This document shows, piece after piece, positions 1-64,000 of a stretch of DNA of 64,000 nt; positions within the stretch are counted from its first letter, which is position 1; the number at the start of each line of letters is the position of its first letter. Made by a program: the position numbers and the translations under genes. Source of the DNA: a virus (lineage: Duplodnaviria; Caudoviricetes). Below the pieces are notes generated by a model, which did not search any database, had not been told where the DNA came from, and was given only the letters and a program-made list of their open reading frames with translations. The stretch is taken from IMG/VR virus record IMGVR_UViG_3300035661_000004, one strand, 5' to 3'.

Positions 1-357
1 GATGATGTCAACTTGGGCTATCTTTGACCCATGGAGCCGCGCAAAGCTGTAGACATTAAGGCCCGGCATGTGGCGGAATTGGCCGTTCAAAGCCAGCTGC
101 TCTACGGCGGTTTTGACGAGCGTAACATCAGCCTCCACCGCGACGTCGATATCACCTGAGAGCTGGTCGGGCTCCTTCAAACCGGCGCTGCCGACAAGCG
201 CGATAGCTGATGACGGGAGGTTAAGCTTGACCTTGAGGTCACAGATGACCTGCATGCCGATCTCCCGAGCCTCGGCTTGGGTCAGCGGGTGGGAGCCCTT
301 GATAGCGGCGCCGCCTTCAAGGATGAGGGCTTCGGAGAGGAAGGTCTTGAAAGTCAT
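1..357 (-). CDS. Pol-beta-superfamily nucleotidyltransferase domain protein, runs off the left edge of the window
   Basis: Not in the ORF track; translated by hand from ATG at 357: MTFKTFLSEALILEGGAAIKG...LVGSAGLKEPDQLSGDIDVAV, containing the GS...DxD NTase motif. ATGA overlap with the stop of 354..827. Confidence 0.7.
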   Translation of the reverse strand, partial: MTFKTFLSEALILEGGAAIKGSHPLTQAEAREIGMQVICDLKVKLNLPSSAIALVGSAGLKEPDQLSGDIDVAVEADVTLVKTAVEQLALNGQFRHMPGLNVYSFARLHGSKIAQVDII

Positions 358-827
358 TTGATAATAAGCTTGGGGTCAATTGGCTTGCTGCAAACTAGCC
401 AAAAGCCAGTAGATATTTTCTTTTGAATGCCAAAAAATATCCACGGCAAGATATCTTTGTCAATGACAGTAATGACGCGCTCAAATTCTATGCTAGACCA
501 GCCATTCACGGTCATTAGATCGCTAATCCAATGGCTAGCGTACATGTGTTCGGGGTCGGGAAGGATGTCATCGGCGACATCACTGCCTTTCACGCTAAGC
601 GTCACCCAGTCTTCATGCTTAAGCAGATTTACTTTATTAAAGCTAAAGAAAGAGTTCTTTACGAAACCGTTAGCCAAGATTGACTCAACGTTTTCTTTAC
701 GTGTTTGATGATAGAGAACTCCAGCTGCAATCAATTTTTTGAATCTAAGCTTAGCATCCTGAACGCTTTTAGCGTCAGGGCTTGGAGCCTCATACTTATA
801 AGACTCAATGATTTGCGAGAGCTTCAT
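354..827 (-). CDS. Hypothetical late protein, possible head-internal protein
   Basis: 157-aa ORF, TAAATA at 833-838 then GGAG then ATG; N-terminus MKLSQIIES; visibly AT-richer than flanks. Confidence 0.7.
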   Translation of the reverse strand: MKLSQIIESYKYEAPSPDAKSVQDAKLRFKKLIAAGVLYHQTRKENVESILANGFVKNSFFSFNKVNLLKHEDWVTLSVKGSDVADDILPDPEHMYASHWISDLMTVNGWSSIEFERVITVIDKDILPWIFFGIQKKISTGFWLVCSKPIDPKLIIK

Positions 828-844
828 GCTCCTATTTACAAAGC

Positions 845-1063
845 CTAGATGTCGGCTGAAGGCTCGATGAAGGTTAGACCCCGCAGCTTCGCGTCCCGCA
901 TGATCAACTTGATCTCTGCGGCATAAGCCTTGTTGGCCTCATCAGCTAGCTCCTGCGCGGCTCGTTGGGTCGGGGCGTCACCGACGCTCCCATAAGACCC
1001 AGCTGCTAGCTTGTAGACGGCGTGCCACCTGCCGCCTGCGGCTTGTAAGACAACGTGTCTCAT
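845..1063 (-). CDS. Hypothetical protein
   Basis: 72-aa ORF in the co-directional run. Confidence 0.6.
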   Translation of the reverse strand: MRHVVLQAAGGRWHAVYKLAAGSYGSVGDAPTQRAAQELADEANKAYAAEIKLIMRDAKLRGLTFIEPSADI

Positions 1064-1103
1064 TGGTAGCCGCTCTTGCTAAAGCGAAGCACTGGCTTAT
1101 AGC

Positions 1104-1485
1104 TCATGCGGCCCTGCAGATGTCAAAGGCTTCCTTGTAGGTCACCTCATAGCGGCGCAACAGCTTGCGGATTGCGTTGGGGGTTGTCATGCCTGTGCGC
1201 ATGAGATCGGCGTACTCGAGGCGGATCTTGCGCCGGTCATCCTTGCCTAGCTTGCAGCACTCTGGGTCGGCATCGCTCAGGTGATGGCGATGTGCGTTGG
1301 GAGCGATGGGTTCCTCAACGGGTTTTGCAGGGCGGCCGCGCTGACGTTTAGGCGGTTCGATGTTTTCTAAGGTTCGCTCCTGCTCAGCAGCAGTAAGTTG
1401 GTTGATGATAAAAGAAAATGGTGTGCATGACTCGGTGTGCATCTGCAAGCTTCGAGTAAAGCAACTCACCTTTTGGGTGAGACAT
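1104..1485 (-). pseudogene. Frameshifted small DNA-binding-like protein with AT-hook-like KRQRGRP motif
   Basis: ATG at 1485 gives MSHPKGELLYSKLADAHRVMHTIFF; removing one T from the T-runs near 1410-1418 joins it to IINQLTAAEQER...KRQRGRPAKP of ORF 1104..1469. Confidence 0.5.
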
Positions 1486-1549
1486 CAGGTTTTAGGCCTG
1501 AAGAGGGGCGAAATTCATTTTACCACATACCGTTCTGCCGTGGCATTTA

Positions 1550-1858
1550 TTAGAAGGCATAACTTTGATATTCGATTCGGCTCATCAGGAGGTTAACCAT
1601 CAGGTGCTTTCCATTGACATAGGTAAACACCTGCTCCTTCAAGCGCTTTGATTCCTCGATGTCGAGGATCCGGAAGCGACCTTCTTTCATCGGGTAGACC
1701 TTGAAGATGGCTCTTCGGTGTTGCCTGATGATAAGCGTGGGCACCTTCGGTTCAGAGACAGCCTCAATGCGTACATCGTACGAGTCATCGAGCTTGTCGA
1801 CCAGCTCTTGCTGTGCTAGCAGCAAGATTGGCCGAAGCGGTTTAATGTCCATGAGCAC
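1550..1858 (-). CDS. Hypothetical protein
   Basis: 102-aa ORF; TATAAT-like hexamer just upstream. Confidence 0.65.
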   Translation of the reverse strand: MLMDIKPLRPILLLAQQELVDKLDDSYDVRIEAVSEPKVPTLIIRQHRRAIFKVYPMKEGRFRILDIEESKRLKEQVFTYVNGKHLMVNLLMSRIEYQSYAF

Positions 1859-1959
1859 ATTATATCCACTTCGATTCCAAAAAGAAACATCGGTTACAGC
1901 AAAAAGAACGGGCCAAGGCGCGCGTTAGGCAGCTACACCTAAGTGGATACATAGTACTC

Positions 1960-2460
1960 ATGCAAGGCTTCATCTATCTCTGGCGCGACTCGTTGCGTAA
2001 CATGTACTACATCGGCTCTCATGAAGGAGTACCGACAGACAGCTACACCTCATCGTCGCGTTGGTTCAATGGTGAATATCACTATCGACCTCAAGACTTC
2101 AAGCGTCGAATCCTTAAGATCAGCGACATTGAAGAGATTCGAAAGCTAGAATGGGATCTACTAGCCAGAATTAAGGACTGTGAGTACAATACCAAGTACT
2201 ACAATCAGAAAGTCGGTCGCAAGAAAGGTCAATTGCCATGGAATGCAGGCAAGACAATGTCTGAAGACTATTGTAAAGCTATCAGCGAAGGCCGAAAGGG
2301 GAAAGGCACGGGGAAACCTGCCTGGAACAAAGGGGTAAAGAATCCCAATGCAGCTGAAAATGGACGCAAGTCAGCTGAAAAATTGTCTAAGACAATTACA
2401 GGCAGGAAAATTGCCGTCGTTGACGGTAAGAGGACGTGGGTATATCCTGAAGGGGTGTAG
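1960..2460 (+). CDS. Free-standing GIY-YIG (Seg-like) homing endonuclease with NUMOD3-type repeats
   Basis: N-terminal GFIYLW...YYIGSH variant of GIY-YIG; C-terminal PWNAGK/AWNKG repeats; AT-rich and opposite strand to neighbours. Confidence 0.8.
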   Translation: MQGFIYLWRDSLRNMYYIGSHEGVPTDSYTSSSRWFNGEYHYRPQDFKRRILKISDIEEIRKLEWDLLARIKDCEYNTKYYNQKVGRKKGQLPWNAGKTMSEDYCKAISEGRKGKGTGKPAWNKGVKNPNAAENGRKSAEKLSKTITGRKIAVVDGKRTWVYPEGV

Positions 2461-2715
2461 CCGTTTCTGTTGCCAAGTACGGCTACGAACTCCGAAGGCT
2501 TATTAGGCCGCCATCGCGTAGACAGAGTCGTTTGCGTTTGTAATGCTTTGCGCTGCTTACGGCAGTCACCTATCGAGCGCCTATGGTCATACTACGCGTC
2601 GGTCGATCGCCAAGTCACCCCCACCGAAGAACACATGATATGTGCTTGGGTGGAGGTGCCGGGAATTGAACCCGGGTGTCGCCGCTTTTCTTACCTTCAG
2701 TTTACGCTGTTCAGC
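2455..2715 (-). ncRNA. ssrA: Circularly permuted (two-piece) tmRNA, tag (A)ANDSVYAMAA
   Basis: Minus strand: T-arm CCGGG-TTCAATT-CCCGG and 3' acceptor strand CACCTCC-A (2658-2651) come before the 5' strand GGGGGTG (2622-2616), giving a G3.U70 pair; tag frame GCA AAC GAC TCT GTC TAC GCG ATG GCG GCC TAA TAA at 2535-2500. Outer ends approximate. Confidence 0.9.
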
Positions 2716-2721
2716 TCTTAT

Positions 2722-3027
2722 TTACTTCCACGGATTCTTGTCGAGCTCTTTGTGCAAACGCTCAACGCCGATCTTGGCGATGTAAGCAGGCCCATCCTCT
2801 GACCACACGAAGAAGATCGGGTTGCCGGTGAAGAACGCCAGCATCACCTGATCCACGGTCTCCATGAAGACAGCGTGGATCATGATCCGTGTGCCCCGCA
2901 TCACGTGCAGCTTCTTGTCCCGCAGGACCACGTCATAGTCAAGCGCAAGTCGGTCGATGAACGTTTGTTGAAGCTCCAGGAGCTTGTTCTTGCTCATTTC
3001 AGCACCGCTACCATCAGCACAACGCAC
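2722..3027 (-). CDS. Hypothetical protein (start may be MSKNK near 2997)
   Basis: ORF in co-directional run; overlap pattern with 2994 stop favours the downstream start. Confidence 0.6.
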   Translation of the reverse strand: MRCADGSGAEMSKNKLLELQQTFIDRLALDYDVVLRDKKLHVMRGTRIMIHAVFMETVDQVMLAFFTGNPIFFVWSEDGPAYIAKIGVERLHKELDKNPWK

Positions 3028-3434
3028 CCGGATTGGGTATCCTCGAGGTCCATGCGGTGGGGCCGCTGATGGTTGAACTCGTAGACCTTGTCAAGCTCTA
3101 CCTGCATCGTGACGCCGTCGGCCGTGATGGTTGAGACGCCGCTAGGCAGGATGAGGGGCACAACGAGTGTGCGGTCCGTGAACCGCTCGAGGTCGAGCTC
3201 GTCAACGTGCTCCTCAGCGCCGGCGCAGACTGAGAAGTAGACGAAGTCGAGCTTCTCAACCGGCACGCCTGCGATGTAGCTCAGGTGCGTCATCAGGTGC
3301 TGAGCGGCAAGATTATGAAGCTGATGCGTTTGAAACCGCTTCGGCGTGTTGACCTTGTAGCTCAGGTACCTGATCTCGTTGGCCGCTTGGCGAAGCGGCC
3401 AGCCCACATCCACGGAGCCGATGCGGCGGATCAT
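2994..3434 (-). CDS. Hypothetical protein, possible 2OG-Fe(II)/cupin-like fold
   Basis: HVD (HxD) followed by distal FNHQRPH, the spacing typical of double-stranded beta-helix dioxygenases. Confidence 0.5.
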   Translation of the reverse strand: MIRRIGSVDVGWPLRQAANEIRYLSYKVNTPKRFQTHQLHNLAAQHLMTHLSYIAGVPVEKLDFVYFSVCAGAEEHVDELDLERFTDRTLVVPLILPSGVSTITADGVTMQVELDKVYEFNHQRPHRMDLEDTQSGCVVLMVAVLK

Positions 3435-3724
3435 CGCGGGTCTACGCCTTCAACGCGCCCCATGGTCCAGAGGCCGTTGCGTTGGTCCCCGCGTGGGTCA
3501 TTCTGCCCTTCGGTGCCGAAGAAGTCAGCTTGGCCCAGCTCATCGAGGATGTCATTTAGCGCTTCAGAGTAAGCGAGGGCGTCATCATGATCGCTAACTA
3601 TTTGGTCCTTGATTCTAGACAGCACCGTTAGCACGCGCTTCTGGGTAAGTGTCATGACACTAGAGGGAAATTCGACGGTTTCTACTGTGCTGTCTAAGGA
3701 CATCATGCGGTCTCCAAGCGCCAC
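3431..3724 (-). CDS. Hypothetical protein
   Basis: 97-aa ORF with overlapping junctions at both ends. Confidence 0.6.
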   Translation of the reverse strand: MALGDRMMSLDSTVETVEFPSSVMTLTQKRVLTVLSRIKDQIVSDHDDALAYSEALNDILDELGQADFFGTEGQNDPRGDQRNGLWTMGRVEGVDPR

Positions 3725-4638
3725 AGCGGGCGCGCAAATGAGTCATCGCGGATGATCGGCCGCCTGCAGATGTCATGTGTGCGCCCGTAGGCCAAGTGGC
3801 CACGATGGTCGGCAGGCAGGATGATGCCGGTCACCTCATGGATGAAGTCCATGCGATAGCGCATCGAGCCGCTGTACATGTAGGCGATCTGCAGCACCAC
3901 CATGGCAACCTCGCAGAACTTCAGCCAGTCCTCCGTCGGGAGGTCTTTCAGCCTAACATGCGGGTTGATGCCTGTCAGCCAGAAGGTTTCCGCCCGGTAG
4001 ATGTTGCCTAAGCCAGCGATGAAGCTTTGCTCGAGAGCGACATCGCCCATTCGCATGTTCTGCACCCGCTTCGGCGCGCCCTCCTTGAGCGCAACGACCG
4101 TGCCTTTGGCCACCGCCATGTCGGTCATCAGCTTCGGCAGCTCATTGAGCAGGTCAAAGCCGATGCGGCGCTTCAGCTCAGCTTCGGGCATGCCGTCAGG
4201 CCAGTACTCCATGTTGCCAAAGTTGCGCATGTCGGTGTAGACAGCGTGAACCTCGTCCTTATGCAGGCCGTAGTCGCCGCGAAGCTGGACTCTGGCATGC
4301 TTCAACGCCGAGTTGATGATGTCACGCATCGGCACTAGAGCGCCGCCGACATAGGCCTTCTGGTTGTTGTGAGCGACATGGATGCTGTCGGAGGCCGGGT
4401 ACCACCAACCGCTCATGCCCAGAGTGGACGTCAGCTCGCCGCCGTTGTCAAGCGTGAGCTTGATGAGTTTGCCGTGGGCCCGCACTTGTGTGACCACGCC
4501 TGGCTTGAATTTGTCAAGGCCTGGGATGCCTTTCTTGAGCAGCTTGCCTGAGACCAACTCGATGCGTTCGAGGGTGTTGCCGATCACTAGCTCGTCGAGC
4601 AGGTCGGCGTTGCGCTTAACCTCTGGACCTTCAGGCAT
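3703..4638 (-). CDS. Fpg/Nei family DNA glycosylase/AP lyase
   Basis: N-terminal MPEGPEV catalytic motif, HGK, LGMSG, and H2TH motif LEQSFIAGLGNIYRAE. Confidence 0.92.
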   Translation of the reverse strand: MPEGPEVKRNADLLDELVIGNTLERIELVSGKLLKKGIPGLDKFKPGVVTQVRAHGKLIKLTLDNGGELTSTLGMSGWWYPASDSIHVAHNNQKAYVGGALVPMRDIINSALKHARVQLRGDYGLHKDEVHAVYTDMRNFGNMEYWPDGMPEAELKRRIGFDLLNELPKLMTDMAVAKGTVVALKEGAPKRVQNMRMGDVALEQSFIAGLGNIYRAETFWLTGINPHVRLKDLPTEDWLKFCEVAMVVLQIAYMYSGSMRYRMDFIHEVTGIILPADHRGHLAYGRTHDICRRPIIRDDSFARPLWRLETA

Positions 4639-4831
4639 GCTCACCCTCGACCGACTGTGTCATGACGGCGGCGCCGTACTTGTCGGTGATCAGCAGCCCA
4701 GCCGCCTGCTCGAGCTCAGGCGTGCTGAAGCTGAAGCTGGCATACGGGCTGCTGATCGACCGAAACCGGAAGTGCCGCTCAGTCAACAGCTCGTGAATGG
4801 CGTCGTAGAGGTTTGAGGGAACGCTGATCAT
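4631..4831 (-). CDS. Hypothetical protein
   Basis: 66-aa frame from MISVPS; ATGA overlap with the stop at 4828. Confidence 0.55.
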   Translation of the reverse strand: MISVPSNLYDAIHELLTERHFRFRSISSPYASFSFSTPELEQAAGLLITDKYGAAVMTQSVEGEHA

Positions 4832-5133
4832 GCATGCACCAGCTTGTGGTGCACGCCGTTGATGACCATGTAGGTCAGCGGCCGTTTGTGCATGTCGGTC
4901 ACCGTACGCTCGCACAGCGCCAAAGCGGTCATGATGTTCTTGTCCGTCACGCCGTCCTTGTACAGGTTGAGGAAGCCCTCGCACTGCTCGTCGGTGGCGA
5001 GCTCGAACAGCTCGTAGAGAACCGCAACCTTGGCGTACTCGATCTTCGCCATGGCCTTTGAGGTCATCGCGTGCAGGTTGTCCTTGTAGGAGCTGAGTAG
5101 CGTATCAAGCGCCAGCAGCTGTTCACGTTTCAT
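4828..5133 (-). CDS. Hypothetical protein
   Basis: 101 aa from MKREQLL, the coding-like part of ORF 4828..5274. Confidence 0.6.
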   Translation of the reverse strand: MKREQLLALDTLLSSYKDNLHAMTSKAMAKIEYAKVAVLYELFELATDEQCEGFLNLYKDGVTDKNIMTALALCERTVTDMHKRPLTYMVINGVHHKLVHA

Positions 5134-5437
5134 CGTTGAGTCCTGTGAAGTGCTTGAAGTCAGGCACGTCATGCGCGCCTGGGTCACGGTCAAAGATCGC
5201 GGTTGCAAGCTCAGCGACCGTCTCGTAGTCGATGAGGAGCGGCTCTCTGTCAGGGTCATGCCCTTCATGCACACGAGCGTGCCCAGGAACCGTCACCTCG
5301 ATGCCCATGCGCCGAATGACGCCTTTGTGCGACAGCGTGAAGGTCGCGATGCTGTCGCTCAGGTACTTCAGCGAAGCGTCATCATAGCCTGCCGTCAGCA
5401 ATGCGTCTTGCAGCTGGAGGCAGAAGGCGCGGTTCAC
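5123..5437 (-). CDS. Hypothetical protein
   Basis: 104-aa ORF, overlapping junctions with both neighbours. Confidence 0.6.
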   Translation of the reverse strand: MNRAFCLQLQDALLTAGYDDASLKYLSDSIATFTLSHKGVIRRMGIEVTVPGHARVHEGHDPDREPLLIDYETVAELATAIFDRDPGAHDVPDFKHFTGLNDET

Positions 5438-5712
5438 GGCCCGCTTCGCAAGGCTTTCGCCAGCTTATCGCATGCGGCGTTATACTGGCCGAGCTCCGTT
5501 TGCCAGTAGTCCTGGTCGCTCCACTGCCCGGTGTAGCTCGGCACCTTGGCTTGAGCTTGCCGGAGCTGGATGCGAGCCTGCAGCATCTCGCAGACTGCGT
5601 CCGCGATGGCGTGAGCCCCAGGCTCTTGAGGCTCGGGAGCCTTGCCGCCGAACGCGACGTATGGCGGGCTCGAAAGGTCGGCGAAGATCTCGGTGAACAG
5701 ATTGTCTCTCAT
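5434..5712 (-). CDS. Hypothetical protein
   Basis: 92-aa ORF; the A of its ATG is the terminal A of the tRNA-Leu CCA. Confidence 0.6.
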   Translation of the reverse strand: MRDNLFTEIFADLSSPPYVAFGGKAPEPQEPGAHAIADAVCEMLQARIQLRQAQAKVPSYTGQWSDQDYWQTELGQYNAACDKLAKALRSGP

Positions 5713-5798
5713 GGTGCGCCCGGCCGGACTCGAACCGGCACGCCACTGCTGGCGTCAGGACCTAAACCTGGTGTGTCTACCAATTTCACCACGGGCGC
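5712..5798 (-). tRNA. tRNA-Leu (UAG)
   Basis: GCGCCCG/CGGGCGC acceptor, loop TT-TAG-GT, long variable arm, TTCGAGT T-loop, A73, encoded CCA. Confidence 0.95.
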
Positions 5799-5977
5799 GC
5801 TTTTGGAAAGTCCTGTGTCAAGCCCAGGCTTTCGCCATATACGTAAGCCCAACCATCTTTCCTGGACAGTATAAAAGATGAGTTCTCTATTGTGTGATCA
5901 TATGCATAGCTTGCGCTACATGATAGCCTCCATCGGCTGGTTACTCATCGGTTGCGTCGATGGGATGACGTGCTTGC

Positions 5978-6202
5978 TCAACCAGCTCGAGGATCTTTAA
6001 CCTTGCTGGCTTCAGGTAATGCTTGAACGTACGGCCGCTTGCTGAGCTCGTCGAGCGCTGTGTGGCTCTGGTGCTTCAGCACCAGCGGGTTGGTCTCAGC
6101 GTCAACGACGATGCTGAACAGCTCGTTCCCGAGCAGGGACTCGGCCATCAGGACCAGGTCCGCTTCAGGGAGAACCAACAACGCCTCTTTGAACGAGCTC
6201 AT
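5978..6202 (-). CDS. Hypothetical protein
   Basis: 74-aa ORF, ATGA overlap upstream. Confidence 0.6.
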   Translation of the reverse strand: MSSFKEALLVLPEADLVLMAESLLGNELFSIVVDAETNPLVLKHQSHTALDELSKRPYVQALPEASKVKDPRAG

Positions 6203-6498
6203 GCGACCACCAGAATCTTGGCCTTGCTGAGCTGTGGCAGGCGGATCACGGTGTCGAGCGTGGGCTTCAGCAGCCAGCTCTTGACGGTGCCGTCATGCTT
6301 CTTGTCAACATGGCTGACATAGAACGAGGCCTCCTCGCCCGAGCCTGTCGAGATGACGTGCATGCCTTCATCGGCGGTGCGGTCATTGACAGGCTCGAAG
6401 ATCGGGAGGCCTCGAGCGGCGTGCTGCAGGACGCCAGCACGTGTTACCAGCATACCCAAGTGCTTGCTGAAGTTGAACAGGTTGCTTGGGTATTGCAT
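6199..6498 (-). CDS. Hypothetical protein
   Basis: 99 aa from MQYPSN, downstream of the promoter at 6531-6558. Confidence 0.6.
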   Translation of the reverse strand: MQYPSNLFNFSKHLGMLVTRAGVLQHAARGLPIFEPVNDRTADEGMHVISTGSGEEASFYVSHVDKKHDGTVKSWLLKPTLDTVIRLPQLSKAKILVVA

Positions 6499-6530
6499 GG
6501 CAGTCTCGCTGTTTGGGATTCGGTAGGATG

Positions 6531-6558
6531 ATTGTATCACAAAGCCAAGCCTTGTAAA
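6531..6558 (-). promoter_or_regulatory. Sigma70-like phage promoter TTTACA-N16-TACAAT
   Basis: Direct motif match; same consensus recurs more than a dozen times in the window. Confidence 0.7.
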
Positions 6559-6578
6559 CACATCATCCAGGCCGAAGC

Positions 6579-7001
6579 TTACTTCAGCGATTCCAGCAGG
6601 GCCTGCAGGTCCTCGACGGACATGTCGTTGATGGCGTTGGCCTTCTTGTCGTCGATGGCCTTCATCACCAGCTGGCGCTGAGCGGCGCGAGCGGCGGCGT
6701 TGGCGGCGGCCGTGCGTTCGGTCGAGATGACGTCGATGACGTACTTGACGACCTCGAGCTTCAGCGGCGTGACGACGTCAGCCGGCTTGGCGCTGGCCGT
6801 GACGAAGCTGGTCGGCTCGTCATTGTCGGCCTTGGCCTTGCGGAACAGAGACTTGGCGATGTCGTCCAGGTTGGCCTTGCCGGTGCCCGAGGTCAGCGGC
6901 AGGTCCCACAGGTCCTCGATGGCCAGCGCGCCCTTCGGCGTGTCGAAGCGCCACTTCTGGCGGGAGGCCTGCAGCAGCAGGTTGTCGATGTTGGTTGTCA
7001 T
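6579..7001 (-). CDS. Conserved-looking phage hypothetical protein
   Basis: 140 aa, strong GC3 coding bias, AAGGAAG RBS. Confidence 0.75.
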   Translation of the reverse strand: MTTNIDNLLLQASRQKWRFDTPKGALAIEDLWDLPLTSGTGKANLDDIAKSLFRKAKADNDEPTSFVTASAKPADVVTPLKLEVVKYVIDVISTERTAAANAAARAAQRQLVMKAIDDKKANAINDMSVEDLQALLESLK

Positions 7002-7033
7002 GATGTGCTTCCTTTCAGTGTTGCACGGGTGGA

Positions 7034-9115
7034 TCAGAATGCGACTCGGATGACGCGGTTGAGAGCGCCCTTGACACGCACGACCACGGTGTCGCGTACC
7101 GTGGACGAGAAGCCCAGGCCCGACAGCTGTTCGGACGCCTTGGCGACCTTCAGCTTGGAGCCGACCATCTCCAGGACCTTGCGGTGCTTGTTCAGCTCCG
7201 GGGTCAGGAACTCGTTGTAGAAGCCACGGGCGGTGCCGTCATTGGCACAGCCTTGCAGCATGAAGAAGTAGTGCTTGTTGCCGGCGCCCTTCTGGTCATC
7301 CCAGTGGTTCGGTGACAGCATCACGACGTTGACTTGCTGGAAGGTCTGGGTCTTCAGGCCCCAGACATCCTTCGTCGTGCTCGTGCTCGGCAGCGACTCG
7401 ATGATCGTGAAGCCGTCCTTCTTCGAGTACTTGATCTTCGCCACGGTCAGGTTCGACCGAGACGGGATCGCGCGATCGTAGTAGATCGTCGTGGTCACGC
7501 CGTCGAACTCGATGTCGACGCCGAAGCCCTTGCCGTCCGTCGACCGCTTGACGAAGTTGTTGATGAACAGCTCGTAGACGCCTTCTTTCATGCGGTTGCG
7601 GTTGGCGTAGTAGATGTTCTCGCACGGCTCGTTCTTCATGCCGTCAACGCCGTTGGCGTCCAGGTCCAGCTCGCCACCGCACGGAGACAGGCTACGGCCA
7701 CCCTTCAGCCGGTAGCTGCCGTAGTAGATCTCGGAGCCGCCCGGCTCGACCATGTGGAAATCCAGGTCATCGGTGTAGTCCCAGGCCAGGCGGCAGCACA
7801 GCTCGCCGACCACTTGGCCGCCGGCGCTCTTAACACGTTCCTTGATCGAGTCCGTCACGTCGCCGGTGTAGGACCAGCTGAAGGAGTTGTCCCAAGCAAA
7901 CAGCTTGCCAGCCGTCGGGTCGGTTGGAGCGATCAGGCTGACCAGGCGGTTGGTGTGCTTGTTCTCCAACAGCAGCTCGATCGACTTGGCCGTCGGCAGG
8001 ATGTCCTTCAGGAACTTCTCGATGCCCACCTCCTCGATCTTGTCGAAGGACCTGGTCGAGACCTTGGCGTCACCCACCAGGTCATCGAACACGTCGCCGG
8101 TCATGGTCGCCTTGGCGTCGCGGTTGGCGAACAACACGTTGTTGACCGTGATGTCCGTCAGGACTGCGAAGCGGCGTTCCAGGGCCGAGACCAAGCCCAG
8201 CTTCTGCAGCTCGCCCTTGGCCTTCTCGATCATGCCCTTGGTAACCAGCGCCGTCGGACGCTTGTAGTTCTGCGGGGCGGTCTTGGACTCGTAGATCTTG
8301 ACGGCGTCATCCAGCTCCTTCATGGCCAAGTCCTCGACCAACGTGCCGATGACCGAAGTGCGGAAGCCGCACAGTGCGCCTGCTGCCTTGAACTTGGTCC
8401 AGGCGAAGAGCGCTTGTCGGTCAGCCGACAGCTTGTCGAAAGCGGCCTTCAGCTCACGGAAGGAGGTGACGGCGCCCTTGAACTGGTCACCGCGGTAGAT
8501 CGAGCCCTGCGTGATCAGCTCCAGCACCGCGTCGATGTTCTCGATGCTCAGGTCGGTCAGGCTGCGGTGCAGGGAGTCACGGGCCGAGCGGTCTTCGCTC
8601 AGCTTGGTCGCGACATGGTCCTTGCCCACCACGTAAGCGCGCGGGATGTTGACGAAGAAGTGATCCCAGGCTTGCTGACCGCCGTTGACCAGCTGCTCGA
8701 AGCTGCGGTCGGTGCCGGCCTTGTCCAGGTAGTGCAGGAACACGTCGCCGATGGCGTGAGCCTTGACGGTCGCGGACAGCGCGTTGGCAACAGTTTGGTA
8801 AGCCGGCTCCTTGGCGGCGATGTCGATGTCCCAGATGGACGTGAGCGAGCCGTCGGCGTTGATCGTCACGACGTCGCCAACGTCACGGATGAAGTGGCGG
8901 CAGCAGGTACAGTCGTGCTCCGTGCGCTCACGGTACATCGGGTTGGTGCCTTCCGGGAAGGCGCCCAAGTAGGTGTTCCAGAGCAGGTCGCTCTTGGCAC
9001 CGGTCTCATCCTTCGGGATGCTGACGCGGAACAGAGCGGCGTTGTTGGCCGTCATCTCCGCGAAGCGCTTCTGGATCGCCTTCTTGAAGACGTTGAAGTT
9101 CAGCACGTGGGTCAT
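7034..9115 (-). CDS. Large phage protein with C-terminal YfaP/DUF2135-like domain
   Basis: 693 aa; LAWDYTDDLDFHMVEPGG...GELDLDAN...ENIYY resembles the YfaP-type signature; promoter TTTACA-N17-TACTAT upstream. Confidence 0.7.
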   Translation of the reverse strand: MTHVLNFNVFKKAIQKRFAEMTANNAALFRVSIPKDETGAKSDLLWNTYLGAFPEGTNPMYRERTEHDCTCCRHFIRDVGDVVTINADGSLTSIWDIDIAAKEPAYQTVANALSATVKAHAIGDVFLHYLDKAGTDRSFEQLVNGGQQAWDHFFVNIPRAYVVGKDHVATKLSEDRSARDSLHRSLTDLSIENIDAVLELITQGSIYRGDQFKGAVTSFRELKAAFDKLSADRQALFAWTKFKAAGALCGFRTSVIGTLVEDLAMKELDDAVKIYESKTAPQNYKRPTALVTKGMIEKAKGELQKLGLVSALERRFAVLTDITVNNVLFANRDAKATMTGDVFDDLVGDAKVSTRSFDKIEEVGIEKFLKDILPTAKSIELLLENKHTNRLVSLIAPTDPTAGKLFAWDNSFSWSYTGDVTDSIKERVKSAGGQVVGELCCRLAWDYTDDLDFHMVEPGGSEIYYGSYRLKGGRSLSPCGGELDLDANGVDGMKNEPCENIYYANRNRMKEGVYELFINNFVKRSTDGKGFGVDIEFDGVTTTIYYDRAIPSRSNLTVAKIKYSKKDGFTIIESLPSTSTTKDVWGLKTQTFQQVNVVMLSPNHWDDQKGAGNKHYFFMLQGCANDGTARGFYNEFLTPELNKHRKVLEMVGSKLKVAKASEQLSGLGFSSTVRDTVVVRVKGALNRVIRVAF

Positions 9116-9182
9116 CGGGATTTCCTTTCCTATTGTGGTCTAGATAGTAACACCTGCCAAGCAAGTTGTAAACAAAAAGTTG

Positions 9183-9355
9183 TCAGGCTTTGATGATGTA
9201 GCCGAAGTGGGTGAGGACGACGAAGGCGGCGAGCCCGGTCAACGCCCGAAGGCTACCTTGAGGATGAGGTTGAACGGGTCGCTGCGGTTCCAGATCACCA
9301 TGAGGAAGCCGAACATCACGAAGCTGAGGCAGAGGTAGAGGGACAGGAGGCTCAT
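9183..9355 (-). pseudogene. Frameshifted two-TM small membrane protein
   Basis: MSLLSLYLCLSFVMFGFLMVIWNRSDPFNLILKVAFG joins ALTGLAAFVVLTHFGYIIKA if one G is added to the GGG run at 9245-9247. Confidence 0.55.
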
Positions 9356-9357
9356 GA

Positions 9358-9624
9358 TCACACCATGTGGTTGAAAGCGTGTTCCAGGATGTCGCGCGCG
9401 TTTTGCGACACGCTCGGTTGCTCGGACTCCTCGCCAGAGCAAAGCTCCTCCAAAGCGTGCCGAGGCATGGCAGAGAGCTCCTTGTCGACGTCAGCGATGA
9501 CCTTCGAGTCAAACTTGAGGCGTACAACGCCCCACATCTTGTCCAGGACCTTGCTCTCGGGCATGGACCTATTGACGCAGCCATTGTCGTAGGCGATCTC
9601 GAGAAATGCAAATTGGAGGCTCAT
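9358..9624 (-). CDS. Hypothetical protein
   Basis: 88 aa, AAGGAG RBS, promoter at 9661-9690. Confidence 0.7.
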   Translation of the reverse strand: MSLQFAFLEIAYDNGCVNRSMPESKVLDKMWGVVRLKFDSKVIADVDKELSAMPRHALEELCSGEESEQPSVSQNARDILEHAFNHMV

Positions 9625-9660
9625 GCCGTCTCCTTAAGTATCACTGTTGTCGATAAGATG

Positions 9661-9690
9661 ATTGTACACCCATTCGGACCGTGATGTAAA
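9661..9690 (-). promoter_or_regulatory. Sigma70-like promoter TTTACA-N18-TACAAT with conserved leader cassette
   Basis: Followed by CATCTTATCG...GATACTTAAGGAG, near-identical to the leader at 11618-11682. Confidence 0.7.
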
Positions 9691-9696
9691 CGGCTT

Positions 9697-9972
9697 TCAG
9701 CTCTTTGGAGCTACGTTCCGCTTGCCGGTGAAGCCTTCAGCCGCGGCGCGTGCCGCACGGTCCAAGGAGTTCTGGTAGTCCTGACCGGTGGCTTGCCGCA
9801 GCTCGGTCAAGCGGTCGCCAAGCTCCTTGGCCTCCTTGACCTCGACATCGGTCAAGCGGCCACCCAGGGCCTTGAGGACCAGCAGCGCGTCCTTCTTGCT
9901 CAAGGTGAAGGACCAGCGCGGGATGTAGGACACCTCGGGTGCTGGGTTGATCTCGTCAAAGTCTTGGCTCAT
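9697..9972 (-). CDS. Hypothetical protein
   Basis: 91 aa with AAGGAG RBS. Confidence 0.7.
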   Translation of the reverse strand: MSQDFDEINPAPEVSYIPRWSFTLSKKDALLVLKALGGRLTDVEVKEAKELGDRLTELRQATGQDYQNSLDRAARAAAEGFTGKRNVAPKS

Positions 9973-10184
9973 GGTGTTGCTCCTTTAGCAAGCAAAGCGA
10001 TCAAAAAGCTCAGCAGGGCGACGCAGCCCAAGAGCAGGGCGATGCCTGCATGGCGCCCGTTCAGGCGCTTGAGAGCCGTGTTGAGTCGGTCATACACAGG
10101 TCCGTCGAGAGCATCGAAGGTGATCAGGCCCATGGCAAGGAGGGAGAAGGCGGTGATAGCGCCGCAGGCTTGGTAGATCATCAT
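9969..10184 (-). CDS. Small two-TM membrane protein
   Basis: 71 aa from MMIYQAC, AAGGAG RBS, two hydrophobic stretches. Confidence 0.6.
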   Translation of the reverse strand: MMIYQACGAITAFSLLAMGLITFDALDGPVYDRLNTALKRLNGRHAGIALLLGCVALLSFLIALLAKGATP

Positions 10185-10422
10185 GAGCTCCTTGTTTGGG
10201 TGAGCGTGAGCGCGGGAGTGCTCTGAATGTCCAGCTCCTCCCGCACGGTGTTGCCGCTGTAGGTGACATGACACGGCCGAGTTGGACCTGGAAGCCGACA
10301 CGTTTGAAGGAGCCAGCTAAAGCCTCGGCCTCCTCGCGCTGGTCCATGGAGTATTCCAGCTTGAGCTGAACCAGGTCTACGAGAGCGTGAACAACGTACG
10401 TGATGCGGTGGGTGTTGTTCAT
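10181..10422 (-). pseudogene. Frameshifted hypothetical protein
   Basis: MNNTHR...VQLGR continues as HVTYSGNTVREELDIQ...TRSS-stop after a one-base gap near 10271; the restored stop makes an ATGA overlap with the next gene. Confidence 0.5.
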
Positions 10423-11041
10423 TTTGCCCTCTTCAGAGCCTTGGCAAGCTCATCAGCGTAGATCGGCTTGGTGACGCCTTTCAGGCGAGCGCGCTCGACT
10501 ACCCGGCTGGCCGCTTGGTGAGGCGTGAGCCAGTTACGACCGTCGAACACGTGGTCGCCCGCCGGCTTGTTGCCAAGCTTGCGAGCCTCGGCCAGCTGCC
10601 GGCGGGCGGTCGGGTCCCGCCGCACCTCGGCTTCGGTCTTGCCTGACTTTGCCGCAGCTGCGTCATGAGCTTGCGCTCATGCTTGTTCATGACATGCTTG
10701 GTCGGAGCCGCATTGGCCTTACGCTCGCTCACGAAAGACTTTAGCTCCAAAGTCGGAGCGCGCATGACCCTGAAGCTCCAGTCTAGCGCCCTGAGCTCAG
10801 CAGCCGCTGTGGGAACAGGATCGTACCCGACTGGATACATGCGGCTTTGGTCACCGCACTCGATGCTAAGGAAGCCTGTCTTGTAGGCCTCCCAGGTCAT
10901 CGTCAAGGTGTCGCCGGCGTTGACCACTGTGACCTTGACTGTCCGCGCTTTGACTCGTTTGAAGGTCAGCTCATGGCCATCATCGATGCAGGCTTGCTGC
11001 ATGATGAGGAGAGCTCGTCGCATGTCAGACGAATTGCTCAT
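10419..11041 (-). pseudogene. Frameshifted hypothetical protein (ORFs 10499..11041 and 10419..10625 are one gene)
   Basis: ...KHERKLMT joins AAAKSGKTEAEVRRDPTARR with one added base near 10660. Confidence 0.55.
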
Positions 11042-11042
11042 G

Positions 11043-11276
11043 CTACTTCCTGCGCCGACGAGCGCGCTTGCGCTTCGGCTTAGGGACCAGATCTGAGAGC
11101 GTTGCTTGTCGCTCGATGTAGTACTGCCGGCGAGCCAGCCGCAGCTCTTCAGTGACTTGGCCGATCATGCGCGAAGCACAGTCACGGGAGCAAGCTTTTT
11201 GGAACTCGCGCGCCGGCGTGAAGGTGTGGCCGCAGCCGCCCCGGTTAGAGGCACAGCAGATGGATGAGTAGGTCAT
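11043..11276 (-). CDS. Small Cys-containing basic protein
   Basis: From MTYSSICC, ATGA overlap; CC...C...C-x3-C pattern and Arg/Lys tail. Confidence 0.55.
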   Translation of the reverse strand: MTYSSICCASNRGGCGHTFTPAREFQKACSRDCASRMIGQVTEELRLARRQYYIERQATLSDLVPKPKRKRARRRRK

Positions 11277-11617
11277 ACCAGCTCCGCAAAGCCAAACGGC
11301 TTGCACTCGTAGGCGCGGCCGTTGACCTCGATCACGTCACCGACGGACATCGAGGTGTGGTTCAGCTCCTTGCTCGTGATTAGCTCGCGGGCTTCGCCGT
11401 TCGGGGACCAGCATTCACCTTGGAGAGAGCCGAAGATAGCTTCGAGGTGGGTTTCGGCGATGGAGCCCAACAGCACGTGCGTTGCCTCCAGGTTCTTCGG
11501 GTCAACCTTGACCTCGCCGAAGGTGATGTAGCGGGCGACCGCGGGCTTGTAGTACCAGACCTTCGTGGCGCCTGCATGCAGGGCGCAAAGGTTGGAATCA
11601 TTGAGCGATTTGAGCAT
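11273..11617 (-). CDS. YodL-like domain protein
   Basis: HTSMSVGDVI motif near the C-terminus; GGAG RBS; promoter at 11654-11682. Confidence 0.55.
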   Translation of the reverse strand: MLKSLNDSNLCALHAGATKVWYYKPAVARYITFGEVKVDPKNLEATHVLLGSIAETHLEAIFGSLQGECWSPNGEARELITSKELNHTSMSVGDVIEVNGRAYECKPFGFAELV

Positions 11618-11653
11618 CTTGCATCTCCAAGTATCACTGTTGCCGATATGATG

Positions 11654-11682
11654 ATTGTACACCAGTACGGCCTCCGTGTAAA
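11654..11682 (-). promoter_or_regulatory. Sigma70-like promoter TTTACA-N17-TACAAT
   Basis: Direct motif match. Confidence 0.75.
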
Positions 11683-11701
11683 CACTCGAGAGACAAAAAG
11701 A

Positions 11702-11797
11702 TGGCGGAAGGCTGAGTACTCGAAACCCATCCCGCTTGTTGAGAGCGAGACCCTCGGATTAGCAATCCGGTCCAGGCACCTACCTGGTTAACCTTCC
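11702..11797 (-). tRNA. tRNA-Ser (GCU)
   Basis: GGAAGG acceptor start, loop TT-GCT-AA, long variable arm, G73, CCA. Confidence 0.92.
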
Positions 11798-11814
11798 ATG
11801 AATTCGCGCTTTAC

Positions 11815-12213
11815 TCAGTCGTGATGATCTTCGAGCGGGTCGTCGTAGAGCCGTACATGTAAGCGTGCGTCAGGCCGTTTGTACAGCACCTCCTCGGACA
11901 CAGCGCAACCTGTAGCCTCCTTCAGGTGGTTGAGCGTGTCGGGAGCGTCACGCAGCGTGATAAGCAAGCTTTGACCAGACGCGCGAAGCACCGTGCCGTA
12001 CTCTGCATTGATTAGCCTTGCGGCGGTTTCGGGCGAGTACTTTGCGTCAAGCCCAACACGGACAATGTACCGCTTTTCCTTGCCAAGTGCTTCTGCAGCT
12101 GGCTCTTGTTCTTCAGCCTTCTTGCCAAAGATTCGGTCCCACCCGCTACGGTAGGAGTCGGTAGTTGACTTGGACTTGAGGGCATCGCCGGTAATGTCGT
12201 TGTGTGCTATCAT
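11815..12213 (-). CDS. Hypothetical protein embedded in the tRNA array
   Basis: 132 aa, N-terminus NDITGD..KSK..YRSGWDRIFG; the A of its ATG is the terminal A of the tRNA-Ser(GGA) CCA. Confidence 0.7.
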   Translation of the reverse strand: MIAHNDITGDALKSKSTTDSYRSGWDRIFGKKAEEQEPAAEALGKEKRYIVRVGLDAKYSPETAARLINAEYGTVLRASGQSLLITLRDAPDTLNHLKEATGCAVSEEVLYKRPDARLHVRLYDDPLEDHHD

Positions 12214-12307
12214 GGCGGATAGTTGAGTACTCGAAACCCAATCCCTCGTTACCGAAGAATCCCACTGCTTTCCAAGCAGGTCCGGTCACCTAACCGGTTA
12301 ACTATCC
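12213..12307 (-). tRNA. tRNA-Ser (GGA)
   Basis: GGATAGT/ACTATCC acceptor, loop TT-GGA-AA, long variable arm, G73, CCA. Confidence 0.92.
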
Positions 12308-12310
12308 ATG

Positions 12311-12396
12311 TGTCCCGTACCGGACTCGAACCGGTACGCCTCTTCCGAGGCGGCAGAGTTTAAGCCTGCTGCGTCTACCAATTTCGCCAACGGGGC
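12311..12396 (-). tRNA. tRNA-Leu (UAA)
   Basis: Loop CT-TAA-AC, Leu-type D-loop TTGGTAGAC, long variable arm, A73; one acceptor mismatch; CCA not encoded. Confidence 0.9.
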
Positions 12397-12487
12397 GGTG
12401 GAAGACGGAGGACTTGAACCCCAAGCCACATCTCTGTGACTCCCACTGCTTTCGAAGCAGGTCCGGACCCTGTCCGGTTCATCTTCC
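12397..12487 (-). tRNA. tRNA-Ser (CGA)
   Basis: GGAAGAT/GTCTTCC acceptor, loop TT-CGA-AA, long variable arm; discriminator A rather than G; abuts the next tRNA. Confidence 0.9.
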
Positions 12488-12490
12488 GTA

Positions 12491-12635
12491 AGGTGACAGT
12501 AGGACTCGAACCTACGATGCATAGTCTGTCATGCTAGCTTATGCCATCGGTTCCTGCCATGGGCATGCGAGGGTGATAAGGCCTCTCCGTCTTGACTTGA
12601 CCGCGACGCTGTCTACCAATTTTCAGCATGTCACC
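12491..12635 (-). ncRNA. Oversized (145-nt) tRNA-like RNA with the anticodon arm replaced by a structured insert
   Basis: Perfect 7-bp GGTGACA/TGTCACC acceptor, Leu-like D-arm CTG-AAAATTGGTAGA-CAG, T-arm GTAGG-TTCGAGT-CCTAC, about 90 nt between D- and T-arms. Confidence 0.75.
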
Positions 12636-12636
12636 T

Positions 12637-12719
12637 TGGTGCCCTCGGCGGGACTCGAACCCGCAAAAATCTAGCATCTCAAGCTAGTAGCTGTACCAAT
12701 TTGCATTTATCACGAGGGC
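12637..12719 (-). tRNA. tRNA-Leu (GAG), short variable loop and irregular enlarged D-arm
   Basis: GCCCTCG/CGAGGGC acceptor, CTAGC-TTGAGAT-GCTAG anticodon arm, ATTTTT variable region, A73, CCA. Confidence 0.85.
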
Positions 12720-12767
12720 GTGATGTGTTTGCATTATATTACCTTTTCGGCCAAGGTGATATAAAGC

Positions 12768-12860
12768 GGCGGATGACAGAGGACTCGAACCCCAGCCCGG
12801 GTACTAGCCGAACCGTACCGCTTTCAAGGCGGCCCCGGACGCCCGCCCGGTTTATCATCC
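12768..12860 (-). tRNA. tRNA-Ser (UGA)
   Basis: GGATGAT/GTCATCC acceptor, GCCGC-CTTGAAA-GCGGT anticodon arm, long variable arm, G73. Confidence 0.92.
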
Positions 12861-13415
12861 GATGATGAGGTGCTGCAGCTTAGCTACAGCTTCGTTCCAA
12901 GAGGCCCCAATGACGCTGTCAGGAACCCTTACGCTAATGCACCACCGAGGCTCAGCCTCCACGTCAATGGAGTGCGGAACGTCCGTGCGCACGAGCGTAA
13001 GCTCTTGCTTGACCTCATGGCTGTCAATAAGCGTGAGCTCCGTCTTAGGCCATGAGAGGTAGTCTGTCTCGACCATGGTCAGGCTTGCGGCACCTGCTTT
13101 GCCCTCATGCCCTGTGTACCACAGCATCTTGCTCCCCTTGCCGCCTAGGACCCAGTTAAAAGCAAATGCTTTCGGCCTAGTCGGCGTGCTCATGTCGATG
13201 TGCGCGATGGGGCTTCGAGCCCAAGGCTGCTTGTAGAACAAGATAGCCTGGCAGACCGGCAGGCCGATCAAGGTCATCCAGCGTAACCAATCATCGGTGA
13301 AGATGTCGGTCAGCGTAGGGTCATAGATAGCCCAGGGCTTGGGGTCAGCGGGGAGCGTCCAACCAGGTCTTAGGGCGCCCGCTGTCGGGATAGTCAGTTC
13401 ATGCCAGCACTTCAT
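12855..13415 (-). CDS. Putative 2OG-Fe(II)/cupin-like protein, late
   Basis: 186 aa from MKCWHE; AHID...NWV...PHS...RWCISVR; TAAATA at 13421-13426; stop codon lies inside the 5' end of tRNA-Ser(UGA). Confidence 0.6.
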   Translation of the reverse strand: MKCWHELTIPTAGALRPGWTLPADPKPWAIYDPTLTDIFTDDWLRWMTLIGLPVCQAILFYKQPWARSPIAHIDMSTPTRPKAFAFNWVLGGKGSKMLWYTGHEGKAGAASLTMVETDYLSWPKTELTLIDSHEVKQELTLVRTDVPHSIDVEAEPRWCISVRVPDSVIGASWNEAVAKLQHLIIG

Positions 13416-13423
13416 GCTGGTAT

Positions 13424-13645
13424 TTAGTCGCCACCGTGCCTCGCGATCCGGACGATGTCCTGGCTGGTCACGATCCGGCACTTCGCTTCGATCTCAGCGA
13501 TGCGGCGCTTGGGAATGTCGTAGTGGTCCTTGTGGAACCAGCAGCGAGCGATGTTGAGCTCCTGCGCCATCAGGTGCAGGTTCTCGATTGAGTAGGGCAA
13601 GCAGATGAGGTGCCTTGCCTTATCGGTCAGGTACTCGAGCTTCAC
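13424..13645 (-). CDS. DUF4031-like small protein
   Basis: HL...ENLHLMAQELNIARCWFHKDHYDIP resembles the DUF4031 pattern. Confidence 0.6.
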   Translation of the reverse strand: MKLEYLTDKARHLICLPYSIENLHLMAQELNIARCWFHKDHYDIPKRRIAEIEAKCRIVTSQDIVRIARHGGD

Positions 13646-13932
13646 CGCTTGAAGTTTCGGATGGCGTCGGACAGCGGCCCGAGCTCTGCGATCTCTTGGT
13701 CCTTGCGGTGGAAGGTGCAGCTAGGTTGTGAGCGCTTCCGTCCCTTGACAACCGGGTACAGCACGACAACCGGCTGATCGCACCCTGTGCGGTGGCACTT
13801 GTAGGGTGTCAGTTCGGTGCTTGAGCCATGACCGATGCGAGCCTTGCTCTTGTGCGCAAAGATGCCGCAGCTTGGGCAGCGGTAGACGGCGCGGACGCCT
13901 TCGACCGGCTTGTAGTTGTGAACGCAGCTCAT
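13642..13932 (-). CDS. Cys/His-rich putative zinc-binding protein
   Basis: CxH, CPSC, CHRTGC, CxxH motifs. Confidence 0.6.
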   Translation of the reverse strand: MSCVHNYKPVEGVRAVYRCPSCGIFAHKSKARIGHGSSTELTPYKCHRTGCDQPVVVLYPVVKGRKRSQPSCTFHRKDQEIAELGPLSDAIRNFKR

Positions 13933-14186
13933 TGAATCACCTTGTCGGCGCCGGCTTCCGTGATGGTCGTAATGTAACCCATGCGGGCGATGCGCTCAGC
14001 GGCTTCGATGTAACTGGTGTAGTGGTAAGCGCAACCAATGAGTGGGCTTGCAAAGCAGATGAAGCCTCGCGCAGCAGAGTCCTCGCAGCCTGGGTAGGTC
14101 AGCGGTTGGCCGCGATGAATTCCTGCGACCGCGTTGAACACCTCGACGCCGTCTTTTGTGACTACAATTTGTGTCGGGAAGGTCAT
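13929..14186 (-). CDS. Hypothetical protein
   Basis: 85 aa, AGGAG RBS, promoter at 14223-14251. Confidence 0.65.
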   Translation of the reverse strand: MTFPTQIVVTKDGVEVFNAVAGIHRGQPLTYPGCEDSAARGFICFASPLIGCAYHYTSYIEAAERIARMGYITTITEAGADKVIQ

Positions 14187-14222
14187 GCTGTGCTCCTAAG
14201 TATCGGTTGGCAGAATGGAATG

Positions 14223-14251
14223 ATTGTACATCATCACGATCCGCTTGTAAA
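14223..14251 (-). promoter_or_regulatory. Sigma70-like promoter internal to the tRNA array
   Basis: TTTACA-N17-TACAAT starting 4 nt after the CCA of tRNA-Leu(CAA). Confidence 0.75.
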
Positions 14252-14255
14252 CACT

Positions 14256-14340
14256 TGGTGCGCCCGGTCGGACTCGAACCGACACGCCTTGCGGCAACAG
14301 ATTTTGAGTCTGCCGCGTCTACCCATTCCGCCACGGGCGC
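14256..14340 (-). tRNA. tRNA-Leu (CAA)
   Basis: GCGCCCG/CGGGCGC acceptor, loop CT-CAA-AA, long variable arm, A73, CCA. Confidence 0.95.
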
Positions 14341-14344
14341 GTGA

Positions 14345-14854
14345 CTAAGTACGTTTCTTAAAACCCCACGTTGGAGTTTGTGTGTGACAGTTGGGACAGA
14401 TCATGCGTAAGTTTTCACGCCGATTGTCCTTGTTATCACCATTAGCGTGATCAAGCTGAAACACTAAGGGCTTGCCATTCCAAGTTTGTCCAAGGCCGCA
14501 TTCTTTACAAATGCCGCCTTGCTCTAACAACACGCGCTCATGGAAGCAGCTCTTAGGAACTTCGTGCCATGGTGCATCTGTTAAGTGGTGCTGCCGTTTG
14601 TCTTTTGCAATACGTGCGGCCATTAAACCGCCCTTGATTCTATCTTCGCGCATCGGCCCTGCAGTAGGTCTTCCTGCTTGATAGCCAGCTCTCAATGTAG
14701 CACTGCTTCTAGCTCGATTTGCTAAGCATTGATTAGCGCTCTTGCAGCAAATGTACTTTCCACTTGCACTAATGAATAGGGCAGTTTGCCCACAGTCGTA
14801 AGCACACATGTGTGCCGTTGAAATTGGTGTAGCTGGTTTAGGTCCGCGTTTCAT
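14345..14854 (-). CDS. Free-standing HNH homing endonuclease
   Basis: C-terminal CKEC...LDHANGDNKDNRRENLRMICPNCH; AT-rich; TAAATA at 14861-14866. Confidence 0.88.
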   Translation of the reverse strand: MKRGPKPATPISTAHMCAYDCGQTALFISASGKYICCKSANQCLANRARSSATLRAGYQAGRPTAGPMREDRIKGGLMAARIAKDKRQHHLTDAPWHEVPKSCFHERVLLEQGGICKECGLGQTWNGKPLVFQLDHANGDNKDNRRENLRMICPNCHTQTPTWGFKKRT

Positions 14855-14866
14855 GCTGCCTATTTA

Positions 14867-14951
14867 GGTGCACACGGGGGAGACTTGAACTCCCAATCCC
14901 GAAGGCCACAGTGTCTGAGGCTGTGATGTATACCAATTCCATCACGTGTGC
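14867..14951 (-). tRNA. tRNA-Leu (CAG), copy 1
   Basis: GCACACG/CGTGTGC acceptor with one extra C in a C-run, loop CT-CAG-AC, variable arm with TTCG loop. Confidence 0.85.
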
Positions 14952-14954
14952 ATA

Positions 14955-15033
14955 TGGTGCCCTAGGCGGGACTCGAACCCGCAGAATTCCGCTTCTGAGG
15001 CGGACATGTTTACCAAGATTTCATCACCAGGGC
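14955..15033 (-). tRNA. tRNA-Leu (CAG), copy 2, short 5-nt variable loop
   Basis: GCCCTGG/CTAGGGC acceptor, TCCGC-CTCAGAA-GCGGA, variable region ATTCT, A73, CCA. Confidence 0.9.
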
Positions 15034-15037
15034 GGTG

Positions 15038-15120
15038 GGTGGAGGTAGAAGGAATCGAACCTTCATGACCGAAGTACCGGGGTTACAGTCCGGGCGCTCT
15101 CCATAGGCGTCTATACCTCC
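15038..15120 (-). tRNA. tRNA-Tyr (GUA), copy 1
   Basis: GGAGGTA/TACCTCC acceptor, loop CT-GTA-AC, long variable arm, A73. Confidence 0.88.
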
Positions 15121-15132
15121 AAGGGTCTTACG

Positions 15133-15215
15133 GGTGGATCAGGATAGGAGTCGAACCTACGTAGCTTTCGCGGGAGCCCAAACTGGCTCCTGGGCTCGTC
15201 TCACCCAGCTGATCC
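15133..15215 (-). ncRNA. tRNA-like RNA with a non-canonical anticodon loop
   Basis: GGATCAG/CTGATCC acceptor, GGG/CCC D-stem, GGAGCC-AGTTTG-GGCTCC arm (6- or 8-nt loop), GC-GAAA-GC variable hairpin, GTAGG-TTCGACT-CCTAT T-arm. Confidence 0.7.
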
Positions 15216-15223
15216 ATTACTTT

Positions 15224-15308
15224 TGGTGGGGCCGCAAGGAATCGAACCTTGTTGGTCAGGGACACCGGGTTTACAGGCCGGGCAGAAGCCATTACTGTCT
15301 ACGACCCC
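15224..15308 (-). tRNA. tRNA-Tyr (GUA), copy 2; first tRNA after the attenuator
   Basis: GGGGTCG/CGGCCCC acceptor, loop CT-GTA-AA, long variable arm, A73, CCA. Confidence 0.88.
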
Positions 15309-15348
15309 AAAAGTAAAGCGCGAATTGTTAAAGAGCGTCACACCAATG

Positions 15349-15385
15349 AGAAAAAGCCTCGGACCTTTCGGTCGGAGGCTTTTGC
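15349..15385 (-). terminator. Conditional intrinsic terminator (attenuator 3:4 hairpin)
   Basis: AAAAGCCTC-C-GACC-GAAA-GGTC-C-GAGGCTTTT then T, about 40 nt upstream of the first tRNA. Confidence 0.9.
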
Positions 15386-15410
15386 TAGGTGTGAAGGTAG
15401 AAGTTCTGTC

Positions 15411-15485
15411 TTACCCGATCATGCAAAAGCCTCCATCGCTATAAAGCGATGAGGAGCTCAAATATGATAGGGAGGTGTTCTTCAT
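15411..15485 (-). CDS. Attenuator leader peptide MKNTSLSYLSSSSLYSDGGFCMIG
   Basis: Translated by hand; ATG 9 nt after the -10 hexamer (leaderless); codons 5-16 are all Ser/Leu/Tyr; overlaps hairpin segments 1 and 2. Confidence 0.85.
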   Translation of the reverse strand: MKNTSLSYLSSSSLYSDGGFCMIG

Positions 15486-15494
15486 GATGGTAGA

Positions 15495-15523
15495 ATTGTA
15501 TTTACAGTCGAAGTCGTTGTAAA
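15495..15523 (-). promoter_or_regulatory. Sigma70-like promoter of the attenuated tRNA operon
   Basis: TTTACA-N17-TACAAT. Confidence 0.85.
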
Positions 15524-15555
15524 CCGGCTAAAGTGTAACAATCCTACTTGTACCG

Positions 15556-15747
15556 TTACTTGTTGTCCAACTTGGACTTAGCGAGAGCGGCCAGGCCGTT
15601 CGCTTCTTGAGCCCACTGCTCGAGCTTTGCTGGGTTACGCTTCAGCATCCAGCGGTAGAACCAGGCGCCGACTGCAGCGCCGACGAATGCGCCCACCAGG
15701 AACGGGTGGGTGAGGAAGTTAAGGATGAAGGTGAGGATGTCCCACAT
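15556..15747 (-). CDS. Small single-TM membrane protein, late
   Basis: 63 aa, hydrophobic N-terminal half; TAAATA at 15782-15787. Confidence 0.7.
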   Translation of the reverse strand: MWDILTFILNFLTHPFLVGAFVGAAVGAWFYRWMLKRNPAKLEQWAQEANGLAALAKSKLDNK

Positions 15748-15791
15748 GGCGGTCTCCGAACGGCGAGCTTGCCGTGCCTAGTATTTAGCTG

Positions 15792-16475
15792 TCAGAACCG
15801 CTTATATGGCTTTAGGTTGTGGCTTGGATCTTGCATGTCGTCAGGCGTCATTTGCTTGATCGCCTCCGCGGCCTCTTTTAGCGCTTCATGGAGGTCGGTT
15901 GCTTCGGCTTTTGCGGCGTCATCGCCGTTGACATCATAGATCCAGACTCGGACCGTCGAATGGGTGGTGATGTTGATGTTGATGTGAGAGACGATGTACT
16001 GGTCATACACCTGGTGACCTGGCAGGTTGAACGGCGGGAAGATGTCCCAGTGCGCAACGTAGTCGTTGTCCTCACCGATGCCTTGCCGTTGGTCAATTGA
16101 TGTCACACCTAAGGCTGACTTCAGCTGCTGCTCAAACACCTTGAACATGAAGTCTCGCTGCATGACCTTGAAGATTTTCGGAATGTCAAACTTCTCCCCC
16201 GAAAAGACGCTACCGCTCGCAGCCGCCACGACGACATACTCTTCGGGTAGAGTCGGTGACGGTAGCAGGTCAACCCAGCCTTTGACTAAGCCGTGTGTGT
16301 CTGTGTAGGAGAGCCGTACGCCAGCCTTACCGGCTTCCTTAGCCTTGCCGTACACCTCTGTGGGGGCGAGGGTGATGTGAAGGTCAAGCGGGTAGTCAGC
16401 CATCGCCTGCTGAAGCTTTAGCGCAGCGGTGCGGGGTGACCTATCTCGGTTGGTGAACACATCTTCGACTAGCAT
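15792..16475 (-). CDS. Hypothetical late protein
   Basis: 227 aa; TAAATA at 16505-16510; N-terminus MLVE. Confidence 0.7.
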   Translation of the reverse strand: MLVEDVFTNRDRSPRTAALKLQQAMADYPLDLHITLAPTEVYGKAKEAGKAGVRLSYTDTHGLVKGWVDLLPSPTLPEEYVVVAAASGSVFSGEKFDIPKIFKVMQRDFMFKVFEQQLKSALGVTSIDQRQGIGEDNDYVAHWDIFPPFNLPGHQVYDQYIVSHININITTHSTVRVWIYDVNGDDAAKAEATDLHEALKEAAEAIKQMTPDDMQDPSHNLKPYKRF

Positions 16476-16523
16476 AGAATAAAGGGGGTGGCAAATGCCA
16501 CCCTTATTTAGCCGAGCTTGAAC

Positions 16524-17153
16524 TCAGCTCGTGATGAACTTCGGAGCCAAGTCACGGTACACGCGGCTGCGGTCCTTGTTGGCGATCCGTCCCAACAAGA
16601 AGGCCATCTGATCAGCCTGGATGTTGCGGTTGCGCATGATCATGGCTTCGGCCTTGCACGGGATGTACGGCAGGTAGAGCGGATCCATGGTCCGAGTGCC
16701 TTGCGGGCTGTACTGTCCATGCGGCAGCGGCTTGCCTGGCAGCAAGTCACCCTTCAGGTTGTTGCAGGCCTTGCAGGCCGTGACCACGTTCATCCACACG
16801 TCCGGGCCGCCCTTCGACACCGGCATGATGTGGTCACGAGTCAGGTCATGGCTCGTGAACAAGCCAGAGCAGTAGGCGCACATGTAGCGGTCACGCTGGA
16901 ACAGTGAGGAGTTCGTCAGCGCAGACGGCTTAACCCGCTTGACCGTTGACTCGCCCTTGATGACGATGATCGAAGCCGTCATCAGCTCGGACTGGGACTT
17001 GGTCACGGAGTTGTCACCACCACGGTAGGTGATGAGGTCATCGCCCAGGTGATCCAGGACTTGGCCCTTGGCTTCGCACATGATGGCCTCGTCACGGGTG
17101 ATCCACTCGTGAGGGGTCCAAGACTTGTCGAGTACCAGAACTTGATGCTGCAT
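16524..17153 (-). CDS. HNH endonuclease (McrA-like 5-methylcytosine HNH family pattern)
   Basis: LFQRDRYMCAYC...TRDHIMPVSKGG..W.NVVTACKACNNLKG; GAGGAG RBS. Confidence 0.88.
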   Translation of the reverse strand: MQHQVLVLDKSWTPHEWITRDEAIMCEAKGQVLDHLGDDLITYRGGDNSVTKSQSELMTASIIVIKGESTVKRVKPSALTNSSLFQRDRYMCAYCSGLFTSHDLTRDHIMPVSKGGPDVWMNVVTACKACNNLKGDLLPGKPLPHGQYSPQGTRTMDPLYLPYIPCKAEAMIMRNRNIQADQMAFLLGRIANKDRSRVYRDLAPKFITS

Positions 17154-17278
17154 GATGTTCTCCTCTAGTTTCCAGCAGGTGCGGCTAAACCTATCTTCCT
17201 ACGTCCGCTTTGGCGCCTTGCAGGCGGTATTTATGATTGTACCCGGACCTCTACAGAATGTAAACCAAGCGCGCAAGA

Positions 17279-17310
17279 AAAAACCGCCCAGCTGTTAGGC
17301 CGGGCGGTGA
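17279..17310 (-). terminator. Intrinsic terminator
   Basis: ACCGCCCGGC...GCTGGGCGGT followed by a T-run on the minus strand. Confidence 0.65.
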
Positions 17311-17340
17311 AAGCGTCGTTGCATGACGCCGGAGGGAGGA

Positions 17341-17835
17341 TCAGTAGTAGCGGCGGCTGCGCGTACGGTCAACCCATGTAGGCAGCTCGGTACGGTCGGA
17401 GAAGTCCACGCGGAAGCACATCTTGCCGGACCAGGACTCCCAGAGCTTGGTCAAGAAGTCGGGCTCGTAGGGCTCGGGCTCCACGGCTTTCTTGGCCTTT
17501 CGCTTGGCCTTCTTCCACTCGCCATAGTGGTAGCTGCCGAAGACAAAGCCGACAACGAAGAGGGAGACCGCTGCCATGAGCGGCAGGACCAGGACGATTG
17601 CGAGCAAGTCGCCGGCGTCAGGCAAAGCTCTGAGTTTCACAAGCGCTGCAACCCAAGCTATGTCATGACCTGCAAGGAAGGCGATGAGGCCGCCGTAGGC
17701 TGTAATGAGCAGAGCCTTGACCGTACCCCAGAACACCCAGTGTGAGTAGGTGCAGATGTCCACCTGCACCTCAGGGTGTAGGTTGGCGCTGTGGTAATAG
17801 AAGGCGAGACGCCCGTGCCAGCTGTTGGCTTTCAC
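17341..17835 (-). CDS. Membrane protein
   Basis: 164 aa, GTG start after AAGGAG, two or three TM segments. Confidence 0.7.
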   Translation of the reverse strand: MKANSWHGRLAFYYHSANLHPEVQVDICTYSHWVFWGTVKALLITAYGGLIAFLAGHDIAWVAALVKLRALPDAGDLLAIVLVLPLMAAVSLFVVGFVFGSYHYGEWKKAKRKAKKAVEPEPYEPDFLTKLWESWSGKMCFRVDFSDRTELPTWVDRTRSRRYY

Positions 17836-17846
17836 AGAGCGTCTCC

Positions 17847-19019
17847 TTAGGCGCGGCCGCGGCGCTTGGCCACGGCGCGGACCATTGCAGAGCGGACCGA
17901 CTTGGTCTCGACCGACAGCTGTTTCAGGTCGCTCTTCGGCACCGGCTTGCCAGTGATCGAGGAGATGTAGGTGCCGTCTTGCTCGAAGGCGATCGTGTAC
18001 TTCTCAGCCGGCAGCGGCCCCTTGGAGTCCTGGAAGCGGACCCAGGCCTTGCCGTTCTTTGCCAGGCCGTAGCCTTCGGCCAGGACCTTCAGCGAAGGCT
18101 TCAGGTTGCCGATGGAGACGGTCTCCTTCGGCTGCGCCACGTTCTTGCGGGCCTTCTGCTTGGCGCCTTCCGGACCTTGCTCCACGAACTTGACTTGCGG
18201 TGCGGCGTCCTTCATGTTCTCGTCGAAGATGAAGGGCTGCAGGAACAGCTCGTCCTTGGCCGCATCGCCCAGAGCTTCGCCGACGACGAAGTACTCGGAG
18301 GCACGACCCTTGGTGTTCTGGTAGTCCGTCGGGATGGCGAACACGAAGCGCGGGTTGACCTTGACGATGACGGTGCGTGAGCTGACATCGCTGCGGTACT
18401 GGCTCAGGTAGGAGCGCGAGCAGAAGTGCAGGCCCACGGAGCAGGTCTGGTGACGGTTGACGTCGACCTTGTCCGGGTCCATGGCGACCAGCTTGCCGGG
18501 GCTGTTGTCCAGCGTGCCGGTGTAGATGTCCTTGAAGTTTCGCGCGACCTTCTTGTAGGCCAGGAAGCAACCGTCCTTCGTGATGGGCATCTTGCCGCTC
18601 ATCAGGAACTGGTACAGCTCCTCGCGGAGGTCCTTCTTCTTGTTACGGCTGATGTTCTGCAGCAGCAGGACCAGCGGCTGAATGGACTCGGCCGTGCTGC
18701 CGTTGCGGACAGAGGCGATGATGCGGTCCACGAGTGGACCGGCGATCTTCTCGGGGCCCTTCGGGCCTTCCCAGTAGAGCTCACCATCAACGAAGCGCAC
18801 GCGAGCGTTAGCGTTGGTGATCGCTTCGGCGACCGTACGCTTGACATTGGCGAGAGCCAGGACTCGGTCGTACTTGCCGGCGCGCAGCTCCTGCTCGATC
18901 AGGTCGAAGTTCGGGTTGGTCGTGTCAACGACCGCCGGCACTCCGTTGACGATCAGGGTCAGACCGACTGCGTTCTTGGTCCAGAAGACCTGCGGCGCGC
19001 TCTTTGCATCGATTGCCAT
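17847..19019 (-). CDS. rIIB: RIIB-like protein
   Basis: ITKDGCFLAYKKV...DNSPG...D.NRHQTCSVGLH...VKVNP..V..IP.DY.N.KGR motifs; directly follows rIIA. Confidence 0.9.
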   Translation of the reverse strand: MAIDAKSAPQVFWTKNAVGLTLIVNGVPAVVDTTNPNFDLIEQELRAGKYDRVLALANVKRTVAEAITNANARVRFVDGELYWEGPKGPEKIAGPLVDRIIASVRNGSTAESIQPLVLLLQNISRNKKKDLREELYQFLMSGKMPITKDGCFLAYKKVARNFKDIYTGTLDNSPGKLVAMDPDKVDVNRHQTCSVGLHFCSRSYLSQYRSDVSSRTVIVKVNPRFVFAIPTDYQNTKGRASEYFVVGEALGDAAKDELFLQPFIFDENMKDAAPQVKFVEQGPEGAKQKARKNVAQPKETVSIGNLKPSLKVLAEGYGLAKNGKAWVRFQDSKGPLPAEKYTIAFEQDGTYISSITGKPVPKSDLKQLSVETKSVRSAMVRAVAKRRGRA

Positions 19020-19090
19020 GGCTCTCTCCGTGTTGTGGTATGTGAATTGTATACTGAAGCGGATCCGGTGTAAACAAGTCCGTGATGTAT

Positions 19091-21691
19091 TTAAGCGGTC
19101 AGCAAAGCTTCGGCCCAGTAAGCAGCTTCGGTGTCGCGTCGTGCTTGGGCTTCAGCTTCAGCGATCGTGCGGTCAACACCCACCAAGTAGGCAACAACTT
19201 GGTGGAAGAAGGGCTCCTTGCGATCGTAGAGCTCATCGCCCAGGTGCTCGAGCAGCGGGTAAGCCTTGAGCACGTCGGCAAGGCGCACCTTGCCTTCTAG
19301 CAGGGTTCGCATGTCATCGAACTGACGCTCGATCGTGTGGACCACGTACACGAGCGCCGAGCGCTTCGTGTTGCCGATCAGCGCGCTCTTGACCACGTTT
19401 GTGATGCCCCGCAGCTTAACAAAGACGTTGTTCGGGCCGAGCGGCCCCATCGCCTTGACAAACTTGGATTCATTGATGAAGGCCTTAGCGATCCGCGCGC
19501 CGTCCGACCGGTCAAGGGCGTTTAACCGGCTTTGCATTGCCTTGAGCAAGCCGGCGTCGGCTGTTACCATGTCCTTGATCGGCTTGAGCAGCTCAGCCAT
19601 GTCGACAAGCTCTACGCCTTTGTTCTTGCATTCCTCTTGCTGCCGGTCAGACAGCAAGCCGATCATCAATGGCTTGCCGTCTGTCATGAAAGGCTCGAGC
19701 AAGCCGAGCGTGAACAAGGCGCCGACCAGCTCGTTCTCGATCAACTGCTTGTGCACGCCCAGCGGTTGACCGTGCACGGTGGGCACGTACAGCATTGGCC
19801 GCTTCAGCTCGTGACGTGCATAGTCACGGCTGTGGGTGGGCTTGTAGAAGCTCAGGTTGATCAGGCCATCCAGCTTGTAGAGCTCGCGCTGAATGTGCTT
19901 GCCGGCTTGGTCAACGGGGAAGGTGTACATGTCGAAGCGCTGCTCGATCGTGCCCTTCTGCGCAGGCTTCTTTGCTGCTACGAAGTCACGCTTCGGTGGC
20001 TCAGGGAACTTGAACTTCGGCAGCGTGCTCAGCAGCACGACCTTAGCGCCGTCCGCGATCGTGCCCTTGACATGCTCGCTGAACTTGACCAGAGTGTCCG
20101 CTGCGCTCAAGCCGCCGCCGAAGCCGTCGATGAAGTACAGAGCGGCGCTCTGGTAGGCTCGGATCAGGTCAGGGTCGTTGAACTGTTCAGCGTAGAAGCG
20201 GATGCCTTCCGAGCCACGCTCGCCTAGGTCATTGATGATGAAGGCGATGTTGCCTTCGCGCGTGTACAGGTCAAAGTTGGTGTTTGTGACCTTGTGGCCT
20301 TCATGCAGGTAGTTCGCCGCCCGCCGCTTCATGTTGACGTTCAGCAACGGCTTCGGCTCGAGCGCCGGCGAGAACCAGTCGATCGTGTTGTTCTGGGCAC
20401 CGACCGTGCGCTTGGTCTTCGGGTCAACCGTGCCAGGATGCTCCACCATCACGAAGGAGATCGCCGTCAGGCCGAAGCGCTGCGGCCCCTTGACGTATAT
20501 CTTGTAGTCCGCGGAGATCAACTGGACATTGAATAGCAGGTGCTCTCCCTTGCTGACATGAATGCGGTCGGTGCGCAGCTTGCTCGGCACGACCTCGCGG
20601 CCGTCGGCCAGCTTGAAGGTCTCGCCCATGATGATTTGAGCGACAAACGGGAAGCTTTCGTACAGCAGGCGGTACTTCTCGTTGAACTTCTTGAGGAAAG
20701 CGTTCGGCGAGTCCATGTTGTGCAGGTCCGACTTGGACTTTTCAACCAGCTCGCCAGCGATCCGGTCAAATGCAACGCTCAAGACCTTGCACGTCGGCTC
20801 GTCATAGCTGAGCTCCTCGCGCGAAGCCTGGAAGCTCAAGGCGCCAATGGGGAAGGTGATCGTGATCGGCTGGTTCAGGATGGCGCGAGCGCGATCTGAA
20901 ACACGGGGCAAGGACTGGGCCGTGATGCGGTAGGGCACGCCGCCCATGACGGCGACCGGGCCGGCGTTGTCATGGCTGTACTTGCGGAGGTTCCAGTCGC
21001 TGCCGGTAGAGATCGGGTTGCCGCGGGCCTCTTCGATGGCCTTGACCACCGAGGTATCGCCTTGGAAGGTGGGCAGGTCAGCGGGGTTCCAGTAGCTGTA
21101 GAAGCGGATGATCCGTTGGCGGAAGGCTTTGATGTCATCGATGCGAACCGCGAGCTCGACACGGACGCCGTTAGGCAAGTCAGTAGGAGCTTGGAAGACC
21201 AGCTTGCCGTCCGGCACGCCGCCTTCGTTGATGAAGCAGAAGTACTTGTACTCGACGCCGTTGTATCGGTTGATGACGAGGAACGAGCTCTTCGTGTAGG
21301 CGAACGGGCTCTTCGAGCCGAGGCCGAGAGCGCCGATGGCGTCATTCGTGTGGGTCTTGGTCGATGCGCCGTAGGTCCAGAAGATGTCGACGATGTGGTC
21401 GGGGTCGATGCCCAGGCCGACGTCCTCGACCCAGAAGTTGTTGTCGAGCGTGGTCGGCACGTTGACCATGAAGCCGAACTTGCGAGCAGGATCCGGGTCG
21501 GCGATGGCAGCCATGACCGCGGAGTCACGAGCGTTGCAGCTCAGCTCGCGGATGACGGCCATAATCTTGTCGGTGTAGATGCCGTCCGACAGGATCGCGA
21601 ACATCTTCGGGTTGGACTTCAGCTTGAAGGTCAAGCGGTCATCCTGGGGGAGGTTGCCTTCGAACTTGATCTCTTCCTCGAGCAGCTTCAT
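19091..21691 (-). CDS. rIIA: RIIA-like protein (N-terminal GHKL/HSP90-type ATPase)
   Basis: LSDGIYTDKIMAVIRELSCNARDS, VED.GLG, GALGLGSKSPFAY. Confidence 0.92.
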   Translation of the reverse strand: MKLLEEEIKFEGNLPQDDRLTFKLKSNPKMFAILSDGIYTDKIMAVIRELSCNARDSAVMAAIADPDPARKFGFMVNVPTTLDNNFWVEDVGLGIDPDHIVDIFWTYGASTKTHTNDAIGALGLGSKSPFAYTKSSFLVINRYNGVEYKYFCFINEGGVPDGKLVFQAPTDLPNGVRVELAVRIDDIKAFRQRIIRFYSYWNPADLPTFQGDTSVVKAIEEARGNPISTGSDWNLRKYSHDNAGPVAVMGGVPYRITAQSLPRVSDRARAILNQPITITFPIGALSFQASREELSYDEPTCKVLSVAFDRIAGELVEKSKSDLHNMDSPNAFLKKFNEKYRLLYESFPFVAQIIMGETFKLADGREVVPSKLRTDRIHVSKGEHLLFNVQLISADYKIYVKGPQRFGLTAISFVMVEHPGTVDPKTKRTVGAQNNTIDWFSPALEPKPLLNVNMKRRAANYLHEGHKVTNTNFDLYTREGNIAFIINDLGERGSEGIRFYAEQFNDPDLIRAYQSAALYFIDGFGGGLSAADTLVKFSEHVKGTIADGAKVVLLSTLPKFKFPEPPKRDFVAAKKPAQKGTIEQRFDMYTFPVDQAGKHIQRELYKLDGLINLSFYKPTHSRDYARHELKRPMLYVPTVHGQPLGVHKQLIENELVGALFTLGLLEPFMTDGKPLMIGLLSDRQQEECKNKGVELVDMAELLKPIKDMVTADAGLLKAMQSRLNALDRSDGARIAKAFINESKFVKAMGPLGPNNVFVKLRGITNVVKSALIGNTKRSALVYVVHTIERQFDDMRTLLEGKVRLADVLKAYPLLEHLGDELYDRKEPFFHQVVAYLVGVDRTIAEAEAQARRDTEAAYWAEALLTA

Positions 21692-21778
21692 TTCGCTTCC
21701 TTAAGTATCCGAGTTTCGATAGGAATGATTGTATCCCTTTCAAATGTCCAGGTAAACAGGTCTTGGCTAAATACTTCT

Positions 21779-21946
21779 ATGAAAGACCTGCTGACGCTCC
21801 AGAGCGCAGTGATTGCGCTGCATGAACTCGCTCGGAACATTGATGATCCGGGCGTGGAGGCGCGCATTCGTCGGATCGCCGACAAGCTGCACGAAGTGGT
21901 TAAGGAGCTTCGGGAGACGCTCGCTTACTTGCCAGATCAGCCCTGA
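21779..21946 (+). CDS. Small helical late protein
   Basis: 55 aa MKDLLTLQS...; ATG 5 nt after TAAATA (21768-21773). Confidence 0.55.
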   Translation: MKDLLTLQSAVIALHELARNIDDPGVEARIRRIADKLHEVVKELRETLAYLPDQP

Positions 21947-22352
21947 TTCCCATCAGCAGCCGACCTAGCCAGTTTTGACCGACGCCGTCACAGACGCCCC
22001 AGAAGGTGTCACCCCAGTGGTTTCCCTCCACAAGCTCCTCATCACCCGTGGTTAGCAGCATCGCCGCAAGGCCGGTGTTTGAGAACTTGCTTTCAAGGAT
22101 GTCACGCATCACCTGCACCTTGACCAGGTCCCAGTCAGGTCGAAGCGGCAGCTTGCGCCCGAGCCGCTTGACTTGACCCGCTGTCTTTGCTTCAAGGACC
22201 AGGTCCAAGACCGCGGGCCAAAGGTGCGGCTCGACTTTGGCCATGACATAAGCATGCTCCGATGACGGGAAGAGCACGTCCTTGTACTTGACGGTGCAAG
22301 GCCAAAAGTTGCTCAGCCAACGGTGTTCACCCTTGAACTCAGCGATCATCAT
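21900..22352 (-). CDS. NADAR (YbiA-like) family protein
   Basis: WLSNFW...FPSSEHAY..AK...K..G....LRPDWD...M...L..KF...LL.TG...LVEGN..GD.FWG...G.N.LG..LM..R. Confidence 0.9.
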   Translation of the reverse strand: MMIAEFKGEHRWLSNFWPCTVKYKDVLFPSSEHAYVMAKVEPHLWPAVLDLVLEAKTAGQVKRLGRKLPLRPDWDLVKVQVMRDILESKFSNTGLAAMLLTTGDEELVEGNHWGDTFWGVCDGVGQNWLGRLLMGIRADLASKRASPEAP

Positions 22353-22773
22353 GCACCTGCTTGTTAAAGTAAGCGTCGAGAGCTTTCTGATGAAGCGGGA
22401 AGCACAGCTTTGACTCGCGTGTCAGCACGCAAAAGCGCCGCACCTCTCGGTTAGGCTTGAGCTCAGCGATCTTCGGCTCGGGAATGCATACTATTGCCTC
22501 GCAGAAGATCAGCACACGGTTTGTAGCCGTAATCTCAGAGTGAGACAGCCTCCACATACTAGGGGAGAAGGAGATGCCTACCTCCTCCGCAAATTCGCGC
22601 GAAGCGGCTTGCTCGATGGACTCAAGCTTGTCGACGTAGCCACCAGGCATCGCCAGCCCGCCTAGCTGTGGCTCGATGCCCCGTTCGATCCCCAGCAGGC
22701 CGATGACATTGAGGTCACTGTCAAGGACTCTTACCATGTTGACCGCGACAGGTGTGGGATTCTCGTAGTTCAT
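22339..22773 (-). CDS. NUDIX hydrolase
   Basis: Nudix box PGGYVDKLESIEQAASREFAEEVG. Confidence 0.88.
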   Translation of the reverse strand: MNYENPTPVAVNMVRVLDSDLNVIGLLGIERGIEPQLGGLAMPGGYVDKLESIEQAASREFAEEVGISFSPSMWRLSHSEITATNRVLIFCEAIVCIPEPKIAELKPNREVRRFCVLTRESKLCFPLHQKALDAYFNKQVHDDR

Positions 22774-22907
22774 GCTTGCAGCCTTTGGAGCTTGACGATG
22801 TCCTCGCGGAGCTGTCGAAGCAGCTCCTTGAGCTCATACGCCTGCTTGAGCTGTTGCTCTCGTAGGCGCATCTCCTTGCGGCACAATCTACTCAACCTAT
22901 CGGCCAT
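22770..22907 (-). CDS. Small coiled-coil hypothetical protein
   Basis: 45 aa MADRLSRLCRKEMRLREQQ..., fills the gap and has an ATGA overlap with the NUDIX gene. Confidence 0.5.
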   Translation of the reverse strand: MADRLSRLCRKEMRLREQQLKQAYELKELLRQLREDIVKLQRLQA

Positions 22908-22915
22908 CACGACGC

Positions 22916-24493
22916 TCAGAATGTAAACACGCCCCAGCCGATATCGATGCTGTTCTCAACCCTTGCGCCGTTGAGGGCCATGATGACATGCGGCACGCTG
23001 GTTTCACCGTCGCCGTCATCGATGTACATCGTCAGCTTGACCGTGCCGCCCCAAAGGTAGGAGGCATGCGCGATCACGTCATTGGCTTGCTCTTCGTTGA
23101 GGGGGCGGTTGTTGACAACGAAGTGCTTCAACCTTAGCACGTCATCGTCGTTTCCGATGACCTGGATGTCAGGCTTGTAGCGCGAGATGTGGTACTGTGC
23201 GGCCAGCTTAGCGCGCAGTTCACGGAAGGACTCAGGACGAGCCACCTCGGTGATTAGGTACTCTTCGTCATAGAGTCCGTGGTCACGGATCGCAAACATC
23301 TCGAGCTTCTTCGCTACCGACGGCGCCAAGAACTGCAGGATGAAGGTCTCATCGGTATAGTTCATCATGGCTTCTTGCAAGACATCCTGCCACGGTTGCC
23401 CCTTCAAGTGGCCGTGGTACGGCTCGTCATCGGGGTCCTTGCAGCCATCCTCGCAGGCAGCCTTGAGGGACATGAAGATCTCAAAGCCGAGCTTGTACGG
23501 GTTGAAGGCGGCTTGCGCACGCTGCGCGATGACGCCCGAGTGCATTCGGAAGAACTCATGCATCGAACCTTCGTCGATTAGGCCCTTGTCATACAGCCTG
23601 TTGAGGATGTAGTAGTGAGTGAAGGTAGCGTAGCCCTCATTCAGCACCTTGGTCTTGCGTTGTGGGTCAAAGTACTGAGCGATCATCCGGTTGATGCGGA
23701 TGAGCTCCTTCTTCCACGCTGGGATCTTGCCGTGCTTCTCGATGAAGTAGAGGAGGTTCTCTTGCGGCTCTGCGAGCAAGCCTTCTTCGTCATCCTCGGC
23801 AGGCGGTGCTTGGTCAGCCTTTGCCTTGTCGACCAAGCCTTTGCCGACCTTCTGCCACACAGCGTCATAGTCATACAGCTGCTGAGCAAAGCGCTCGATG
23901 GCCTTCTTCTCCTCTTGCTCAGAGTTCAGAGCGCGGTTCCGCTTAGCGCTGTCTGTGCCGTACAGGCTCAGTGCATGGCACGCGTCAAGCACCGCTTCGA
24001 CTTCGTCAACGCCGTAGCGCTCTTCGCACATCAAGATGTAACGGCGAGCGAAGCTCAGGTAGCTGACGATGCCCGCCGCGTCCGTGTAGTTCTTGAACAT
24101 GAAGTTGTTCTTGAAGACAGCGGAGTGGCCGATCGATGCGTGCGCGATGACCAACAGTTGGACCAACGCGTTGTTCTCCTCCATCAGGTAGGCGATGCAG
24201 GGATTCGAGTTGATGACGATCTCGTACGCCAGGCCCATGAGGCCCTTCTTGTAGTCTGCCTCCGACTTGACCAGCTCCTTGCCGTATGACCAGTGCGAGT
24301 ACCAGACCGGCAAGCCGCTTGAGGTATAAGCTTCGAGCATCTGTGCGGCCGAGACCACTTCAATCTGAGGCTCGTAGTAGGTCTGGCGCATGTCCTCTTG
24401 CGCGATGACCTTGCACTCCTCCCAGCAGCGTCGGAGGAGCTCTTCATTCCAGTCGGCGCCCGACGTGAACAGGAGCTTGCTATCTTCAGACAT
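22916..24493 (-). CDS. ycgB: SpoVR/YcgB family protein
   Basis: GLPVWYSHWSYGK, GLAYEIVINSNPCIAYLM.EN, HASIGHS.VFKNN, TKVLNEGYATFTH. Confidence 0.92.
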   Translation of the reverse strand: MSEDSKLLFTSGADWNEELLRRCWEECKVIAQEDMRQTYYEPQIEVVSAAQMLEAYTSSGLPVWYSHWSYGKELVKSEADYKKGLMGLAYEIVINSNPCIAYLMEENNALVQLLVIAHASIGHSAVFKNNFMFKNYTDAAGIVSYLSFARRYILMCEERYGVDEVEAVLDACHALSLYGTDSAKRNRALNSEQEEKKAIERFAQQLYDYDAVWQKVGKGLVDKAKADQAPPAEDDEEGLLAEPQENLLYFIEKHGKIPAWKKELIRINRMIAQYFDPQRKTKVLNEGYATFTHYYILNRLYDKGLIDEGSMHEFFRMHSGVIAQRAQAAFNPYKLGFEIFMSLKAACEDGCKDPDDEPYHGHLKGQPWQDVLQEAMMNYTDETFILQFLAPSVAKKLEMFAIRDHGLYDEEYLITEVARPESFRELRAKLAAQYHISRYKPDIQVIGNDDDVLRLKHFVVNNRPLNEEQANDVIAHASYLWGGTVKLTMYIDDGDGETSVPHVIMALNGARVENSIDIGWGVFTF

Positions 24494-24896
24494 TGGGACC
24501 CTCCTTGGGGCAGGCGAGATTGAGCTGAGCTTCGCTGATAGAGCCAGGCTCCATCACGATCTTGGTGTTCATCGTGGACTCTTGCACCGCATTTGAGTCG
24601 GCGTCATAAGCCACGAGGAACTTGATGGTAGAGGTGCGGGCCTTGCAGTCATGCTCAGTCCGCGAGACGTAGCTGGTCTTGTCGTCAAGGTTCTCGAGCA
24701 ACGTGAACGTAATGGGAACCTTACCGCCTCGAGCTACCGTGACGTGAGCCAAGAGGTTGTCCTTGCGAAGCTCGACGATGCCATTGCGAACGGTAGCTTG
24801 CGGAGCTGCAACGATCGGATGACTTTCAACATTGATGCTGGCCTCGCAGCCAACAAGGAGCGCTAGGCACCAAAGCCATACTGCGCGACGACGCAT
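24486..24896 (-). CDS. Putative lipoprotein
   Basis: Basic N-terminus, hydrophobic core, lipobox LVGC. Confidence 0.6.
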   Translation of the reverse strand: MRRRAVWLWCLALLVGCEASINVESHPIVAAPQATVRNGIVELRKDNLLAHVTVARGGKVPITFTLLENLDDKTSYVSRTEHDCKARTSTIKFLVAYDADSNAVQESTMNTKIVMEPGSISEAQLNLACPKEGPNV

Positions 24897-25072
24897 TGAA
24901 GTACCTCTTGGGCGTTGATGATCTCGTAATCGGACTTCTTAATCTCGTTGAGGTATGAAGCGAGCGGCTGTTCAGCTCCGAGCATCTTGCCGTTCTCGTC
25001 CCTGGGAACACAAGTGACAAGGGAGCGACCGAAGATGTGCTTGACGGTCAATGCGGTGAGTTGGATTTTCAT
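24863..25072 (-). CDS. Hypothetical protein
   Basis: 69 aa, ATGA overlap with the yeaH-like stop. Confidence 0.55.
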   Translation of the reverse strand: MKIQLTALTVKHIFGRSLVTCVPRDENGKMLGAEQPLASYLNEIKKSDYEIINAQEVLQCVVAQYGFGA

Positions 25073-26379
25073 GTCTTGGTGGTGGAGAAGAATGCGTGGA
25101 AAACGCCGAAGATGTCCCGCTCATGGTAGACTTGCTTGGAAGCGTGGTTGGGGTGCGCATCGCTGAGCGCCGAGTAGGTTGACCAGAGGCTATTGCGCGA
25201 GTAGTAGGACGGCGAGCTGTTCTGTGCTCCTTCCTGCTCTACCTGCACGTAGGCGAAGTAGTTGACATACGGCAGGATGTCATCGATCAGCAGCTCGCTG
25301 CAAGTGCCGTTGTCGGTGCCTGTGTTGTCGCCGTCGGAGACCTGCGCAACGTAGATGTTGGTCTTGCCTCTCAGGGACTCGATGCACTTAATTAGCAGGT
25401 CGAGCGCCGACGACACGATCGTGCCGCCGTTCTTGTGGGTGTTGAAGAACTCATCCTCGGGCAGCTCTTCGGCTTCAGTCGTGTGTGAGATGAAGCGCAG
25501 GTCGATCTGATCGTAGTTGCGGTCGAGGAAGAGGTACAGCAGGATGAAGAACTTGCGGGCGATGGTCTTCTCGCGTTCACCCATTGAGCCCGAGTTGTCC
25601 ATCAGCATGAACATCGTAGCATGCGTCTTCGGCACCTTCTTCTCGATTCGAGTCCGAAAGCGGAGGTCAGATGAGTCAAAGAGCGGCAAGACGGTTTTAC
25701 GGCGCAACAGCTCAGCGATCTGGTCACGTAGCTCGAACACGCGCTTCGATGTCGGATGGTCAAGCGGTAGGTCGTTATCGACCATTTCAGCCGTGAGCCT
25801 GTTGAATTCCTCTTCGAGCTCCTTCAACTCAGCGCCGATCATAGCGCCCGAGCTCAAGCGGCGGGCCTTCGAGTTCTTGTAGGAGCGGATCACCGACAGC
25901 CGGTTGGGCGAGCCTGCAACTTGGAAGCCTGCGTTCTCATGCACGGTTTCCGTCTGCTTAGCCAGCAGGGTCTCGAGCATAAACGGCAGCTCGCAGTCCT
26001 CGAAGAGCATGTTGAGGAACTCGTCACGGGACAGCACTATGCTAAACTCGTCCATGCCGTCAGGACCGTCACCTGCCCCACCGCTTTCGCCGCTCTCAGG
26101 CTTAGGCACTGTGTCGTACTCGACCCAGTCCTTGTTGCCTGGCAGGACCGTGTCTTTCATGCCGCCTTCACCGTAAGTGAACTGGGGCTCAGAGAGGTCA
26201 CGCTTGGGAACGGTGACCTTGCCGCCGCCTCCCTTGATCGAGTCGAGCAGCTTGCGATCGCCTAGGATCTTCGGCAGCTGCTCTTTGATTGCACCCTTGT
26301 AGCGCCGCAGCAGCCTGCCGCGATTTTCAGAGGTTCGGTCGCGGTTTGCGGCCTTCCTGCGATCGATGATGATTGCCAT
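25069..26379 (-). CDS. yeaH: YeaH/YhbH (DUF444) vWA-domain protein
   Basis: IIDRR...ENRGR..RRYK..IK, PGNKDW, MFMLMDNSGSM, FISHTTEA, GGT.VSSAL, YVAQVSDGDN. Confidence 0.92.
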   Translation of the reverse strand: MAIIIDRRKAANRDRTSENRGRLLRRYKGAIKEQLPKILGDRKLLDSIKGGGGKVTVPKRDLSEPQFTYGEGGMKDTVLPGNKDWVEYDTVPKPESGESGGAGDGPDGMDEFSIVLSRDEFLNMLFEDCELPFMLETLLAKQTETVHENAGFQVAGSPNRLSVIRSYKNSKARRLSSGAMIGAELKELEEEFNRLTAEMVDNDLPLDHPTSKRVFELRDQIAELLRRKTVLPLFDSSDLRFRTRIEKKVPKTHATMFMLMDNSGSMGEREKTIARKFFILLYLFLDRNYDQIDLRFISHTTEAEELPEDEFFNTHKNGGTIVSSALDLLIKCIESLRGKTNIYVAQVSDGDNTGTDNGTCSELLIDDILPYVNYFAYVQVEQEGAQNSSPSYYSRNSLWSTYSALSDAHPNHASKQVYHERDIFGVFHAFFSTTKT

Positions 26380-26416
26380 GGTCTTCCTATTCCTCTGGTA
26401 TGATTGTATCTATTGC

Positions 26417-27085
26417 TTAGACAATCAGTCCCCTTAACCCACGGGGATCAAGCTCACCGTGGTAGTCAAAGTTGTCATTCAGCGCCTGCGTGAGGTGACC
26501 GTCTTGGAAGTAGCGCTGTACAAGAACCTGAATCGGTTGTGCGGCCTCGGCGTCAACCTTCAGCGCAGCGGCTTCAAAAATCTTGAGCAAGTGAAGGAAC
26601 GCTGGGATGAAGATGCCTGAGCAAGTCAGCGAGCTGTTGCCAGCAACGTTGAGCGTGAAGTCCTCGCGATCGGCGATCTCAGCAAGCAGCCAAGCGACAG
26701 CGGCGTTGACCGTGTCTTGCTTGACCATTGTTCGCCACCCGTCACCACCTAGCACGAGCTTGTAGATCGGCTTCTGCGAGGTCTCTGCTGCGGCGATTGT
26801 TAGCCTTGTGCCGCTCGACTCCATGTCGTGCGCGATGATAAGCGTTGCGTCGCTCTCCTGCACGTTCTTGCGAGTGCGGTAGCTATAGCCACCGTGGCAT
26901 TCGGTCAGGCCGAATGTCTTTGCCAGCGCAGGCTTGCCGCCGGCTGTGGTTTTAAAGCCAGTCGGGGCGAGGCCACCTGTGCGAAGGCCTACGCATTGTG
27001 CGGCTCGCAGGCCTGCGAGGTCAACCCCGGTTTGGCCGCCAGTTACGACGCGGAGATTGTGCTTCGTCGAGAGGGGGTTGTGCAT
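26417..27085 (-). CDS. SLOG-superfamily putative molybdenum carrier-like protein
   Basis: VVTGGQTGVDLAGLRAA...TGG.AP, Y..RT..NV..SDAT, SSGT.LT, LNVAGN; start could be 27085 or 27097. Confidence 0.75.
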   Translation of the reverse strand: MHNPLSTKHNLRVVTGGQTGVDLAGLRAAQCVGLRTGGLAPTGFKTTAGGKPALAKTFGLTECHGGYSYRTRKNVQESDATLIIAHDMESSGTRLTIAAAETSQKPIYKLVLGGDGWRTMVKQDTVNAAVAWLLAEIADREDFTLNVAGNSSLTCSGIFIPAFLHLLKIFEAAALKVDAEAAQPIQVLVQRYFQDGHLTQALNDNFDYHGELDPRGLRGLIV

Positions 27086-27461
27086 GCGCGAGTCCATTGT
27101 TCCAATTTTCGATTGCTGCTGTACGCGTGGGTCCTCGAGCTTCAACGTCACAGCCACCTTCTGGAAAGGAACAGCAGACAAGCCAAGTGCCGTCACGGCC
27201 AGCAGGGTAGGTAGTGTCAGAGAGGTCCTCGCTGGGCACACGCCCACAGTGCGAGCAGGGTGCGATCAGCTCAGCCTCAAGCTCGTCGAGCTCAGCGAGC
27301 AACGATTCTAGCTGGCTATTCATGCCCTCGAGCTGCAGTTCATGCAACCGAGGGTCTACGTCTTCTGGGCAGCTAGCTTGACAGTCGGCGATGGCTAGCT
27401 TGAAGCTCCTAGCCGCGTCAACGGTTAGGTAATGCCGGTCGTACTTTACATCTGAGTGCAT
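27021..27461 (-). CDS. Hypothetical protein with Lar-like zinc-binding C-terminal region
   Basis: From MHSDVKY; PCSHCG...C...C...AIENWN pattern; 3' end uncertain. Confidence 0.45.
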   Translation of the reverse strand: MHSDVKYDRHYLTVDAARSFKLAIADCQASCPEDVDPRLHELQLEGMNSQLESLLAELDELEAELIAPCSHCGRVPSEDLSDTTYPAGRDGTWLVCCSFPEGGCDVEARGPTRTAAIENWNNGLAHAQPPLDEAQSPRRNWRPNRG

Positions 27462-27637
27462 TGAGCGATGCGAACTTGGGAGCCGGTGCCTTCGATGTTC
27501 AGCCTCAGCTGCTTGAGAGCGGCTTCGCATCGGTCCTTGGACCCATGCTGTTGCTGAATCGTGGCCGTGGTCAGCTGACTGTTGGACGGACCTTGAACGG
27601 TAGACATGAAGGTGACGACAAAGATGAGGATGTACAT
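27446..27637 (-). CDS. Small exported protein
   Basis: 63 aa, hydrophobic N-terminus, two Cys, AGGAG RBS. Confidence 0.6.
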   Translation of the reverse strand: MYILIFVVTFMSTVQGPSNSQLTTATIQQQHGSKDRCEAALKQLRLNIEGTGSQVRIAQCTQM

Positions 27638-27674
27638 GGCGATCTCCTAAGACATTGCCAATTGTATCACATCC

Positions 27675-27794
27675 TCAATCTCCAGAGCCGTCGTAGCTTT
27701 TGTAACGGCCAAGCATGATGTTGACACATGCGGCGAGGGCGCCGACTATGATGACGCCTAAGGCGGCGACGGTGAGGAGGGTTGTGTTGCTCAT
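27675..27794 (-). CDS. Small single-TM peptide
   Basis: 39 aa MSNTTLLTVAALGVIIVGALAACVNIMLGRYKSYDGSGD, ATGA overlap upstream. Confidence 0.5.
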   Translation of the reverse strand: MSNTTLLTVAALGVIIVGALAACVNIMLGRYKSYDGSGD

Positions 27795-28111
27795 TTCCAG
27801 AGTCCTTCTTTGATGTAGTGATCCCTCAAGTCCTCATAGGTCTTGTAGGGGCTTGCATAGAGGTACTCCTCCAGCTTGTCGCGGAGCGGAATCGTTTCGA
27901 TCCGCAGCTCAGTGGTAGCCTTGCCGTTCTTCCACTGGCGTGGATAGTTCGTGTCATCCATCAGCACGTAGCTGCCGTAGGGGACTACGTTCGCCTTAGT
28001 GCAAGCGATGTAGGCCCTACGAGCAAGGTCGCTCGTAGGGAAGACAAGGGCAGGCCACTCCCGAGAGCCTGTGCCCCAGCTGCCTGGGACGTCGTCATAC
28101 TGGAGTGGCAT
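27791..28111 (-). CDS. Hypothetical protein
   Basis: 106 aa directly after the prkA-like gene. Confidence 0.65.
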   Translation of the reverse strand: MPLQYDDVPGSWGTGSREWPALVFPTSDLARRAYIACTKANVVPYGSYVLMDDTNYPRQWKNGKATTELRIETIPLRDKLEEYLYASPYKTYEDLRDHYIKEGLWK

Positions 28112-28115
28112 AGCT

Positions 28116-30047
28116 TTAGCTCGACTTGCGCACGCGCATGAACCACTCGCACAGGATGCGAGTTTGACGCTCGGTGTAGCCGCGGGTCCGCATGCGAGAC
28201 AGGAAGTCGCGATGCTTCTTCGTGTCCTCTTCGGTGCGCTTCGGCGCGAACGAGATGACGGGCAGCAGCTCGTCGATGTTGCCGATCACGCGCTTCTCGA
28301 TTGCGCTGCGGATCTTCTCGTAGGAGTTCCAAGCCGGCAGCTTCCCACCATGTTGCGCTTGGTAGCGGATGATGAAGTTGACGATGTCGTTCCGGAAGTC
28401 CTTGGGGTTGGAGATGCTTGCGGGCTTCTCCGTCTTGCTCAGCTCGCGGTCGAGGTCTTCGCGCTCGAGGACCGAGTTGGTCGACGGGTCACGGTAGTCG
28501 TCCTTGCCTTGCACCCAAGCGTCAGCGTAGTAGTAGTACTGCTCGAGCATGTTCTGGCACAGCTCGCTGTAGCTGTCCAGGAAGGCCGTGGTGATGTCCT
28601 TCTCCAGGAACTCGAGGTACTTCTCCTGCAGCACGCCGTCGATCAGCTCGATCAGGCCTTGCTCCTTCTCCTTCGGGAACTGCTCCTGCGGGATCTGGGT
28701 CTTCAGCACGTACATCAGGTGGATTGGGTTGGCTGCCTTCTCCTCGTTGTCGAACGCCAGGGTCTTCGACAGCATCTTGAAGGCGAAGCGGGTGCTCAGG
28801 CCCTCCATGCCTTCCTTGACGCCCGCATCATCGCGGTACTCTTGGATGGGCTTTGCCTTCGGGTCCTCGGCCTTGATGTTGATGCCGTCATAGACGCGCA
28901 GCTTCGAGAAGAGCGTGCTGTTCTGCGGCACAATCAGGCGGGACATGACGCAGAACTCAGCCAACATCTTCAGGGTGCCTGGAGCGATGCTGGCGGTGCG
29001 GCCGACTTCGGAGTTGCGGATGAGCTTCTCGTAGATCTGCTGCTCTTCGGTGACGCGCAGGCAGTACGGGACCTTGACGATGCAGACGCGGTCCAGGAAG
29101 GCCTCGTTGTTCTTATTGTTGCGGAAGGTGGACCACTCGCTCTCGTTGCTGTGGGCCAGGATGATACCGTCGAACGGGATGGAGCCGATGGCTTCGGTGC
29201 CGGCGTACATGCGCTCCTGGGTCGCGGTCAGCAATGGGTGCAGCATCTTGATCGGCGCCTTGAACATCTCGACCATCTCGACGATGCCGTTGTTGCCGCG
29301 GTTCAAGCCGCCTGAGAAGCTGTAGGCGTATGGGTGGTCCTGCTCGAACTTCTCAATCATGCGAATGTTCAGCTTGCCGACCATCGCGCTGACGTCCTGA
29401 TTGTTCTCGTCGCCCGGCTCGACGCGCATCGAAGCTTGCTGACGCAGCTGCGACGGGTAGAGCTTGCGGACCTTCAGCCTGCCGATGCTGCCGACCTCTT
29501 CGAGCTTTTTGATCAGCCACGGAGACGGAATGGTGCGGATGGCCGTGCGCGAGATGTTAAAGTCAGCTTCGAGCTTGTCTTGCAGCTCAGGGGTGTTGAA
29601 GATGGACAGTGGGCTCTCGAAGACAGGCGAGCCGTCAATGACGTAGACAGGCTCCTGCTCCATCAGCTCGCGGAGGCGAGTCGCAATCGAGCTCTTGCCG
29701 CCGCCGACCGGGCCCAGCAGGTACAAGATCTGCTTGGACTCTTCGAGGCCGTCAGCCGCCGACCGGAAGTAGGCCACGATCTGTTCGACCGCGTCCTCCA
29801 TGCCGTAGAAGTTGGCGAAGGCGGGATAGACCTTGATGGTCTTGTTGGAGAAGATCTGGCTCAGCCGCGGGTCGTTGCGGGTGTCAATCAGGGAGGGCTC
29901 TCCGATAGCCTTCAGCATCCGTTGCGCCGGCGAAGCATAGACCGATGGGTCCTTCTTTGCCAGTTGGAGGAACTCGGTGAAGGTAAGGGTCTCCTCTTTC
30001 CGGGACTTGCTGAAGGATGTGTCGAAGTCTTCTAGAAGGGTCGTCAT
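28116..30047 (-). CDS. yeaG: PrkA/YeaG family AAA+ ATPase / serine kinase
   Basis: YASPAQRML.AIGEP, FYGME, KQILYLLGPVGGGKSS, GGLNRGNNG.VEMVEMFKAPIK.LHPLLTATQE, AFLDR. Confidence 0.95.
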   Translation of the reverse strand: MTTLLEDFDTSFSKSRKEETLTFTEFLQLAKKDPSVYASPAQRMLKAIGEPSLIDTRNDPRLSQIFSNKTIKVYPAFANFYGMEDAVEQIVAYFRSAADGLEESKQILYLLGPVGGGKSSIATRLRELMEQEPVYVIDGSPVFESPLSIFNTPELQDKLEADFNISRTAIRTIPSPWLIKKLEEVGSIGRLKVRKLYPSQLRQQASMRVEPGDENNQDVSAMVGKLNIRMIEKFEQDHPYAYSFSGGLNRGNNGIVEMVEMFKAPIKMLHPLLTATQERMYAGTEAIGSIPFDGIILAHSNESEWSTFRNNKNNEAFLDRVCIVKVPYCLRVTEEQQIYEKLIRNSEVGRTASIAPGTLKMLAEFCVMSRLIVPQNSTLFSKLRVYDGINIKAEDPKAKPIQEYRDDAGVKEGMEGLSTRFAFKMLSKTLAFDNEEKAANPIHLMYVLKTQIPQEQFPKEKEQGLIELIDGVLQEKYLEFLEKDITTAFLDSYSELCQNMLEQYYYYADAWVQGKDDYRDPSTNSVLEREDLDRELSKTEKPASISNPKDFRNDIVNFIIRYQAQHGGKLPAWNSYEKIRSAIEKRVIGNIDELLPVISFAPKRTEEDTKKHRDFLSRMRTRGYTERQTRILCEWFMRVRKSS

Positions 30048-30209
30048 GTGATGTGGTCTTCCTATGAGATTACGGCCTATTACAAGCGGGTGTTGCCGCT
30101 ATTGCAAGGGGTTTGGCATACCTTGCTGGAAATACGATTTTGATCTTAACACAAAAAGCTCTTAGAGAGCATTTAGCTCTTAAATATCAACACGAGAAGG
30201 GAGTCCCTC

Positions 30210-30497
30210 ATGGAATGGGTCACAGAACTAATTCATCAAATCTTCACTGATGGTGCAGGAGCCATCAAGGCGATCCTGCTTCTCGTCTCAGCTGGTCTCG
30301 GCTACATGTACTTCACAGGCCAAAAGTCGGCTAAGGAGGAACGTAAGGAGCTGATCGAATTGTTTCAGAAGCAGATCGAGTCCGACCACCGCGAGCTGAT
30401 TGACATCATTGAGCGCTACCAAGAAAGTAACCTAAAAACGGTAGAGGCTATAAATGAGATCAAGGTGCTTGTCGCCACGATCGGCGCAAAGCTCTAA
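30210..30497 (+). CDS. Single-TM late protein, holin-like architecture
   Basis: 95 aa, one TM then charged coiled-coil; TAAATA at 30181-30186; hairpin terminator follows. Confidence 0.6.
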   Translation: MEWVTELIHQIFTDGAGAIKAILLLVSAGLGYMYFTGQKSAKEERKELIELFQKQIESDHRELIDIIERYQESNLKTVEAINEIKVLVATIGAKL

Positions 30498-30563
30498 AAA
30501 GGTTTTGCTTAGCATAAGGGCCTCAGCTGAGGCCCTTTCCTACTGATACACACTGGAGATGAC

Positions 30564-31244
30564 ATGATCTTTAAGAAAGACCGCAGCGCAAAGCTGCAAG
30601 ACCTAGCGGTTAGCGCAACGATGGCTCAACAACGTCAACGTTTGCAAGTGCTGAAGCAAGCTCTGCTTGCCGATAACGCTGCGTTGAATAAGTCTACTGA
30701 AGAGACCATTGCCGTTATCGCTGAAGTTTCTGAGAAGCTTAAGTCTGGCCTCAAAAAGCTCGATCAAAGCATCGGGCTATTCACCACAATGAAGGACGAA
30801 GGCGTAGCCTTTGTCGACTTTAAGGGTGATATCATCCATGTCAATCACGCGGGCGCCGAGCTACTAAACAGGCCCATTACCGAAATCATCGGGAAGCGCA
30901 TTGACCACATCCTGACAGGCTCCCGCCGCAAGCGGATCTCAATCGCTGAATGCTCTAAGCTGATCATCAGCAAGGTCAAGGAAAGCGATGTCTGCACCTA
31001 CAATGAGCTATGCGACACCGCTCGCACGGCGTACCTGCTAAAGACGCAGGAGGTAGCGATGCACCTTGACGAGCCTGTCTGCATCGTGCTCAAGTCAGGC
31101 GACTCAATCCACCCGCTGCGCGTCATCATCTCCTTGCTAGACACACAGCCTAAGGAGCTTGAGGACGTGACCTTCCTCTGCAAGATCGCGCAGATCGCTG
31201 GCTCACCTGCCCCAACTTACGAGCACGCACGCGTAGAAATCTGA
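30564..31244 (+). CDS. Coiled-coil plus PAS-domain protein
   Basis: MKDEGVAFVDFKGDIIHVNHAGAELLNRPITEIIGKRIDHIL is a PAS-fold signature. Confidence 0.65.
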   Translation: MIFKKDRSAKLQDLAVSATMAQQRQRLQVLKQALLADNAALNKSTEETIAVIAEVSEKLKSGLKKLDQSIGLFTTMKDEGVAFVDFKGDIIHVNHAGAELLNRPITEIIGKRIDHILTGSRRKRISIAECSKLIISKVKESDVCTYNELCDTARTAYLLKTQEVAMHLDEPVCIVLKSGDSIHPLRVIISLLDTQPKELEDVTFLCKIAQIAGSPAPTYEHARVEI

Positions 31245-31603
31245 TGTTTCAGCTGTTACAACAGCTCAGCGAAAGCTTCGAGAAGCAGAAGTTCAAGTCG
31301 CTAATGCTGCGTGTCCAGCAAGAATGCGAGGACGCTGACATCGATGTCAAGCTGACCAAGTTCGGCGACGAGGATGGCCCGAGCTCAAACTTCACTGCGT
31401 CAAAGGCAGATACTAGCCTCAAGATGTGCATGCATGCACCAAACGAGTGGTTAGGCGGGCGGGCAGAGAACCTAGTCGTGCTGGCCATTGACTGGGACGG
31501 CGATAATAACTACGACGTTGACGGCGACTGCGTCTTTGAGCCTGCTGTTGCAGCTGACATCGTGAAGATGATCAAGCTCAACCTAGACTCGCTGGAGGAA
31601 TGA
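31244..31603 (+). CDS. Hypothetical protein, paralog 1 of a tandem family
   Basis: Shares M..QQ...D..IDVKLTK with 31603 and 31815. Confidence 0.7.
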   Translation: MFQLLQQLSESFEKQKFKSLMLRVQQECEDADIDVKLTKFGDEDGPSSNFTASKADTSLKMCMHAPNEWLGGRAENLVVLAIDWDGDNNYDVDGDCVFEPAVAADIVKMIKLNLDSLEE

Positions 31604-31789
31604 TGTTTTGCCCTGCTACAACAGCTCGTCGAGTCTCAGGCGTTCAACGCACGCAAGTTTATGCTGAAGTTTCAACAGCTCGCGGAGGATGCCGAGCTCG
31701 ATGTCAAGCTAACCAAGATGCTCACCGATCATGCTGACGGCGGGCATCATGTAAATGCCTTCTTCGTGTTAAAAGGGAGAGTTCGGTGA
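31603..31789 (+). pseudogene. Frameshifted, truncated paralog 2
   Basis: Removing one T from TTTT (31606-31609) gives MFALLQQLVESQAFNARKFMLKFQQLAEDAELDVKLTK...; stops at 31789. Confidence 0.7.
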
Positions 31790-31814
31790 GGAAAAATACC
31801 TATACGGGAGCGCC

Positions 31815-32186
31815 ATGAAGCTTAGCCAACTGCTCGAAGAGGCCTTCAACATCAGACGGCTCATGCTCAAGTTTCAACAGCTAGCAAGCGACGTTGACAT
31901 CGATGTCAAGCTGACAAAGCATGACGAGCAAGATGACAAGACTCAATTGCGCTACTTTGAAGCCAACGGGGAGCCGTTTGTTGCTTGCTTCTATTGGGTA
32001 TCAGAGGACCCAACAGATGGGGCTCCCAACGATATCTGGGTGGCGCCGTATACAAACGGTGACCCACATGACATCAATAACTTTAGCCACTCAAATGCAG
32101 GCCATTTCAGCAATGCTGAAGGCTTAGTGAAAACTGTTAAGCTAATGCTAACGGTTGACCGTAGTCAACGGCACGAGAGCGATTAG
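31815..32186 (+). CDS. Hypothetical protein, paralog 3
   Basis: MKLSQLLEEAFNIRRLMLKFQQLASDVDIDVKLTK; GGGAG RBS. Confidence 0.72.
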   Translation: MKLSQLLEEAFNIRRLMLKFQQLASDVDIDVKLTKHDEQDDKTQLRYFEANGEPFVACFYWVSEDPTDGAPNDIWVAPYTNGDPHDINNFSHSNAGHFSNAEGLVKTVKLMLTVDRSQRHESD

Positions 32187-32518
32187 CAAGCCGCTCGGTC
32201 GAGACGCTCTAGCGTGTAGGCGAGCACGCGATCGCCGGCAATCAGGTTGTAGAGGCTCTCAGCATTCGTGAAGTCGAGGTACTCGTGACGAGAGCGCCTA
32301 ACGGCATGACCGCCTGCTTCCCGCAGGCCGAAGCCGATAGCCCAGACATGCCTGTTGACTGTTAAGTCAGCTGTCGCTGTATAGCCTTCGGTCTCGTCAT
32401 AGCGCCGCAGGTCATGGAGTGTAGCCTCCAAGCCACGCTCGATGAGCAGCTGTTGGACTTTGAGCAGGACCTCTCGCCAATCTCTGTTAGGTTTGACAGG
32501 AGGTCCTGATAGGCTCAC
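32183..32518 (-). CDS. Hypothetical protein
   Basis: 111 aa; GTGA overlap with upstream gene. Confidence 0.55.
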   Translation of the reverse strand: MSLSGPPVKPNRDWREVLLKVQQLLIERGLEATLHDLRRYDETEGYTATADLTVNRHVWAIGFGLREAGGHAVRRSRHEYLDFTNAESLYNLIAGDRVLAYTLERLDRAAC

Positions 32519-32964
32519 AGCAGCTGGACCTTGATGATGAAGGAGGCCATGGCGCCGTCGTAGAGCCCCGCGTGCTTCTCCTTCAGGCGCGGCATCACGT
32601 CGCTGATCTTGACCTTGTAGTCCACCGGGTTGGCGCCCTGCACGTCGGCGATGATTGCCTTGATCGCAGCTGTCAGCTCCTGCTCGTTCATCTGCGTCGG
32701 TAAGAACTTTTCATACAGCGCCTTCTCAGCCTGCAGCACCTGTTTGGTGGCTTCGTCAGCGACCTGGTCGATGGTCTGGTTGACGTTGTCACGGAAGGTC
32801 TTCAGCTTGCCGACAACGTCAGCGTCGGTGACGGCACGGTTGGCGTTCTTGGCCAGCGTGCCGATGTCACCCATCAAGGTGGTCAACGGGTTGACGATGG
32901 CAGCGTCGCGCAGCTTGCGAGCGGCGAGCTGGGCTTCCTTGATAGCAGCGTACAGGTCAGACAT
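32515..32964 (-). CDS. GatB/YqeY domain protein
   Basis: LYEKFLPTQMNEQEL...I...M..LK.K..G.YDG..AS..IK; GGAGG RBS and promoter upstream. Confidence 0.8.
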   Translation of the reverse strand: MSDLYAAIKEAQLAARKLRDAAIVNPLTTLMGDIGTLAKNANRAVTDADVVGKLKTFRDNVNQTIDQVADEATKQVLQAEKALYEKFLPTQMNEQELTAAIKAIIADVQGANPVDYKVKISDVMPRLKEKHAGLYDGAMASFIIKVQLL

Positions 32965-32994
32965 GGAACCTCCGTGGAAAGTTCCATTGTACCG

Positions 32995-33165
32995 CTAACG
33001 GCGCTTTTTGTAAACCCGAATGTAGAGCTCGAAGCAGAGCATCATGACTGCTCCAATCCAGAAGCCTTCGCTGCGATAAGCATCGTCAAACATGCCTGCA
33101 ACCATCGAGCCACAGATGCCGCCGCAGCCCGAGTAAAAGATCGTCTGAAAGACAGGGCTGTCCAT
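32995..33165 (-). CDS. Small two-TM membrane protein
   Basis: 56 aa MDSPVFQTIFYSGCGG...YIRVYKKRR, translated by hand. Confidence 0.5.
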   Translation of the reverse strand: MDSPVFQTIFYSGCGGICGSMVAGMFDDAYRSEGFWIGAVMMLCFELYIRVYKKRR

Positions 33166-33617
33166 CACTTGCCTGTTTGCCTGCGGCCTGCTTGCCTGCG
33201 CATCTGGTTGATGTTGGCGACGGTGTAGTCGTTCTGCAGCTCGGAGATGAAGCGGATGTCCTCGTAGTAGGAGTTCCGGTCGCTCGCTGTAGCGAAGATG
33301 CGGCAGAATTGGATCTGAGTGTGGCCAGGCTGAAAGACCGAGGCGTAGATCTTGACAGGCTCTGAGAACGAGTCGCAGATGGTCTGCAGCTCGATGTCGA
33401 GCAGCTTGCCCTCCTCGTTGACTTCGGCTGTCATCTTGATGATACCTAGGTCAAGCTTGATGTAGCCGGCGCGCTGGTTATAAGCAACAGCAAAAAGCTC
33501 AGGTACTTTGCTCACACGCTCGCGCTCAGCCTCCACATGCTCCTTGAGCTCAGGGATAGTCAACCAGCGCTTGAAGCCATCTGCTGCCGCGCCGATCAAG
33601 TCGGTACCTTGGTTCAT
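33165..33617 (-). CDS. Hypothetical protein
   Basis: From MNQGTDL; start uncertain. Confidence 0.6.
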   Translation of the reverse strand: MNQGTDLIGAAADGFKRWLTIPELKEHVEAERERVSKVPELFAVAYNQRAGYIKLDLGIIKMTAEVNEEGKLLDIELQTICDSFSEPVKIYASVFQPGHTQIQFCRIFATASDRNSYYEDIRFISELQNDYTVANINQMRRQAGRRQTGK

Positions 33618-33656
33618 CTTCGTAACTTCTCGAGTGATCACGTTGTCGTCTCCTAT

Positions 33657-35405
33657 TTAGCTACCCAAAATTACCCTGCTCGTAAACCACTTTGGAAGCA
33701 TATGCTTCCAGGCCTTGAACGACCTTGGAAAAGACTCATCGAGGATGTAAGTCACCGACTCGTCGGACTCGTGCCGCGTGCTTCTGCCGCTGGCTTGCAT
33801 GATGCTGATCCACACCTTGTTGGTGTACCAGTTGGAGTCCAAGTTCTTCTTCTGCTTGACACGCGGGTCAGCTAAGCTGGCCCACGGCATCTTAAGGATG
33901 ATCTGGAATTCAGAGAGGTCATCGAACAAGTCGACACCTTCCATCATCGAGGGCGAGACCAGCACGCTATGCTTGTGCTTCTCGCTTTCGGAGTGCATCT
34001 GCAGCAGCTCCGTATTGCTGAACCTACGGCCGTACTTGGAGGCCTTGCCCTGCAGCGAGCCGTCTAGAACCTCCATGTCCTTGTAGAGGAGGCGGTCACG
34101 ATGCTTCTGGCTCACCTGCTTGTAGAGCTCGCCGCCAAACTCGTAGGTGGCGGAGTGGATGATGCCGCGCTGCTCAGCGTGCTCGTCGAGCAGCATGTCC
34201 ACAATCGGGCCGATCTTCGGAATGTTGACGCGCTTGTTGCTGTAGGTCAGGTCCAGCATCGGCGTGGCGATGATAGGCGACTTCTCAGCCGCGAACGGTG
34301 TATCCACCTCGATGTAGAGCGCCTGTTCCTCTGGGATGCCTAGTTCGGCGCACAGAGCGGCCTTCGTGCCCAGCGTCGCGGACATGAAGATGAACTTGTC
34401 AGCGAGGCGGCCGAAGTACTCGTGGAAGAGGAAGTCTGCTGTGATCGGGCTCAGCTGGATCGTGTTGGCCTCAACGTCGGCGTGAATCAGCCAACGGCGT
34501 TGCAGCTCTTCAACCGAGCTGTGAGTGCCGAAGAAGATATTGAGCGGCTGAATTGACTTGTCGAGAGCGTAGATCTTCGCATTCAGCTTCTTGACCTTCT
34601 CGGCGATCTTGGCGTCGAAGCCTCGAGCCCAGCTCTTGGTGCTAAAGTTGTCATGCGAGCCGCGTTGTGGGAACTCGGTGTCGAGCTTCTCCTTGTACTC
34701 GGCAGCCTTCTCTTCGAGCTTGCCTTTGAGAACCTGCAGCTTCTCATAGTCGTTCGCCAGGTCGCCGGTAAACTTGATACCCTTGAGGTTGACGCCGTGC
34801 TCCTGGGCGATCAGCTCAGGGTCAATCTTGGTCTCGGCGAAGGAGACCAGGTGCTGCTCGAGGTTGTGAGCCTCGTCGACGATCATCGCTTCACGGGCGA
34901 CCCAGCCGTTCTCATCCTGCTCAGGAGCCTCCTCGCCGTCCTTAGCGAACCCGCAATGGGCGCTGTAGAGGAGGAACAGCGGGTTGGTGATCATCGCCTG
35001 CGAGCGCAGCGCCTTGTTTTTCTGGTTGTAGTAGGAGCACGTCTCATTGATCATGCAGTCCTTCTTCAAAGCGTCATTGGCGCTGCACGGTGCGGCGTCA
35101 ACGGTGAAGTTGGGGTTGACGTTGCACTGGTAGTTGCCGCGCCCTTTCAGGTTGACGATCTTCTTCCAGGAGGACTCGTACTGGTCCTGCAGCTGCAACG
35201 TCGAAGTGAGGATATAAGCGCGACCTGAGAGGCGGTCCGCTATCGAGCACGTGATGTACGTCTTGCCAACACCAGTCGGGGCGTTGACGATGAAGTACTT
35301 GTACTTGTCCCAGCTTGAGTCAATCGTCTCAACAACCTGCTTTTGCTGAGGACGGATGCTGAGTTTGTGAGTTTCAAAGAAGACGAGCGGGTGATGCTGG
35401 AGCAT
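33657..35405 (-). CDS. DinG/YoaA/XPD-like SF2 helicase
   Basis: NAPTGVGKT, LKGRGNYQC with four Cys (Fe-S), IVDEAHNLE, MSATL, EGVDL, QASGRSTRH. Confidence 0.9.
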   Translation of the reverse strand: MLQHHPLVFFETHKLSIRPQQKQVVETIDSSWDKYKYFIVNAPTGVGKTYITCSIADRLSGRAYILTSTLQLQDQYESSWKKIVNLKGRGNYQCNVNPNFTVDAAPCSANDALKKDCMINETCSYYNQKNKALRSQAMITNPLFLLYSAHCGFAKDGEEAPEQDENGWVAREAMIVDEAHNLEQHLVSFAETKIDPELIAQEHGVNLKGIKFTGDLANDYEKLQVLKGKLEEKAAEYKEKLDTEFPQRGSHDNFSTKSWARGFDAKIAEKVKKLNAKIYALDKSIQPLNIFFGTHSSVEELQRRWLIHADVEANTIQLSPITADFLFHEYFGRLADKFIFMSATLGTKAALCAELGIPEEQALYIEVDTPFAAEKSPIIATPMLDLTYSNKRVNIPKIGPIVDMLLDEHAEQRGIIHSATYEFGGELYKQVSQKHRDRLLYKDMEVLDGSLQGKASKYGRRFSNTELLQMHSESEKHKHSVLVSPSMMEGVDLFDDLSEFQIILKMPWASLADPRVKQKKNLDSNWYTNKVWISIMQASGRSTRHESDESVTYILDESFPRSFKAWKHMLPKWFTSRVILGS

Positions 35406-35601
35406 TATAGCTTTCTATACCGTGACTCTTCAATTGTATCACGGATTGTCATAATGCCCCAATTACCTGTCCGAAGTTGCCATGGTAGCTTGCTATCACC
35501 GTGGCTTGCTGTTTAACAACATTTTAACACCAATGTAATTCTCATGTAAACAAAAAGTTCATCCGCGATTACATACTCAATTCATCAAAGATTACAACAG
35601 G

Positions 35602-35619
35602 GGTTCATCTAGATGAACC
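35602..35619. repeat. Perfect 18-bp palindrome GGTTCATCTAGATGAACC
   Basis: Direct reading, in an AT-rich 260-bp intergenic region. Confidence 0.8.
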
Positions 35620-35669
35620 GACAAAAGAAAACAGGCCCGCAGGCCCGTTTGAGGATTAAGCGATGAGGC

Positions 35670-36788
35670 TTAAGAGAACAGCGCGAGGATGCGGTGCCCC
35701 TGGTTTTCCATCACGAGAGCGCTAAAGTAAAGCAGCAGGCCAGTAACGCCGGTGCCGATGATCATGCCTGTCTTCCAGCTTGCCCAGAGGAGCCAGTCGA
35801 GGATGATGAGGAAAGCGCACACGTCGATGATTGCGCCGATGGCATGCTCACCGAAGTAGCTGTAGCCAAAGTTGGCCAATGTGATCACCGTTGCCCCGCG
35901 AAGCAGAGCGCCGCCGTTGATACGGTCCATGAAGGGCGAGATTTCAACCAGCAGCGCGATGCCGAGCGCGATCGAGCAGTAGTACTCGAAGCCTGAAGCA
36001 AACAAGGCGACATAAGGCACACCAGCATGCTTCAGCGCGACATAGAGCATCAGCACGAGCGTATGGCTGAAGACGACGACAGGCGCCCAGTTGCGCCGAA
36101 TGTCGAGATAGAGTGTGCCAGGCAGGTAGCTCATGCCGAAGCCGAAGAGCGATGAGAAGCTAACCGCAGCGAAGAAGCCGAAGATTTGCGAGTCGTAGCA
36201 GACTGTGAGGACGCCGAAGTACAGCACGGCGTAGAACGAAGCCACGATGCTAGGAGGAATGCCTAGGCTGAAGAACCTGAGCACGGCCTCCGTCAGCTTC
36301 GGGTATGTCGTGATGGTCCAGATAGCGACCATCGGCGCCGCGAAGGCGCAGAACAGCGCGATGTAGAAGCTTTGGCTAACCGAGAAGGTTTCAGGCACCG
36401 CTAGGCCCAGCGTAGTGACTCCAAACAGCACGAGCTGATAGAGCCAAGTCGGCACGCCGGTGATCAGGAACCAGCACGCTTTGACCATGTTCTTGATGAT
36501 GCCCGAGAAGCAGATGAGGAGCGCCACGATAGCGATTGTCTTGAGCAGGTTGACCCATGACAGCCAGCGGGTCCATGACGTTTCCGATGCCTCTTGTAGC
36601 TTCACATCGGCCTTCTGATACACCTCGCTGAGCGCCTGAGCTTCTTGCTCGGTTGTCAGCATGCCCTTGAGGTGCAGGTCCTTGATCGTCTCGACGCGGA
36701 CCTCGTTGGCGGTGGGTGGATCAGCGAGCACGTGCCCGCTGAAGAGCATGCCTATGATGAAGGCGATGGTTACAAGCAGCTTGGTCAT
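35670..36788 (-). CDS. Multi-pass membrane protein with signal peptide
   Basis: 372 aa, about ten hydrophobic segments. Confidence 0.8.
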   Translation of the reverse strand: MTKLLVTIAFIIGMLFSGHVLADPPTANEVRVETIKDLHLKGMLTTEQEAQALSEVYQKADVKLQEASETSWTRWLSWVNLLKTIAIVALLICFSGIIKNMVKACWFLITGVPTWLYQLVLFGVTTLGLAVPETFSVSQSFYIALFCAFAAPMVAIWTITTYPKLTEAVLRFFSLGIPPSIVASFYAVLYFGVLTVCYDSQIFGFFAAVSFSSLFGFGMSYLPGTLYLDIRRNWAPVVVFSHTLVLMLYVALKHAGVPYVALFASGFEYYCSIALGIALLVEISPFMDRINGGALLRGATVITLANFGYSYFGEHAIGAIIDVCAFLIILDWLLWASWKTGMIIGTGVTGLLLYFSALVMENQGHRILALFS

Positions 36789-37369
36789 GAGATCCTCTCA
36801 AGGGTGATGAAGGTAAGGCCAGGTTCTTCGGGATAGGGTGTGGTGGGGGAATTCATGTCTCGCACAAGCCAGGTACGACCGAAGGCTTGCTCAGCCTTGA
36901 TGAAGTCGACCCAGTTGTGGAGGTTGTGCTTGAGGCGAACATCCGCGCCAGAGGAGCCTGTCAAGCGGCCTAGCTGCGGCCCGGGCAGGTGGACACATGT
37001 GATATAGAGCTTGGTCACCAAGCCGTGGTCGAGAGCGTAGTCGTACAGCGATGCGCCGCCGATCAGCCATGCCTCTTTGTCAAAGGCGTACTCGCTAAGG
37101 CTCTGAGACAGCGCCTGAGCACCAGCGTCATCGATGCGCTTGTAGGCGTGCTGATCACGCGTTAGCACGAAGTTGACACGGTTGGGCAGAGGCTTGCCGA
37201 TTGAGTCAAAGGTCTTGCGGCCCATGACCACAGTAGGTTGGCCGCCGTTAGCTCGAGGAGCGCTTGTCAGCTCCTTGAACCGCTTCATGTCACGCGTTGA
37301 CTTCCACGGCAACCTACCGTCGGACCAGCCAATTGCGTTGTCAGCGTCAACCGCTACAATCATCCTCAT
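36785..37369 (-). CDS. frd: Dihydrofolate reductase
   Basis: MIVAVDADNAIG..G.LPW...DM..FK.LT, VVMGRKTFDSIGKPLPNRVNFVLTR, LIGGASLY. Confidence 0.93.
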   Translation of the reverse strand: MRMIVAVDADNAIGWSDGRLPWKSTRDMKRFKELTSAPRANGGQPTVVMGRKTFDSIGKPLPNRVNFVLTRDQHAYKRIDDAGAQALSQSLSEYAFDKEAWLIGGASLYDYALDHGLVTKLYITCVHLPGPQLGRLTGSSGADVRLKHNLHNWVDFIKAEQAFGRTWLVRDMNSPTTPYPEEPGLTFITLERIS

Positions 37370-37442
37370 ATTGCTCTCCTCTTGGAAGAGCGGATTGTAT
37401 ACTAGTTGGGCGCCGCTAGCTTGTTAGTCTCTTTTGTGCGCA

Positions 37443-38972
37443 TCATTCGCCCATGTACTTCAGCAAGCGCTTCCACTCGGGATCGCCCGACGACGCTACG
37501 CCCAGTGCGCCGATGAAGGTGCGGATGGAGACATACTTCATCTTCTTCGACGCTATCTGCTCTTGCAGGTACTCTAGCACCTCGCGCTTCGTCTCGATCG
37601 TGATGTCAAACGAGTTCGGCGCGGACAGCTTATCCATGATGCCTTCAATCCGCTCGAACACCTGCTTGGATGTTAAGGTCATGTCAATGAACATCGAGCG
37701 GTTTAGCACGGCCGAGTCGAGCCCGCTGTGTGGCTTATTCGAGATGAAGATGATCCTGCCGGTGAAGTCAAACTCGCTTGGGAACTTAACCTTGGCTGAA
37801 GCGTTAGCCTTCAGCTCGTCATCGACCTGCTTGATGTACTCATTCTTCTCATCGTCCGTCATGTGCGTGACGGCTTGTGTCAGCGGCGAGGCCCACGAGA
37901 CGTTGCGAACAGGGCTTGAGTCAAGGCCTGCCTTCAAGATGTTGACGGCGTCATCATTCTCCCACAGCGAGTCGGTGTCGTCAAACACCAGCAGCTTGGA
38001 TCGGTTGATGAACATCGTTGAGTACAGGGTCAACGGCGAAATCTTACCCTTGACCTGGATCCAGCCGGAGCCCTTCTTCAAGCCAGCGTCATGGATACAG
38101 TCCATGATTGTCTTGGTCTTACCGGTGCCTGGGCCACCGATGACCACGAGGGAAGGGCGAGCACCCTTGATCACCATCTTGGTCAGGCGCTCGAGGTCAT
38201 CGAACAGCTCTTGGGCTGAGATCGGCTCGATGGCTTGCTCAAGAGCCTTTTGGTCGGCCTTTGAGATCGGCGCGCTCGCGTCAAACTTGAAGTGATGGCC
38301 TTGACCAGGTGGGTGGACCGTGATGATCGCGCCAGTGTGATCCTGCTCGATGCGAGCCAAGTCATAGTGGGTGTCGCTGCGGCCGCCGACGCCTACGTCA
38401 TAGAACGAGCCTGGCAGCAGCATGTTATACTCTGCGCCGACTTGCTTGAGCTCAGGGTAAGTGAACAGTAGGTCGGTCTTGTTGTTTTTCATCGCCCACT
38501 GCTTAGCGGCGGAGATGAACTTCTCAACGCTAACGCGCGACGCTTCGAGCAGGTCTTGGTAGGACGCTACCTCAACAGCTTCCTTGACATTGGTGTCAAC
38601 CTTAGCCGGATACTCGCCGACCTTCGGATGCTTGATGAAGTTCGTGACCTGAGTCAGGATGCGGAAGACGGAGACATCGGCCGGCAGCTCGATCTGGTAG
38701 TCGGGCACGTGGCCTGCTACAGCCGATGCGCCTTCGTCCCAGAGGTCGATGTAGCCGATGCGACGATCATGCTTGGTGTAGTCAAGCCGGAACGCCCTAC
38801 TGCCGAAGAAGTAGAGATAGCCAAGGTCACCCGCCGCGTCATGCTGAACACCGGTCTCACCGCCGTAGCGGTAGATCTTGCCCAGCTTGGTCTTGATGAT
38901 GCGTTCGAGACGATGGATGGTCTCGGGGGAGAAAGCGCCTTCGCGGCCGCCGTGAATCTCAAATAGCTTCAT
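37443..38972 (-). CDS. Late-expressed AAA+ ATPase
   Basis: GGPGTGKT, LVFDDTD, IFISN, SRS-like NRS; TAAATA at 38994-38999; N-terminus MKLFE. Confidence 0.8.
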   Translation of the reverse strand: MKLFEIHGGREGAFSPETIHRLERIIKTKLGKIYRYGGETGVQHDAAGDLGYLYFFGSRAFRLDYTKHDRRIGYIDLWDEGASAVAGHVPDYQIELPADVSVFRILTQVTNFIKHPKVGEYPAKVDTNVKEAVEVASYQDLLEASRVSVEKFISAAKQWAMKNNKTDLLFTYPELKQVGAEYNMLLPGSFYDVGVGGRSDTHYDLARIEQDHTGAIITVHPPGQGHHFKFDASAPISKADQKALEQAIEPISAQELFDDLERLTKMVIKGARPSLVVIGGPGTGKTKTIMDCIHDAGLKKGSGWIQVKGKISPLTLYSTMFINRSKLLVFDDTDSLWENDDAVNILKAGLDSSPVRNVSWASPLTQAVTHMTDDEKNEYIKQVDDELKANASAKVKFPSEFDFTGRIIFISNKPHSGLDSAVLNRSMFIDMTLTSKQVFERIEGIMDKLSAPNSFDITIETKREVLEYLQEQIASKKMKYVSIRTFIGALGVASSGDPEWKRLLKYMGE

Positions 38973-39004
38973 AGGAGGTGTTCCTGTTTTAGCTATTTAA
39001 GGGT

Positions 39005-39490
39005 TCACGACGCTGATGGTTGCTCAGGCAAGTTCGCTTCGATGTTCTCGACCAGCTGCTTCGCGTCAATCAGCCCCTGGTGGAATGCGATGACCGAGCT
39101 GTCACCCGGGTTCAACGTCCCAGCCAGGCTGATCGCGCCGAGAGAGGCAAACGCTGTCCCAAGCTGGTTGACAGCGACCGTCAGCTTGACAACGTCAGCC
39201 GTTGCGGCCTCAGTGTGCGCGGCGCGGTCGATGAGGACCTTGACCTGCTCCTGCAGCCAGTCGCATGCAGCGAGCGAGTTCTCGCTGTTCTGCGTGAACG
39301 CCATGCACTCGTTGAAGACCGTGACATCGGCCTCCTTGAGGTTGACGACATTCTGGCTCAGGTTGAACGCGCAGAGGCTGAGGATAGCCTTGCCAGGGTT
39401 ATCCCACAGCGGTCGCCCACCGGCGACCTCCGTGTAGAAGTGAAAAGGGAAGCGAGCGTAAAGCAGCAGCTCGTTGACTTGTGCTTTCAT
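39005..39490 (-). CDS. Hypothetical protein
   Basis: 161 aa, one-base overlap with upstream stop. Confidence 0.65.
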   Translation of the reverse strand: MKAQVNELLLYARFPFHFYTEVAGGRPLWDNPGKAILSLCAFNLSQNVVNLKEADVTVFNECMAFTQNSENSLAACDWLQEQVKVLIDRAAHTEAATADVVKLTVAVNQLGTAFASLGAISLAGTLNPGDSSVIAFHQGLIDAKQLVENIEANLPEQPSAS

Positions 39491-41862
39491 TAGATGCGGT
39501 CAGAGTTCTCAAGGTTGTCGAAGTTCCTGCGCAGGCCTGCATTCTTGGCCTTTGCTTCCTCTTCGAGCTGCGCCAGCCAATCTTTAGCCGACAGCGTTGC
39601 GTCAAACAGAGCCGCTTGCCGCTTGACGGTGGCGAAGTCGCCAGGCGTCAGGTGAGCGATCTTCAACAGCTCGAAGTGCATCGGGTCATCGACCGTCAGC
39701 TCGACACCCGACTCGTTTGCGAACATCTTGACGCGCTGTGACTCGGTCAGCTCGAGGAAGTTGAACTTGAACGTGAAGCGGCGCAGCGCGGCAGCGTCGA
39801 GCTGGCTGAATAAGTTGGAGGCGCAGATGAAGATGCCCTTGAAGCGCTCCATGCCTTGCAGCAGCTCGTTGACCATGGTCACCTCCCACGAGTTCTTGCT
39901 CATGGCGCGGTCACGCAGGAAGCTGTCGGCTTCGTCCAGCAGGAGGATAGCGCCTTCAGCGGAGGCCTCACGGAACATCTCAGCCAGGTTCTGCTCGTTC
40001 TCACCGACCCACTTGGACAGGATGTCCGAGGCCCGCTTGACGAGCAACGGCTTGTCCAGCTTGTCGGCGATGTACTCGGCCAGCTGGGTCTTGCCGGTGC
40101 CTGGCAAGCCGTAGAAGCAGAGGGTTGCTTGGGGCTTCTTCTTCAGGGCGTCGATCACCTGCTCAGGCGAGAACTTGCTGCGGATGTTCAGCAGGCCAAG
40201 GTCATACTTGGTGACGGAGGAGCGCAGCTCTTCAGTCTTGTCACGACCCAAGGCACGCTGGCTCTCTTCAACCAGCTGCAGCAGCGTGTCGTAGCTGCCA
40301 GGTTCTTGCAGCTCGAGCAGCTGGACCACCTTGGCGGCTGTCTCGACCTGCACGGCGCCGAGTTCCATGTACTTGGACAGAGCCTGCCGCACTTCAGCAG
40401 GCAGGTTCAAGCTGTTGGCGATCTTCTCGACTTCGAGCTTGCGGTCAGCACGCGTACCCGGGATCACCTCGAGGTGAAGCATGAACTTGCCGACGGCTTC
40501 CTTGGACAGGCGTTGAGGGTCGGCTGTGTACCAGATGGTAGCGATGCAGGACTTGGTCAGCAGCTGCTCATCAGAGTCCAGCTCGACTTTCTCATTGCTT
40601 GCCGAGTCTTTGTCCTCGAAGAGGGAGGCGAAGGACCTGCGAGAGGCACCTTTGCTCAGCACCGCTGCGGCGTCACGCACCAGCAGGACGTGCTTGACAT
40701 CGGCGTCCTTGGCGGCACGGCCTTCCAGGATCCGCTGAGCGGCCCAAGTGATGGAGGCTTCGTCACCCCATGAGTCAGTACGTGCCACCGTCTCATACAG
40801 CTCGAACTCGATGCCTTCGAGAGCGCGTTGCAGCGCTTGATCCTTGTCGAGCTTGCTCGGGCCGTAGACCAGGATGTTGACGCCAGGTTCTTGGCAGAGC
40901 GGGTCCTTGTGGATGACCTTTGTGAAGACGTCGCGAGCCAGCGTGATCATCTTCTCGTTGACACGAGCGATGACCGACGAATAGGTCTTCTGTGGCTTGA
41001 CCGCGTTGACGAAGAGCGCGTCAAAGCCTTCGATGCCGTCTTTGTGGTCATAGCCGATGACCTTGCTCCAGAACTGGCTCAGCCGTTGGAAGCGGCCCTC
41101 AGTCGTCACCTTGACGATGTTGAATGCGAGCGGCTTGGACGTGTCATGTGCGAGCACGCGCTCGGTCTCTTTCATCGCGGCGCTTATACTAGCGCCGGGG
41201 TCATCAGCGTCGGAGACGATGATGGACGTGAGGGCGTCTTCGAGCTGTTGGCGGAAAGCACCCTTGCGGCCGTCGGCCATCTCGAGCAGCTGCAGGAAGA
41301 TGAAGGCTTCATGGTCGATCGTGACCGCCGTTGCATGCTCAAGGACGTAGGTCTCAGCCTGGGACAGGTCATAGATGCGAGCGACGTTGAGCACGTTGGC
41401 TTCGATCGAGGTCGTGATATCGGCGCGCTCGCGGGCTTGCCTTGCGGAGTCACAGATGTGCTCGCCGATGGCCTGGATGGCCGGCGGGATGTCCTTGGCC
41501 TCGCGCTTTTGGTACAACGAGTGGAAGAGGTCAGCGAAGGCCAGGAACTTGCCCAGGTACTCCGACGTGACGTGCTGGCCCAACGTCTTGCGGATCGAGT
41601 CGGCCAGCTTCGTGGACTCGGCAAGCTCATCCATCGAGAAGGACTTCGAGTCGATGTGGGCGACTTTGTTGATAAGGCTCATCGTCTCGCGGTCGATCGG
41701 CAGCGCGTCATCGGCTTCAGACTGGAAGGCCACAACCTTCAGCGCCATCGAGAAGAAGGCGCCAAAGAGCTGTTGATCAAGCGCGATCTGCTGGGCAACC
41801 TTCGGCTGCTGGATCATGCGGCCGATGACATTGTAGACCGTATAGGGAAAGACTGGCTTCAT
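39490..41862 (-). CDS. Tandem AAA+ ATPase (SpoVK/Vps4-like), degenerate first module
   Basis: From MKPVF; module 1 YGPSKLDK, module 2 YGLPGTGKT, LSKWVGENE, LLLDEADS, ASN, LRRF. Confidence 0.85.
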   Translation of the reverse strand: MKPVFPYTVYNVIGRMIQQPKVAQQIALDQQLFGAFFSMALKVVAFQSEADDALPIDRETMSLINKVAHIDSKSFSMDELAESTKLADSIRKTLGQHVTSEYLGKFLAFADLFHSLYQKREAKDIPPAIQAIGEHICDSARQARERADITTSIEANVLNVARIYDLSQAETYVLEHATAVTIDHEAFIFLQLLEMADGRKGAFRQQLEDALTSIIVSDADDPGASISAAMKETERVLAHDTSKPLAFNIVKVTTEGRFQRLSQFWSKVIGYDHKDGIEGFDALFVNAVKPQKTYSSVIARVNEKMITLARDVFTKVIHKDPLCQEPGVNILVYGPSKLDKDQALQRALEGIEFELYETVARTDSWGDEASITWAAQRILEGRAAKDADVKHVLLVRDAAAVLSKGASRRSFASLFEDKDSASNEKVELDSDEQLLTKSCIATIWYTADPQRLSKEAVGKFMLHLEVIPGTRADRKLEVEKIANSLNLPAEVRQALSKYMELGAVQVETAAKVVQLLELQEPGSYDTLLQLVEESQRALGRDKTEELRSSVTKYDLGLLNIRSKFSPEQVIDALKKKPQATLCFYGLPGTGKTQLAEYIADKLDKPLLVKRASDILSKWVGENEQNLAEMFREASAEGAILLLDEADSFLRDRAMSKNSWEVTMVNELLQGMERFKGIFICASNLFSQLDAAALRRFTFKFNFLELTESQRVKMFANESGVELTVDDPMHFELLKIAHLTPGDFATVKRQAALFDATLSAKDWLAQLEEEAKAKNAGLRRNFDNLENSDRI

Positions 41863-41863
41863 G

Positions 41864-42103
41864 TTACGGCCTCCTAGCCGTGTAACCTTCAAGTTGGTTA
41901 TCCTCTGTCTGCAGCTCGTCCCAATGCTTGTCAGCAAGGGAACGATCCTCAAAGTGGGTGGTAAAGCTTTGCTCGTTGACGCCGAGCAGGATCGGATCCT
42001 GCAAGGCAGCAACGCTGCCGTCAGGAAGAATCTTGACTTCGAGGTACTGGTCCTCGAGCTCGTTGACCAGACGTTCGGTCCAAGCCTTGTCAGGATTGAC
42101 CAT
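41864..42103 (-). CDS. Hypothetical protein
   Basis: From MVNPDK with AGGAG RBS. Confidence 0.55.
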   Translation of the reverse strand: MVNPDKAWTERLVNELEDQYLEVKILPDGSVAALQDPILLGVNEQSFTTHFEDRSLADKHWDELQTEDNQLEGYTARRP

Positions 42104-42111
42104 GTGTGCTC

Positions 42112-42350
42112 CTAGTAGCAGCACCAGCCGCCGTACTTGCGGCATTTGATACCGCCGTCTGACGGGTGAATGATCTCATGCTCGCAGTTAGGATCGGCCG
42201 CCCACAGCTCTTCACCGGCGGGCAGCCGTTTGCGGTTTGTATACAGCCCACCCCCAAGGCTGGCCTTTCAAATGCGCCGTTACTTGAGCCTTAGCGGCCT
42301 CAGGGGGTGTCAGCTTCAACCTGAAGGTTGACGCTTATGCTGTATTTCAT
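42112..42350 (-). pseudogene. Frameshifted small Cys-containing protein
   Basis: One extra C in the run at 42303-42307; corrected MKYSISVNLQVEADTPEAAKAQ...LWAADPNCEHE...GWCCY. Confidence 0.6.
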
Positions 42351-42352
42351 GC

Positions 42353-42865
42353 TCAAGCCTTGATGGCGTCATGGTACTCGAGCAAGGCCTTGATGGTCTT
42401 GTCGAAGTCACCGTCATGGTGGATGCCGTGGCCACCCTTGACCACCCAGTCGTGGAGGTTGCCTTCGGTGTCATCGATGAGGACACGGTACGGCTTCGAC
42501 CACAACTGCTTGTCGCGTCGCTTGACCACGTTGGTCTCGTACTGCGGGCCGAACTTCTTAGCGACCCACTCACGTTTCTGCTGCTGGGAGGCGACCGAAG
42601 CCGGCGCTCCCGTCAGAAACTTGATCTTGTGGTCCGGCAACAAGTCCTTGATCGCCGCCCACAGGCGTTCAGAGCCTGGGATCAGCTTCAGGTTGGCGAA
42701 GAACTGCTTGTCCCTGTGGATCGTGGCCCACAGGTGCTTCTTCTCCAAGTGCTTTGGGTGGCGGCCTCCGGACAACTCGGTCACGCGCAGGTCAAAGTCG
42801 GCGAACAAGCCGTCCAAGTCCAGGTGGAGCTCCTCGATCAGGGATTCTTCGTGTACTTTTATCAT
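42353..42865 (-). CDS. 5'(3')-deoxyribonucleotidase-like HAD phosphatase
   Basis: LDLDG (DxD), LTG, K..W, LIDD; leaderless start 7 nt after TACAAT. Confidence 0.85.
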   Translation of the reverse strand: MIKVHEESLIEELHLDLDGLFADFDLRVTELSGGRHPKHLEKKHLWATIHRDKQFFANLKLIPGSERLWAAIKDLLPDHKIKFLTGAPASVASQQQKREWVAKKFGPQYETNVVKRRDKQLWSKPYRVLIDDTEGNLHDWVVKGGHGIHHDGDFDKTIKALLEYHDAIKA

Positions 42866-43150
42866 GGTGCGGATTGTAATCGGCCTTCTCGTGCCTGTAA
42901 ACTTTCCAGGTCTGAATTTGTGATGCCCATTTGATCACAATACCCCTTGCAGTAGCGCTTCGGCGCCCATCCGCAGGGGAACGCCGTCTCGACACGGACG
43001 GCGTGCGGCAGGGTCATGATGTCCAGCGCCTCGGGGTCAGGCGGGTGGTGAGGACGGGCAGTGCTTGCAGGGAGCCGTGTGGGCTCGCGCTTCAGGCTTG
43101 ACCAGCTTGGCCGCCTGGCGCTCGACGGCGAGCTTAATGCGGCTCTTCAT
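42862..43150 (-). pseudogene. Frameshifted Cys-rich small protein
   Basis: MKSRIKL...PCKHCPS joins HHPPDPEALD...CGWAPKRYCKGYCD near 43047; restored stop makes an ATGA overlap. Confidence 0.5.
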
Positions 43151-43479
43151 CGAACGGCCACACCGTGTCTTCGAAGTCGAAGTCGCTCACAGGTTGCGGC
43201 TGCAGCGTTGGCACGGCCATCCGTGTGTAGGACCAGCCAAGCAGCACCAACCCTAGGAAGCTCCAAGCCTTGATCTCGTGCCCGTCATAGTAGATGACGG
43301 TCCGTTTGAACCAGCCGTAGTCTCGGGGGTTAAAGCCGGCAAAGAGGCACCACTCATCGAGCGACTCCCACGACTCGTTGAAGTAGTCATTGTGGTAGGC
43401 CTCATGAGCCCACCTGTACACCCAATAGAGGACGCCGGCGCGAACCTCAATGGGCGGTGACTTGCGGAGACGGGTCCAT
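43134..43479 (-). pseudogene. Frameshifted hypothetical protein
   Basis: Removing one G after ATG (43476) gives MTRLRKSPPIEVRAGVLYWVYRWAHEAY..., continuous with ORF 43134..43421. Confidence 0.55.
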
Positions 43480-43485
43480 GGCGTG

Positions 43486-43929
43486 TCACCGGAAGGGCAC
43501 GACCGAGATGCTGTTCTTCGGCGAGCCGTCGATCAGCTTGTCGCTATAGGCCAGGTACACCAGGACTTGGCGCGGCTGATCCCAGAAGCGGACGACACGG
43601 AGCTTCTTGAACAGCGGCGAGCGGGACTCATCGAACACCTGCTCACCCGGGCCGAACTGGGTCGTGACCTTCAGCGGGCCGGTGGCACGGCAGGCGATGC
43701 CGACGTCCGACTTGTCCTCGGCCAAGCCCACGGAACCCATGAGGCCGCCGGTGATCGGGCGGCTCAGGTAGCAAGTCGAGCCTTGCACCTTGGGGTCATC
43801 GAAGGCGATGACCTCGATCTTGTGGTTGGCGCCCAGCCACTTGAAGGCTGTGTCCACGGACCCGATGGTTTGAGCGGCAGCAATGCCACAGAGGAGGGCT
43901 GCGGCGGCCAGGAGGATGCTTCGCTTCAT
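43486..43929 (-). CDS. creA: CreA family exported protein
   Basis: Signal peptide; VDTAFKWLG.NHKI....FDDPKV.G.TCY.SR...GG..G.VGLAED.SD..IACR. Confidence 0.88.
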   Translation of the reverse strand: MKRSILLAAAALLCGIAAAQTIGSVDTAFKWLGANHKIEVIAFDDPKVQGSTCYLSRPITGGLMGSVGLAEDKSDVGIACRATGPLKVTTQFGPGEQVFDESRSPLFKKLRVVRFWDQPRQVLVYLAYSDKLIDGSPKNSISVVPFR

Positions 43930-43939
43930 GGTGACTTCC

Positions 43940-44332
43940 TTAGTCAACGAGTTGGACGGTGCCTGTGAGCTCAAACGGCTCGAGGGCGGTGGGGGAAACG
44001 AGCTTGTTGGAGTCGACTGGTTTGGCGGGTGACTCGAGGCTGACGGTGACGTGGTAAAAGCCGCCGTTGTTCCTCGCTGTGCCGCCGTTGACCTTGACAC
44101 CTACTGCGTGGATATGCTCACCCACGTAGTGGTTGATGACCTTGACCGTAGGCTTCGTGCCCGAGATGCTCGTGAGGCTCAAGTACACGCGGCGCATCTC
44201 GGCTTTTTCTTCCTCAGTCTTCGGAAAGATGAGCGTCACGTGGTGAGCGATCACCCTCTCGAACATGGCCGGCACTTCGTTCAAGAGCTTAGCCCGAGAA
44301 GCGGCGTCAAGAACGAAGGCGAGGTAGGTCAT
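43940..44332 (-). CDS. 2H phosphoesterase family protein
   Basis: Two HxT motifs: HHVTL and YHVTV. Confidence 0.75.
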   Translation of the reverse strand: MTYLAFVLDAASRAKLLNEVPAMFERVIAHHVTLIFPKTEEEKAEMRRVYLSLTSISGTKPTVKVINHYVGEHIHAVGVKVNGGTARNNGGFYHVTVSLESPAKPVDSNKLVSPTALEPFELTGTVQLVD

Positions 44333-44706
44333 GTTGCAGCAGCGGCCACGTCAGTGGCAGGGTCCTTGTAGACAGCGATGACTTCGGGCGAGGGTTCAGC
44401 CGGCGGGACCTCAAACGATCCCACCGTCGAGCCGATAGCCGTCAGCTCCATGACCATGCGGCTGAGCTGGTCATCGTCGCGGAGGCGAGCGCGGCGCACA
44501 GCGCGGCCATCCTTGACCAAAGCCTTGACCGCGTCTTCGAGCACGCCCAGGTTGTCGAGCAGGCGCTTGAAGATCTCTTCGCGCACGGTCCGGGTCAGGT
44601 ACTGCAGATTGCTGGTGACCATGAGGTTGCTCAGGGTCAAGACATCATCCTCCAAGGAGAGCATGCTCTCCTTGATCTCGACGATGATCGGGGGCTCAGG
44701 TGTCAT
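44329..44706 (-). CDS. Hypothetical protein
   Basis: From MTPEPP; start uncertain. Confidence 0.6.
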   Translation of the reverse strand: MTPEPPIIVEIKESMLSLEDDVLTLSNLMVTSNLQYLTRTVREEIFKRLLDNLGVLEDAVKALVKDGRAVRRARLRDDDQLSRMVMELTAIGSTVGSFEVPPAEPSPEVIAVYKDPATDVAAAAT

Positions 44707-44708
44707 GT

Positions 44709-45257
44709 TCAGGTCCATAGGGTGTCTTTGTCTTGGTAAAGGCGTTGTCTCCACACTCGAACGAGCGTAGAGAACACATGCTTGTTGTAGAGCATGTAGG
44801 TTTCAGGGAACGGAAAGCTGAAGTACATCGCGGCAAACTTTGACACCGCAGCGGACCTGGAGATGCCTGCCTCGCAATGAGCGACGATGACCTTGGCTGT
44901 GTGGCGTTGCCGCTCGAGAGCGTCGATGATCTTGTTGGCCATGTCGTCATCAAACAACGTCCACTGCGCTGTCCATTCGTCAGAGCAGTGCGTTGGGTCA
45001 ATATCGTTGAACTCGAGCTTGACGACTTCAAGCCAGTTTGACGAGTCGACCTCTGCTGGCTTATATGGAGCACCTGCCCACTTGACCAGCGTGGACTTCG
45101 GTGTCGATGCCGGCAGGAGCTTCAAGTCTTTGTCATCGGGCGAGCCGATGGAGATCAACATAGCCTTCCCTGCCAGCATGGGCTCTTGCCCAGCGTTCAT
45201 CCGCGTCGTCAGCTTCTCAGCGTCAGGCTTGGACAAAAAGAAGGTGGTCTTTTGCAT
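44709..45257 (-). CDS. Protein-tyrosine/dual-specificity phosphatase-like protein
   Basis: VAHCEAGISRSAAV (CX5R P-loop); leaderless start 6 nt after TACAAT. Confidence 0.82.
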   Translation of the reverse strand: MQKTTFFLSKPDAEKLTTRMNAGQEPMLAGKAMLISIGSPDDKDLKLLPASTPKSTLVKWAGAPYKPAEVDSSNWLEVVKLEFNDIDPTHCSDEWTAQWTLFDDDMANKIIDALERQRHTAKVIVAHCEAGISRSAAVSKFAAMYFSFPFPETYMLYNKHVFSTLVRVWRQRLYQDKDTLWT

Positions 45258-45312
45258 ACTAGAATTGTATTCGGCAAGAGACCTAAAGTAAATAAGTCAT
45301 AGGGAGAAAACA

Positions 45313-45942
45313 ATGTCTATTCGCAGCATTTATGAACGCATCACCCGCTGGTTCCTGCTCGATTTCGCAAGCAAAGTTCATTGGAGGCTCAGGGGTGGCT
45401 TGACTGACGAAGACCGTGCTCAGCTTAAAGAGCTGCTCGCTAAGGACTACTACGTGATCGTCACGCGACGGCGTAACCACTTGACCACATACCTAACTGC
45501 GATTGGCAACTTCATCCTGTCAGGCAAGTTCAGCTACTGGGGCCACGTGCTCATGAACCTCGAAGACAAGGTCAATGACGTGAGCGACTTCCGGCTGGTA
45601 GAGGCGATCACCCCTGGCGTTGAGTACACGCCGTTTGACAAAGTGTTTGACTGCTCTGCCGTCGCGCTGCTAAAGCCGAAGGGCGGCGCGCAAGGCTACT
45701 GGACGATGGCGATGGACGCGTCAAAGACCTATGTGGGCAGGCCGTATGACACACTATTTGACTTGGCCCATGACAACAAGATGAGCTGTGTTGAAGTCGT
45801 GCTGGACGCAATTCGCGCGATCCCTAACCACATGACATGGTTCAGCGAGTTTGAAAATGACATCGCTAAGCGCAAGAACCTAACTCCGCAGATGTTCTAT
45901 GACTGCTCGGACTTTGAGGTGGTCTGGGAAGTCAGGAAGTAA
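45313..45942 (+). CDS. Permuted papain-like NlpC/P60 (YiiX/YebB-like) protein, late
   Basis: WGHV...VEA...GV...YVGRPYD..FD......MSCVE, His before Cys; TAAATA at 45289-45294. Confidence 0.72.
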   Translation: MSIRSIYERITRWFLLDFASKVHWRLRGGLTDEDRAQLKELLAKDYYVIVTRRRNHLTTYLTAIGNFILSGKFSYWGHVLMNLEDKVNDVSDFRLVEAITPGVEYTPFDKVFDCSAVALLKPKGGAQGYWTMAMDASKTYVGRPYDTLFDLAHDNKMSCVEVVLDAIRAIPNHMTWFSEFENDIAKRKNLTPQMFYDCSDFEVVWEVRK

Positions 45943-46190
45943 GGGCTTTGAGCTCCTTGAGCTTACTCCCGAACGGCGCTATGGCTACCAGCTCTGCTGC
46001 GAGCCTGCGCTTCAGCTCACGCTGACCTGCCACATAGCGCTTTCGAATGGCAGCCAGCTCGTTGACGACTGGGCCGTTCTTGACTAACGGCGTGCGTGCC
46101 TTCATGAAAGTACTCGATCTCGCCGCCGTACATGTGCGGGTACTCTTTGACCCACCCGATGTCACCTGCTTTGGGCTCGTACGTATACAT
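45932..46190 (-). pseudogene. Hypothetical protein disrupted by a 4-nt duplication
   Basis: CGTG-CGTG at 46091-46098; removing one copy gives MYTYEPK...FHEGTPLVKNGPVVNEL... Confidence 0.55.
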
Positions 46191-46251
46191 GTTGCATCCT
46201 CAAAACAAAGTTAAGCAAATTATACCTTAAAGCACGGCTTTGTACACCGGC

Positions 46252-46836
46252 TTAAGCGTATTTCTTGACGTAGGCTTGTAGCTTAGCCAGGCTGCCTGTC
46301 ACAAAGGCGCCGCTGTTGTCGAGGATGTTAGCTAGACGTGGGCTGAGCTCTTGAATCATCTCGATGCCTGTCATGCTTAACATGTCTTTGACGTGCACGT
46401 CATGCGCCAGGCCTGCAGCTGCAGCTTCGAGCTCAGCGTCGTCATTGATGACGGATGTTAGCGGTCTGTAGAAGATCTGGCAGTCTTGGCCGTGGCATCG
46501 GTGAATCAGCTGATGCAGGCATACGCTCTGAAACATGAGTGCCTTGGTAATGACAGTGCTGATTGTCGAGTCGAAGAACTTTCCGCTGACATAGACTGTG
46601 ATCCGCTCGCCTTCAATGCGCGCGGCGATGATGCCGAGCTCCAGCAGGTACGGGTTGGTGACCAAGCCAAGTGGTGGCTCAATGAGCTGCACTACGCTGA
46701 CCTGGTGCTTCTCAAGCAACTCATTGAGCTTGTCAATCGGGTCGGATGCTCGAAACGCCGCCAACACCGCTCGTGTGGGAAATCCGTCGGCTAGGTCATT
46801 CCGACGGGCGTAGAGGATACGCTTGAGCTGTACCAT
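46252..46836 (-). CDS. Hypothetical protein
   Basis: From MVQLKRIL, directly after the upstream stop. Confidence 0.6.
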   Translation of the reverse strand: MVQLKRILYARRNDLADGFPTRAVLAAFRASDPIDKLNELLEKHQVSVVQLIEPPLGLVTNPYLLELGIIAARIEGERITVYVSGKFFDSTISTVITKALMFQSVCLHQLIHRCHGQDCQIFYRPLTSVINDDAELEAAAAGLAHDVHVKDMLSMTGIEMIQELSPRLANILDNSGAFVTGSLAKLQAYVKKYA

Positions 46837-46864
46837 TGGACAGGTCTCAATTGGACAGGTCTCA
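46835..46864. repeat. 15-bp tandem duplication ATTGGACAGGTCTCA x2
   Basis: Direct reading at the gene junction. Confidence 0.85.
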
Positions 46865-47371
46865 GTGCTGAACCTTTGTCTTGAGCTTGTCAATAGCCTT
46901 GATGACCTGGTTAGCCAACATCTGCAGGGCTTCAACAGCCTTTTCTCGTTCTGGGCTCTTCGGGCCCACTAGCTTCTTCAGGGCTTCGAGCTCCTTAGCC
47001 CGAGTCGACTTGGACATCAGAGCGATAGCCTTGATGATCTCCTTGGTCGCTCCTGGCAGCGCACGGCTGGGATCGCTAGGAATCGTGTCCAACATCTTGA
47101 GAAGCTCTTCGGAGTTGTTCGGGTCAATGCCGATGTCACCCCTCGTCATCGCCTGCCGATTATCGGAGTTTGTCAACAGCTTGATAGCTGTGATCACATC
47201 AGCGAGTTGTTCAAAGTCAAACTTCTCAAGCTTGTCTCGATCAGCCTTAGCTGTGCGAGCAGCATTCATTAGAGCGACGCCTGCGTCTTCAAGCACAAGC
47301 TGAAGCTCCGGGCGAGCGTGAATGGCTTCGAGGTAACGGTTGAGGATCAGGTTGCGTAGCAGCATGGTCAC
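46862..47371 (-). CDS. Hypothetical protein
   Basis: 169 aa, helical and charged. Confidence 0.65.
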   Translation of the reverse strand: MTMLLRNLILNRYLEAIHARPELQLVLEDAGVALMNAARTAKADRDKLEKFDFEQLADVITAIKLLTNSDNRQAMTRGDIGIDPNNSEELLKMLDTIPSDPSRALPGATKEIIKAIALMSKSTRAKELEALKKLVGPKSPEREKAVEALQMLANQVIKAIDKLKTKVQH

Positions 47372-47373
47372 GA

Positions 47374-48510
47374 TTATGAGTTGATTGTTGTGTCACCCTC
47401 GACGGTGCCGTTGGTGAGCTCAGCGGTGCCCTGGATAACAGCGCGCCCTTGGACGCGAGCTGTGCCAAGCACCTTCGCGTTTCCCTTGATGATTGCGGTG
47501 CCTGCGATAACGGCGTCGCCGCTAACTACGGCCGTGCCGGCAAGCTTAGCGGCGCCTAGCACCCGAGCAAGCCCGCGGACGACAGCGAACTCGCTGGCGT
47601 TAATAGCGCCTGAGAGGATAGCACCCTCGCTAATGATGACCGAGCCAAACACCTTGGACTCTTGCTCAACGATAGCGTTGCCGAGAATTTGAACCGAGCC
47701 GCTGACTTGCGAGTTGCCCTGCACGACAGCGTTGCCCGCTACCTTGGCTGTGCCAAAGATGCGAGCGTTGTCAAGAACAGTGGCGTTGCCTGTTACAAGC
47801 GAGTTTTCAGTTAACAGTGCATGCCCTTCAACCGTGGCCTCGTTGGCTACCGTTGCGTAGCCGCTGACTTGAGCGGAACCCTGCACGACGGCTTCGTCAT
47901 AGACCTGAGCATTGCCTGAAATGACAGCGTTCTCTTGGATAACGCACGCGTCATAGACCTGGGCTCGGTCCTTGAGGACAGCGTCTCCGCGAACTGTTGA
48001 GTCAACGTAGACGATAGCATTGTCTTGCACGACAGCGTCGCCGTACACTTCAGCGGTGTCATAGACCTTGGCGTTGCCAAGCACCTGCGCGGTGTCGAAG
48101 ACCTTTGCGGCTGAACCGACATAAGCCGTGGCCGCAACCGTAGCCGACAGCTGAACTTTGCCGCCGCCGTTTGGGTGGATGCGAGCGCCTACATCGCCGC
48201 TGCCGAAGTCAAAGATGATCGAGCCGGCGGGCAAGACGGTTAGCGAGACACTGACTTCACCTACATCGGCGAGCGAGTCGGTGACTTGCACCGTAAAGGC
48301 GTAGAGGCCCTCAACCGTATCGGTCGCTGCGTTGAGCTTGCAATAGCTGCCATCAGATGCAACGACAAATGTCACGCCGACGGGCAGCGTCGTGAGCATG
48401 GCGTAGGTATACGGCCCTGTGCCACCCGAGGGAACCAAGTTGGCGCCGGTGTAAGCCACGCCGGCAATTGCGAGCGTCAGCGCGCCTGAAGGCGTAAGCG
48501 TAATGGACAT
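47374..48510 (-). CDS. Ig-like domain plus hexapeptide-repeat left-handed beta-helix protein, probably virion
   Basis: SGGTGPYTY...LP.G...G.YAFTVQVTDS then more than 30 [GD]NA.[VI] hexapeptides; TAAATA at 48530-48535. Confidence 0.8.
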   Translation of the reverse strand: MSITLTPSGALTLAIAGVAYTGANLVPSGGTGPYTYAMLTTLPVGVTFVVASDGSYCKLNAATDTVEGLYAFTVQVTDSLADVGEVSVSLTVLPAGSIIFDFGSGDVGARIHPNGGGKVQLSATVAATAYVGSAAKVFDTAQVLGNAKVYDTAEVYGDAVVQDNAIVYVDSTVRGDAVLKDRAQVYDACVIQENAVISGNAQVYDEAVVQGSAQVSGYATVANEATVEGHALLTENSLVTGNATVLDNARIFGTAKVAGNAVVQGNSQVSGSVQILGNAIVEQESKVFGSVIISEGAILSGAINASEFAVVRGLARVLGAAKLAGTAVVSGDAVIAGTAIIKGNAKVLGTARVQGRAVIQGTAELTNGTVEGDTTINS

Positions 48511-48550
48511 TCAGTTTCCCTCCGTAGGCTATTTATGATACAATTGGTAG

Positions 48551-48811
48551 ATGACAGCGCCTATCGGTACGACTCACACCGCAGACTTCTACGGTGATAC
48601 CCACTTTTACAAGATCGTCTACTACCCGCACCTCAACCAGGTCTATGAGGAGTGGCAAACCAGGGCAAACGTGTACTGGTGGGACCTGGGCAAGTGGGTT
48701 GATGTCGGCCCTGGCTTTAGCGGACGCAAGCTGAAAGTATATGAAGAACCACTACGTCAAGTACTCCCGCACGATGCACGTGCCTCACTCGCCGGGCACG
48801 CAGTCCGATGA
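48551..48811 (+). CDS. Hypothetical protein; 3' end possibly extended by a frameshift near 48738
   Basis: Coding-like to RKLKV, then overlaps the RNA ligase start. Confidence 0.5.
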   Translation: MTAPIGTTHTADFYGDTHFYKIVYYPHLNQVYEEWQTRANVYWWDLGKWVDVGPGFSGRKLKVYEEPLRQVLPHDARASLAGHAVR

Positions 48812-49249
48812 CCGGCTGCTGAAGACCCTTGACCACCTGCTAGGTGTCGAGGTTGTGATCACTGAGAAGCGTGACGGTGAAAACACGTCGCTCTACTCGA
48901 ATCACATGCATGCGCGAAGCTTGGACTCCAAGCATCATGAGTCGCGCAACTACTTCGAAGCGTTTTCGGTGTGGAACGAGCGAAATGAGCGTTTGCACTG
49001 GGACGAGCAAGCGGCCTTCCTCGCCAGCATCTGGGTCAAGGTTGTGCCTCAGCTATACCGTGGGCCGTTGACAATGGACGTGCTAGCAAGCTCGACATCG
49101 AACGGTGTGAAGGCTACGTCATCGCGACGGTAGCAGGCTTCCACTATGACGACTTCGGCGCTCACGTCGCCAAGTGGGTCAGGCCGAAGCACGTGCAGAC
49201 CGACAAGCACTGGATGACCCAGGCTGTCGTGCCTAACAAGCTGGCTTAA
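48741..49249 (+). pseudogene. RNA ligase family pseudogene
   Basis: KYSRT.H.P.SPG..SDD, ITEKRDGEN (motif I); EGYV and AKWVR..HVQTD.HW lie in another frame after 49089; the central GEN motif region appears missing. Confidence 0.8.
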
Positions 49250-49913
49250 CGGCCTTTCCAAAATGCTTCGACTGCGGCTTCGTAGTCGGAGCACTTGATC
49301 GGGTCTTCGAGCAGCAGCAAGAAGGCGATGACGTGCAGGCTCAGCCTGCACGTCCTTAAGCTCTTGGGCGATGGGCACGTAATGGTAGAGCCGTTCGGCG
49401 CGGTCACGGATCGCCTCAAGGTTGTCATTGAGCGCCTTGATGAGCCGTTACTGTTGGCTGCGCGCACGCGCCTTGGCTTGCTGAAGCAAGCGACCCTGCT
49501 CCTTGAGCGTAAACACGTCATTGATGACGCGCTTCATCTCGGTTGCGACCTCGAACGTGGCGCTGTGCATGAACTCGACAGGCCGCATCTCGTTGTTCAT
49601 GTAGCCGGAGGCATGCGAGGTGTTGCGCCAGGCCCAGGAGCCTACGTCTTCGCCAAATGCTTTGACCGCCAACCCGATGGCCCACTCAGGCGCCAGCGCC
49701 CATGAAGGTTTTGCCGGTCTCGAGCATGCATCGCCGGCATTCGACGTAGGTGCCATCTTCGAGCATGGTGAAAGCAGGATTCTCGGTGATCGGGTGCTCG
49801 ATGATGCCAGTCACGGTGCCAAGCTTAGCACCTGACTTCCCGCTCTCCTTGTAGACCTGCTTACCGATCCAGGTCTCCCAAACGACTCGTTGCTGCAGAG
49901 GTGTTGCACTCAT
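49246..49913 (-). pseudogene. One or two decayed hypothetical genes
   Basis: In-frame TAA at 49448 within a continuous coding-like frame, and likely frameshifts near 49330 and 49700. Confidence 0.45.
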
Positions 49914-49914
49914 C

Positions 49915-50649
49915 TCAGTCTCCAGTTAGCTCGTCAAGAGCGATGTTGTGGGCGTCGATCAGAGCTAAGGCTTTCTCGAGAGCCCAAATCTTTGCCTTCA
50001 TGCTAACGCCGCCCTTTCGGCCAGCCTTTGCTTTGAGCTTGGGTTCAATCAATGGCTTGAGCTTAGCCTTAGGCTTTGCTTTCTTTGCCCACTTGCCGCA
50101 GGGCGTGACTTGGTAAGGGAGCAGTTGACAGTCAGCCGCTTCGACCTTGAGATGCATCACGTGCTTGAGGGTGCGCTGAAGCCACAGCGTGATAGCGGTC
50201 CTTGTGGGCAGCGGGCTCATGGTGACAGGCAGTGCGTGCAGGATAGCTGTAGCGCCGTGGCCGTTGATATCATGCTGCGCGATAGCCCACTTGACAAGGT
50301 CCAGCGGCCACTTGAAATCGGTCTTGTACTTGTACTTGCGTTGTGCAGGAGCAGATGGTGGCTCGTCGCGCACGGTCATGTAGGTCAGCTCTGGCTTGTA
50401 AGCGGCCCAGCTTTCCTTGACGAGTAGCTTACGACCGAGGGCGATGGCTCGCAGCACTTGGGCCCTATCCATGCCCAGCTCAGTGGCAATCACGCTTGGC
50501 GGCGTGTGCTTATAGACGTTGCGCGCATTGATCGCTTTGATGAGCTCAGGTGTGTAGACCAGCACCTTCCGATCACGCGCCGTGAAGGGCGTTGACTTAA
50601 CCTTGTGCACGTTCGGGAGGATCTGCCGAGCTACGGTATTATCTGTCAT
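49915..50649 (-). CDS. Basic protein with possible HTH motifs
   Basis: 244 aa; IATELGMDRAQV; promoter TTTACA-N17-TATAAT upstream. Confidence 0.6.
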   Translation of the reverse strand: MTDNTVARQILPNVHKVKSTPFTARDRKVLVYTPELIKAINARNVYKHTPPSVIATELGMDRAQVLRAIALGRKLLVKESWAAYKPELTYMTVRDEPPSAPAQRKYKYKTDFKWPLDLVKWAIAQHDINGHGATAILHALPVTMSPLPTRTAITLWLQRTLKHVMHLKVEAADCQLLPYQVTPCGKWAKKAKPKAKLKPLIEPKLKAKAGRKGGVSMKAKIWALEKALALIDAHNIALDELTGD

Positions 50650-50789
50650 GAGCTACCTTTTGAATGGTTAATTATAAACCTCAAGCCGTCAAATGTAAAC
50701 GGCTTTTACTCAGTTGTAATACACACTTTGGATGCCGCTTTTGCCTACGGCCTATGCCTAAATAGCAATGACCAACTGAGCAACAAATT

Positions 50790-51935
50790 ATGCAACCCAA
50801 AGTCCTCTTCATCCTCAAGCAGCGCATGCCAGGCCCATACGGCTCCTGGAGCTATAGCTCGCAGGGTACGCCACTCGCTTCGGGCTTGAACGTGTCAGCA
50901 GGGCAGATGGCTAAGGCGCTTGACGAGCTCGGCATTGACAACAAGCTAGTCCACGTCGTGGATAATAACTGCATTGACCGTGAGGTTTACGCTTACAAGC
51001 CAACCCACGTGATCATTGAAGCCTTCTGGGTCGTGCCTGAGAAGTTTGACGTGCTGCGTAAGCTGCACCCAAACGTACAGTGGATCGTGCGCAACCACTC
51101 GAAGCTGCCGTTCTTGGCTAACGAAGGGGGCATGATCGGTTGGGCGGTTGACTACATGAAGCGCGGAGTTGTAGTAGCGAGCAACTCGCCCGAGGCTACA
51201 CGTGATCTTAGGGTGCTTGCCAAAGCCGCTGGCTCGGAATGCCGCTTCAGCGTCTTCCTGCCGAACTACTATCAAACGCTTGGCCCAAAGCATTCAGGCT
51301 TGCTCTTGAGCTGGAACAAGTTCACCCGTTGGCTCGGCTTCAATGAAGGCATGAACACGCTGCCGACAGAGCTGAACATCGGCTGCTTCGGCGCTGTGCG
51401 CCCAATGAAAAACCACTTGTCACAAGCTGTGGCTGCAATCGAAGCCGCTGAGCACCTGGGCTCGAAGCTGCACTTCTGGATCAATGGCAACCGCGTTGAA
51501 GGCAAGGGCGAGTCATTCTTGCGCAGCGTGCGCGAGCTGTTCAAGCGCTATCCAAGGCATGAGCTACATGAGCTCGACTGGATGCCTCATGACGAGTTTG
51601 TCAAGGTGATTGCGAAGATGGACCTCGTGATGCAAGTCTCGAACTCCGAAACTTTCAACATCGTAGCTGCTGACGCTGTAGCTAACCACGTGCCAGTCAT
51701 CGGCTCAACAGAGATTCCTTGGCTCGACCTTGAGTACACGGCTGACCCGAGTCAAGCGCTTGACATGACCGAAAAGGTGCTGTACATCTTGGCTAACCGT
51801 CGGCGCGGCCTCTTGCAAGAGGATCAGCTTCGGGGCTTGAAGGACTACACCGAACACGCAAAGATGCTTTGGTCGTTGTACCTCTTTGGCTCTAGCTCGA
51901 TGCATAACAGAGTGAAGTGCATGCACTGCGCTTGA
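50790..51935 (+). CDS. GT-B fold glycosyltransferase, late
   Basis: IGCFGAVRPMKN...A..A, SETFNIVAADAV...VPVIGS (GT4-like E-x7 motif); TAAATA at 50759-50764. Confidence 0.8.
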   Translation: MQPKVLFILKQRMPGPYGSWSYSSQGTPLASGLNVSAGQMAKALDELGIDNKLVHVVDNNCIDREVYAYKPTHVIIEAFWVVPEKFDVLRKLHPNVQWIVRNHSKLPFLANEGGMIGWAVDYMKRGVVVASNSPEATRDLRVLAKAAGSECRFSVFLPNYYQTLGPKHSGLLLSWNKFTRWLGFNEGMNTLPTELNIGCFGAVRPMKNHLSQAVAAIEAAEHLGSKLHFWINGNRVEGKGESFLRSVRELFKRYPRHELHELDWMPHDEFVKVIAKMDLVMQVSNSETFNIVAADAVANHVPVIGSTEIPWLDLEYTADPSQALDMTEKVLYILANRRRGLLQEDQLRGLKDYTEHAKMLWSLYLFGSSSMHNRVKCMHCA

Positions 51936-51972
51936 GGCATGTAAATAGCCCTGTCATCGCATAGGAGCTACC

Positions 51973-52293
51973 ATGACATACTTCGCTGATCATTGGCACG
52001 GCCGCTTGCCCCTTTGGCAAGCATACTGGCTCAACGTGATCCTTGGCCCAATGGTGGTCGGGGTCATCCTCACAGCCTTGTTCACGGCCGCGCCCAGCGT
52101 TGTTGCAGCGCTATTGACAATGGGTATCGTGCTGTCAATGACGGTGTGGGGCTTAGTCGGCGTGTGGGGCTCAGCCACAGCTTACATCGAAGAGTACAGC
52201 TATCCCCGCGCGCTGCTTGGTTGGCTAGCTTACGGCGCAGTATGCGTAGGTTGGCTCAAAGTGGTTGTAGCCCTGATCTCGCTTAACGCTTAA
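51973..52293 (+). CDS. Three-TM membrane protein, late
   Basis: 106 aa hydrophobic; TAAATA at 51942-51947; AGGAG RBS. Confidence 0.72.
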   Translation: MTYFADHWHGRLPLWQAYWLNVILGPMVVGVILTALFTAAPSVVAALLTMGIVLSMTVWGLVGVWGSATAYIEEYSYPRALLGWLAYGAVCVGWLKVVVALISLNA

Positions 52294-52874
52294 TCGGTAC
52301 CCCAGCTACCGCCGCTATCAGACGGCGATGGCCCGGGTTCAGGCAAAGACGACGGCGAGTCACAGCTATAGCTGTAACTCGGCGCTGGCGAAGGAGCTGG
52401 CTCGTAGCAAGGCGCCGGGACAGGCTCAGGCGCCTGGCACACGGGCTCTGGGCTTGGCGAAGGTGCCAACCATGTAGACAAGCCGGCGTCAGGTGTGATG
52501 AGCACGGATTGTTGGTCATCGTCATTCCGCCGACGCAGCGCCCGCGCTTCCTCTTCGGCGAGCAACAGCGCCGCAGCCGTAGCAGCCGCACGTTGGTTCT
52601 CAAGGTAGAGGCGATCAGCTTCACCCTCATCACGCCTTTGCTGCATCTGAGCGAGCGAGCTGTGGTAGGGCATCGGCAGCGATGGCATGCGAGGCACCGC
52701 TTTAGCCGCGGGCGCTGCCTTGACTGCAGGCATTGACGGCGTCGTCATCTTGACTTCAGCCTTTCGAGGCCAAGGCTTGTCAGGCTCGCCGTATGCTGAT
52801 TTAGGGATAAGCAGCGGCTCCTCGACAAAGAGCCAGCTCCACAGGAGCTTCGGGACCCAGTTAGGGCGTTGCAT
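52290..52874 (-). CDS. Pro/Ser-rich low-complexity protein
   Basis: From MQRPNW; PAPSP repeats and DSGGS tail. Confidence 0.6.
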   Translation of the reverse strand: MQRPNWVPKLLWSWLFVEEPLLIPKSAYGEPDKPWPRKAEVKMTTPSMPAVKAAPAAKAVPRMPSLPMPYHSSLAQMQQRRDEGEADRLYLENQRAAATAAALLLAEEEARALRRRNDDDQQSVLITPDAGLSTWLAPSPSPEPVCQAPEPVPAPCYEPAPSPAPSYSYSCDSPSSLPEPGPSPSDSGGSWGTD

Positions 52875-53206
52875 CGCGTTTCCTTTGCTCCAGAGCTTTA
52901 CACGCCTCACCCGCGAGCTGGAGCAACTCAGGGTCAAGGTCATCAAAAAACACCGGTTCGCATCTGCTCGAGCAGCTTGTTGATCCGAAGCTGACTTTCA
53001 GTCAAGTCGACCCACACGAGCAGCTGGCCACAAACCTCAAGCAGCTCATTGCTACGGAGGTGGTTTGCGTTTGGTCCGCATGGGAGGCCTCGAGGCAAGC
53101 CGTCGCCGATGTAGAGGCCTAGGCCGTCGGCGGGCAGCTTGTTGCCTTTGCTCATGCTATAGAGCAGGTCGATCATCTCTTGGAGACGCTCACGAGAAAC
53201 TAGCAT
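52861..53206 (-). pseudogene. Frameshifted hypothetical protein
   Basis: Removing one T from the six-T run (52945-52950) extends ...MRTGVF into DDLDPELLQLAGEACKALEQRKRDATP. Confidence 0.6.
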
Positions 53207-53212
53207 GTTGAC

Positions 53213-53467
53213 CTACGTCCTCCATGTTAAACGACCGCCAAGTGCCGTTCCGGTAGGCTGGGAGATGATTTCCTTGAGGAAGGCCTCATAGGCACCGTCC
53301 GAGCTAAACTCACGCTTGTAGCTGGTGAGGACCGAGGCTGAAGGGCCAAGGGTGTTCCGCACAGCATCAGCCACGTCAACGCCAATGTCAATCAATACGG
53401 CTGGACCGCCATAGCCTAGCTGCGCTCGCTGTGAGTCTGTCAATGTTCGGATGAGCTTCATGTGCAT
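53213..53467 (-). CDS. Hypothetical protein
   Basis: 84 aa; leaderless start 7 nt after TACAAT (53475-53480). Confidence 0.6.
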   Translation of the reverse strand: MHMKLIRTLTDSQRAQLGYGGPAVLIDIGVDVADAVRNTLGPSASVLTSYKREFSSDGAYEAFLKEIISQPTGTALGGRLTWRT

Positions 53468-53766
53468 CAGTAGAATTGTATCTGATGCCGACCTGGATGT
53501 AAACGGTCAAGAAGAGTCGTGGCTTTCTGGAAGATGTAAGGGCGCTTGATGTAGGTCCACTTCGTCTCGAGCTTCTGAAGCGCGTCGACTTGAGCGCTCG
53601 ACGCGCTCGCCTCGGTGAAGAAGGCTGAAGCGCCGACCAGGTGCCGCTTGTTGCGCCCATCGATGGCCCAGCTCCACTTACGGACCACGATCTCGCAGCG
53701 CATCACCTTGATCGGGCGCCACGGGTACTTGAGCTCGACGACGATGTACACGTCAACGTGGTTCAT
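53467..53766 (-). CDS. Hypothetical protein
   Basis: 99 aa. Confidence 0.55.
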   Translation of the reverse strand: MNHVDVYIVVELKYPWRPIKVMRCEIVVRKWSWAIDGRNKRHLVGASAFFTEASASSAQVDALQKLETKWTYIKRPYIFQKATTLLDRLHPGRHQIQFY

Positions 53767-54111
53767 TCAAACCCTTCGCCACGCATCACGTCGATGATTT
53801 CGGTGTAAGCCGAACGGACGCCGTCATCGATGCCCCTCGTGCCTTGCTGGATGGATGAACAGGGTTGTGACCCGCTTCTTGCTTGAGTTAACGAGCGCGC
53901 AAGACTGTGTGGGCGTCAAGCCAGTTCCATTGCCAAACGGCTGTGTGAGCACGAACGTGCTCATGGTGTCAACCATGTCGCTGATAGCGGCTGCCAGGCC
54001 ATCACGCCCCTTCTCCATGAAGCCAAAGAAGAGCAGGTCAACGAAGAATGGGTGCAGGTCATTGAACGTGCAGCTCTTCAACGCTTTGCCATTGATCTCA
54101 GGGTAAACCAT
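53763..54111 (-). pseudogene. Hypothetical protein disrupted by a 4-nt duplication
   Basis: GGAT-GGAT at 53849-53856; removal gives ...TTLFIQQGTRGIDDGVRSAY...GFE-stop with an ATGA overlap. Confidence 0.55.
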
Positions 54112-54121
54112 GATGGGGCTC

Positions 54122-54991
54122 CTAAAGAGACGCTATCTCTAGCAGGTTGTTGGGCTCGTAGCCTTCGCCGTTGCCGTCGATGACTTCGTAGCCGCGCGGG
54201 TTTGACATCACCCACATGCCGTAGGCTGGGTTGTACCGCTTGGGCTGGTGGACATGGCCGTGCACCCAGAGGCACACGTCCTTGCAATGGGTCTGCATGG
54301 ACTCGGTCAGGTTGGAAAAGTACCAGTAGTCGGTGTCGTCGGCGCGACGGGCGGTGTCCAGCGATTCATAATGCGGCGTCATGTGGGTGACGATCACGAC
54401 CTTCTGGCCTGGCTCATCGGCCTTGCAGTTGGTGAAGATGTACTTCGCTGTCTGGCGGTGCAGGTCAAAGAAGTCAGTATGCCGAACCCTGCGGCGCACA
54501 CGGGTGTCACCGTATGTGATGTGCCTGAAGTCATTGCCCATCGTCTTGGCGATGTGCTCAGCGATGATTGGGCTACGGTTGAAGTCCGTCCACAGCGTGC
54601 CGCCCAAGAACTTGACTCCGCTGTGTACCAGCGTGTCCCGCTCAAGCAGGGTGACGTTCGGCAAGGCGGCGCAATGCTTGCGAGCCTTCCGCACGGCTGA
54701 TTGTAGGCTCAAGCCCCAGTAGTCATGGTTGCCAAGCACGACGATGACATGCTCGAAACGTTTAGCAACGTTGCTGATCCATGACCGGCCGTCTGCCGTC
54801 ACTTTGAAAGGCAGGTTGTCGGTCCACAGGTCACCTGCAAGGATCAGGATTGACTCGCTGTCCTGCAGCAACACGCTCGGAGCCCAGACCTGCTCGACTC
54901 GGGTGTAAGGCACGAGCGGGCGACCCTTGTCATTGCAAGGAATGTCAAAGTCAAGGTGGATGTCGCTGTAGACGCGCAAGTACTTAGCCAC
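54122..54991 (-). CDS. Calcineurin-like metallophosphoesterase
   Basis: SDIHL, AGDL, GNHDY, THM, HGHVH. Confidence 0.9.
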   Translation of the reverse strand: MAKYLRVYSDIHLDFDIPCNDKGRPLVPYTRVEQVWAPSVLLQDSESILILAGDLWTDNLPFKVTADGRSWISNVAKRFEHVIVVLGNHDYWGLSLQSAVRKARKHCAALPNVTLLERDTLVHSGVKFLGGTLWTDFNRSPIIAEHIAKTMGNDFRHITYGDTRVRRRVRHTDFFDLHRQTAKYIFTNCKADEPGQKVVIVTHMTPHYESLDTARRADDTDYWYFSNLTESMQTHCKDVCLWVHGHVHQPKRYNPAYGMWVMSNPRGYEVIDGNGEGYEPNNLLEIASL

Positions 54992-55646
54992 GGCGTTTCC
55001 TCAAGGCGATCAAGCCAATGCCAGCAGCGAGCATGTACCAGCTCGGCGGCTCAGGGATGGGTGGAGCCGGCGGCAGCGGCGGTACGTAGACCGTGACAAG
55101 CCTGTTGATCGAAGAGTCAAACGATATCAGCTTCATGGACGGCGCACCAAGGGTCAAAGTCTCGGGAGCATCTGTCTCAAGCGGCATGGGCTCCAAGCTT
55201 AGCACCGGCGCTGGCTCTAGCGCAATGGCTTCGCGCTGAATCGGCTCGACACGTGCGGCCATGGCTCGGAGCTTAGGCTGTCGGTTGACACGGCTCAGGT
55301 TGCCACAGACTGTAGGCAAGGCGACGCAGTAGTCAGTCGAGCAGAAGATCATGGCACGTTCGGTTTGGCCTTCTGTCCAGGCGCTGCGGTCAACCTCATG
55401 GCATAGCTTATTGGCTCCGAAGTGCATGTCAAACAGCGGTCCGAAATCGCTGCTTACTGAGTCACGCGTGATGGTCACGAGCGTGTCATAGCTCTTGCTT
55501 GCGAGCAGCTCCTTCAAGCGAATACGGTCAGCGCTCGGGATGTCCGAGTAGTGGTCAATCGCAGCGGCAGGGTCTCCTGTGAAGCGGTTAGCCCCAGGAT
55601 GCGCCCACGAGCAGGACGCGATGAGGGCGAGGGTGGCAACAGGCAT
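54984..55646 (-). CDS. MHFG-family PEP-CTERM protein
   Basis: CSWAHPGANRFTG, MHFG...C..VDRS.W....ERA..FC....CV..PTVCGN.SRV; C-terminal IPEP-TM-RKRR sorting signal. Confidence 0.85.
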   Translation of the reverse strand: MPVATLALIASCSWAHPGANRFTGDPAAAIDHYSDIPSADRIRLKELLASKSYDTLVTITRDSVSSDFGPLFDMHFGANKLCHEVDRSAWTEGQTERAMIFCSTDYCVALPTVCGNLSRVNRQPKLRAMAARVEPIQREAIALEPAPVLSLEPMPLETDAPETLTLGAPSMKLISFDSSINRLVTVYVPPLPPAPPIPEPPSWYMLAAGIGLIALRKRRG

Positions 55647-56932
55647 TAGATCATCCAGGACTTGACATCAGCTGCGGTCGGGCCGTAGCTACAGAGCGTA
55701 ACCGTGATGTCACGGCCTAGCTCTCGAGCGATGGCCTGCGGCAGGTCAGCGCTCAGCACCGTGGTCAGCTGACCTGCCACGGTAACGATGTTTACTTCAG
55801 GGCCAAGCTGATCAAGGCATGTGACCATCAGCTGAGGTCGCTTGACCACTAAGCCTCGCGAGAGCACAGCGGCTGACTTGTGTGTGCGGGCCACGTCAGC
55901 GTCAATCAATCCCTTCATGCGCAACAGGTTAAGCGGCGCACGGCGCAGCGAACCTTGCCACTGGTTATCAACGTTGGTAGCATCTGCCAGCTCTTTAGCT
56001 GTGATCGGCTCGAATTCAAAGCTCAGCGGGCCAGCGCCGTGCCTCGTTGTGTAAGCCCGAGTAATGTACAAGGGCTCGATCTCAAAGACATTGAGCTCGT
56101 AAGCCGCAACGGCGCCGGCAGCCAACAGGCCGGTAACCGACCGCGTGACGTAGGGGAAGTCACCCAACTGCTCGTCGAGAGCCAAGCCCTGTGCGCCTTC
56201 AAGGATGTAATCCTGGCCGTCGGCCATCGAGCCGATCAGGTGGTCCAAGCCTGCCTTGTCCAAGATCGTGAACGCTGGCATGAGCTCCGCTTGCAAGAAC
56301 TCGGCTTGCTGTTGGTAGTTCGAGGGGCGCAACATCCTAGCATAGACATCATGCTGGACAAGGTCGTTCTCTGTGATGCCAAGCTGCTCGAGGCGGTGGG
56401 GCACGTAAGTCTCGCAGATGTCCTTGAGCAAGTGCGCGAGCTCTTCAGGCTTTGCACGGATGACTTGCTGAGTTCGCAACGGAAAGCCTGCATCGGTGCG
56501 GGTCACAGTCTCGTTGATGCCCATGCCGCACGAGCCGTGCCGTGAGATGCCGCGGCTCAGCTCAGCAAGCGAGTTAATGGCCATGTCATAGACGGTGGTC
56601 ACGCTGCATTGCGGGTGGGTGAGAAGCTGTGGACGGTCTACGCCGACGACGTTCAACGCCGCCAGCTCCTTGTGGAGGGTGTACGGGTTGATGATGAACC
56701 TACTCGAGAGGTAGGTGCGAGCGCCTGGGACGAAGGAGCCGGCCCCTACATGCTGGAACACGTGGCGCTTGCCGTCAGCCGTCACTACCGTATGGCCTGC
56801 TTGCCCGCCGCCGTTGAAGCGGACAATGACCGGCTTCCAGCCTCGCAGCGCGTGCTGGTGAGCGAGGTAGTCAACCGTTAGACCTTTGCCCTCATCTCCG
56901 TAGTTAGCGCCGATCACGGCAATTGCTTTCAT
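55646..56932 (-). CDS. purA: Adenylosuccinate synthetase-like protein
   Basis: GANYGDEGKG, RFNGG.QAGHTV, GSCGMG, LEGAQG..LD, R.Y.TRHG.GP; catalytic Asp of GDEGKG retained. Confidence 0.88.
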   Translation of the reverse strand: MKAIAVIGANYGDEGKGLTVDYLAHQHALRGWKPVIVRFNGGGQAGHTVVTADGKRHVFQHVGAGSFVPGARTYLSSRFIINPYTLHKELAALNVVGVDRPQLLTHPQCSVTTVYDMAINSLAELSRGISRHGSCGMGINETVTRTDAGFPLRTQQVIRAKPEELAHLLKDICETYVPHRLEQLGITENDLVQHDVYARMLRPSNYQQQAEFLQAELMPAFTILDKAGLDHLIGSMADGQDYILEGAQGLALDEQLGDFPYVTRSVTGLLAAGAVAAYELNVFEIEPLYITRAYTTRHGAGPLSFEFEPITAKELADATNVDNQWQGSLRRAPLNLLRMKGLIDADVARTHKSAAVLSRGLVVKRPQLMVTCLDQLGPEVNIVTVAGQLTTVLSADLPQAIARELGRDITVTLCSYGPTAADVKSWMI

Positions 56933-56985
56933 GCGGTCTCCTATGGGATGGTTGATAGTATATCAAAAAGCAAGCTATGTAAAGT

Positions 56986-57011
56986 AAAAACAGCGCCCGA
57001 AGGCGCTGTTA
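56986..57011 (-). terminator. Intrinsic terminator
   Basis: AACAGCGCC-TTCG-GGCGCTGTTTTT on the minus strand. Confidence 0.8.
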
Positions 57012-57183
57012 CCAAAAAAAACTGGTTTGAGTGGGTCAGGCTTGAGCTTTGGCTTGCGGCGCTCGAAGTTGAGCCCTGGATAATTACCGCATTCTCCTCT
57101 CTTGAGGTAAGCCGAGGCGCTCTTGGTCACACGGGCGTTAAGCACCTTAGCACCCTGCTCATAGCTTCAAGCCTTACACCAGC

Positions 57184-58083
57184 TCACACCGTTTCAGCGA
57201 GGGCGTTGCCGAAGGCGTGCTCGAGCAGGGTGCTTTGGTCGGCAGAAGCGATGACCTTGCCGATTTCAGCGCCGCGGACGATCTTCAGGGTCGCCAGGAT
57301 CAGGTCAGGCAGAGCGCGGAAGTCCTTGAGGAACAGGACGTTCGGGCCCATCAGGTCAGTCCAGGTGCGCCGCACAGCTTCGGAGCATGTGCGGGCGTAG
57401 TCGCCCTGCTCGATGACAATGTGGAACACGTGGTAGCGCTCCTTGGCCTCGGCCAGCATCTCGGCCGGCGTCATGTCCTGGTACTCGCCCGTGCCGAACA
57501 CCTGGCGGAACTTGTCAGCGGTCATGGTCCGATACGGCGCTTCCTCGTCGCCCATCGTGAAGAGAAAGCCCTTCTCGCCCCGCTTGTCGAAGCAGTCGAT
57601 CTTGGTCTTGTGGGCCGCAAAGTACCACGGCAGGTCGTAGCTCTCTGATCGGTTGCCGCCGCCGCCTGAGACCAAGAAGATCTCGCGCAGCTGCTCGAGG
57701 ATCCGCAGGTCGGCTTCGAACTGGCTCACCTGCAGCGAGTCACGCACCTTGTAGGTGTGGGCGTCATCGACGCCCATGAACATGATGTGCGGGTTCGAGA
57801 CCGGCTTGTCGGTCATGATCGCCGTCATCAGCGCCGGCAGGCCTTCCTTGGCGATTAGCGCAGCGTACTCACCCATGGAGCCTGTCACGTCGAGCGCGAA
57901 GATCAGCGGCGTGCTGGCCGGGTTGTCAACCGAGTCACAGGACTCGCGGATCGTCACCCGTTGCGGATCGAGCGCCGCCGGTACCGACGAGCTGGCGAAG
58001 ACCTCGCGCGTCGACTTCGTTGTGTATGCCGTGCGGGCCGAGTAGTCCTCGTAGTCCCGCGAATTCCATGTTCCACCACCCAT
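57184..58083 (-). CDS. vWA-domain protein
   Basis: From MGGGTW; LDVTGSMG MIDAS, QVSQFE, GGGGN..ESY, FTMGDE. Confidence 0.85.
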   Translation of the reverse strand: MGGGTWNSRDYEDYSARTAYTTKSTREVFASSSVPAALDPQRVTIRESCDSVDNPASTPLIFALDVTGSMGEYAALIAKEGLPALMTAIMTDKPVSNPHIMFMGVDDAHTYKVRDSLQVSQFEADLRILEQLREIFLVSGGGGNRSESYDLPWYFAAHKTKIDCFDKRGEKGFLFTMGDEEAPYRTMTADKFRQVFGTGEYQDMTPAEMLAEAKERYHVFHIVIEQGDYARTCSEAVRRTWTDLMGPNVLFLKDFRALPDLILATLKIVRGAEIGKVIASADQSTLLEHAFGNALAETV

Positions 58084-58093
58084 GATGGGCTCC

Positions 58094-58531
58094 TTAAAGA
58101 GGTTTGTGTTGAGCGTGCTTCCGAGCCACGCGTTCGTAGACAAGGCCAAGGCCTGCTACACAGACAGATGACGCCCACACAGAGCGCCCGTTAACACCTT
58201 CTGGCAGTACGAGCGGAGCGAGGGATACAACGATGACCTGGTCTTGCCCACGGTCGAGCGAAGCGTTGTCGAGAAACTCTCGAATGACGCATGCATCCTT
58301 GGTCACGACACGGCCAAGCTTGTTGACGCCGTCATGCAGCATCACGGCGTCAGGGTCAAGCCTGTTGTTGGTGTCGGCTACCAGGTAGAGCTGTTGCTCA
58401 CCCAGCGGCTGGTTTGACACCTGCACGAGACGACTGAAGGCTTCCTTGACGCCTACAACAGTGACCTTTGACAGCATCTTGCTGACCGAGGCCGAGAGCG
58501 GCTCAAGCCCACTGAAGAGCTTAAACCGCAC
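58094..58531 (-). CDS. HIRAN-like domain protein
   Basis: LYL..D..N..DPDAV.......KLGRV pattern. Confidence 0.55.
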   Translation of the reverse strand: MRFKLFSGLEPLSASVSKMLSKVTVVGVKEAFSRLVQVSNQPLGEQQLYLVADTNNRLDPDAVMLHDGVNKLGRVVTKDACVIREFLDNASLDRGQDQVIVVSLAPLVLPEGVNGRSVWASSVCVAGLGLVYERVARKHAQHKPL

Positions 58532-58548
58532 ACGACCGCCGGATTCGA

Positions 58549-59337
58549 TCAGCGATTGCGAAAAGGGCCGCCGACCGAGCCGGAGTTGTCATAGCTGTCA
58601 CGCTTGTTGCGCTTACCGACGCCACCACCCATCAGCTTGGCCATCAGCATGGTCTGCATCATCTGGTTCATGCCGTTGGCAGCGCCAGGATCAGCTTGGC
58701 CCGTGCCCATCAGTGCGCCGACGCCACCCATCTGGGACATCAGCATCATCGGCATGATGTCCTCGAGGTCGCCGCTGTCACTGCCGAACATGCCCATCAT
58801 CATCATCATGTTCTGCATCTGGCCCAGACCACCTTGGCCGCCCGGCAGCATCGAGATCAGCGAGCGCACGACCATGACGCCGCTGGTGTCCAGGCCGAGG
58901 ACCACGACCTTGGGAGCGCGGTACTTGGTGGTGGTGCCGTCGGCGCGCAGGAGCTCGAAGGAGACGTTGACCTTGACAGGCTGCGGGACAACGCCGGCGA
59001 CCACTGCCGCGTCATACGCGTTGCGGGAGGCCTTGTCCTCGGTCTCGATGCGGGCGACGACCCATGCTGGCTTGTCATTGGCCTGCAAGATCATGTCGCC
59101 GACCTTGACATCGCTGATCGAGGTTTGCTGAGCGAAGGCCGGCACGGCCATGCTGAACTGCTCGACCAGGTTGGTCGTGATGGTGGCGCCGTCGCCTTCG
59201 CCGTCGATGGAGGAGATGCCGCCGTTGCTGAGGATGCCGATCTTGCCGGTCATCATGTCCCAAACAACGTTGTCGACTTTGCGGAAGATCCGCGACATCA
59301 TCGTTCCAGGGTTGAAGAATTTGTTGGTGTCAAACAT
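58549..59337 (-). CDS. Hypothetical protein with Met/Gly-rich C-terminus
   Basis: 262 aa; QNMMMMMGM and MMPMMLMSQM tracts; AAGGA RBS. Confidence 0.75.
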   Translation of the reverse strand: MFDTNKFFNPGTMMSRIFRKVDNVVWDMMTGKIGILSNGGISSIDGEGDGATITTNLVEQFSMAVPAFAQQTSISDVKVGDMILQANDKPAWVVARIETEDKASRNAYDAAVVAGVVPQPVKVNVSFELLRADGTTTKYRAPKVVVLGLDTSGVMVVRSLISMLPGGQGGLGQMQNMMMMMGMFGSDSGDLEDIMPMMLMSQMGGVGALMGTGQADPGAANGMNQMMQTMLMAKLMGGGVGKRNKRDSYDNSGSVGGPFRNR

Positions 59338-59523
59338 GTAGTGTCCTTGAGCGTTTGAGTTGAAAACGCTTGGTAAACCCCAAGCTGGCTGTTGCTTGTG
59401 GGAATGAGACTACGGGGGATGCTGCTGAGGCATTTGAAGCTCCTTCAAATGTAGAAGCCGGCGGTATCTTTTACCAGCGGCGGGGTATTTACTGCTTGAT
59501 TATACACCATTTTCATCGCGGTG

Positions 59524-60141
59524 TTATTTGGTCAAGTCAGCCAAGGTCAGCTTGCGTAGTGTGCCTGTCATTCCGTAGGCTCCGGCCTGCTCAGCTTGTG
59601 CGCCGTCAAACATGGTCGCTCGCTCGAGGCCAGCAGCCCACATTCGGCCGTTGTCATCGATCATCCAACCATCACCCACGCCGCTGAAGAGCGCGTCGCC
59701 AGCATAGCGAAAGTAGGCACGGCTGATGTCCTCGTCTGAGTAGGTGCGGCGGGCGGCTGCAAGCGCCTGCTCTCCCTTGCGCAAAGCCTTGTAGCCTCGC
59801 GCTGTACGCTCAGCAAAGTACGGGTCACCACGGCTCATATCGGCGCACATCGACAACGAGCCATGTAGGCTCACGGTGGCCGCGTAAAGGCGCTTGACCT
59901 CAAGCAAAAGCTCATCCTTGCTCAGGTTGTCCCATGGGGTCTCGCCAAATTCAAGAGGCATGTCAAACTTTCTTGCCTTGAGCCCGACCGCAAAGGCTGC
60001 ACGTCCGGCGCTGTCTAAATTCGAAGCCGATAGGGGTCGACCTACTCCATTGATTCCAGCTATGAAAGCCGAAACGGCAGAAGAGGCGTGCCCAGAAAGA
60101 CCGATAAGTTTTGAGCGCAGCCGGTCGAACAGGTTTTGCAT
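59524..60141 (-). CDS. Hypothetical protein
   Basis: 205-aa ORF in co-directional run. Confidence 0.6.
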   Translation of the reverse strand: MQNLFDRLRSKLIGLSGHASSAVSAFIAGINGVGRPLSASNLDSAGRAAFAVGLKARKFDMPLEFGETPWDNLSKDELLLEVKRLYAATVSLHGSLSMCADMSRGDPYFAERTARGYKALRKGEQALAAARRTYSDEDISRAYFRYAGDALFSGVGDGWMIDDNGRMWAAGLERATMFDGAQAEQAGAYGMTGTLRKLTLADLTK

Positions 60142-60149
60142 TGGCTCGC

Positions 60150-60581
60150 TTATGCATGCTGCTTCCAGAGGTCATACGCCGCAAAGACCCCTTCGTTGTA
60201 CTTAGCGAACGGTGAGACGCCCGCATTAGTCAGCTCGTCTCGAGTCAGCCAGTCAATGACCAGGCCCTCCTCAGCTGTCAGCCCGGTCAACGGGAATTCA
60301 CGGCCCATCCAGAGATAGGTCGTGACCCAGTAGTTGACCTTGCCTGGGCAGAAGCCTGCATAGAGCGGCTGAAAGTCCGTCAAGAAGCTGCTCAGGTCAA
60401 CCTCTTCGGCGGTCTCGCGGCCAATGGCTTCAGCGTCCGACTCGCCTGGGTCAACCTTGCCGCCCGGCAAGCCGAAGCGCGATGCGTTCTTGCGGCGTGA
60501 CACGGCGAGGAAGAGATTGTCTGGGACATAGCCACCTTTGACGGAGCTGCCAGACACCAGCAAGCAGACGGCGGTTTTCAC
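60150..60581 (-). CDS. NUDIX hydrolase
   Basis: GLPGGKVDPGESDAEAIGRETAEEV; GTG start overlapping the ligase stop. Confidence 0.88.
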   Translation of the reverse strand: MKTAVCLLVSGSSVKGGYVPDNLFLAVSRRKNASRFGLPGGKVDPGESDAEAIGRETAEEVDLSSFLTDFQPLYAGFCPGKVNYWVTTYLWMGREFPLTGLTAEEGLVIDWLTRDELTNAGVSPFAKYNEGVFAAYDLWKQHA

Positions 60582-62035
60582 TTGACGGTGACCTTGTCGT
60601 GGCGAATATGGCAGAACTGCGGGAAGCGAGCGGCCCATTCGGTGGCGCCGTCAGCGAGGCTCAGCTCCTGGCACTCGATCATTGCGGTCTGCCCGAGGAA
60701 CTCGGCCTGGTGGGACCAGACATAGGCACGGAACCACTGGTCACGGTTCATCGTCTTGAGGTTCAAGCCTTCGGCCGCTGCCTTCTCATCGATGAACTTC
60801 TTGGTGTCGGGGTCCGTCACCTTGAAGCCGCCGCAGTGGGTGAAGATCGGACGGTCGTTCTCGTCCCTGCCGCGCATGATCATGCCGCCCAGCTTGCCTT
60901 CGTTCTTCTTACCGGCGTCGCCTTCATAGAAGCCCACGATTTCGAGGTCAAGGTCAAGCACCGGCTTCCACTTGAACCAATTCTTCGAGCGGTCCCACTC
61001 GTAGAGGCCGTCATGATTCTTGATGATCAAGCCTTCACCCAAGCCGTTGATCGTGCCGTCGGCGTTGACGCCGTCCTTAAGCACTTCAGCGTAGAAAGCC
61101 TTCAGGTCAGCGATGCTGTAGACCGTCTTGCTCTTGCTCTTCGTGATCTTGGTCAGACCCAGGGTGGTAATGAACCCGAGAACCTCGGCCGACCGGCGAT
61201 GCTGCGGGCTCGTGGCCGAACGGTTCTGCCAGACGCTCAGGGACATCCAGTCGAAGGCGAAGAACTTGCAGTGGCGGCGAGCTTCCAAGGCGTCGGCGTC
61301 AGAGCCCGAAGCCGAAGCTGTTTCTTGGAAGGAGCGACCAAGGACTTCGCCGTCCAGGACGAAGGGATAGCCGAGCAGCTGTTCGATCCGGATGAGCTCG
61401 GCGTCGAAGAGGCCATCGCACCATTCAGCCTTGTTGCCCGAGCGGGTCAGGTATTCGACCCTGCCGCCGTTGACGTAGGCCAGCAGGCGCTTGCCGTCAT
61501 ACTTGGCTTCGGCGATCATCGGAAAGCGCAGCTTGTACTTCTTCTCGAGGATGCCCGGCGTCAGCAGCACGTCGGTCTTGCGAACAACCTCCGGCTTCTC
61601 ATCGATCTTGGCGGCGAGCATCAGCTCGAATTCGGGAAAAAAATCATCAGCGTGCAGCGGGTACAGCTTCTTGAAGACCGAGACGCCGGCGCCGCACTTG
61701 AGGTCCTTCAGCAGCACTCGCTGCAAGACCGTAGCGGTGCGCTCGGTGTAGGAGCCGAGGATAGCTGTGACAGCGGCCTTCGCGGCGTTGCCGGACAGCT
61801 CTCGAGTCACCAGCTGGTCGAGCAGCTTGAGGAACAAGCTGTAGTCAGGGTCGTCATTGGCGAAGACCTTCGGCTTGTCAAACTTCTTGATGTTGAAGAC
61901 GCGATAGGGGTTCAGCGCCTCCATGGCGAGCTTCAGCTCGGGCCCTTCGAGGCCGCTCAACGCTGCGTGCTTCAGTGCATGTTGGCCGTGCTTTTCGGCC
62001 TCGAAGATTGCGTCAGCGAAGGTTTTGTGGGTCAT
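60578..62035 (-). CDS. lig: ATP-dependent DNA ligase
   Basis: EAKYDGKR (motif I), LDGEV, FDW, EGLIIK, WFKWK, OB-fold tail RFPQF..IRHDK; N-terminal LK.GAG DNA-binding domain. Confidence 0.95.
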   Translation of the reverse strand: MTHKTFADAIFEAEKHGQHALKHAALSGLEGPELKLAMEALNPYRVFNIKKFDKPKVFANDDPDYSLFLKLLDQLVTRELSGNAAKAAVTAILGSYTERTATVLQRVLLKDLKCGAGVSVFKKLYPLHADDFFPEFELMLAAKIDEKPEVVRKTDVLLTPGILEKKYKLRFPMIAEAKYDGKRLLAYVNGGRVEYLTRSGNKAEWCDGLFDAELIRIEQLLGYPFVLDGEVLGRSFQETASASGSDADALEARRHCKFFAFDWMSLSVWQNRSATSPQHRRSAEVLGFITTLGLTKITKSKSKTVYSIADLKAFYAEVLKDGVNADGTINGLGEGLIIKNHDGLYEWDRSKNWFKWKPVLDLDLEIVGFYEGDAGKKNEGKLGGMIMRGRDENDRPIFTHCGGFKVTDPDTKKFIDEKAAAEGLNLKTMNRDQWFRAYVWSHQAEFLGQTAMIECQELSLADGATEWAARFPQFCHIRHDKVTVK

Positions 62036-62090
62036 TGTGCGCCCTCATTTTGGATATGATGATTGTATTCCTTTAGACTCAGCTTGTAAA

Positions 62091-62870
62091 CTACAAGTAT
62101 GCCTCTAAGTCATAGTCAATGAACACTTGCTCCGCTGCAAGCCTGCGAGCTACAGGAGTTGGGTGCTCTCGCAGCACGTTGATGAGCGCTCGCTTCGCAA
62201 CGTCAAAGGTACTGCCAAGCGAGAAGTTGGTCAGGTCGTTGATCATGAACAGCTTTGATACCCCTTTGCATTCATGAGCAAAGGTGGCATACACAGAGAG
62301 GCAGCTTTTCGGCAGCTCAGTCACCTCGTGCAAGCCTCCTGGCAGCTCGAGCGATGCAAAAGCGGTTGCCTTCAAGCCGTTGGTTGTCTTGACGCCTGAG
62401 CACTGTGCAAAGTGCCCCGCCTCATAGTAGGAGGCTAAGCCGCTTAAGGAGGTAAGGCCGCTCGACACCACCTTGAGCGTGTCGGCTTGCTTTGCAACGC
62501 CCGCCAAGGTTTTAAGCGCATTGGCTTCAACGTGATACGTGCTTGTGATGCTAGGCCCGCCGACAAGCGTGGTCAAGTAGGGTGACCGTACGTCAAAGAC
62601 GCCTAAGACTTGCTCAGGCCCGTCCTCTAAGCTGAAGACGTTGTTGACCGAGAAGATGGTTGTGTTGACGGTGCCAAACGCGACGTTAAACCGGCCGCCG
62701 CGGGCGAAGTCATCACCCTTGATCGGCCCGCTAACGTTGACTCGCCCTTCAGGCGTGACTGACCAGCTAGTTTTCTTCCTGTCGGTCCGAGTGTTGAACA
62801 GGAAGTTGATCTGTTCAACCTGCGAGGCGGTGACGGCGCCGTGGGCTAACGTGTTGCTGATGTTAAGCAT
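62091..62870 (-). CDS. Leucine-rich-repeat-like phage protein
   Basis: Repeats LTTLVGGP, LKTLAGVA, LTSLSGLA. Confidence 0.6.
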   Translation of the reverse strand: MLNISNTLAHGAVTASQVEQINFLFNTRTDRKKTSWSVTPEGRVNVSGPIKGDDFARGGRFNVAFGTVNTTIFSVNNVFSLEDGPEQVLGVFDVRSPYLTTLVGGPSITSTYHVEANALKTLAGVAKQADTLKVVSSGLTSLSGLASYYEAGHFAQCSGVKTTNGLKATAFASLELPGGLHEVTELPKSCLSVYATFAHECKGVSKLFMINDLTNFSLGSTFDVAKRALINVLREHPTPVARRLAAEQVFIDYDLEAYL

Positions 62871-62899
62871 GGCTGTATTTTAACACAGCCTACGCTAGG

Positions 62900-63694
62900 T
62901 CACATTTTAGCCATGTCGTCAAAGCCTGCATCGATCAGCTTCTGCTGAATCGTTAGCACGTCACGGCGGGTAGCGCTGCCTTCCTCCTGCAGCTTGACAA
63001 TCTCATTGTACAGCTCAATGGGGAAGTCCTCGCCGAAGGTACGTTCACGGTCGCACTTAATGCCGCACGTCTTGGGGATCATGACAAACCAAGGGATGCC
63101 GCGTGTCAGCTTGTTGTACTTGATGTCTAGCTTTTTGCAAGTCTTTGGGAAGTTCTTGAACGACACGTTGTTGCAGCTCGAGAGGCTGATCTCTGTAGCG
63201 CCTTCAAGGCCTTCCAAGGTTTGCAGCTTTGGCATCGCCGTGAGCTGTACCTCAACCTTGTCGCCGACCAGCTGCAAGCCGACCAACGATGTCAGCTCTG
63301 GGCAGTTGACGACGTTGAGCTTGTGCAGAACTTTAGGGCTGTGCTTGAATGACGCTAGCTTATTAGGTACGCTGCTGCTGTCATAGCCGGTGGCTTGCTT
63401 AGTTGCATGCCCAATCTTCAGCTCACCAGCCTCAAGGTTCTCAAACCCCTTCAATGTGGTCAGTGTGCCAAGCTCGATGATCAAGCGAGCGACCTCACCC
63501 TTTGCAAAGGAGAACGGCAAGGTGCCAGGCGTGACTAATTTGTCAAGCTTGAGGGTGTTGTCATTAGTGACTTTGACTGTTGACGCGTCAATCGCTTCTA
63601 GCCCGTCAATGCCCGCAACGTCAAGCATCTTCTGCAAGTCAGCCACAGTCTTTGCGCGCTTAGCGATCGTTTCGTGAAGAAGTGTTAGCAACAT
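62900..63694 (-). CDS. Leucine-rich-repeat-like phage protein, late
   Basis: LTTLKGFE, LASFKHSP, LTSLVGLQ, LQTLEGLE; TAAATA at 63719-63724; N-terminus MLLTLLHE. Confidence 0.65.
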   Translation of the reverse strand: MLLTLLHETIAKRAKTVADLQKMLDVAGIDGLEAIDASTVKVTNDNTLKLDKLVTPGTLPFSFAKGEVARLIIELGTLTTLKGFENLEAGELKIGHATKQATGYDSSSVPNKLASFKHSPKVLHKLNVVNCPELTSLVGLQLVGDKVEVQLTAMPKLQTLEGLEGATEISLSSCNNVSFKNFPKTCKKLDIKYNKLTRGIPWFVMIPKTCGIKCDRERTFGEDFPIELYNEIVKLQEEGSATRRDVLTIQQKLIDAGFDDMAKM

Positions 63695-63745
63695 GAAAAA
63701 GCCCAGGAAGTCCTGGGCTATTTATGTGTGGGCGGGATCCCAGTG

Positions 63746-64000
63746 TTACTTCTTCCTGGACGTGGGAGCAGGCGGTGGCGGCGCCGAGATGCGGACTGCT
63801 GCCTTCGGAGCAAGGGCAGGTGCAGCCGCGCGAACAGCGGGCGGCGGTGCTGCTACCGAAACCTTCGTCGGAGCTGGCACGGCCGGTGCGGCGGCCTTCA
63901 GGTCCATCTTGGTCGAAACGGGCGTAGGCGCCGCTGCATAGCGGCCGGTCGAGTCATGCCAACGGCCTGCCGAGTCGCGCGAGTAGCCGGCGTATGGGTC
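63746..64000 (-). CDS. C-terminal fragment of a Pro/Ala-rich protein, runs off the right edge
   Basis: Open frame ...GRWHDSTGRYAAAPTP...PPPPAPTSRKK-TAA. Confidence 0.65.
   Translation of the reverse strand, partial: DPYAGYSRDSAGRWHDSTGRYAAAPTPVSTKMDLKAAAPAVPAPTKVSVAAPPPAVRAAAPALAPKAAVRISAPPPPAPTSRKK

Follow-up and report, generated by a model that had tools for sequence, protein, structure and literature searches.

The window, a 64,000-nt stretch of DNA from a large uncultured phage with a G+C content of ~57% in this stretch, was searched for tRNA genes with ARAGORN and Rfam, supplemented by reading cloverleaves by hand. Twelve tRNA genes were found on the minus strand at 11702-15308 and 5712-5798, namely Tyr-GUA (two copies), Leu-CAG (two copies), Leu-CAA, Leu-GAG, Leu-UAA, Leu-UAG, Ser-UGA, Ser-CGA, Ser-GGA and Ser-GCU. 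Beside these, two tRNA-like oddities are present (15133-15215 and 12491-12635). The features of the array are as follows.

15224-15308, minus strand: tRNA-Tyr(GUA) with long variable arm, A73 and encoded CCA (ARAGORN default; Rfam tRNA, 31.3 bits).
15133-15215, minus strand: tRNA-like gene, anticodon loop of 6 or 8 nt (AGTTTG) without U33 (relaxed ARAGORN only, as tRNA-?(gttt)).
15036-15121, minus strand: second copy of tRNA-Tyr(GUA), 71% identical to the first (ARAGORN default).
14955-15033, minus strand: short tRNA-Leu(CAG) with Leu-type D loop, A73 and a 5-nt variable loop, i.e. class I shape (ARAGORN; Rfam tRNA, 59.5 bits).
14867-14952, minus strand: tRNA-Leu(CAG) with long variable arm (ARAGORN; Rfam, 35.8 bits).
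14345-14854, minus strand: HNH homing-endonuclease-like ORF of 169 aa within the array (PHROG phrog_10822, E=8.8e-22; Pfam HNH matches weak).
14256-14340, minus strand: tRNA-Leu(CAA) (ARAGORN; Rfam, 60 bits).
14223-14251, minus strand: internal promoter TTTACA-N17-TACAAT, from which the distal half of the array can also be transcribed (consensus scan).
12855-14186, minus strand: four small ORFs between the tRNA blocks, of 85 aa, 96 aa, 73 aa (DUF4031) and 140-208 aa (ORF list, L001 gene calls, Pfam, PHROGs).
12768-12860, minus strand: tRNA-Ser(UGA), acceptor stem 8 bp, T stem 4 bp, D stem 6 bp, G73 (ARAGORN -ps90; Rfam tRNA-Sec model, 43.3 bits).
12637-12719, minus strand: tRNA-Leu(GAG) with short variable loop and enlarged D arm (cloverleaf and loop TTGAGAT read by hand).
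12491-12635, minus strand: tRNA-like element of 145 nt, in which acceptor stem, Leu-type D arm and T arm surround ~90 nt replacing the anticodon arm (sequence and fold).
12397-12487, minus strand: tRNA-Ser(CGA), 8/4 body, A73 (ARAGORN -ps90; Rfam tRNA-Sec model, 37.1 bits; stem analysis).
12310-12396, minus strand: tRNA-Leu(UAA) without encoded CCA (ARAGORN; Rfam, 46.8 bits).
12213-12307, minus strand: tRNA-Ser(GGA), D stem 6 bp, G73, CCA, drawable as 8/4 or 7/5 (ARAGORN -ps85; stem analysis).
11702-11797, minus strand: tRNA-Ser(GCU), D stem 6 bp, G73, CCA (ARAGORN default; stem analysis).
5712-5798, minus strand: tRNA-Leu(UAG), 5.9 kb downstream of the main array (ARAGORN; Rfam, 51.7 bits).

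Using default parameters, ARAGORN called eight tRNAs, each for Ser, Leu or Tyr and throughout on the minus strand (Leu-UAG, Ser-GCU, Leu-UAA, Leu-CAA, two Leu-CAG and two Tyr-GUA). The relaxed setting -ps90 added Ser-CGA, Ser-UGA, the odd gene at 15133-15215 and the gene at 12637-12719, the latter with a shifted anticodon loop; Ser-GGA was called at -ps85. The 145-nt element was called a tRNA by none of the tools used. Nine of the window's tRNA genes were backed by Rfam as tRNA or tRNA-Sec-like matches, and Rfam reported no tRNA in 20001-64000. On the plus strand, -ps90 gave two weak calls (57729 and 59132), which were rejected as false because they lack Rfam support and lie inside coding ORFs. 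A tRNA for any amino acid other than Ser, Leu or Tyr was found in the 64-kb window by neither ARAGORN nor Rfam, confirming what the preliminary description had observed. Its claim of a full isoacceptor set holds as well, since the ten anticodons (Leu CAG, GAG, UAG, CAA and UAA; Ser UGA, CGA, GGA and GCU; Tyr GUA) cover 14 of the 14 Ser/Leu/Tyr codons.

The designation of the array as class II is correct in terms of amino acid, but the shape does not fit in two Leu genes (14955-15033 and 12637-12719), whose variable loops comprise 5-6 nt. Stem analysis assigned a Sec-like 8/4 body with a 6-bp D stem to all four Ser genes of the array, and Ser-CGA has A73 where G73 is expected. These unusual tRNA bodies are presumably charged. 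According to Pfam and PHROGs, two HNH genes lie in the array or adjoin it. Acb1, located just left of the window, is an example of the counter-defence-type genes that the phage carries.

Upstream of the first tRNA, a leader with the following features was identified.

15495-15523, minus strand: operon promoter TTTACA-N17-TACAAT with an embedded TAAATA late-type motif (consensus scan).
15411-15485, minus strand: leader ORF of 24 codons, MKNTSLSYLSSSSLYSDGGFCMIG (translation).
15438-15473, minus strand: 12 consecutive Ser/Leu/Tyr codons (TCC CTA TCA TAT TTG AGC TCC TCA TCG CTT TAT AGC).
15374-15434, minus strand: antiterminator GGAGGCTTTTGC (15434-15423, codons 18-21) paired with GCAAAAGCCTCC (15385-15374), -32.7 kcal/mol in ViennaRNA.
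15351-15379, minus strand: intrinsic terminator GCCTCCGACC-GAAA-GGTCCGAGGC followed by TTTTT, 42 nt upstream of the first tRNA.

The TTTACA/TACAAT hexamer pair occurs six times on the minus strand of the window and also in the class I cluster. The leader ATG is situated 9 nt past the -10 hexamer, hence the leader mRNA is probably leaderless; since no Shine-Dalgarno sequence was found on this ORF, its translation would have to be leaderless or nearly so. The leader amino acids mirror the downstream tRNAs (MKNTSLSYLSSSSLYS...), and the 12-codon run calls for eight of the ten anticodon species encoded downstream. CTA, the cognate codon of the distant Leu(UAG), is present in the leader ORF. Among all six frames of the whole window, this is the only Ser/Leu/Tyr run of at least eight, and a run length of 12 was reached in none of 200 shuffles. 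The 1.85 Mb of fetched related loci contain a single other mixed run of at least 12 in which all three residues are represented, and it lies just ahead of the Ser/Leu/Tyr cluster of the related phage G002.

Folding of the full leader at minimum free energy yields the terminator (-48.4 kcal/mol overall, hairpin -21), the 5' arm of which shares sequence with the antiterminator. With codons 1-12 and a further 13 nt masked in ViennaRNA, the antiterminator helix was kept; it was gone once the ribosome front was set at codon 16. Clean switching in minimum-free-energy folds of full transcripts is confined to this window's leader, while in the remaining leaders, described below, the antiterminator appears only in folds of truncated (co-transcriptional) RNA.

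The phage was extended beyond the window by walking overlapping contigs, whose overlaps are 99.7-100% identical. Two further clusters, 71-90 kb away at window-equivalent positions 86.8-97.8 kb and 103.3-105.6 kb, contain ~32 short-arm tRNA genes for the 17 other amino acids, so that the whole phage has ~45 tRNA genes for all 20 amino acids. Each cluster has its own promoters, short leader ORF and terminator; the class I leaders are MFTQVHHQFWQENQPIIRKNDEPKIN... and MTFVTPVTACTAATAGGSTV, both with GACCGAAAGGTC-type terminators. Sigma-70-like promoters are located downstream of the class I terminators, so attenuation there could only add to a basal level. The tRNA content of a class I cluster varies between strains. 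All Leu and Tyr genes and most Ser genes are kept in one operon, and a single canonical Ser-UGA with a long arm is found away from the array, among class I tRNAs. The sorting by structural class proposed in the preliminary description is therefore real in that class I tRNAs form separate clusters, and inexact with regard to this Ser-UGA and the two Leu genes without a long arm. Separate regulation was borne out by the clusters' own leaders, terminators and promoters, but the attenuators predicted for class I are of the same kind. A kit of class II tRNAs only does not describe a phage with this gene set.

The coupling between leader and operon content was evaluated in 10 pairs from four related phages with differing tRNA partitions. 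The G002 phage genome is complete at 360 kb, and its DUF8224 protein shows 52% identity; 12 Ser/Leu/Tyr genes and one Met gene are preceded there by the leader MNTFNISLLSSSLLSYSLYS..., and its class I cluster by a homologous MFT...IRKNNE... leader. G001 and G003 have other partitions, which their leaders match: in this set, MITKTTTPMTMKPTKP precedes Pro x3, Met, Thr x3 and Lys, and MIKTATHSSAHSSAASAAS precedes His, Ala x3 and Ser x4. G003 has Ser, Leu and Tyr in three different blocks, and in G006 they are grouped with Cys and Trp behind a leader for which no clear terminator was found. Overall, the Ser/Leu/Tyr block is present again in two relatives and split in a third. For the 10 pairs, the true pairing ranked best of 144 within-genome reassignments, and its score was reached in none of 100,000 global permutations. 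The leaders had initially been chosen by eye; in a re-test that selected the best upstream ORF anew for every assignment, none of 20,000 permutations reached the true pairing, which lowers that bias without removing it. The examples all belong to a single group of related phages, whose shared ancestry inflates the apparent number of independent cases. Nine of the 10 leaders show pairing between the 3' portion of the ORF and the terminator's 5' arm; this pairing is kept on an early stall and lost on read-on. Leader G003_b2 has a weak terminator. No leader/operon coupling was found in XacN1, used as a negative control, and a further control of 29 blocks in other loci gave a median enrichment of 0.04.

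The array is probably best read as a demand-sensing supply operon gated by an attenuator, one of at least three in a nearly complete set of ~45 tRNA genes, each with its own ribosome-mediated transcription attenuator. RNA polymerase would begin at TTTACA-N17-TACAAT and a ribosome would load on the nearly leaderless 24-codon ORF. When Ser/Leu/Tyr codons are decoded fast, the ribosome would cover codons 18-21 and melt the GGAGGCUUUUGC:GCAAAAGCCUCC antiterminator, whereupon the GCCUCCGACC-GAAA-GGUCCGAGGC-UUUUU terminator could form and transcription would end 42 nt short of the first tRNA. Should charged tRNA for Ser, Leu or Tyr be scarce, owing possibly to heavy demand, host shut-off or tRNA-damaging enzymes of the host, the ribosome would stall within the 12-codon run and the antiterminator would stay. 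The polymerase would then read Tyr, Tyr, Leu, Leu, Leu and subsequently the Ser/Leu block, with no terminator between, until the new tRNAs ease the stall in a negative feedback. Consequently, the phage would probably make Ser/Leu/Tyr tRNAs only when their decoding falls short. The internal promoter at 14251-14223 could allow the distal Ser/Leu block to be expressed independently of the attenuator. The sorting itself is organised by regulation; any reason for placing Ser, Leu and Tyr together is inferred.

The preliminary description had explained the sorting by a defence recognising the variable arm. In an extended form of this view, the array would be an inducible replacement kit against a host defence recognising or cutting long-variable-arm tRNAs, the attenuator an alarm sensing their loss, and the Leu genes without long arm and the 8/4 Ser genes escape variants. 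Such a role is possible and, on the present evidence, rather unlikely. All three class II families of bacteria occur together here, in G002 (plus one Met) and in G006 (plus Cys and Trp), and by our own arithmetic a random 3/8 split of a G001-like block of 11 families isolates exactly Ser, Leu and Tyr about once in 165. Duplicated Tyr and Leu-CAG genes together with HNH endonucleases are reminiscent of how SegB amplifies tRNA-Tyr against Septu (PMC13096335); in addition, the tRNA bodies have been remodelled, and counter-defence-type genes such as Acb1 occur in the phage. [quoted passage not shown] The characterised bacterial Schlafen cleaves Lys, Met and other tRNAs (PMC13056530), and no bacterial effector acting on all three families is known to us or was found in the literature searched. 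Moreover, the class I operons of the same phage are organised alike, and leader-peptide attenuators of the same type gate them, hence the gating is a general design and not special to class II. A canonical long-arm Ser-UGA resides inside a class I operon, and relatives use other partitions with matching leaders, up to the three blocks of G003. Short-arm Leu tRNAs are also present in mixed arrays of unrelated phages and 8/4 Ser tRNAs were described in phage tRNA clusters before (PMC5389517), thus neither remodelling is specific to a sorted array. No evidence obtained here links the array to a variable-arm nuclease, and the earlier interpretation is only partly supported.

Quite improbable is a purely historical origin, by which class II genes spread through local tandem duplication and anticodon change, aided by homing endonucleases, and remained side by side, so that the grouping by class has no role. 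Paralogy is evident (short Leu-CAG and Leu-GAG 78% identical, Ser-GGA and Ser-GCU 76%, the Tyr pair 71%), and no array tRNA is closer to a G002 gene than to its most similar neighbour in the array. In G003, genes for the same amino acid follow one another (Pro x3, Thr x3, Leu x5, Ala x3, Ser x4, Arg x5), a pattern that duplication predicts; the HNH genes and the strain-variable class I content fit too. However, the Leu and Ser genes of the array are interleaved instead of forming family runs, Tyr, Leu and Ser are not interconvertible by a single anticodon change, and the grouping is seen again in phages whose conserved protein is only ~47-52% identical. In every partition the leader follows the composition of the operon, which shows selection on the choice of tRNAs within an operon. 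A historical by-product is compatible with the attenuator and denies only a reason for the class grouping. Compensation of codon usage, reviewed as the classical explanation for phage tRNAs (PMC10264068), would have the array feed Ser/Leu/Tyr codons used more by the phage than by its host; the window's G+C content and the fact that Leu and Ser are the families richest in codons favour it. The preliminary description had already disputed this account, with good reason: every Ser/Leu/Tyr isoacceptor is present, including two Leu-CAG copies reading the common CUG codon, and tRNAs for the other 17 amino acids are also carried, hence the phage has a full set and not a rare-codon top-up. As compensation predicts neither family sorting nor a leader sampling eight anticodon species, it was considered very improbable.

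One further RNA gene was detected in the window.

2412-2741, minus strand: permuted tmRNA with the tag ANDSVYAMAA (ARAGORN; Rfam RF04321, 96.7 bits).

It is part of the same translation-support region and lies outside the Ser/Leu/Tyr operon.

The tRNA array at 11702-15308, together with the outlying gene at 5712-5798, is best accounted for as one operon of a phage tRNA set which would be regulated operon by operon. The regulating event would be the stalling of a ribosome on a leader ORF written in codons read by the operon's own tRNAs, so that tRNA genes would be under attenuation of the trp/his/thr type. ARAGORN, Rfam and inspection by hand agreed on 12 tRNA genes, all located on the minus strand and each carrying a Ser, Leu or Tyr anticodon (12/12), which are the amino acids of the long-variable-arm (class II) tRNAs in bacteria; thus, the tRNA list of the preliminary description was correct. 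The ten anticodon species cover every Ser, Leu and Tyr codon. Neighboring genes inside the tRNA blocks are spaced by 0-11 nt, apart from one gap of 48 nt. Other tRNAs were found in the window (whole 64 kb) neither by ARAGORN nor by an E-value Rfam search.

Features around the class II operon, from high to low positions (tRNA genes concordant between ARAGORN, Rfam and inspection by hand)
19091-21691, rIIA
17847-19019, rIIB
15523-15495, minus strand, promoter TTTACA-N17-TACAAT
15485-15411, minus strand, leader ORF MKNTSLSYLSSSSLYSDGGFCMIG, 24 codons
15434-15423, minus strand, predicted antiterminator strand GGAGGCTTTTGC, with a perfect complement GCAAAAGCCTCC at 15385-15374
15379-15351, minus strand, predicted terminator GCCTCCGACC-GAAA-GGTCCGAGGC plus TTTTT, ending 42 nt before the first tRNA-Tyr
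15308-15224, minus strand, tRNA-Tyr(GUA), first in transcription order
15215-15133, minus strand, tRNA-like oddity between the two tRNA-Tyr genes
15121-15036, minus strand, tRNA-Tyr(GUA)
15033-14955, minus strand, tRNA-Leu(CAG)
14952-14867, minus strand, tRNA-Leu(CAG), followed by an HNH ORF
14340-14256, minus strand, tRNA-Leu(CAA), followed by four small ORFs
12860-12768, minus strand, tRNA-Ser(UGA)
12719-12637, minus strand, tRNA-Leu(GAG)
12635-12491, minus strand, tRNA-like element of 145 nt
12487-12397, minus strand, tRNA-Ser(CGA)
12396-12310, minus strand, tRNA-Leu(UAA)
12307-12213, minus strand, tRNA-Ser(GGA), followed by an ORF of 132 aa
11797-11702, minus strand, tRNA-Ser(GCU)
5798-5712, minus strand, tRNA-Leu(UAG), 5.9 kb beyond tRNA-Ser(GCU)

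The short ORF between promoter and tRNA genes contains 12 consecutive Ser/Leu/Tyr codons. No other run of ≥ 8 such codons occurs in any frame of the window, and a run of 12 was matched in 0 of 200 shuffles. The codons of the run call for the anticodons GGA, UAG, UGA, GUA, CAA, GCU, CGA and GAG, which are 8 of the 10 species encoded downstream. When the full leader was folded, a hairpin inside the ORF and the terminator, whose U tract consists of 5 U, were obtained. Masking of the first 12 codons, which mimics a stalled ribosome, resulted in formation of the 12-bp antiterminator. According to these computed folds, the antiterminator has an energy of -32.7 kcal/mol, is kept for a stall at codon 12 or earlier and is lost from codon 16 on, so that antiterminator and terminator would be mutually exclusive and set by the position of the ribosome. 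Between 15300 and 11700, no terminator-like site was detected except for a weak one within the HNH ORF; an internal promoter is located at 14251-14223. Downstream lie tRNAs, an HNH gene and small ORFs, none of which is known to serve biosynthesis or supply of a sensed amino acid. The leader is modeled as working like an attenuator, but on a different kind of gene.

The window (G+C content ~57%) is part of a 201,540-bp contig of an uncultured large phage, whose DNA occurs in sediment and microbial-mat metagenomes; no RNA run was listed as containing the locus. Neither megablast with the array and with 24 kb of window sequence nor a search of IMG/VR with the rIIA protein revealed a close relative among GenBank phages or in IMG/VR; the sole megablast match against phages was an 82-bp tRNA-Leu of Xanthomonas phage XacN1 with 85% identity. 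An exact 40-mer gave no match, and the contigs of the window itself are absent from the viral and metagenome collections scanned. Besides rIIA and rIIB, the window encodes helicases, HNH endonucleases and, at 22916-30047 (minus strand), the stress-kinase trio PrkA / DUF444 (YeaH) / SpoVR as well as NADAR, NUDIX and cpYpsA-domain proteins. A permuted (two-piece) tmRNA with the tag ANDSVYAMAA is found at 2412-2741 (minus strand), and an Acb1-like (anti-CBASS) protein is encoded just left of the window (contig L003, 16674-17252).

To the right, the genome was followed via overlapping metagenome contigs with identical proteins (7 protein look-ups), the overlaps being 99.7-100% identical in DNA; positions beyond the window are given as window equivalents. 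No tRNA is encoded in the 10 kb left of the window or between the window and 86 kb. At 86.8-97.8 kb, 22 short-arm (class I) genes follow on the same strand as the array in the order Pro, Ile, Asn, Lys, Glu, an odd 80-nt UGA gene, Trp, Val, His, Asp, Phe, Gln, Asp, Lys, Trp, Thr, Arg, Met, Val, Met, Ile and Arg. A third cluster at 103.3-105.6 kb comprises Gly, Ala, Gly, Lys, Thr, a canonical 88-nt Ser-UGA, Cys, Met, Pro and Thr, and an Arg-CCU gene is present at 108.5 kb. Together with the array, these clusters give a total of ~45 tRNA genes for all 20 amino acids in the region from 10 kb left of the window to ~108.5 kb. The array accounts for all Leu and Tyr genes detected and for four of the five canonical Ser genes, and no other amino acid is represented in it. 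Hence, the class I tRNAs do sit in separate clusters, a point the preliminary description had proposed to check. Its claim of sorting by structural class held insofar as the array is free of non-Ser/Leu/Tyr genes, and failed for the canonical Ser-UGA in the third cluster and for two array Leu genes, which have short arms.

Both class I clusters have leaders of their own. The leader ORF ahead of the 22-gene cluster is MFTQVHHQFWQENQPIIRKNDEPKINALVKAEGLPA; its first 26 codons specify exactly the amino acids of the downstream tRNAs, and Ala, Gly, Cys, Ser, Leu and Tyr are absent. It is followed by a GGGGACC-GAAA-GGTCCCC hairpin. For the third cluster, the leader is MTFVTPVTACTAATAGGSTV and the hairpin GGGACC-GAAA-GGTCCC. 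If the transcript is folded up to the terminator loop, the 5' arm of the terminator pairs in both leaders with the ORF's 3' end or with the bases immediately following, and in the computed folds this antiterminator pairing is kept on an early ribosome stall and lost when the ribosome reads on. The class I clusters differ from the class II operon in having TTTACA/TACAAT promoters downstream of the terminator, directly ahead of the tRNAs.

Strain variants of the same phage from different samples (contigs L110 and L125 compared to L109 and L124) differ in the class I cluster by an extra His/Gln pair and a DUF559/endonuclease region; tRNA content thus turns over among near-identical genomes. The odd 80-nt gene (L109, 4769-4848, ~97.1 kb) combines a UGA (Ser) anticodon with a short-arm body, G33 and C73. 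Charging by SerRS is unlikely, and the gene may be a recoding or regulatory RNA.

For the search for related phages, the DUF8224 protein encoded at 7034-9115 (minus strand) was used as anchor, which yielded 80 IMG/VR loci; tRNAs were determined by whole-record tRNA searches and ARAGORN. This protein of 693 aa has > 3000 homologs (~55% identity) in phage contigs, contains many invariant Cys, His and Asp residues and often adjoins tRNA genes. In G002, a complete phage of 360 kb, a 13-gene cluster consists of 12 Ser/Leu/Tyr genes, including an ARAGORN Gln call re-read as short-arm Leu-UAA, and one Met gene, and the class I genes are > 90 kb away from it. The leader MNTFNISLLSSSLLSYSLYSELRGVGLKVDM lies directly upstream of this cluster and a terminator follows; the DNA sequence is different from that of the array leader, the architecture is the same. 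The class I leader of G002 (MFT...IRKNNE...) is homologous to the class I leader of the phage studied here. No leader like those of this phage was found ahead of the Ala/Pro/Arg/Gly cluster of G002. Pairwise identities gave no resolution of orthology between the tRNAs of the array and those of G002. The hairpin pattern of the class II leader, TCGCTYTATAGCGA-N2-6-GAGGC, was found in IMG/VR only in G002 and in one coding false positive, and in metagenome contigs only in the source contig of G002. Likewise, the class I leader pattern ATTCGAAAGAATRATGAG matched only G002.

Grouping of the tRNAs varies among the other relatives. G001 (complete, 342 kb) has its whole Ser, Leu and Tyr complement in a single mixed cluster that also contains Pro, Val, Gly, Lys, Ala, Met, Thr and Cys and is headed by the leader MSVLGYSVTSLPVSGLGCGAPAYASPLTRALG; the remaining tRNAs form a second cluster. 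In G003 (279 kb), the tRNAs form one cluster ordered by amino acid, in which Leu, Ser and Tyr fall into three separate blocks. The leaders of G003 are MITKTTTPMTMKPTKP... ahead of Pro x3, Met, Thr x3 and Lys, MIKTATHSSAHSSAASAAS... ahead of His, Ala x3 and Ser x4, and MSRTYTQFVQICNQVRVNR... ahead of Tyr, Phe, Val, Ile, Gln, Asn, Arg and Cys. G006 (IMGVR_UViG_3300009551_000002; complete, 119 kb; locus L143, 24.9-29.5 kb) has 23 class I genes, a gap, the leader MNRALSLYCLRYRYWSSTGLRLCSYSSL and then Cys, Leu, Ser, Trp, Ser, Tyr and Leu; the leader of its first block, MDAGNGSTPFVSPKTNHKVTGIRMFAEQATRPDQSSRQA, lacks exactly Leu, Tyr, Cys and Trp. Since no clear terminator was found after MNRALSLYCLRYRYWSSTGLRLCSYSSL, G006 was counted for the grouping alone.

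The coupling of leaders and operons was determined for 10 leader/operon pairs from 4 phages. Of the amino acids served by a block, 88-100% are represented in its leader. The true pairing outscores all other 143 within-genome reassignments (best of 144), and its score was reached in 0 of 100000 global permutations. In a re-test, the best upstream ORF was chosen afresh for each assignment, in order to reduce the bias from choosing leaders by eye; the result was the same (rank 1 of 144; 0 of 20000 permutations). A stall-dependent antiterminator was obtained for 9 of the 10 leaders in folds of truncated transcripts. Over 29 blocks in other loci, the median enrichment was 0.04, with G006 and the DUF8224 phage L044 as outliers. 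Leader composition thus co-varies with the regulated genes across relatives, as in attenuators. XacN1 (56 tRNAs plus tmRNA) resembles the phage studied here in its near-complete tRNA set, the tmRNA, a large myovirus-like genome and rIIA/rIIB nearby, but its cluster mixes class I and class II genes and displays no leader/operon coupling.

With the enterobacterial leader attenuators (trp, his, leu, pheA; thr, ilv), the operon shares a short, promoter-proximal ORF in which regulatory codons follow one another, antiterminator and terminator helices that exclude each other, an intrinsic terminator plus U tract just ahead of the regulated genes and, as proposed, ribosome stalling as signal. Sensing of several amino acids by one leader is known from thrL and ilvL. 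In contrast to these systems, the regulated genes are tRNAs and not biosynthetic enzymes, so that the loop would close on decoding capacity itself. In addition, up to 8 anticodon species of three families are sampled, the mRNA is probably leaderless, and the leaders form a phage-encoded family whose composition co-varies with operon content. T-box riboswitches also sense supply or charging of specific tRNAs by a terminator/antiterminator switch on translation-supply genes. However, they bind the uncharged tRNA directly via a specifier codon, need no ribosome and control aaRS and amino-acid genes of Gram-positive bacteria; Rfam gave no T-box hit in the window. A published report of such tRNA-operon attenuators was not found in the searchable literature, and we know of no earlier case of ribosome-mediated attenuation of tRNA genes.

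We consider it probable that a group of large phages regulates its tRNA supply by a family of attenuators, each written in the codons of its own tRNAs. Attenuation would explain the sorting of the tRNAs into units and the differences between the leaders, but not the placement of Ser, Leu and Tyr in a common unit. This grouping recurs in G002 and G006, is nested within the mixed cluster of G001 and is absent in G003; shared ancestry is a possible reason. The preliminary description had read the array as a replacement kit against a defense recognizing the variable arm. A link to effectors which target the variable arm or the class II shape is plausible: tRNA-Ser is the target of MenT3, and a preference of AbiEii for class II tRNAs has been suggested (bioRxiv 10.64898/2026.01.19.700257). 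The tRNA-Tyr of T5/T6 counters retron-Eco7 PtuAB and Septu, and the tRNA-Lys of T5 counters PARIS. As in those phages, isoacceptors of tRNAs destroyed by defenses are phage-encoded, homing endonucleases lie beside tRNA genes and copy number is increased (PMC13096335, PMC11555353). The difference is that single species were proven there by experiment, whereas the three-family operon and its putative sensor are known from sequence. The mammalian antiviral/stress nuclease SLFN11 is cited in PMC13056530 as preferring long-arm tRNAs; it is eukaryotic, and type II there comprises Leu and Ser only. A bacterial Schlafen was rejected as class II nuclease, given that the one characterized cuts Lys, Met, Ala and other tRNAs (PMC13056530). 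An attenuator would be a good detector of tRNA damage. The class I operons share the design of the class II operon, which counts against a defense-specific reading. It appears improbable that, on top of the attenuator family, Ser, Leu and Tyr are kept apart due to joint depletion by variable-arm or class II-shape effectors of the Septu/PtuAB or AbiE/MenT type, with short-arm Leu and 8/4 Ser as escape forms.

The reason why phages carry tRNA genes has been debated for 50 years, the proposals being that they compensate codon usage, replace degraded host tRNAs or allow escape from tRNA-cutting defenses. A sensor written into the genome would tell when the phage wants its tRNAs, namely on slowed decoding of exactly those codons. 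If operon-by-operon attenuation is true, it would, to our knowledge, be the first ribosome-mediated attenuation of tRNA genes and would naturally report the decoding capacity of several anticodon species simultaneously. Co-variation between leader and operon is a simple bioinformatic signature, with which more operons may be found and it may be asked which tRNAs phages must co-regulate. Should the class II grouping reflect a shared attack on long-arm tRNAs, it would point to uncharacterized bacterial effectors specific for class II.

Several tRNA bodies in the array are unusual, which is at most suggestive of a difference from host tRNAs at a site recognized by an effector. A variable arm > 10 nt with a stem-loop is present in 10 of the 12 genes, the exceptions being Leu-CAG (14955-15033) and Leu-GAG (12637-12719) with variable loops of 5-6 nt. 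In 11 of 12 genes, the discriminator base is the one typical of the family, namely A73 in Leu and Tyr and G73 in Ser; Ser-CGA has A73, hence G73 is found in 3 of 4 Ser genes. The bodies of all four Ser genes are Sec-like, their D stems being 6 bp long with loops of 3-4 nt. An 8-bp acceptor stem plus a 4-bp T stem (12-bp acceptor branch) is obligatory for Ser-UGA and Ser-CGA, whereas Ser-GGA and Ser-GCU can be drawn as either 8/4 or 7/5. Scores with the Rfam tRNA-Sec model are 37-43 bits, i.e. under the gathering score of 47. Phage tRNA clusters have previously been reported to contain tRNA-Ser of the 8/4 type with serine anticodons (Mukai et al., Nucleic Acids Res 2017, PMC5389517), and the array genes resemble these (8/4) tRNA-Ser/allo-tRNAs in the 8-bp acceptor stem, the 4-bp T stem, the long D stem with its 3-4-nt loop, the long variable arm and the mostly present G73. 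They differ in that the body is found in all four Ser isoacceptors of one operon, while a canonical bacterial-type 7/5 tRNA-Ser(UGA) is encoded in the Gly/Ala/Thr/Cys operon (L124, 5800-5887, window equivalent ~104.4 kb). Thus, two architectures with the same anticodon are under different leaders.

The short-arm Leu-CAG was tried as marker of a sorted array, but the pattern search matched three unrelated phages with mixed arrays, so that a short arm does not identify an array as sorted. These phages (L105, L106 and L107; IMG/VR 3300035633_000651, 3300037070_001864 and 3300048596_000025) have dense mixed arrays of 15-33 tRNAs, including Leu(CAG) genes of 76-77 nt and Tyr(GUA) genes of 72-80 nt without a long variable arm. 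Arm loss may be common in phage Leu and Tyr tRNAs.

In the element at 12491-12635 (minus strand), a perfect acceptor stem is combined with a D arm of the Leu type and a T arm, and ~90 nt of structured RNA replace the anticodon arm. The element is separated from its tRNA neighbors by 1-3 nt and was called a tRNA by no tool; for a group I intron it is too short. In the tRNA-like gene at 15133-15215 (minus strand), the anticodon loop has 6 or 8 nt and lacks U33, and a comparably odd 77-nt 'Tyr' call is found at the equivalent position in G002 (101533-101609). The short 5' leaders of the first tRNA (Tyr, 15309-15326) and the last tRNA (Ser-GCU, 11801-11815), both on the minus strand, contain AATTCGCGCTTTAC and its reverse complement GTAAAGCGCGAATT, a pair which brackets the whole array; processing or recombination are possible roles. 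In G001, a permuted tmRNA with the tag ANNSVYALAA (198905-199249) precedes two tRNAs of 77 nt whose UCA anticodon reads opal codons.

Follow-up and report, generated by a model that had tools for sequence, protein, structure and literature searches.

The minus strand at positions 12635-12491 carries a 145-nt element that, as read from the sequence, is tRNA-shaped at its ends and elbow. It is an orphan within a kind of phage gene that recurs and is little understood. The window analysed here, a 64,000-nt stretch of DNA, is part of an uncultured large phage with small genes, most of them on the minus strand. Our leading interpretation, held tentatively and with somewhat less than even confidence, is that the element is a selected, non-decoding tRNA-shaped RNA gene that is processed like a tRNA and possibly acts as a decoy; it is probably descended from a class II tRNA-Leu of the CAA type. 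The parts that are read by processing enzymes (acceptor stem, T arm and elbow-forming D arm) are retained, while the anticodon side is degenerate and enlarged by approximately 50-70 nt.

In the element numbering used here, index 1 is window position 12635 and counting follows the minus strand. The 5' strand of the acceptor stem, GGUGACA (12635-12629), forms seven of seven Watson-Crick pairs with 12498-12492. After U8 and G9 comes the D arm (12626-12609), CUG(A)-AAAUUGGUAG-(A)CAG, which has a 3-bp stem (C10-G25, U11-A24 and G12-C23) and a Leu-type loop that matches Leu tRNAs at 12373-12384 and 5774-5786; the neighbouring tRNA-Leu(UAA) has a loop of the same type. The loop is one base longer than in the Leu neighbours, and the stem pairs C10-G25 and U11-A24 depart from the G10-C25 and C11-G24 that are usual in Leu frames. 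The T arm, GUAGG-UUCGAGU-CCUAC (12515-12499), is fully paired (5/5) and matches the consensus. It is followed by the 3' strand of the acceptor stem, UGUCACC, and a discriminator U at 12491 (together 12498-12491); CCA is not encoded. All 15 frame pairs are thus intact (acceptor 7/7, D stem 3/3, T stem 5/5), the D and T loops conform to consensus, and the frame is far above chance. An earlier note on this DNA, made from the letters alone, had described a perfect acceptor stem, a Leu-type D arm and a canonical T arm around about 90 nt, and this description holds: from D arm to T arm, the centre measures 93 nt.

The first part of the centre is a degenerate anticodon-like hairpin (12608-12588), in which CGUC and GACG close 13 nt; the hairpin contains GUCAA GUCAA, a 5-nt tandem duplication of the anticodon region resembling a slippage mutation. 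A possible 7-nt loop, GUCAAGU, with the anticodon CAA, lies at 12601-12595 on a stem that is 3/5 Watson-Crick in the drawing produced by ARAGORN. The note's statement that there is no 7-nt anticodon loop is not quite correct, since the weak hairpin can offer GUCAAGU on a stem with two mismatches. Next is a GAGG/CCUC hairpin with a 9-nt loop (12587-12567), the equivalent of a variable arm if the element is read as Leu(CAA), and then a block of 49 extra nt (12564-12516). This block contains most of an imperfect hairpin, AUGCC..GGCAU (whose 5' strand starts at 12566, outside the block), all of a GCAUG/UAUGC hairpin (12534-12519) and a linker, AUC.

All three hairpins reported in the note are present in the constrained fold, but they are no better than those of shuffled sequence. 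The minimum free energy of the 93-nt centre is -21.8 kcal/mol, compared with a shuffle mean of -23.5 (z +0.47), so that the centre is no more stable than chance; for the fold of the whole element, z is -0.60 relative to shuffles. The term "structured insert" is accordingly unsupported, and the same is true of the argument that intact stems speak against decay, as the stems of the centre are at chance level and the GUCAA GUCAA duplication is slippage-like. The centre contains five 6-bp palindromes, a count reached by 1.4% of shuffles and also by 1.6% of all windows of the same size, which makes it unremarkable. A search for an antisense target of the element returned only matches of 10-13 nt, which is the chance level, and no promoter or terminator was found inside the element. 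A 31-codon ATG-to-TAG frame (MLKIGRQRRG..., 12629-12534, minus strand) crosses the element; its first seven codons are the D-arm consensus, and the frame is probably meaningless.

With respect to the criteria for a canonical tRNA, the element has the 7-bp acceptor stem, a D arm with G18 and G19 and a T arm with a UUCGA loop, and it falls short on the 5-bp anticodon stem with 7-nt loop (the best stem has 3/5 pairs) and on model score. ARAGORN made no tRNA call for the full-length element and none when introns of 0-130 nt were allowed at the default threshold; at 90% of that threshold it offered only an Arg(CCU) whose stem was poor and which lacked a variable arm. The Rfam tRNA model (RF00005) gave a partial match of 19.8 bits to the 3' third of the element (12491-12548), below its cut-off of 29, and no other Rfam family matched the element or its centre at E-values up to 10. 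Three insert-bearing tRNA genes from IMG/VR (L088, L105 and L084) served as positive controls: all passed ARAGORN with the -i option and scored 33-47 bits with the Rfam tRNA model.

We also removed every block of at least 20 nt between the D and T arms (approximately 2,800 variants) and submitted the products to ARAGORN. Exactly one variant was called: loss of index 72-120 (12564-12516, 49 nt) gave a marginal tRNA-Leu(CAA) with the anticodon stem U-A, C-G, G.A, C.A, G-C, the loop GUCAAGU and the GAGG/CCUC hairpin as its variable arm. In a control, the same scan accepted hundreds of variants for other oversized elements, which makes it too permissive for classifying the IMG/VR elements described below. 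Because of this permissiveness the rescue is weak evidence, and it suggests, at the level of sequence, that the element descends from a class II tRNA-Leu(CAA) gene.

Several other identities were rejected. The element is not a tmRNA, as it has U3-A70 instead of G3-U70, no tmRNA was called at its position and the phage has its own tmRNA at 2412-2759. A group I intron was rejected because the extra sequence measures 49-73 nt, compared with a core of at least 200 nt, and because there was no match to Rfam Intron_gpI at E-values up to 10; the note's judgement that the insert is too short for such an intron is in agreement with both results. The features of an intron-bearing phage tRNA were not seen, as no intact anticodon stem flanks the insert and no call was made with introns allowed at the default threshold. 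A tRNA-Tyr origin was considered because 23 of the 24 nt at the 3' end are shared with the tRNA-Tyr of a Pseudomonas phage; in the full alignment, the similarity is confined to the T arm. Finally, a repeat or mobile element was rejected since no second copy was found in the window or at any locus.

The note had listed an assembly chimera among the outcomes that would undo its reading. Positions 12100-13000 were recovered in one piece and with 0 differences in the per-run contigs of four public DNA runs from sediment and microbial-mat metagenomes, some of which may be the source sample of the phage DNA; no RNA run was listed alongside them. Over 3.9 kb, a JGI contig of 128 kb likewise shows 100% identity. 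Based on the agreement of these contigs, the insert is real and a chimera is excluded. No variants were seen at the element among the matching contigs, an observation that is silent on selection.

An array made up exclusively of class II tRNAs (Ser, Leu and Tyr) lies on the minus strand from 11.7 to 15.3 kb. The phage encodes all Leu, Ser and Tyr isoacceptors, including a canonical tRNA-Leu(CAA) at 14256-14340. Immediately upstream of the element is a tRNA-Leu(GAG) with a short variable loop (12719-12637, minus strand), the CCA end of which lies 1 nt before the element. Downstream, 3 nt (UAC) past the element, is a Ser(CGA) tRNA with the shape of a tRNA-Sec (12487-12400, minus strand; 37.1 bits with RF01852, below the cut-off). 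These spacers of 1 nt and 3 nt bear out the note's statement that the element is packed 1-3 nt from flanking tRNAs. Several tRNAs of the array have non-standard bodies, with either short variable loops or Sec-like shapes. ORFs of the endonuclease type are found in the array region at 14345-14854 and 16524-17153.

Upstream of the first Tyr tRNA is a leader ORF, MKNTSLSYLSSSSLYSDGGFCMIG (15485-15411, minus strand), which includes twelve consecutive Ser, Leu or Tyr codons; the leader peptide ahead of the class II tRNA operon is MKNTSLSYLSSSSLYS. The Ser/Leu/Tyr run is kept in a related phage (contig L001, see below). An operon restricted to class II tRNAs, together with a leader rich in Ser, Leu and Tyr, is consistent with class II tRNAs becoming limiting.

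Other tRNA genes of the array are themselves unusual. Ser(UGA) (12860-12771), Ser(CGA) and Ser(GGA) (12309-12214), all on the minus strand, have 8-bp acceptor stems and long D stems, and resemble the published "allo-tRNA" shapes. They score best with the Rfam tRNA-Sec model, yet stay below its cut-off (43.3 and 37.1 bits). Between two Tyr tRNAs is an odd tRNA-like gene (15215-15136, minus strand) with a 5-bp D stem, no GG in the D loop, and a 6-bp anticodon-type stem closing the 6-nt loop AGUUUG. This gene is kept in the relative (L002, 207-290) with changes that preserve stem pairing, and ARAGORN identifies the relative's copy as Asn(GUU).

Elsewhere in the window, genes for HNH endonucleases and a DHFR are encoded, as is a trio of PrkA kinase, DUF444 and SpoVR proteins (30047-22916, minus strand), in which a cpYpsA SLOG-domain gene separates PrkA from DUF444. 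This trio is the bacterial yeaG-yeaH-ycgB stress module; DUF444 and SpoVR are found in L001 as well. The phage tmRNA (2759-2412, minus strand) is of the two-piece (permuted) type and has the tag ANDSVYAMAA, and the tag of the tmRNA in L001 is ANDSAFLMAA. An ORF at 56932-55646 (minus strand) encodes a homolog of adenylosuccinate synthetase (Pfam, 145 bits); such phage homologs can be PurZ, the enzyme for 2-aminoadenine DNA. The ORF at 32964-32515 (minus strand) encodes a YqeY-like protein (PF09424). GatB has a related domain as its tRNA-binding tail, and this YqeY-like protein may be a phage-encoded tRNA-binding factor.

Homologs of the element were sought in several ways. DNA patterns, both exact and gapped, that represented the element's centre, D arm or 3' end matched nothing in viral, metagenome or genome contig collections, and the 21-mers from the D arm and from the 3' end were absent from the viral and genome collections scanned. 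A blastn search of 50,697 phage records returned matches to the T arm only, and patterns anchored on the conserved Leu(GAG) neighbour located no further element. Using three flanking proteins from both sides of the array (208, 227 and 132 aa), only the phage of the window and one related phage were recovered among 5.8 billion proteins. The relative is represented by two ENA contigs, L001 and L002, and its neighbouring proteins are 49-58% identical to those of the window. Both phages share the tRNA order Ser(UGA), Leu(GAG), X, Ser(CGA), Leu(UAA), Ser(GGA), but in the relative X is a 194-aa ORF, P0006 (L001, 10781-11365), at the exact site of the element, which is absent. P0006 belongs to phrog_23051 and has a cysteine-rich, zinc-finger-like N terminus; its start follows the CCA of Leu(GAG) directly, and its stop codon runs into the first bases of Ser(CGA). 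It is probably a homing-type endonuclease of the free-standing sort, comparable to segB among the T4 tRNA genes. A tblastn search with P0006 gave no match at the element. The absence of homologs with compensatory changes, which the note had named as an outcome against its reading, is thus what was found: nothing similar was present in the collections searched, and the sole relative does without the element.

The tRNA-Leu(GAG) is 100% identical in the relative (L001, 10698-10780), with a variable region of only 6 nt; this identity reflects either very strong constraint or recent exchange. The odd Ser tRNAs, including Ser(CGA), differ from their copies in L001 by compensatory changes, which indicates that those tRNAs are under structural selection. 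For the element itself selection cannot be demonstrated, as it has no homolog and the sister phage has an ORF at the site. No tRNA in the window or in L001 and L002 has its acceptor stem or D stem, and it is therefore not a recent copy of a tRNA.

If our leading interpretation of a non-decoding, tRNA-shaped RNA is right, established tRNA biology allows its production to be sketched. An acceptor/T-arm unit suffices for RNase P cleavage, 3' trimming and CCA addition. The element would be transcribed together with the Ser/Leu/Tyr tRNA array, RNase P would cut at its G1 (12635), and the 3-nt trailer would be lost after RNase P has released the downstream Ser tRNA. CCA would then be supplied by the CCA-adding enzyme, to give a stable RNA of approximately 148 nt that would not pair with codons. 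Co-transcription and probable processing, as proposed in the note, are plausible from the packing and from the intact acceptor/T-arm unit. Given U73 and the extra base in its D loop relative to the Leu neighbours, LeuRS would be unlikely to charge it. As to function, our guess is a mimic, made at the same time as the replacement class II tRNAs of the phage, that would tie up a protein able to recognize class II tRNAs by their top half and long variable arm, such as a MenT/AbiEii-type toxin with which a host inactivates tRNAs. MenT3 needs the tRNA top half and the long variable loop of class II tRNAs (PMC11162799), so a target for such a decoy could exist, although its involvement here would be a guess by analogy. 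For a factor of this type, an RNA that combined the top half with an exaggerated variable region would make a plausible decoy.

One argument for selection is the contrast between the intact frame and the anticodon-like stem, which has mismatches at two of its five positions. By a rough estimate, 12 intact pairs would be expected approximately 0.2% of the time if all stems had decayed at the rate of the anticodon stem. Because the element is unlike the tRNAs of this phage and of its relative, its pairing has outlasted a history of its own. The gene-like packing and the recurrence of the design in phages point in the same direction. Set against this, no homolog was found in the collections searched, and the sister phage has an ORF at the site; the centre folds with z +0.47 as opposed to -4.6 for T4 RNA C, the covariance model of which does not match; the GUCAA duplication and the single 49-nt block look like mutation damage; and position 73 is U, whereas it is A in 50 of the 61 comparable elements listed from IMG/VR. 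The note's proposal of a tRNA mimic stands to the extent that non-decoding tRNA-shaped RNAs recur in phages (T4 RNA C and the IMG/VR elements); the decoy, sponge and scaffold roles that it suggests are guesses. Taken together, we regard the mimic interpretation as a plausible hypothesis.

A quite possible alternative, to which we give somewhat less credence, is that the element is a decaying and functionless pseudogene, namely a second tRNA-Leu(CAA) disabled by a 49-nt insertion by the variable arm, a 5-nt slippage duplication and a change of A73 to U; with its ends intact, it would still be transcribed and cut out. That one 49-nt deletion restores a Leu(CAA) callable by ARAGORN fits such a history, but the rescue is marginal, is one of approximately 2,800 deletions and comes from a scan that is permissive elsewhere. 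The tandem GUCAA GUCAA and the chance-level folding of the centre likewise speak for decay, as does the canonical Leu(CAA) that the phage already has. Against it, the 15 frame pairs and the consensus loops have all been retained although the anticodon stem is broken, and the element resembles no tRNA of the phage or its relative and so is not a fresh duplicate. The site is a variable one, occupied in the relative by an endonuclease-like ORF, and no homolog of the element was present in the collections searched; on the other hand, 145 nt of junk tightly packed between genes would be rare in a phage genome.

The remaining alternatives appear improbable. A tRNA precursor from which the insert is removed to give a working class II tRNA, comparable to the "enigmatic introns" of Lak phages, is conceivable insofar as insert-bearing phage tRNA genes exist (PMC6784885) and as L088, L105 and L084 of IMG/VR are clear Leu(UAA/CAA) genes that carry 44-62 nt inside an intact anticodon arm and pass the Rfam tRNA cut-off. 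The element behaves differently in the intron-tolerant ARAGORN runs and in its Rfam score, beside any insert, a complementary 3' strand for an anticodon stem is missing, the 49 window ORFs scanned showed neither an RNA ligase nor a splicing enzyme, and every Leu, Ser and Tyr isoacceptor is already encoded by the phage; we therefore consider a precursor improbable. A decoding tRNA with a giant variable region of 72 nt, reading UUG through the weak CAA loop and perhaps charged by an enzyme other than LeuRS, is if anything slightly more doubtful. U33, C34-A35-A36 and a purine at 37 do fall within a 7-nt loop that follows the D arm immediately, and class II variable arms point away from the ribosome; but the stem has two adjacent mismatches, there is no nucleotide 26, the loop has G32 and U38, and ARAGORN and Rfam rejected the full-length sequence. 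By the identity rules of E. coli, U73 fits no class II identity set known to us, and we know of no working tRNA with a variable region of 72 nt. The least probable of the explanations, and a very improbable one, is that there is no RNA gene at all, the DNA being either a remnant (the footprint or target of a homing endonuclease) or a 31-codon ORF (12629-12534) translated from the operon transcript. Although endonuclease-type ORFs are present in the array, and L001 has one at this very site, a perfect tRNA frame would be unexpected from a footprint, and the ORF of L001 had no tblastn match here. The 31-codon frame does run from ATG to TAG, but the nearest Shine-Dalgarno-like sequence, AAGG, is only 4 nt from its ATG and its opening codons are accounted for by the D-arm consensus.

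A bolder form of the preferred reading, in which a tRNA-shaped RNA is made without decoding, would place the element in a broad, undescribed class of Leu-framed phage RNAs lacking an anticodon arm; here it would be a decoy for a host factor that uses the top half and long variable arm to inactivate class II (Ser/Leu/Tyr) tRNAs, and it would be expressed from the stall-sensing operon that also supplies odd-shaped replacement class II tRNAs. We consider this unlikely as a whole. Were the RNA made and found to bind a tRNA-directed defence or processing protein, a class of unannotated phage genes would gain a testable function and, if true, a link to the contest between phage and host over tRNAs. 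If the element is only a pseudogene, the site is still marked as a hot spot, with an endonuclease gene there in the sister phage.

Elements of comparable design were sought in IMG/VR by scanning for a Leu-type D loop and a T loop 83-113 nt apart, which gave at least 115 loci. Among the loci listed, 68 enclose a Leu-framed element of 129-159 nt in which at least six of the seven acceptor positions are paired (mostly 7/7), a degree of pairing expected by chance in less than 1%. Removal of seven tandem-tRNA artefacts left 61 elements with 41 different acceptor sequences among the matches listed. Some of these, such as the three used as controls, are clear tRNA-Leu genes; others have a common frame, unrelated centres and no anticodon arm. 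In the two families that were aligned the centre is nearly invariant, and in the eight-member family three acceptor pairs have changed in a compensatory manner; family conservation of this kind was not found for the element, which is absent from L001 and L002. Within this set of loci (L012-L126), L017 has three elements in tandem (10-149, 397-513 and 589-708), L115 (7873-9639) has four insert-bearing tRNAs in a row, and one frame, with the acceptor stem AGUCAGG/CCUGACU, occurs with at least ten unrelated centres.

The element is similar to these Leu-framed elements in having a 7-bp acceptor stem, a D arm (with AAUUGGUAGA in the IMG/VR set) and a T arm (with GGUUCGANUCC) around a lineage-specific centre, which measures 78-107 nt in the set and 93 nt here; like the element, they are often located beside tRNAs and are often without a usable anticodon arm. 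It differs from them in having U73 and C10-G25, whereas A73 is found in 50 of the 61 listed and most have G10-C25, and its centre shares no similarity with theirs beyond 7-mers. Compared with tRNA-Leu(CAA), the element has the same type of D loop, a T arm, the loop letters U-CAA-G and a GAGG/CCUC stem at the place of the variable arm. Unlike a tRNA-Leu(CAA), it has two mismatches in the anticodon stem, U73 rather than A73, one more base in the D loop and 49 extra nt before the T stem, and at full length it is rejected by both ARAGORN and Rfam. The tRNA genes of Lak megaphages carry "enigmatic introns" whose mechanism is not known (Devoto et al. 2019, PMC6784885). These genes and L088, L105 and L084 are, like the element, phage tRNA genes or tRNA-like sequences that exceed 100 nt and have additional nucleotides separating the D arm from the T arm; in them an intact anticodon stem flanks the insert and the gene is recognized when introns are allowed, neither of which is true of the element.

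The closest parallel in design is found in phage T4. Stable, tRNA-shaped RNAs of the RNA C type have been known from phage tRNA clusters since the 1970s. RNA C of T4 (species 1 RNA, rnaC; NC_000866, 70908-71046) is 139 nt long, and in the T4 tRNA cluster, which also contains the homing endonuclease gene segB, RNA C and RNA D lie a few nt from tRNA-Arg. In Klebsiella phage KaAlpha, RNA C similarly has tRNA-Trp on one side and tRNA-Gly on the other, both tightly adjoining. The fold of RNA C (z -4.6) has an acceptor-type stem, then two hairpins, of which the first is long, and finally a consensus T arm, with compensatory changes at 19 pairs in five members from four genera. It is a stable RNA with a role that is not known (PMC3014915; PMC9697503). 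A covariance model built from the five family members (R1) gave no match to 12491-12635 at E-values up to 10. Both are approximately 140 nt long, share their strand with tRNAs that are only a few nt away, belong to a cluster that includes a homing endonuclease, and combine an acceptor-type terminal stem and a consensus T arm with a large centre unlike that of a tRNA. RNA C has no D arm and has two U-U mismatches in its acceptor stem, whereas the D arm of the element is complete and of the Leu type; the centre of RNA C is one long, very stable, covarying hairpin, in contrast to the weakly structured centre of the element. Based on these comparisons of sequence and predicted fold, the element resembles T4 RNA C in design while standing outside its family: it presents that design on a different frame, with a full Leu D arm, and in an unusual operon of class II tRNAs only.

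Follow-up and report, generated by a model that had tools for sequence, protein, structure and literature searches.

A probable leader-peptide transcription attenuator ahead of the Tyr, Leu and Ser tRNA genes of a large uncultured phage

The leader that precedes the tRNA genes of a large uncultured phage is probably, with appreciable room for doubt, a ribosome-mediated leader-peptide transcription attenuator that has tRNA as its output. All of the leader features lie on the minus strand of the 64,000-nucleotide stretch of phage DNA that was analysed (the window), at the coordinates given by a first-pass annotation of the same DNA, which had already proposed an attenuator; the core of that proposal, namely that the decoding of Ser, Leu and Tyr codons gates tRNA genes, is backed by seven homologous leaders. 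The following features were located:

15534..15541, minus strand: conserved upstream box TTGTTACA, 10–11 nt 5' of the −35 hexamer, in 7/7 leader homologues
15523-15495, minus strand: sigma-70-type promoter TTTACA-N17-TACAAT, hexamer match and 17-nt spacing kept in the homologues
15485-15411, minus strand: leader ORF MKNTSLSYLSSSSLYSDGGFCMIG, 24 codons plus TAA, frame kept in seven homologues
15473-15438, minus strand: run of 12 Ser/Leu/Tyr codons (codons 5–16), the longest such run in the window
15454..15430, minus strand: hairpin 1:2 (CCTCATCGCT, loop TTAT, AGCGATGGAGG), 81% of cells paired, 5' arm variable
15434..15423, minus strand: segment 2, GGAGGCTTTTGC, 5' strand of the antiterminator, encoding Gly-Gly-Phe-Cys
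15416..15395, minus strand: spacer hairpin within the antiterminator loop, including the stop codon, predicted in 7/7 homologues
15394..15338, minus strand: outer helix, UCACACC (15394-15388) with GGUGUGA (15344-15338), enclosing the terminator
15385..15345, minus strand: segments 3 and 4, predicted intrinsic terminator with stem AAAAGCCUC-C-GACC / GGUC-C-GAGGCUUUU, GAAA loop and U-tract UUUUUCUCAUU
15337..15325, minus strand: post-terminator motif CGCTCTTTAACA(A), invariant in the homologues
15308-15224, minus strand: tRNA-Tyr, the first tRNA after the terminator
15308..14867, minus strand: first tRNA cluster, putatively gated: tRNA-Tyr, a tRNA-like element, tRNA-Tyr and two tRNA-Leu(CAG)
14251-14223, minus strand: internal promoter

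The leader promoter was found as the first-pass annotation had described it; three other TTTACA-N17-TACAAT promoters in the window have identical hexamers, and the upstream box is missing from them. The homologues retain both hexamers (the −10 as TACAAT or TAGAAT) and the 17 nt that separate them, and the sequence in between has diverged. The best explanation of these sequence features is an early-type promoter that would feed read-through into the phage Tyr/Leu/Ser tRNA genes. The distance from the −10 hexamer to the ATG is 9–10 nt in all seven leaders (9 nt in the window), and no Shine-Dalgarno sequence was found for the leader ORF in the window or the homologues. Since the ATG stands only 9 nt past the −10 hexamer, the leader mRNA is probably leaderless or carries a 5' UTR of about 3 nt (AUCAUG). 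Leaderless mRNAs seem to be usual in this phage, given that in other genes that it carries the ATG lies 5–6 nt past a CTAAATA box.

Six further distinct leaders were found, all in related uncultured phages and all reached solely via the neighbouring proteins, which gave a set of seven (the window, L001/L015, L004, L005, L007, L016 and L022), four of them closely related. All seven have the same 63-aa gene on one side and, on the other, a tRNA array whose detected members are Tyr, Leu and Ser tRNAs only; four more distant relatives of the 63-aa gene are accompanied by neither tRNAs nor a leader. Each of the seven leaders has an ORF of 23–25 codons. The longest Ser/Leu/Tyr run in the six frames of the window is that of the leader, 12 codons as had been claimed, followed by one of 7, and the expected number of runs of at least 12 codons in the window is 0.0009. 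Across the homologues the run measures 11–14 codons, or 9 + 4 with one Gln between in L016. Codons 5–12 are all Ser, Leu or Tyr in 7/7 leaders, despite changes at up to 8 of the 24 nt, and their retention has a P of 0.0007–0.004 per lineage under random substitution; the bias on which the first-pass annotation had staked its case is thus conserved, in every instance upstream of a Tyr/Leu/Ser-only array. Control of the switch probably lies in these eight codons (15473-15450). Just two changes depart from the Ser/Leu/Tyr set, Gln at codon 14 (L016) and Ala at codon 16 (L005), both at positions from which a stalled ribosome would already cover segment 2. The Tyr codon of the leader is always TAT, which makes up 23% of the Tyr codons in the genes of the window, and the favoured Leu codons are CTA, TTA and TTG. 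Part of the Ser/Leu bias could stem from a pyrimidine-rich strand required for pairing with GGAGG. Within the ORF, the control codons occupy nt 13–36 and segment 2 lies at nt 49–69, with the stop codon 3–12 nt past segment 2, a geometry that fits a ribosome reach of about 13–15 nt downstream of the A site, this reach being an assumed value.

The leader is strongly structured, with an RNAfold z-score of −6.3. Segment 2 is perfectly complementary over 12 nt to GCAAAAGCCTCC at 15385-15374, the 5' arm of the terminator hairpin, exactly as had been claimed. This 2:3 helix measures 12–13 bp across the homologues with 95% of cells paired; 9 of the 12 pairs never vary, the end pair is C-G, U-A or U-G, and the covariation, confined to that single end pair, is not significant against shuffles (156/500; seven sequences). 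The terminator hairpin is GC-rich, has a predicted energy of about −20 to −24 kcal/mol and a GNRA loop (GAAA or GCAA in the homologues), is followed by TTTTTCTCATT and ends near 15345; all of its cells are paired in the seven sequences, with one compensatory change from A-U to G-C (A to G in segment 3, U to C in segment 4), after which the new G still forms a G.U pair with segment 2. The GAAA-capped terminator hairpin of the first-pass annotation is present, with the qualification that its stem holds a conserved internal C.C mismatch, because of which a simple terminator scan missed it. The U-tract is interrupted in L016 and L022 (UUCUUCUC). Hairpin 1:2 exists as well, in a less regular form than had been annotated (7 bp, a bulged G and 3 bp), weaker in two homologues, and it is predicted to be the inner part of a long imperfect hairpin across the ORF that sequesters segment 2. 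Identity among the homologues reaches 96% in segment 2, 94% in the terminator and 91% in the post-terminator motif, compared with 65% in both the spacer and the adjacent protein gene. The spacer sequence is in fact unrelated in the L004/L016/L022 clade, yet its hairpin is predicted in all seven. The outer helix is predicted to form only in read-through RNA; together with the invariant post-terminator motif, possibly a processing site, it points to selection on the read-through RNA beyond the switch. RNAalifold also paired UGAAGA, which lies at the start codon, with UCUUUA of the post-terminator motif; this pairing was rejected, both sides being invariant and the sole change, in L016, uncompensated.

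The terminator and antiterminator states are predicted to be nearly isoenergetic. In the free RNA, where segment 2 is predicted to pair inside the ORF hairpin, the terminator state is favoured by 0.8–10.8 kcal/mol; when nt 1–45 of the ORF are masked, the antiterminator becomes favoured by 0.7–3.9 kcal/mol in 5/7 leaders. The two exceptions, L016 and L022, have an antiterminator with a bulge or a G.U pair, which at equilibrium is 1.0–3.4 kcal/mol below the terminator in stability even with the mask.

From these elements, their conservation and their energetics, which the sequence itself provides, we infer the transcription start, the translation of the ORF, the termination and the stalling logic. 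Transcription would begin 0–3 nt ahead of the AUG, and a ribosome would load at the leaderless or nearly leaderless 5' end. If codons 5–12, which call on many isoacceptor families, are decoded fast, the ribosome would cover segment 2 and reach the stop codon in the spacer hairpin, leaving segment 3 free for segment 4, so that RNA polymerase would terminate at the U-tract; with no ribosome the ORF would fold on itself and sequester segment 2, and termination would again result. A shortage of any required Ser, Leu or Tyr tRNA, or of its charged form, would stall the ribosome within codons 5–12, opening the ORF hairpin and leaving segment 2 exposed to pair with segment 3, with the spacer hairpin stabilizing the 12–13 bp, before segment 4 is made. 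Polymerase would then read through into tRNA-Tyr, tRNA-Leu and beyond. As the tRNA output would relieve the stall, the circuit would amount to negative feedback on the phage's own supply of tRNA.

A terminator/antiterminator switch whose sensor is not codon-specific, responding instead to general translation capacity (whether or not a ribosome occupies the leader) or to a leader-binding protein of phage or host, with the Ser/Leu/Tyr content secondary, appears unlikely. The alternative pairings and their conservation do not by themselves tell what such a switch senses, and the conserved TTGTTACA box and post-terminator motif hint at further factors. At the same time, radical amino acid swaps (Tyr, Leu or Ser at codon 8; Ser or Tyr at codon 11) stay inside the Ser/Leu/Tyr set exactly at the codons where stalling would free segment 2, and in every homologue the amino acids of the codon set are the same as those of the downstream tRNAs, both of which favour a codon-specific sensor.

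Next in order, and also unlikely, is a structured 5' leader or small RNA without switching, in which the ORF would be untranslated and the hairpins would serve processing or stability of the tRNA precursor (e.g., as RNase III or RNase E sites), or the product would be a terminated trans-acting sRNA of about 140 nt. The strong conservation at the RNA level, the missing Shine-Dalgarno sequence and the outer helix of the read-through RNA, with its compensatory swap from U-A to A-U in L016, would suit this explanation, and sRNAs derived from attenuators are already known (PMC6614838). It does not account for an ORF frame that survives a compensated frameshift as well as in-frame indels (−3, +3 and +6 nt) while the other two frames are closed, for the conserved ATG and stop-codon position, or for variation that is synonymous or inside the Ser/Leu/Tyr set; moreover, pure processing offers no role for the 12 nt of conserved complementarity between segment 2 and the terminator arm.

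Conservation of the ORF and of the GGFC motif at its C-terminal end could also be expected if the locus were simply a small early protein gene, followed by a leaky terminator of its own, with a functional peptide as its product. This is improbable, as purifying selection on a peptide would not give Tyr/Leu/Ser interchange at one position, and the synonymous sites of the GGFC codons in segment 2 do not change, a sign of constraint on the RNA; the peptide C-terminus beyond the motif varies (MIG, MNG, MIGK or A), and in L005 Ser-Asp has become Ala-Met with the nucleotides kept. That promoter, ORF and terminator stand side by side by chance is highly improbable: about 15 other three-amino-acid sets also give runs of at least 12 codons somewhere in the six frames of the window, so that the case is carried by conservation and by a link with the downstream tRNA set that was given in advance, but all elements are kept in seven phages whose flanking gene is merely 65% identical, and Ser/Leu/Tyr runs of at least nine codons are confined to these leaders in about 195 kb of DNA examined.

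Downstream of the leader, the first tRNA does start at 15308. Neither ARAGORN, relaxed thresholds included, nor Rfam detected a tRNA or tRNA-like cloverleaf within 15349-15523. The first-pass annotation had matched each codon of a Ser string, AGC-TCC-TCA-TCG, to one tRNA-Ser of the array; ARAGORN calls tRNA-Ser GCU with its default settings and adds UGA and CGA when the threshold is relaxed, a GGA species was not confirmed even at that threshold, and the string itself is not conserved in the homologues. The internal promoter that had been listed at 14223-14251 was found. CTAAATA boxes account for the supposed late motifs (14861 and 13421); the T4-type TATAAATA was not found in the window. The promoter at 14251 and the CTAAATA boxes, judged by their sequence, can allow independent expression of the distal tRNAs, and the strictly gated part would thus be limited to the first tRNA cluster. 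No second attenuator was found upstream of an isolated tRNA-Leu(UAG) at 5798.

Searches of wider collections gave the following results. Neither blastn of the locus nor tblastn of a neighbouring 227-aa protein matched INPHARED phages, and protein and DNA-pattern scans of IMG/VR returned no member of the leader family, the pattern matches L008 and L009 being chance matches. The terminator pattern recovered only unrelated terminators from JGI metagenome contigs (L010–L013) and had no match in GTDB genomes, in which the ORF-start pattern gave 13 chance matches, none with a Ser/Leu/Tyr run. A 5-kb query of the locus listed no matching RNA dataset. Small shares of wastewater RNA-seq runs do match, and these runs carry L007-like relatives; one metatranscriptome contig covers the spacer, terminator and tRNA-Tyr, though such contigs cannot show starts, ends or expression and may be DNA carry-over. 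In a full-text literature search, neither tRNA genes under attenuation nor phage arrays made up of class II tRNAs alone were found described, in agreement with the earlier statement that no equivalent was known.

The circumstances in which such a switch would act allow more than one view. It is tentatively possible that the sensor polls nearly all Ser, Leu and Tyr isoacceptors, i.e., the class of tRNAs with a long variable arm, and activates genes for replacement tRNAs solely upon depletion of that class, as an inducible counter-measure against a class II-specific tRNA nuclease (of a host defence or of the phage's own host shut-off), which would make it the first leader-peptide attenuation of tRNA genes. 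Cleavage of host class II tRNAs by a defence nuclease as the trigger is speculation, and a simple feedback on tRNA supply fits equally well; in the literature on bacterial Schlafen proteins, broad tRNA cleavage is reported and class II-specific cleavage is not. If the attenuator reading is true, leader-peptide attenuation, known for amino-acid operons and one synthetase operon, would reach tRNA genes as an output, and would extend to a virus and to a multi-amino-acid sensor set by the structural class of tRNA. Phage tRNA supply could then follow demand instead of being constitutive, and the leader would serve as a compact natural reporter of how well Ser, Leu and Tyr codons can be decoded. It would also sharpen the question of why a phage lineage has long-variable-arm tRNAs only, and point to an unknown class II-directed attack on tRNA.

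Among known systems, T-box riboswitches also sense tRNA charging and choose between terminator and antiterminator. They bind the tRNA directly and need no ribosome, while the model for the phage leader uses one, and T-box sequence features are missing from the leader: neither the T-box nor the Rfam leader families (Trp, His, Leu, Thr) matched the region 11400-15600 at E up to 1, and only weak, sub-threshold Rfam matches to unrelated families overlap the leader. The pheST attenuator, with its pheM leader, regulates phenylalanyl-tRNA synthetase by the supply of charged tRNA and shares with the phage leader the attenuation of a component of the translation apparatus by a leader peptide; it differs in being chromosomal, in sensing a single amino acid and in having a synthetase protein as output. 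In mycobacteria, leaderless polycysteine short ORFs are reported to act as cysteine-responsive attenuators (bioRxiv 10.1101/834739). They resemble the phage leader in being leaderless 5' short ORFs whose codon content senses charged tRNA, but they respond to one amino acid and target cysteine metabolism, and an intrinsic-terminator switch is not evident from the abstract. Phage tRNA sets are described as countering tRNA-targeting defences or the loss of host tRNAs (PMC10264068, PMC12445682, PMC13056530), in papers whose searched text contains neither demand-regulated phage tRNA expression nor arrays of long-variable-arm tRNAs only. Those phages and the present one have in common their own tRNAs, able to replace those of the host.

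The enterobacterial trp, his, leu, thr, ilvGMEDA and pheA operons are controlled by leader-peptide transcription attenuators. The design principles of such attenuators have been set out (PMC1183508). Like them, the phage leader has a short ORF close to the promoter that contains a run of putative regulatory codons, the predicted mutually exclusive 1:2, 2:3 and 3:4 pairings and a predicted intrinsic terminator ahead of the putatively regulated genes, and it prefers less-used codons, as does the leu leader. Unlike them, it is viral, its mRNA is apparently leaderless and without a Shine-Dalgarno sequence, its stop codon lies 3' of segment 2, and it would monitor about eight isoacceptor families, for three amino acids, simultaneously; the product that it would regulate is a set of tRNAs rather than biosynthetic enzymes.

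On the minus strand, the tRNA genes of the window are preceded by the elements that the first-pass annotation had proposed as an attenuator, namely a promoter, an ORF with 12 Ser/Leu/Tyr codons and a 12-nt complementarity between RNA segments 2 and 3; the first tRNA gene, at 15308, is tRNA-Tyr.

Leader layout in the window (all minus strand)
15556: stop codon of the 63-aa gene, directly before the leader elements
15541-15534: TTGTTACA box, 10-11 nt 5' of the -35 hexamer
15523-15495: sigma-70-type promoter TTTACA-N17-TACAAT (sequence and promoter scan)
15485-15411: leader ORF, translated as MKNTSLSYLSSSSLYSDGGFCMIG; codons 5-16 encode only Ser, Leu and Tyr
15434-15423: segment 2, GGAGGCTTTTGC, exact complement of GCAAAAGCCTCC
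15385-15374: segment 3, GCAAAAGCCTCC, 5' arm of the terminator hairpin
starts at 15308: tRNA-Tyr, first tRNA gene after the leader (ARAGORN)

The ORF hairpin (helix 1:2) is also present, but it carries a bulged G. The GAAA-capped terminator (3:4) was likewise found, as AAAAGCCUC-C-GACC, the GAAA loop and GGUC-C-GAGGCUUUU, followed by UCUCAUU; its stem has an internal C.C mismatch, which explains its absence from the output of a simple terminator scan. Folding of the 156-nt leader scores z = -6.3 relative to shuffled sequences. The promoter scan returned 8 sites in the window against 2.8 expected, including four same-strand promoters with identical hexamers, the leader promoter among them. The TTGTTACA box, kept in all seven leader promoters described below and missing from the three other window promoters with these hexamers, is a candidate operator or UP-like element.

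The genome is that of an uncultured large phage (genes for rIIA/rIIB, PrkA/DUF444/SpoVR, helicase, ligase and HNH proteins, and a tmRNA), with contigs of up to 201 kb from sediment and microbial-mat metagenomes, and nucleotide, protein and DNA-pattern searches of INPHARED and IMG/VR gave no match to it. By searching with neighbouring proteins, six further distinct leaders were recovered from contigs of related uncultured phages (L001, with an identical leader in L015, and L004, L005, L007, L016 and L022). Each lies directly 3' of the orthologue of the 63-aa gene, and five of the six precede tRNA genes, among which ARAGORN detects only Tyr, Leu and Ser; the L022 contig stops 85 bases past the terminator, and those bases match the start of a tRNA-like element in L004. 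Four contigs (L018-L021) whose version of the 63-aa gene is more distantly related had neither tRNAs nor a leader. The tmRNA is of betaproteobacterial type by Rfam (window 2412-2741, minus strand; L004 13797-14200), and the PrkA/DUF444/SpoVR trio occupies window 22916-30047. HNH endonuclease genes lie inside the tRNA array (14345-14854, minus strand) and directly upstream of the leader region (16524-17153, minus strand), the latter being conserved in relatives.

tRNA arrays in which only Tyr, Leu and Ser were detected
Window 5712-15308, minus strand (ARAGORN)
L004 8422-10178
L005 817-1149
L015 about 560-1200
L016 2952-3474

The first cluster strictly downstream of the window terminator comprises Tyr, a tRNA-like element, Tyr and two Leu(CAG). 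Such odd elements stand between tRNA genes at 15215-15133, 12719-12637 and 12307-12213 (minus strand), and in L004 the leader is followed first by a tRNA-like RNA with a class II (long-variable-arm) shape (8422-8508) and, by our reading, a Tyr anticodon loop. Relative to its sister-sample contig L015 (about 520-1200), about 650 nt of tRNA genes are missing from L001 (11160-11330) between two copies of tRNA-Tyr, a pattern that points to recombinational deletion between these repeats.

Ser, Leu and Tyr account for 21.4% of all codons when the window is translated in six frames, and 0.0009 runs of at least 12 such codons are expected there; the leader's 12 codons form the longest run, the second longest being 7, and in the 195 kb of DNA examined runs of at least 9 were found only at leader homologues. 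About 15 other amino-acid triples also reach 12 codons in the window, so a 12-codon run from any three-amino-acid set is unremarkable alone. What is remarkable is that the leader's amino-acid set is the tRNA set encoded directly downstream.

Leader peptides
Window: MKNTSLSYLSSSSLYSDGGFCMIG
L001: MKNFSLSYLSSSSLYSDGGFCMIG
L007: MKNFSLSYLSSSLYSDGGFCMNG
L005: MKNTSLSLLSYSSLYAMGGFCMIGK
L004: MKNFSLSLLSYSSLYLSDGGFCA
L022: MKNFSLSSLSYSSLYLSSAGGFCA
L016: MNNFSLSSLSYSSQYLSSDGGFCA

By comparison of these sequences, the leader ORF behaves as coding sequence. Indels within it are of 3 or 6 nt, those in the RNA spacer between segment 2 and the terminator are not multiples of 3, and in L005 a 1-base deletion and a 1-base insertion, seven bases apart, restore the frame. 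Neither of the other frames is open or has a conserved start in the seven leaders, and synonymous changes are many (TCA/TCT/TCG, CTA/TTA, TTG/TTA, CTT/CTG, AGC/AGT). The Ser/Leu/Tyr bias proved to be conserved: codons 5-12, the likely control codons, stay within the set in 7/7 leaders although as many as 8 of their 24 nucleotides differ; simulations of as many random changes kept all eight codons in it in 0.07-0.4% of cases for comparisons with the window and in at most 1.8% for closer pairs. Position 8 alternates among Tyr, Leu and Ser codons and position 11 between Ser and Tyr, swaps that need 2-3 base changes; inserted codons are Leu and Ser, and the sole changes leaving the set, Gln at codon 14 (L016) and Ala at codon 16 (L005), lie 3' of codon 12. 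On this pattern, selection is judged to favour the Ser/Leu/Tyr set, not a particular peptide. The Tyr codon is always TAT (23% of Tyr codons in window genes), and for Leu the first part uses CTA, TTA or TTG (6%, 2% and 14%).

No Shine-Dalgarno sequence occurs in the nine bases between the -10 hexamer and the ATG; this distance is 9-10 nt in 7/7 leaders, and ATCATG is invariant, a pattern suggesting that the transcript begins either with the ATG itself or with the A three bases upstream of it. A CTAAATA box, likely a phage-specific promoter yielding leaderless mRNAs, recurs upstream of coding-strand genes (33660, 16511, 15788, 14867 and 13427, minus strand); at 14867 and 13427 an ATG follows 5-6 nt downstream, and therefore leaderless mRNAs may be normal here. 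These two boxes and a promoter at 14251 could express distal tRNAs independently. The T4-type TATAAATA was not found in the window; it overlaps the -10 hexamer of the leader promoter in L004, L016 and L022.

Mean pairwise identity by region
63-aa gene: 0.65
Promoter region: 0.77
ORF 5' part: 0.79
Segment 2: 0.96
RNA spacer: 0.65
Terminator: 0.94
Post-terminator motif CGCTCTTTAACA: 0.91

The promoter hexamers and their 17-nt spacing are conserved, while the sequence between them diverges. In the seven-sequence alignment used for pair counts, every terminator cell is paired, with one compensatory A-U to G-C pair (L016/L022) and a GAAA or GCAA loop. In the antiterminator (2:3), pairing holds in 95% of cells, and 9/12 pairs do not vary; at the end pair, C-G alternates with U-A (L001) and U-G (L007), and the segment 3 G of L016/L022 still pairs with segment 2 as G.U, this variation being not significant against shuffles (156/500; seven sequences). 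A spacer hairpin is predicted in every homologue, even with unrelated sequence. An outer helix, UCACACC (15394-15388) with GGUGUGA (15344-15338) on the minus strand, surrounds the terminator. It carries a U-A to A-U swap in L016, requires read-through RNA to form, and may be a processing hairpin of RNase III type. The invariant motif CGCTCTTTAACA(A) (15337-15325, minus strand), unique in the window and lying between terminator and first tRNA, may be a processing site.

The terminator alone was calculated at -20 to -24 kcal/mol in the seven leaders, and the 2:3 helix with the spacer hairpin at -21 to -28 kcal/mol. The free RNA minimum is the ORF hairpin plus terminator, 0.8-10.8 kcal/mol better than the best 2:3-forced fold. 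When a ribosome stalled at codons 5-12 was mimicked by holding ORF nt 1-45 single-stranded, the antiterminator fold was favoured by 0.7-3.9 kcal/mol in five of seven leaders; in the other two, L016 and L022, it lost by 1.0-3.4 kcal/mol, though the later transcription of segment 4 could still let it form first there. Within the ORF, the putative control codons span nt 13-36 and segment 2 begins at nt 49-58; the stop codon lies 3-12 nt past segment 2, within the spacer hairpin. In the trp system, a ribosome reaches about 13-15 nt beyond its A site. If that reach holds here, stalling at codons 5-12 would open the ORF hairpin and leave segment 2 free, and a ribosome at the stop codon would cover the 3' half of segment 2.

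The most economical reading, and on balance the probable one, is a leader-peptide attenuator that reports Ser/Leu/Tyr decoding and gates the phage tRNA genes; the comparative evidence argues for this core of the first-pass annotation. It would give the phage feedback control over its own tRNA supply. A terminator/antiterminator switch with some other sensor is unlikely, an RNA-processing element or sRNA without a switching role slightly more so; neither accounts for the conservation of frame and set together with that of the 2:3 complementarity. A small protein gene with a functional peptide fails on the same combination and is very improbable. The counter-defence role also proposed for the attenuator is speculative: a defence nuclease, phage-induced host tRNA loss and amino-acid limitation are all candidate natural triggers, indistinguishable from sequence.

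The leader gave no match to Rfam leader families or T-box, and a limited full-text literature search, which does not prove absence, found neither a tRNA-gating attenuator nor an account of phage tRNA arrays confined to class II. The trp, his, leu and pheST attenuators have the same layout; pheST is close in idea, its output also being a component of the translation apparatus, as are the mycobacterial leaderless polycysteine short ORFs, as outlined in a preprint (bioRxiv 10.1101/834739). The phage leader would appear to be a known attenuation mechanism in a new form.
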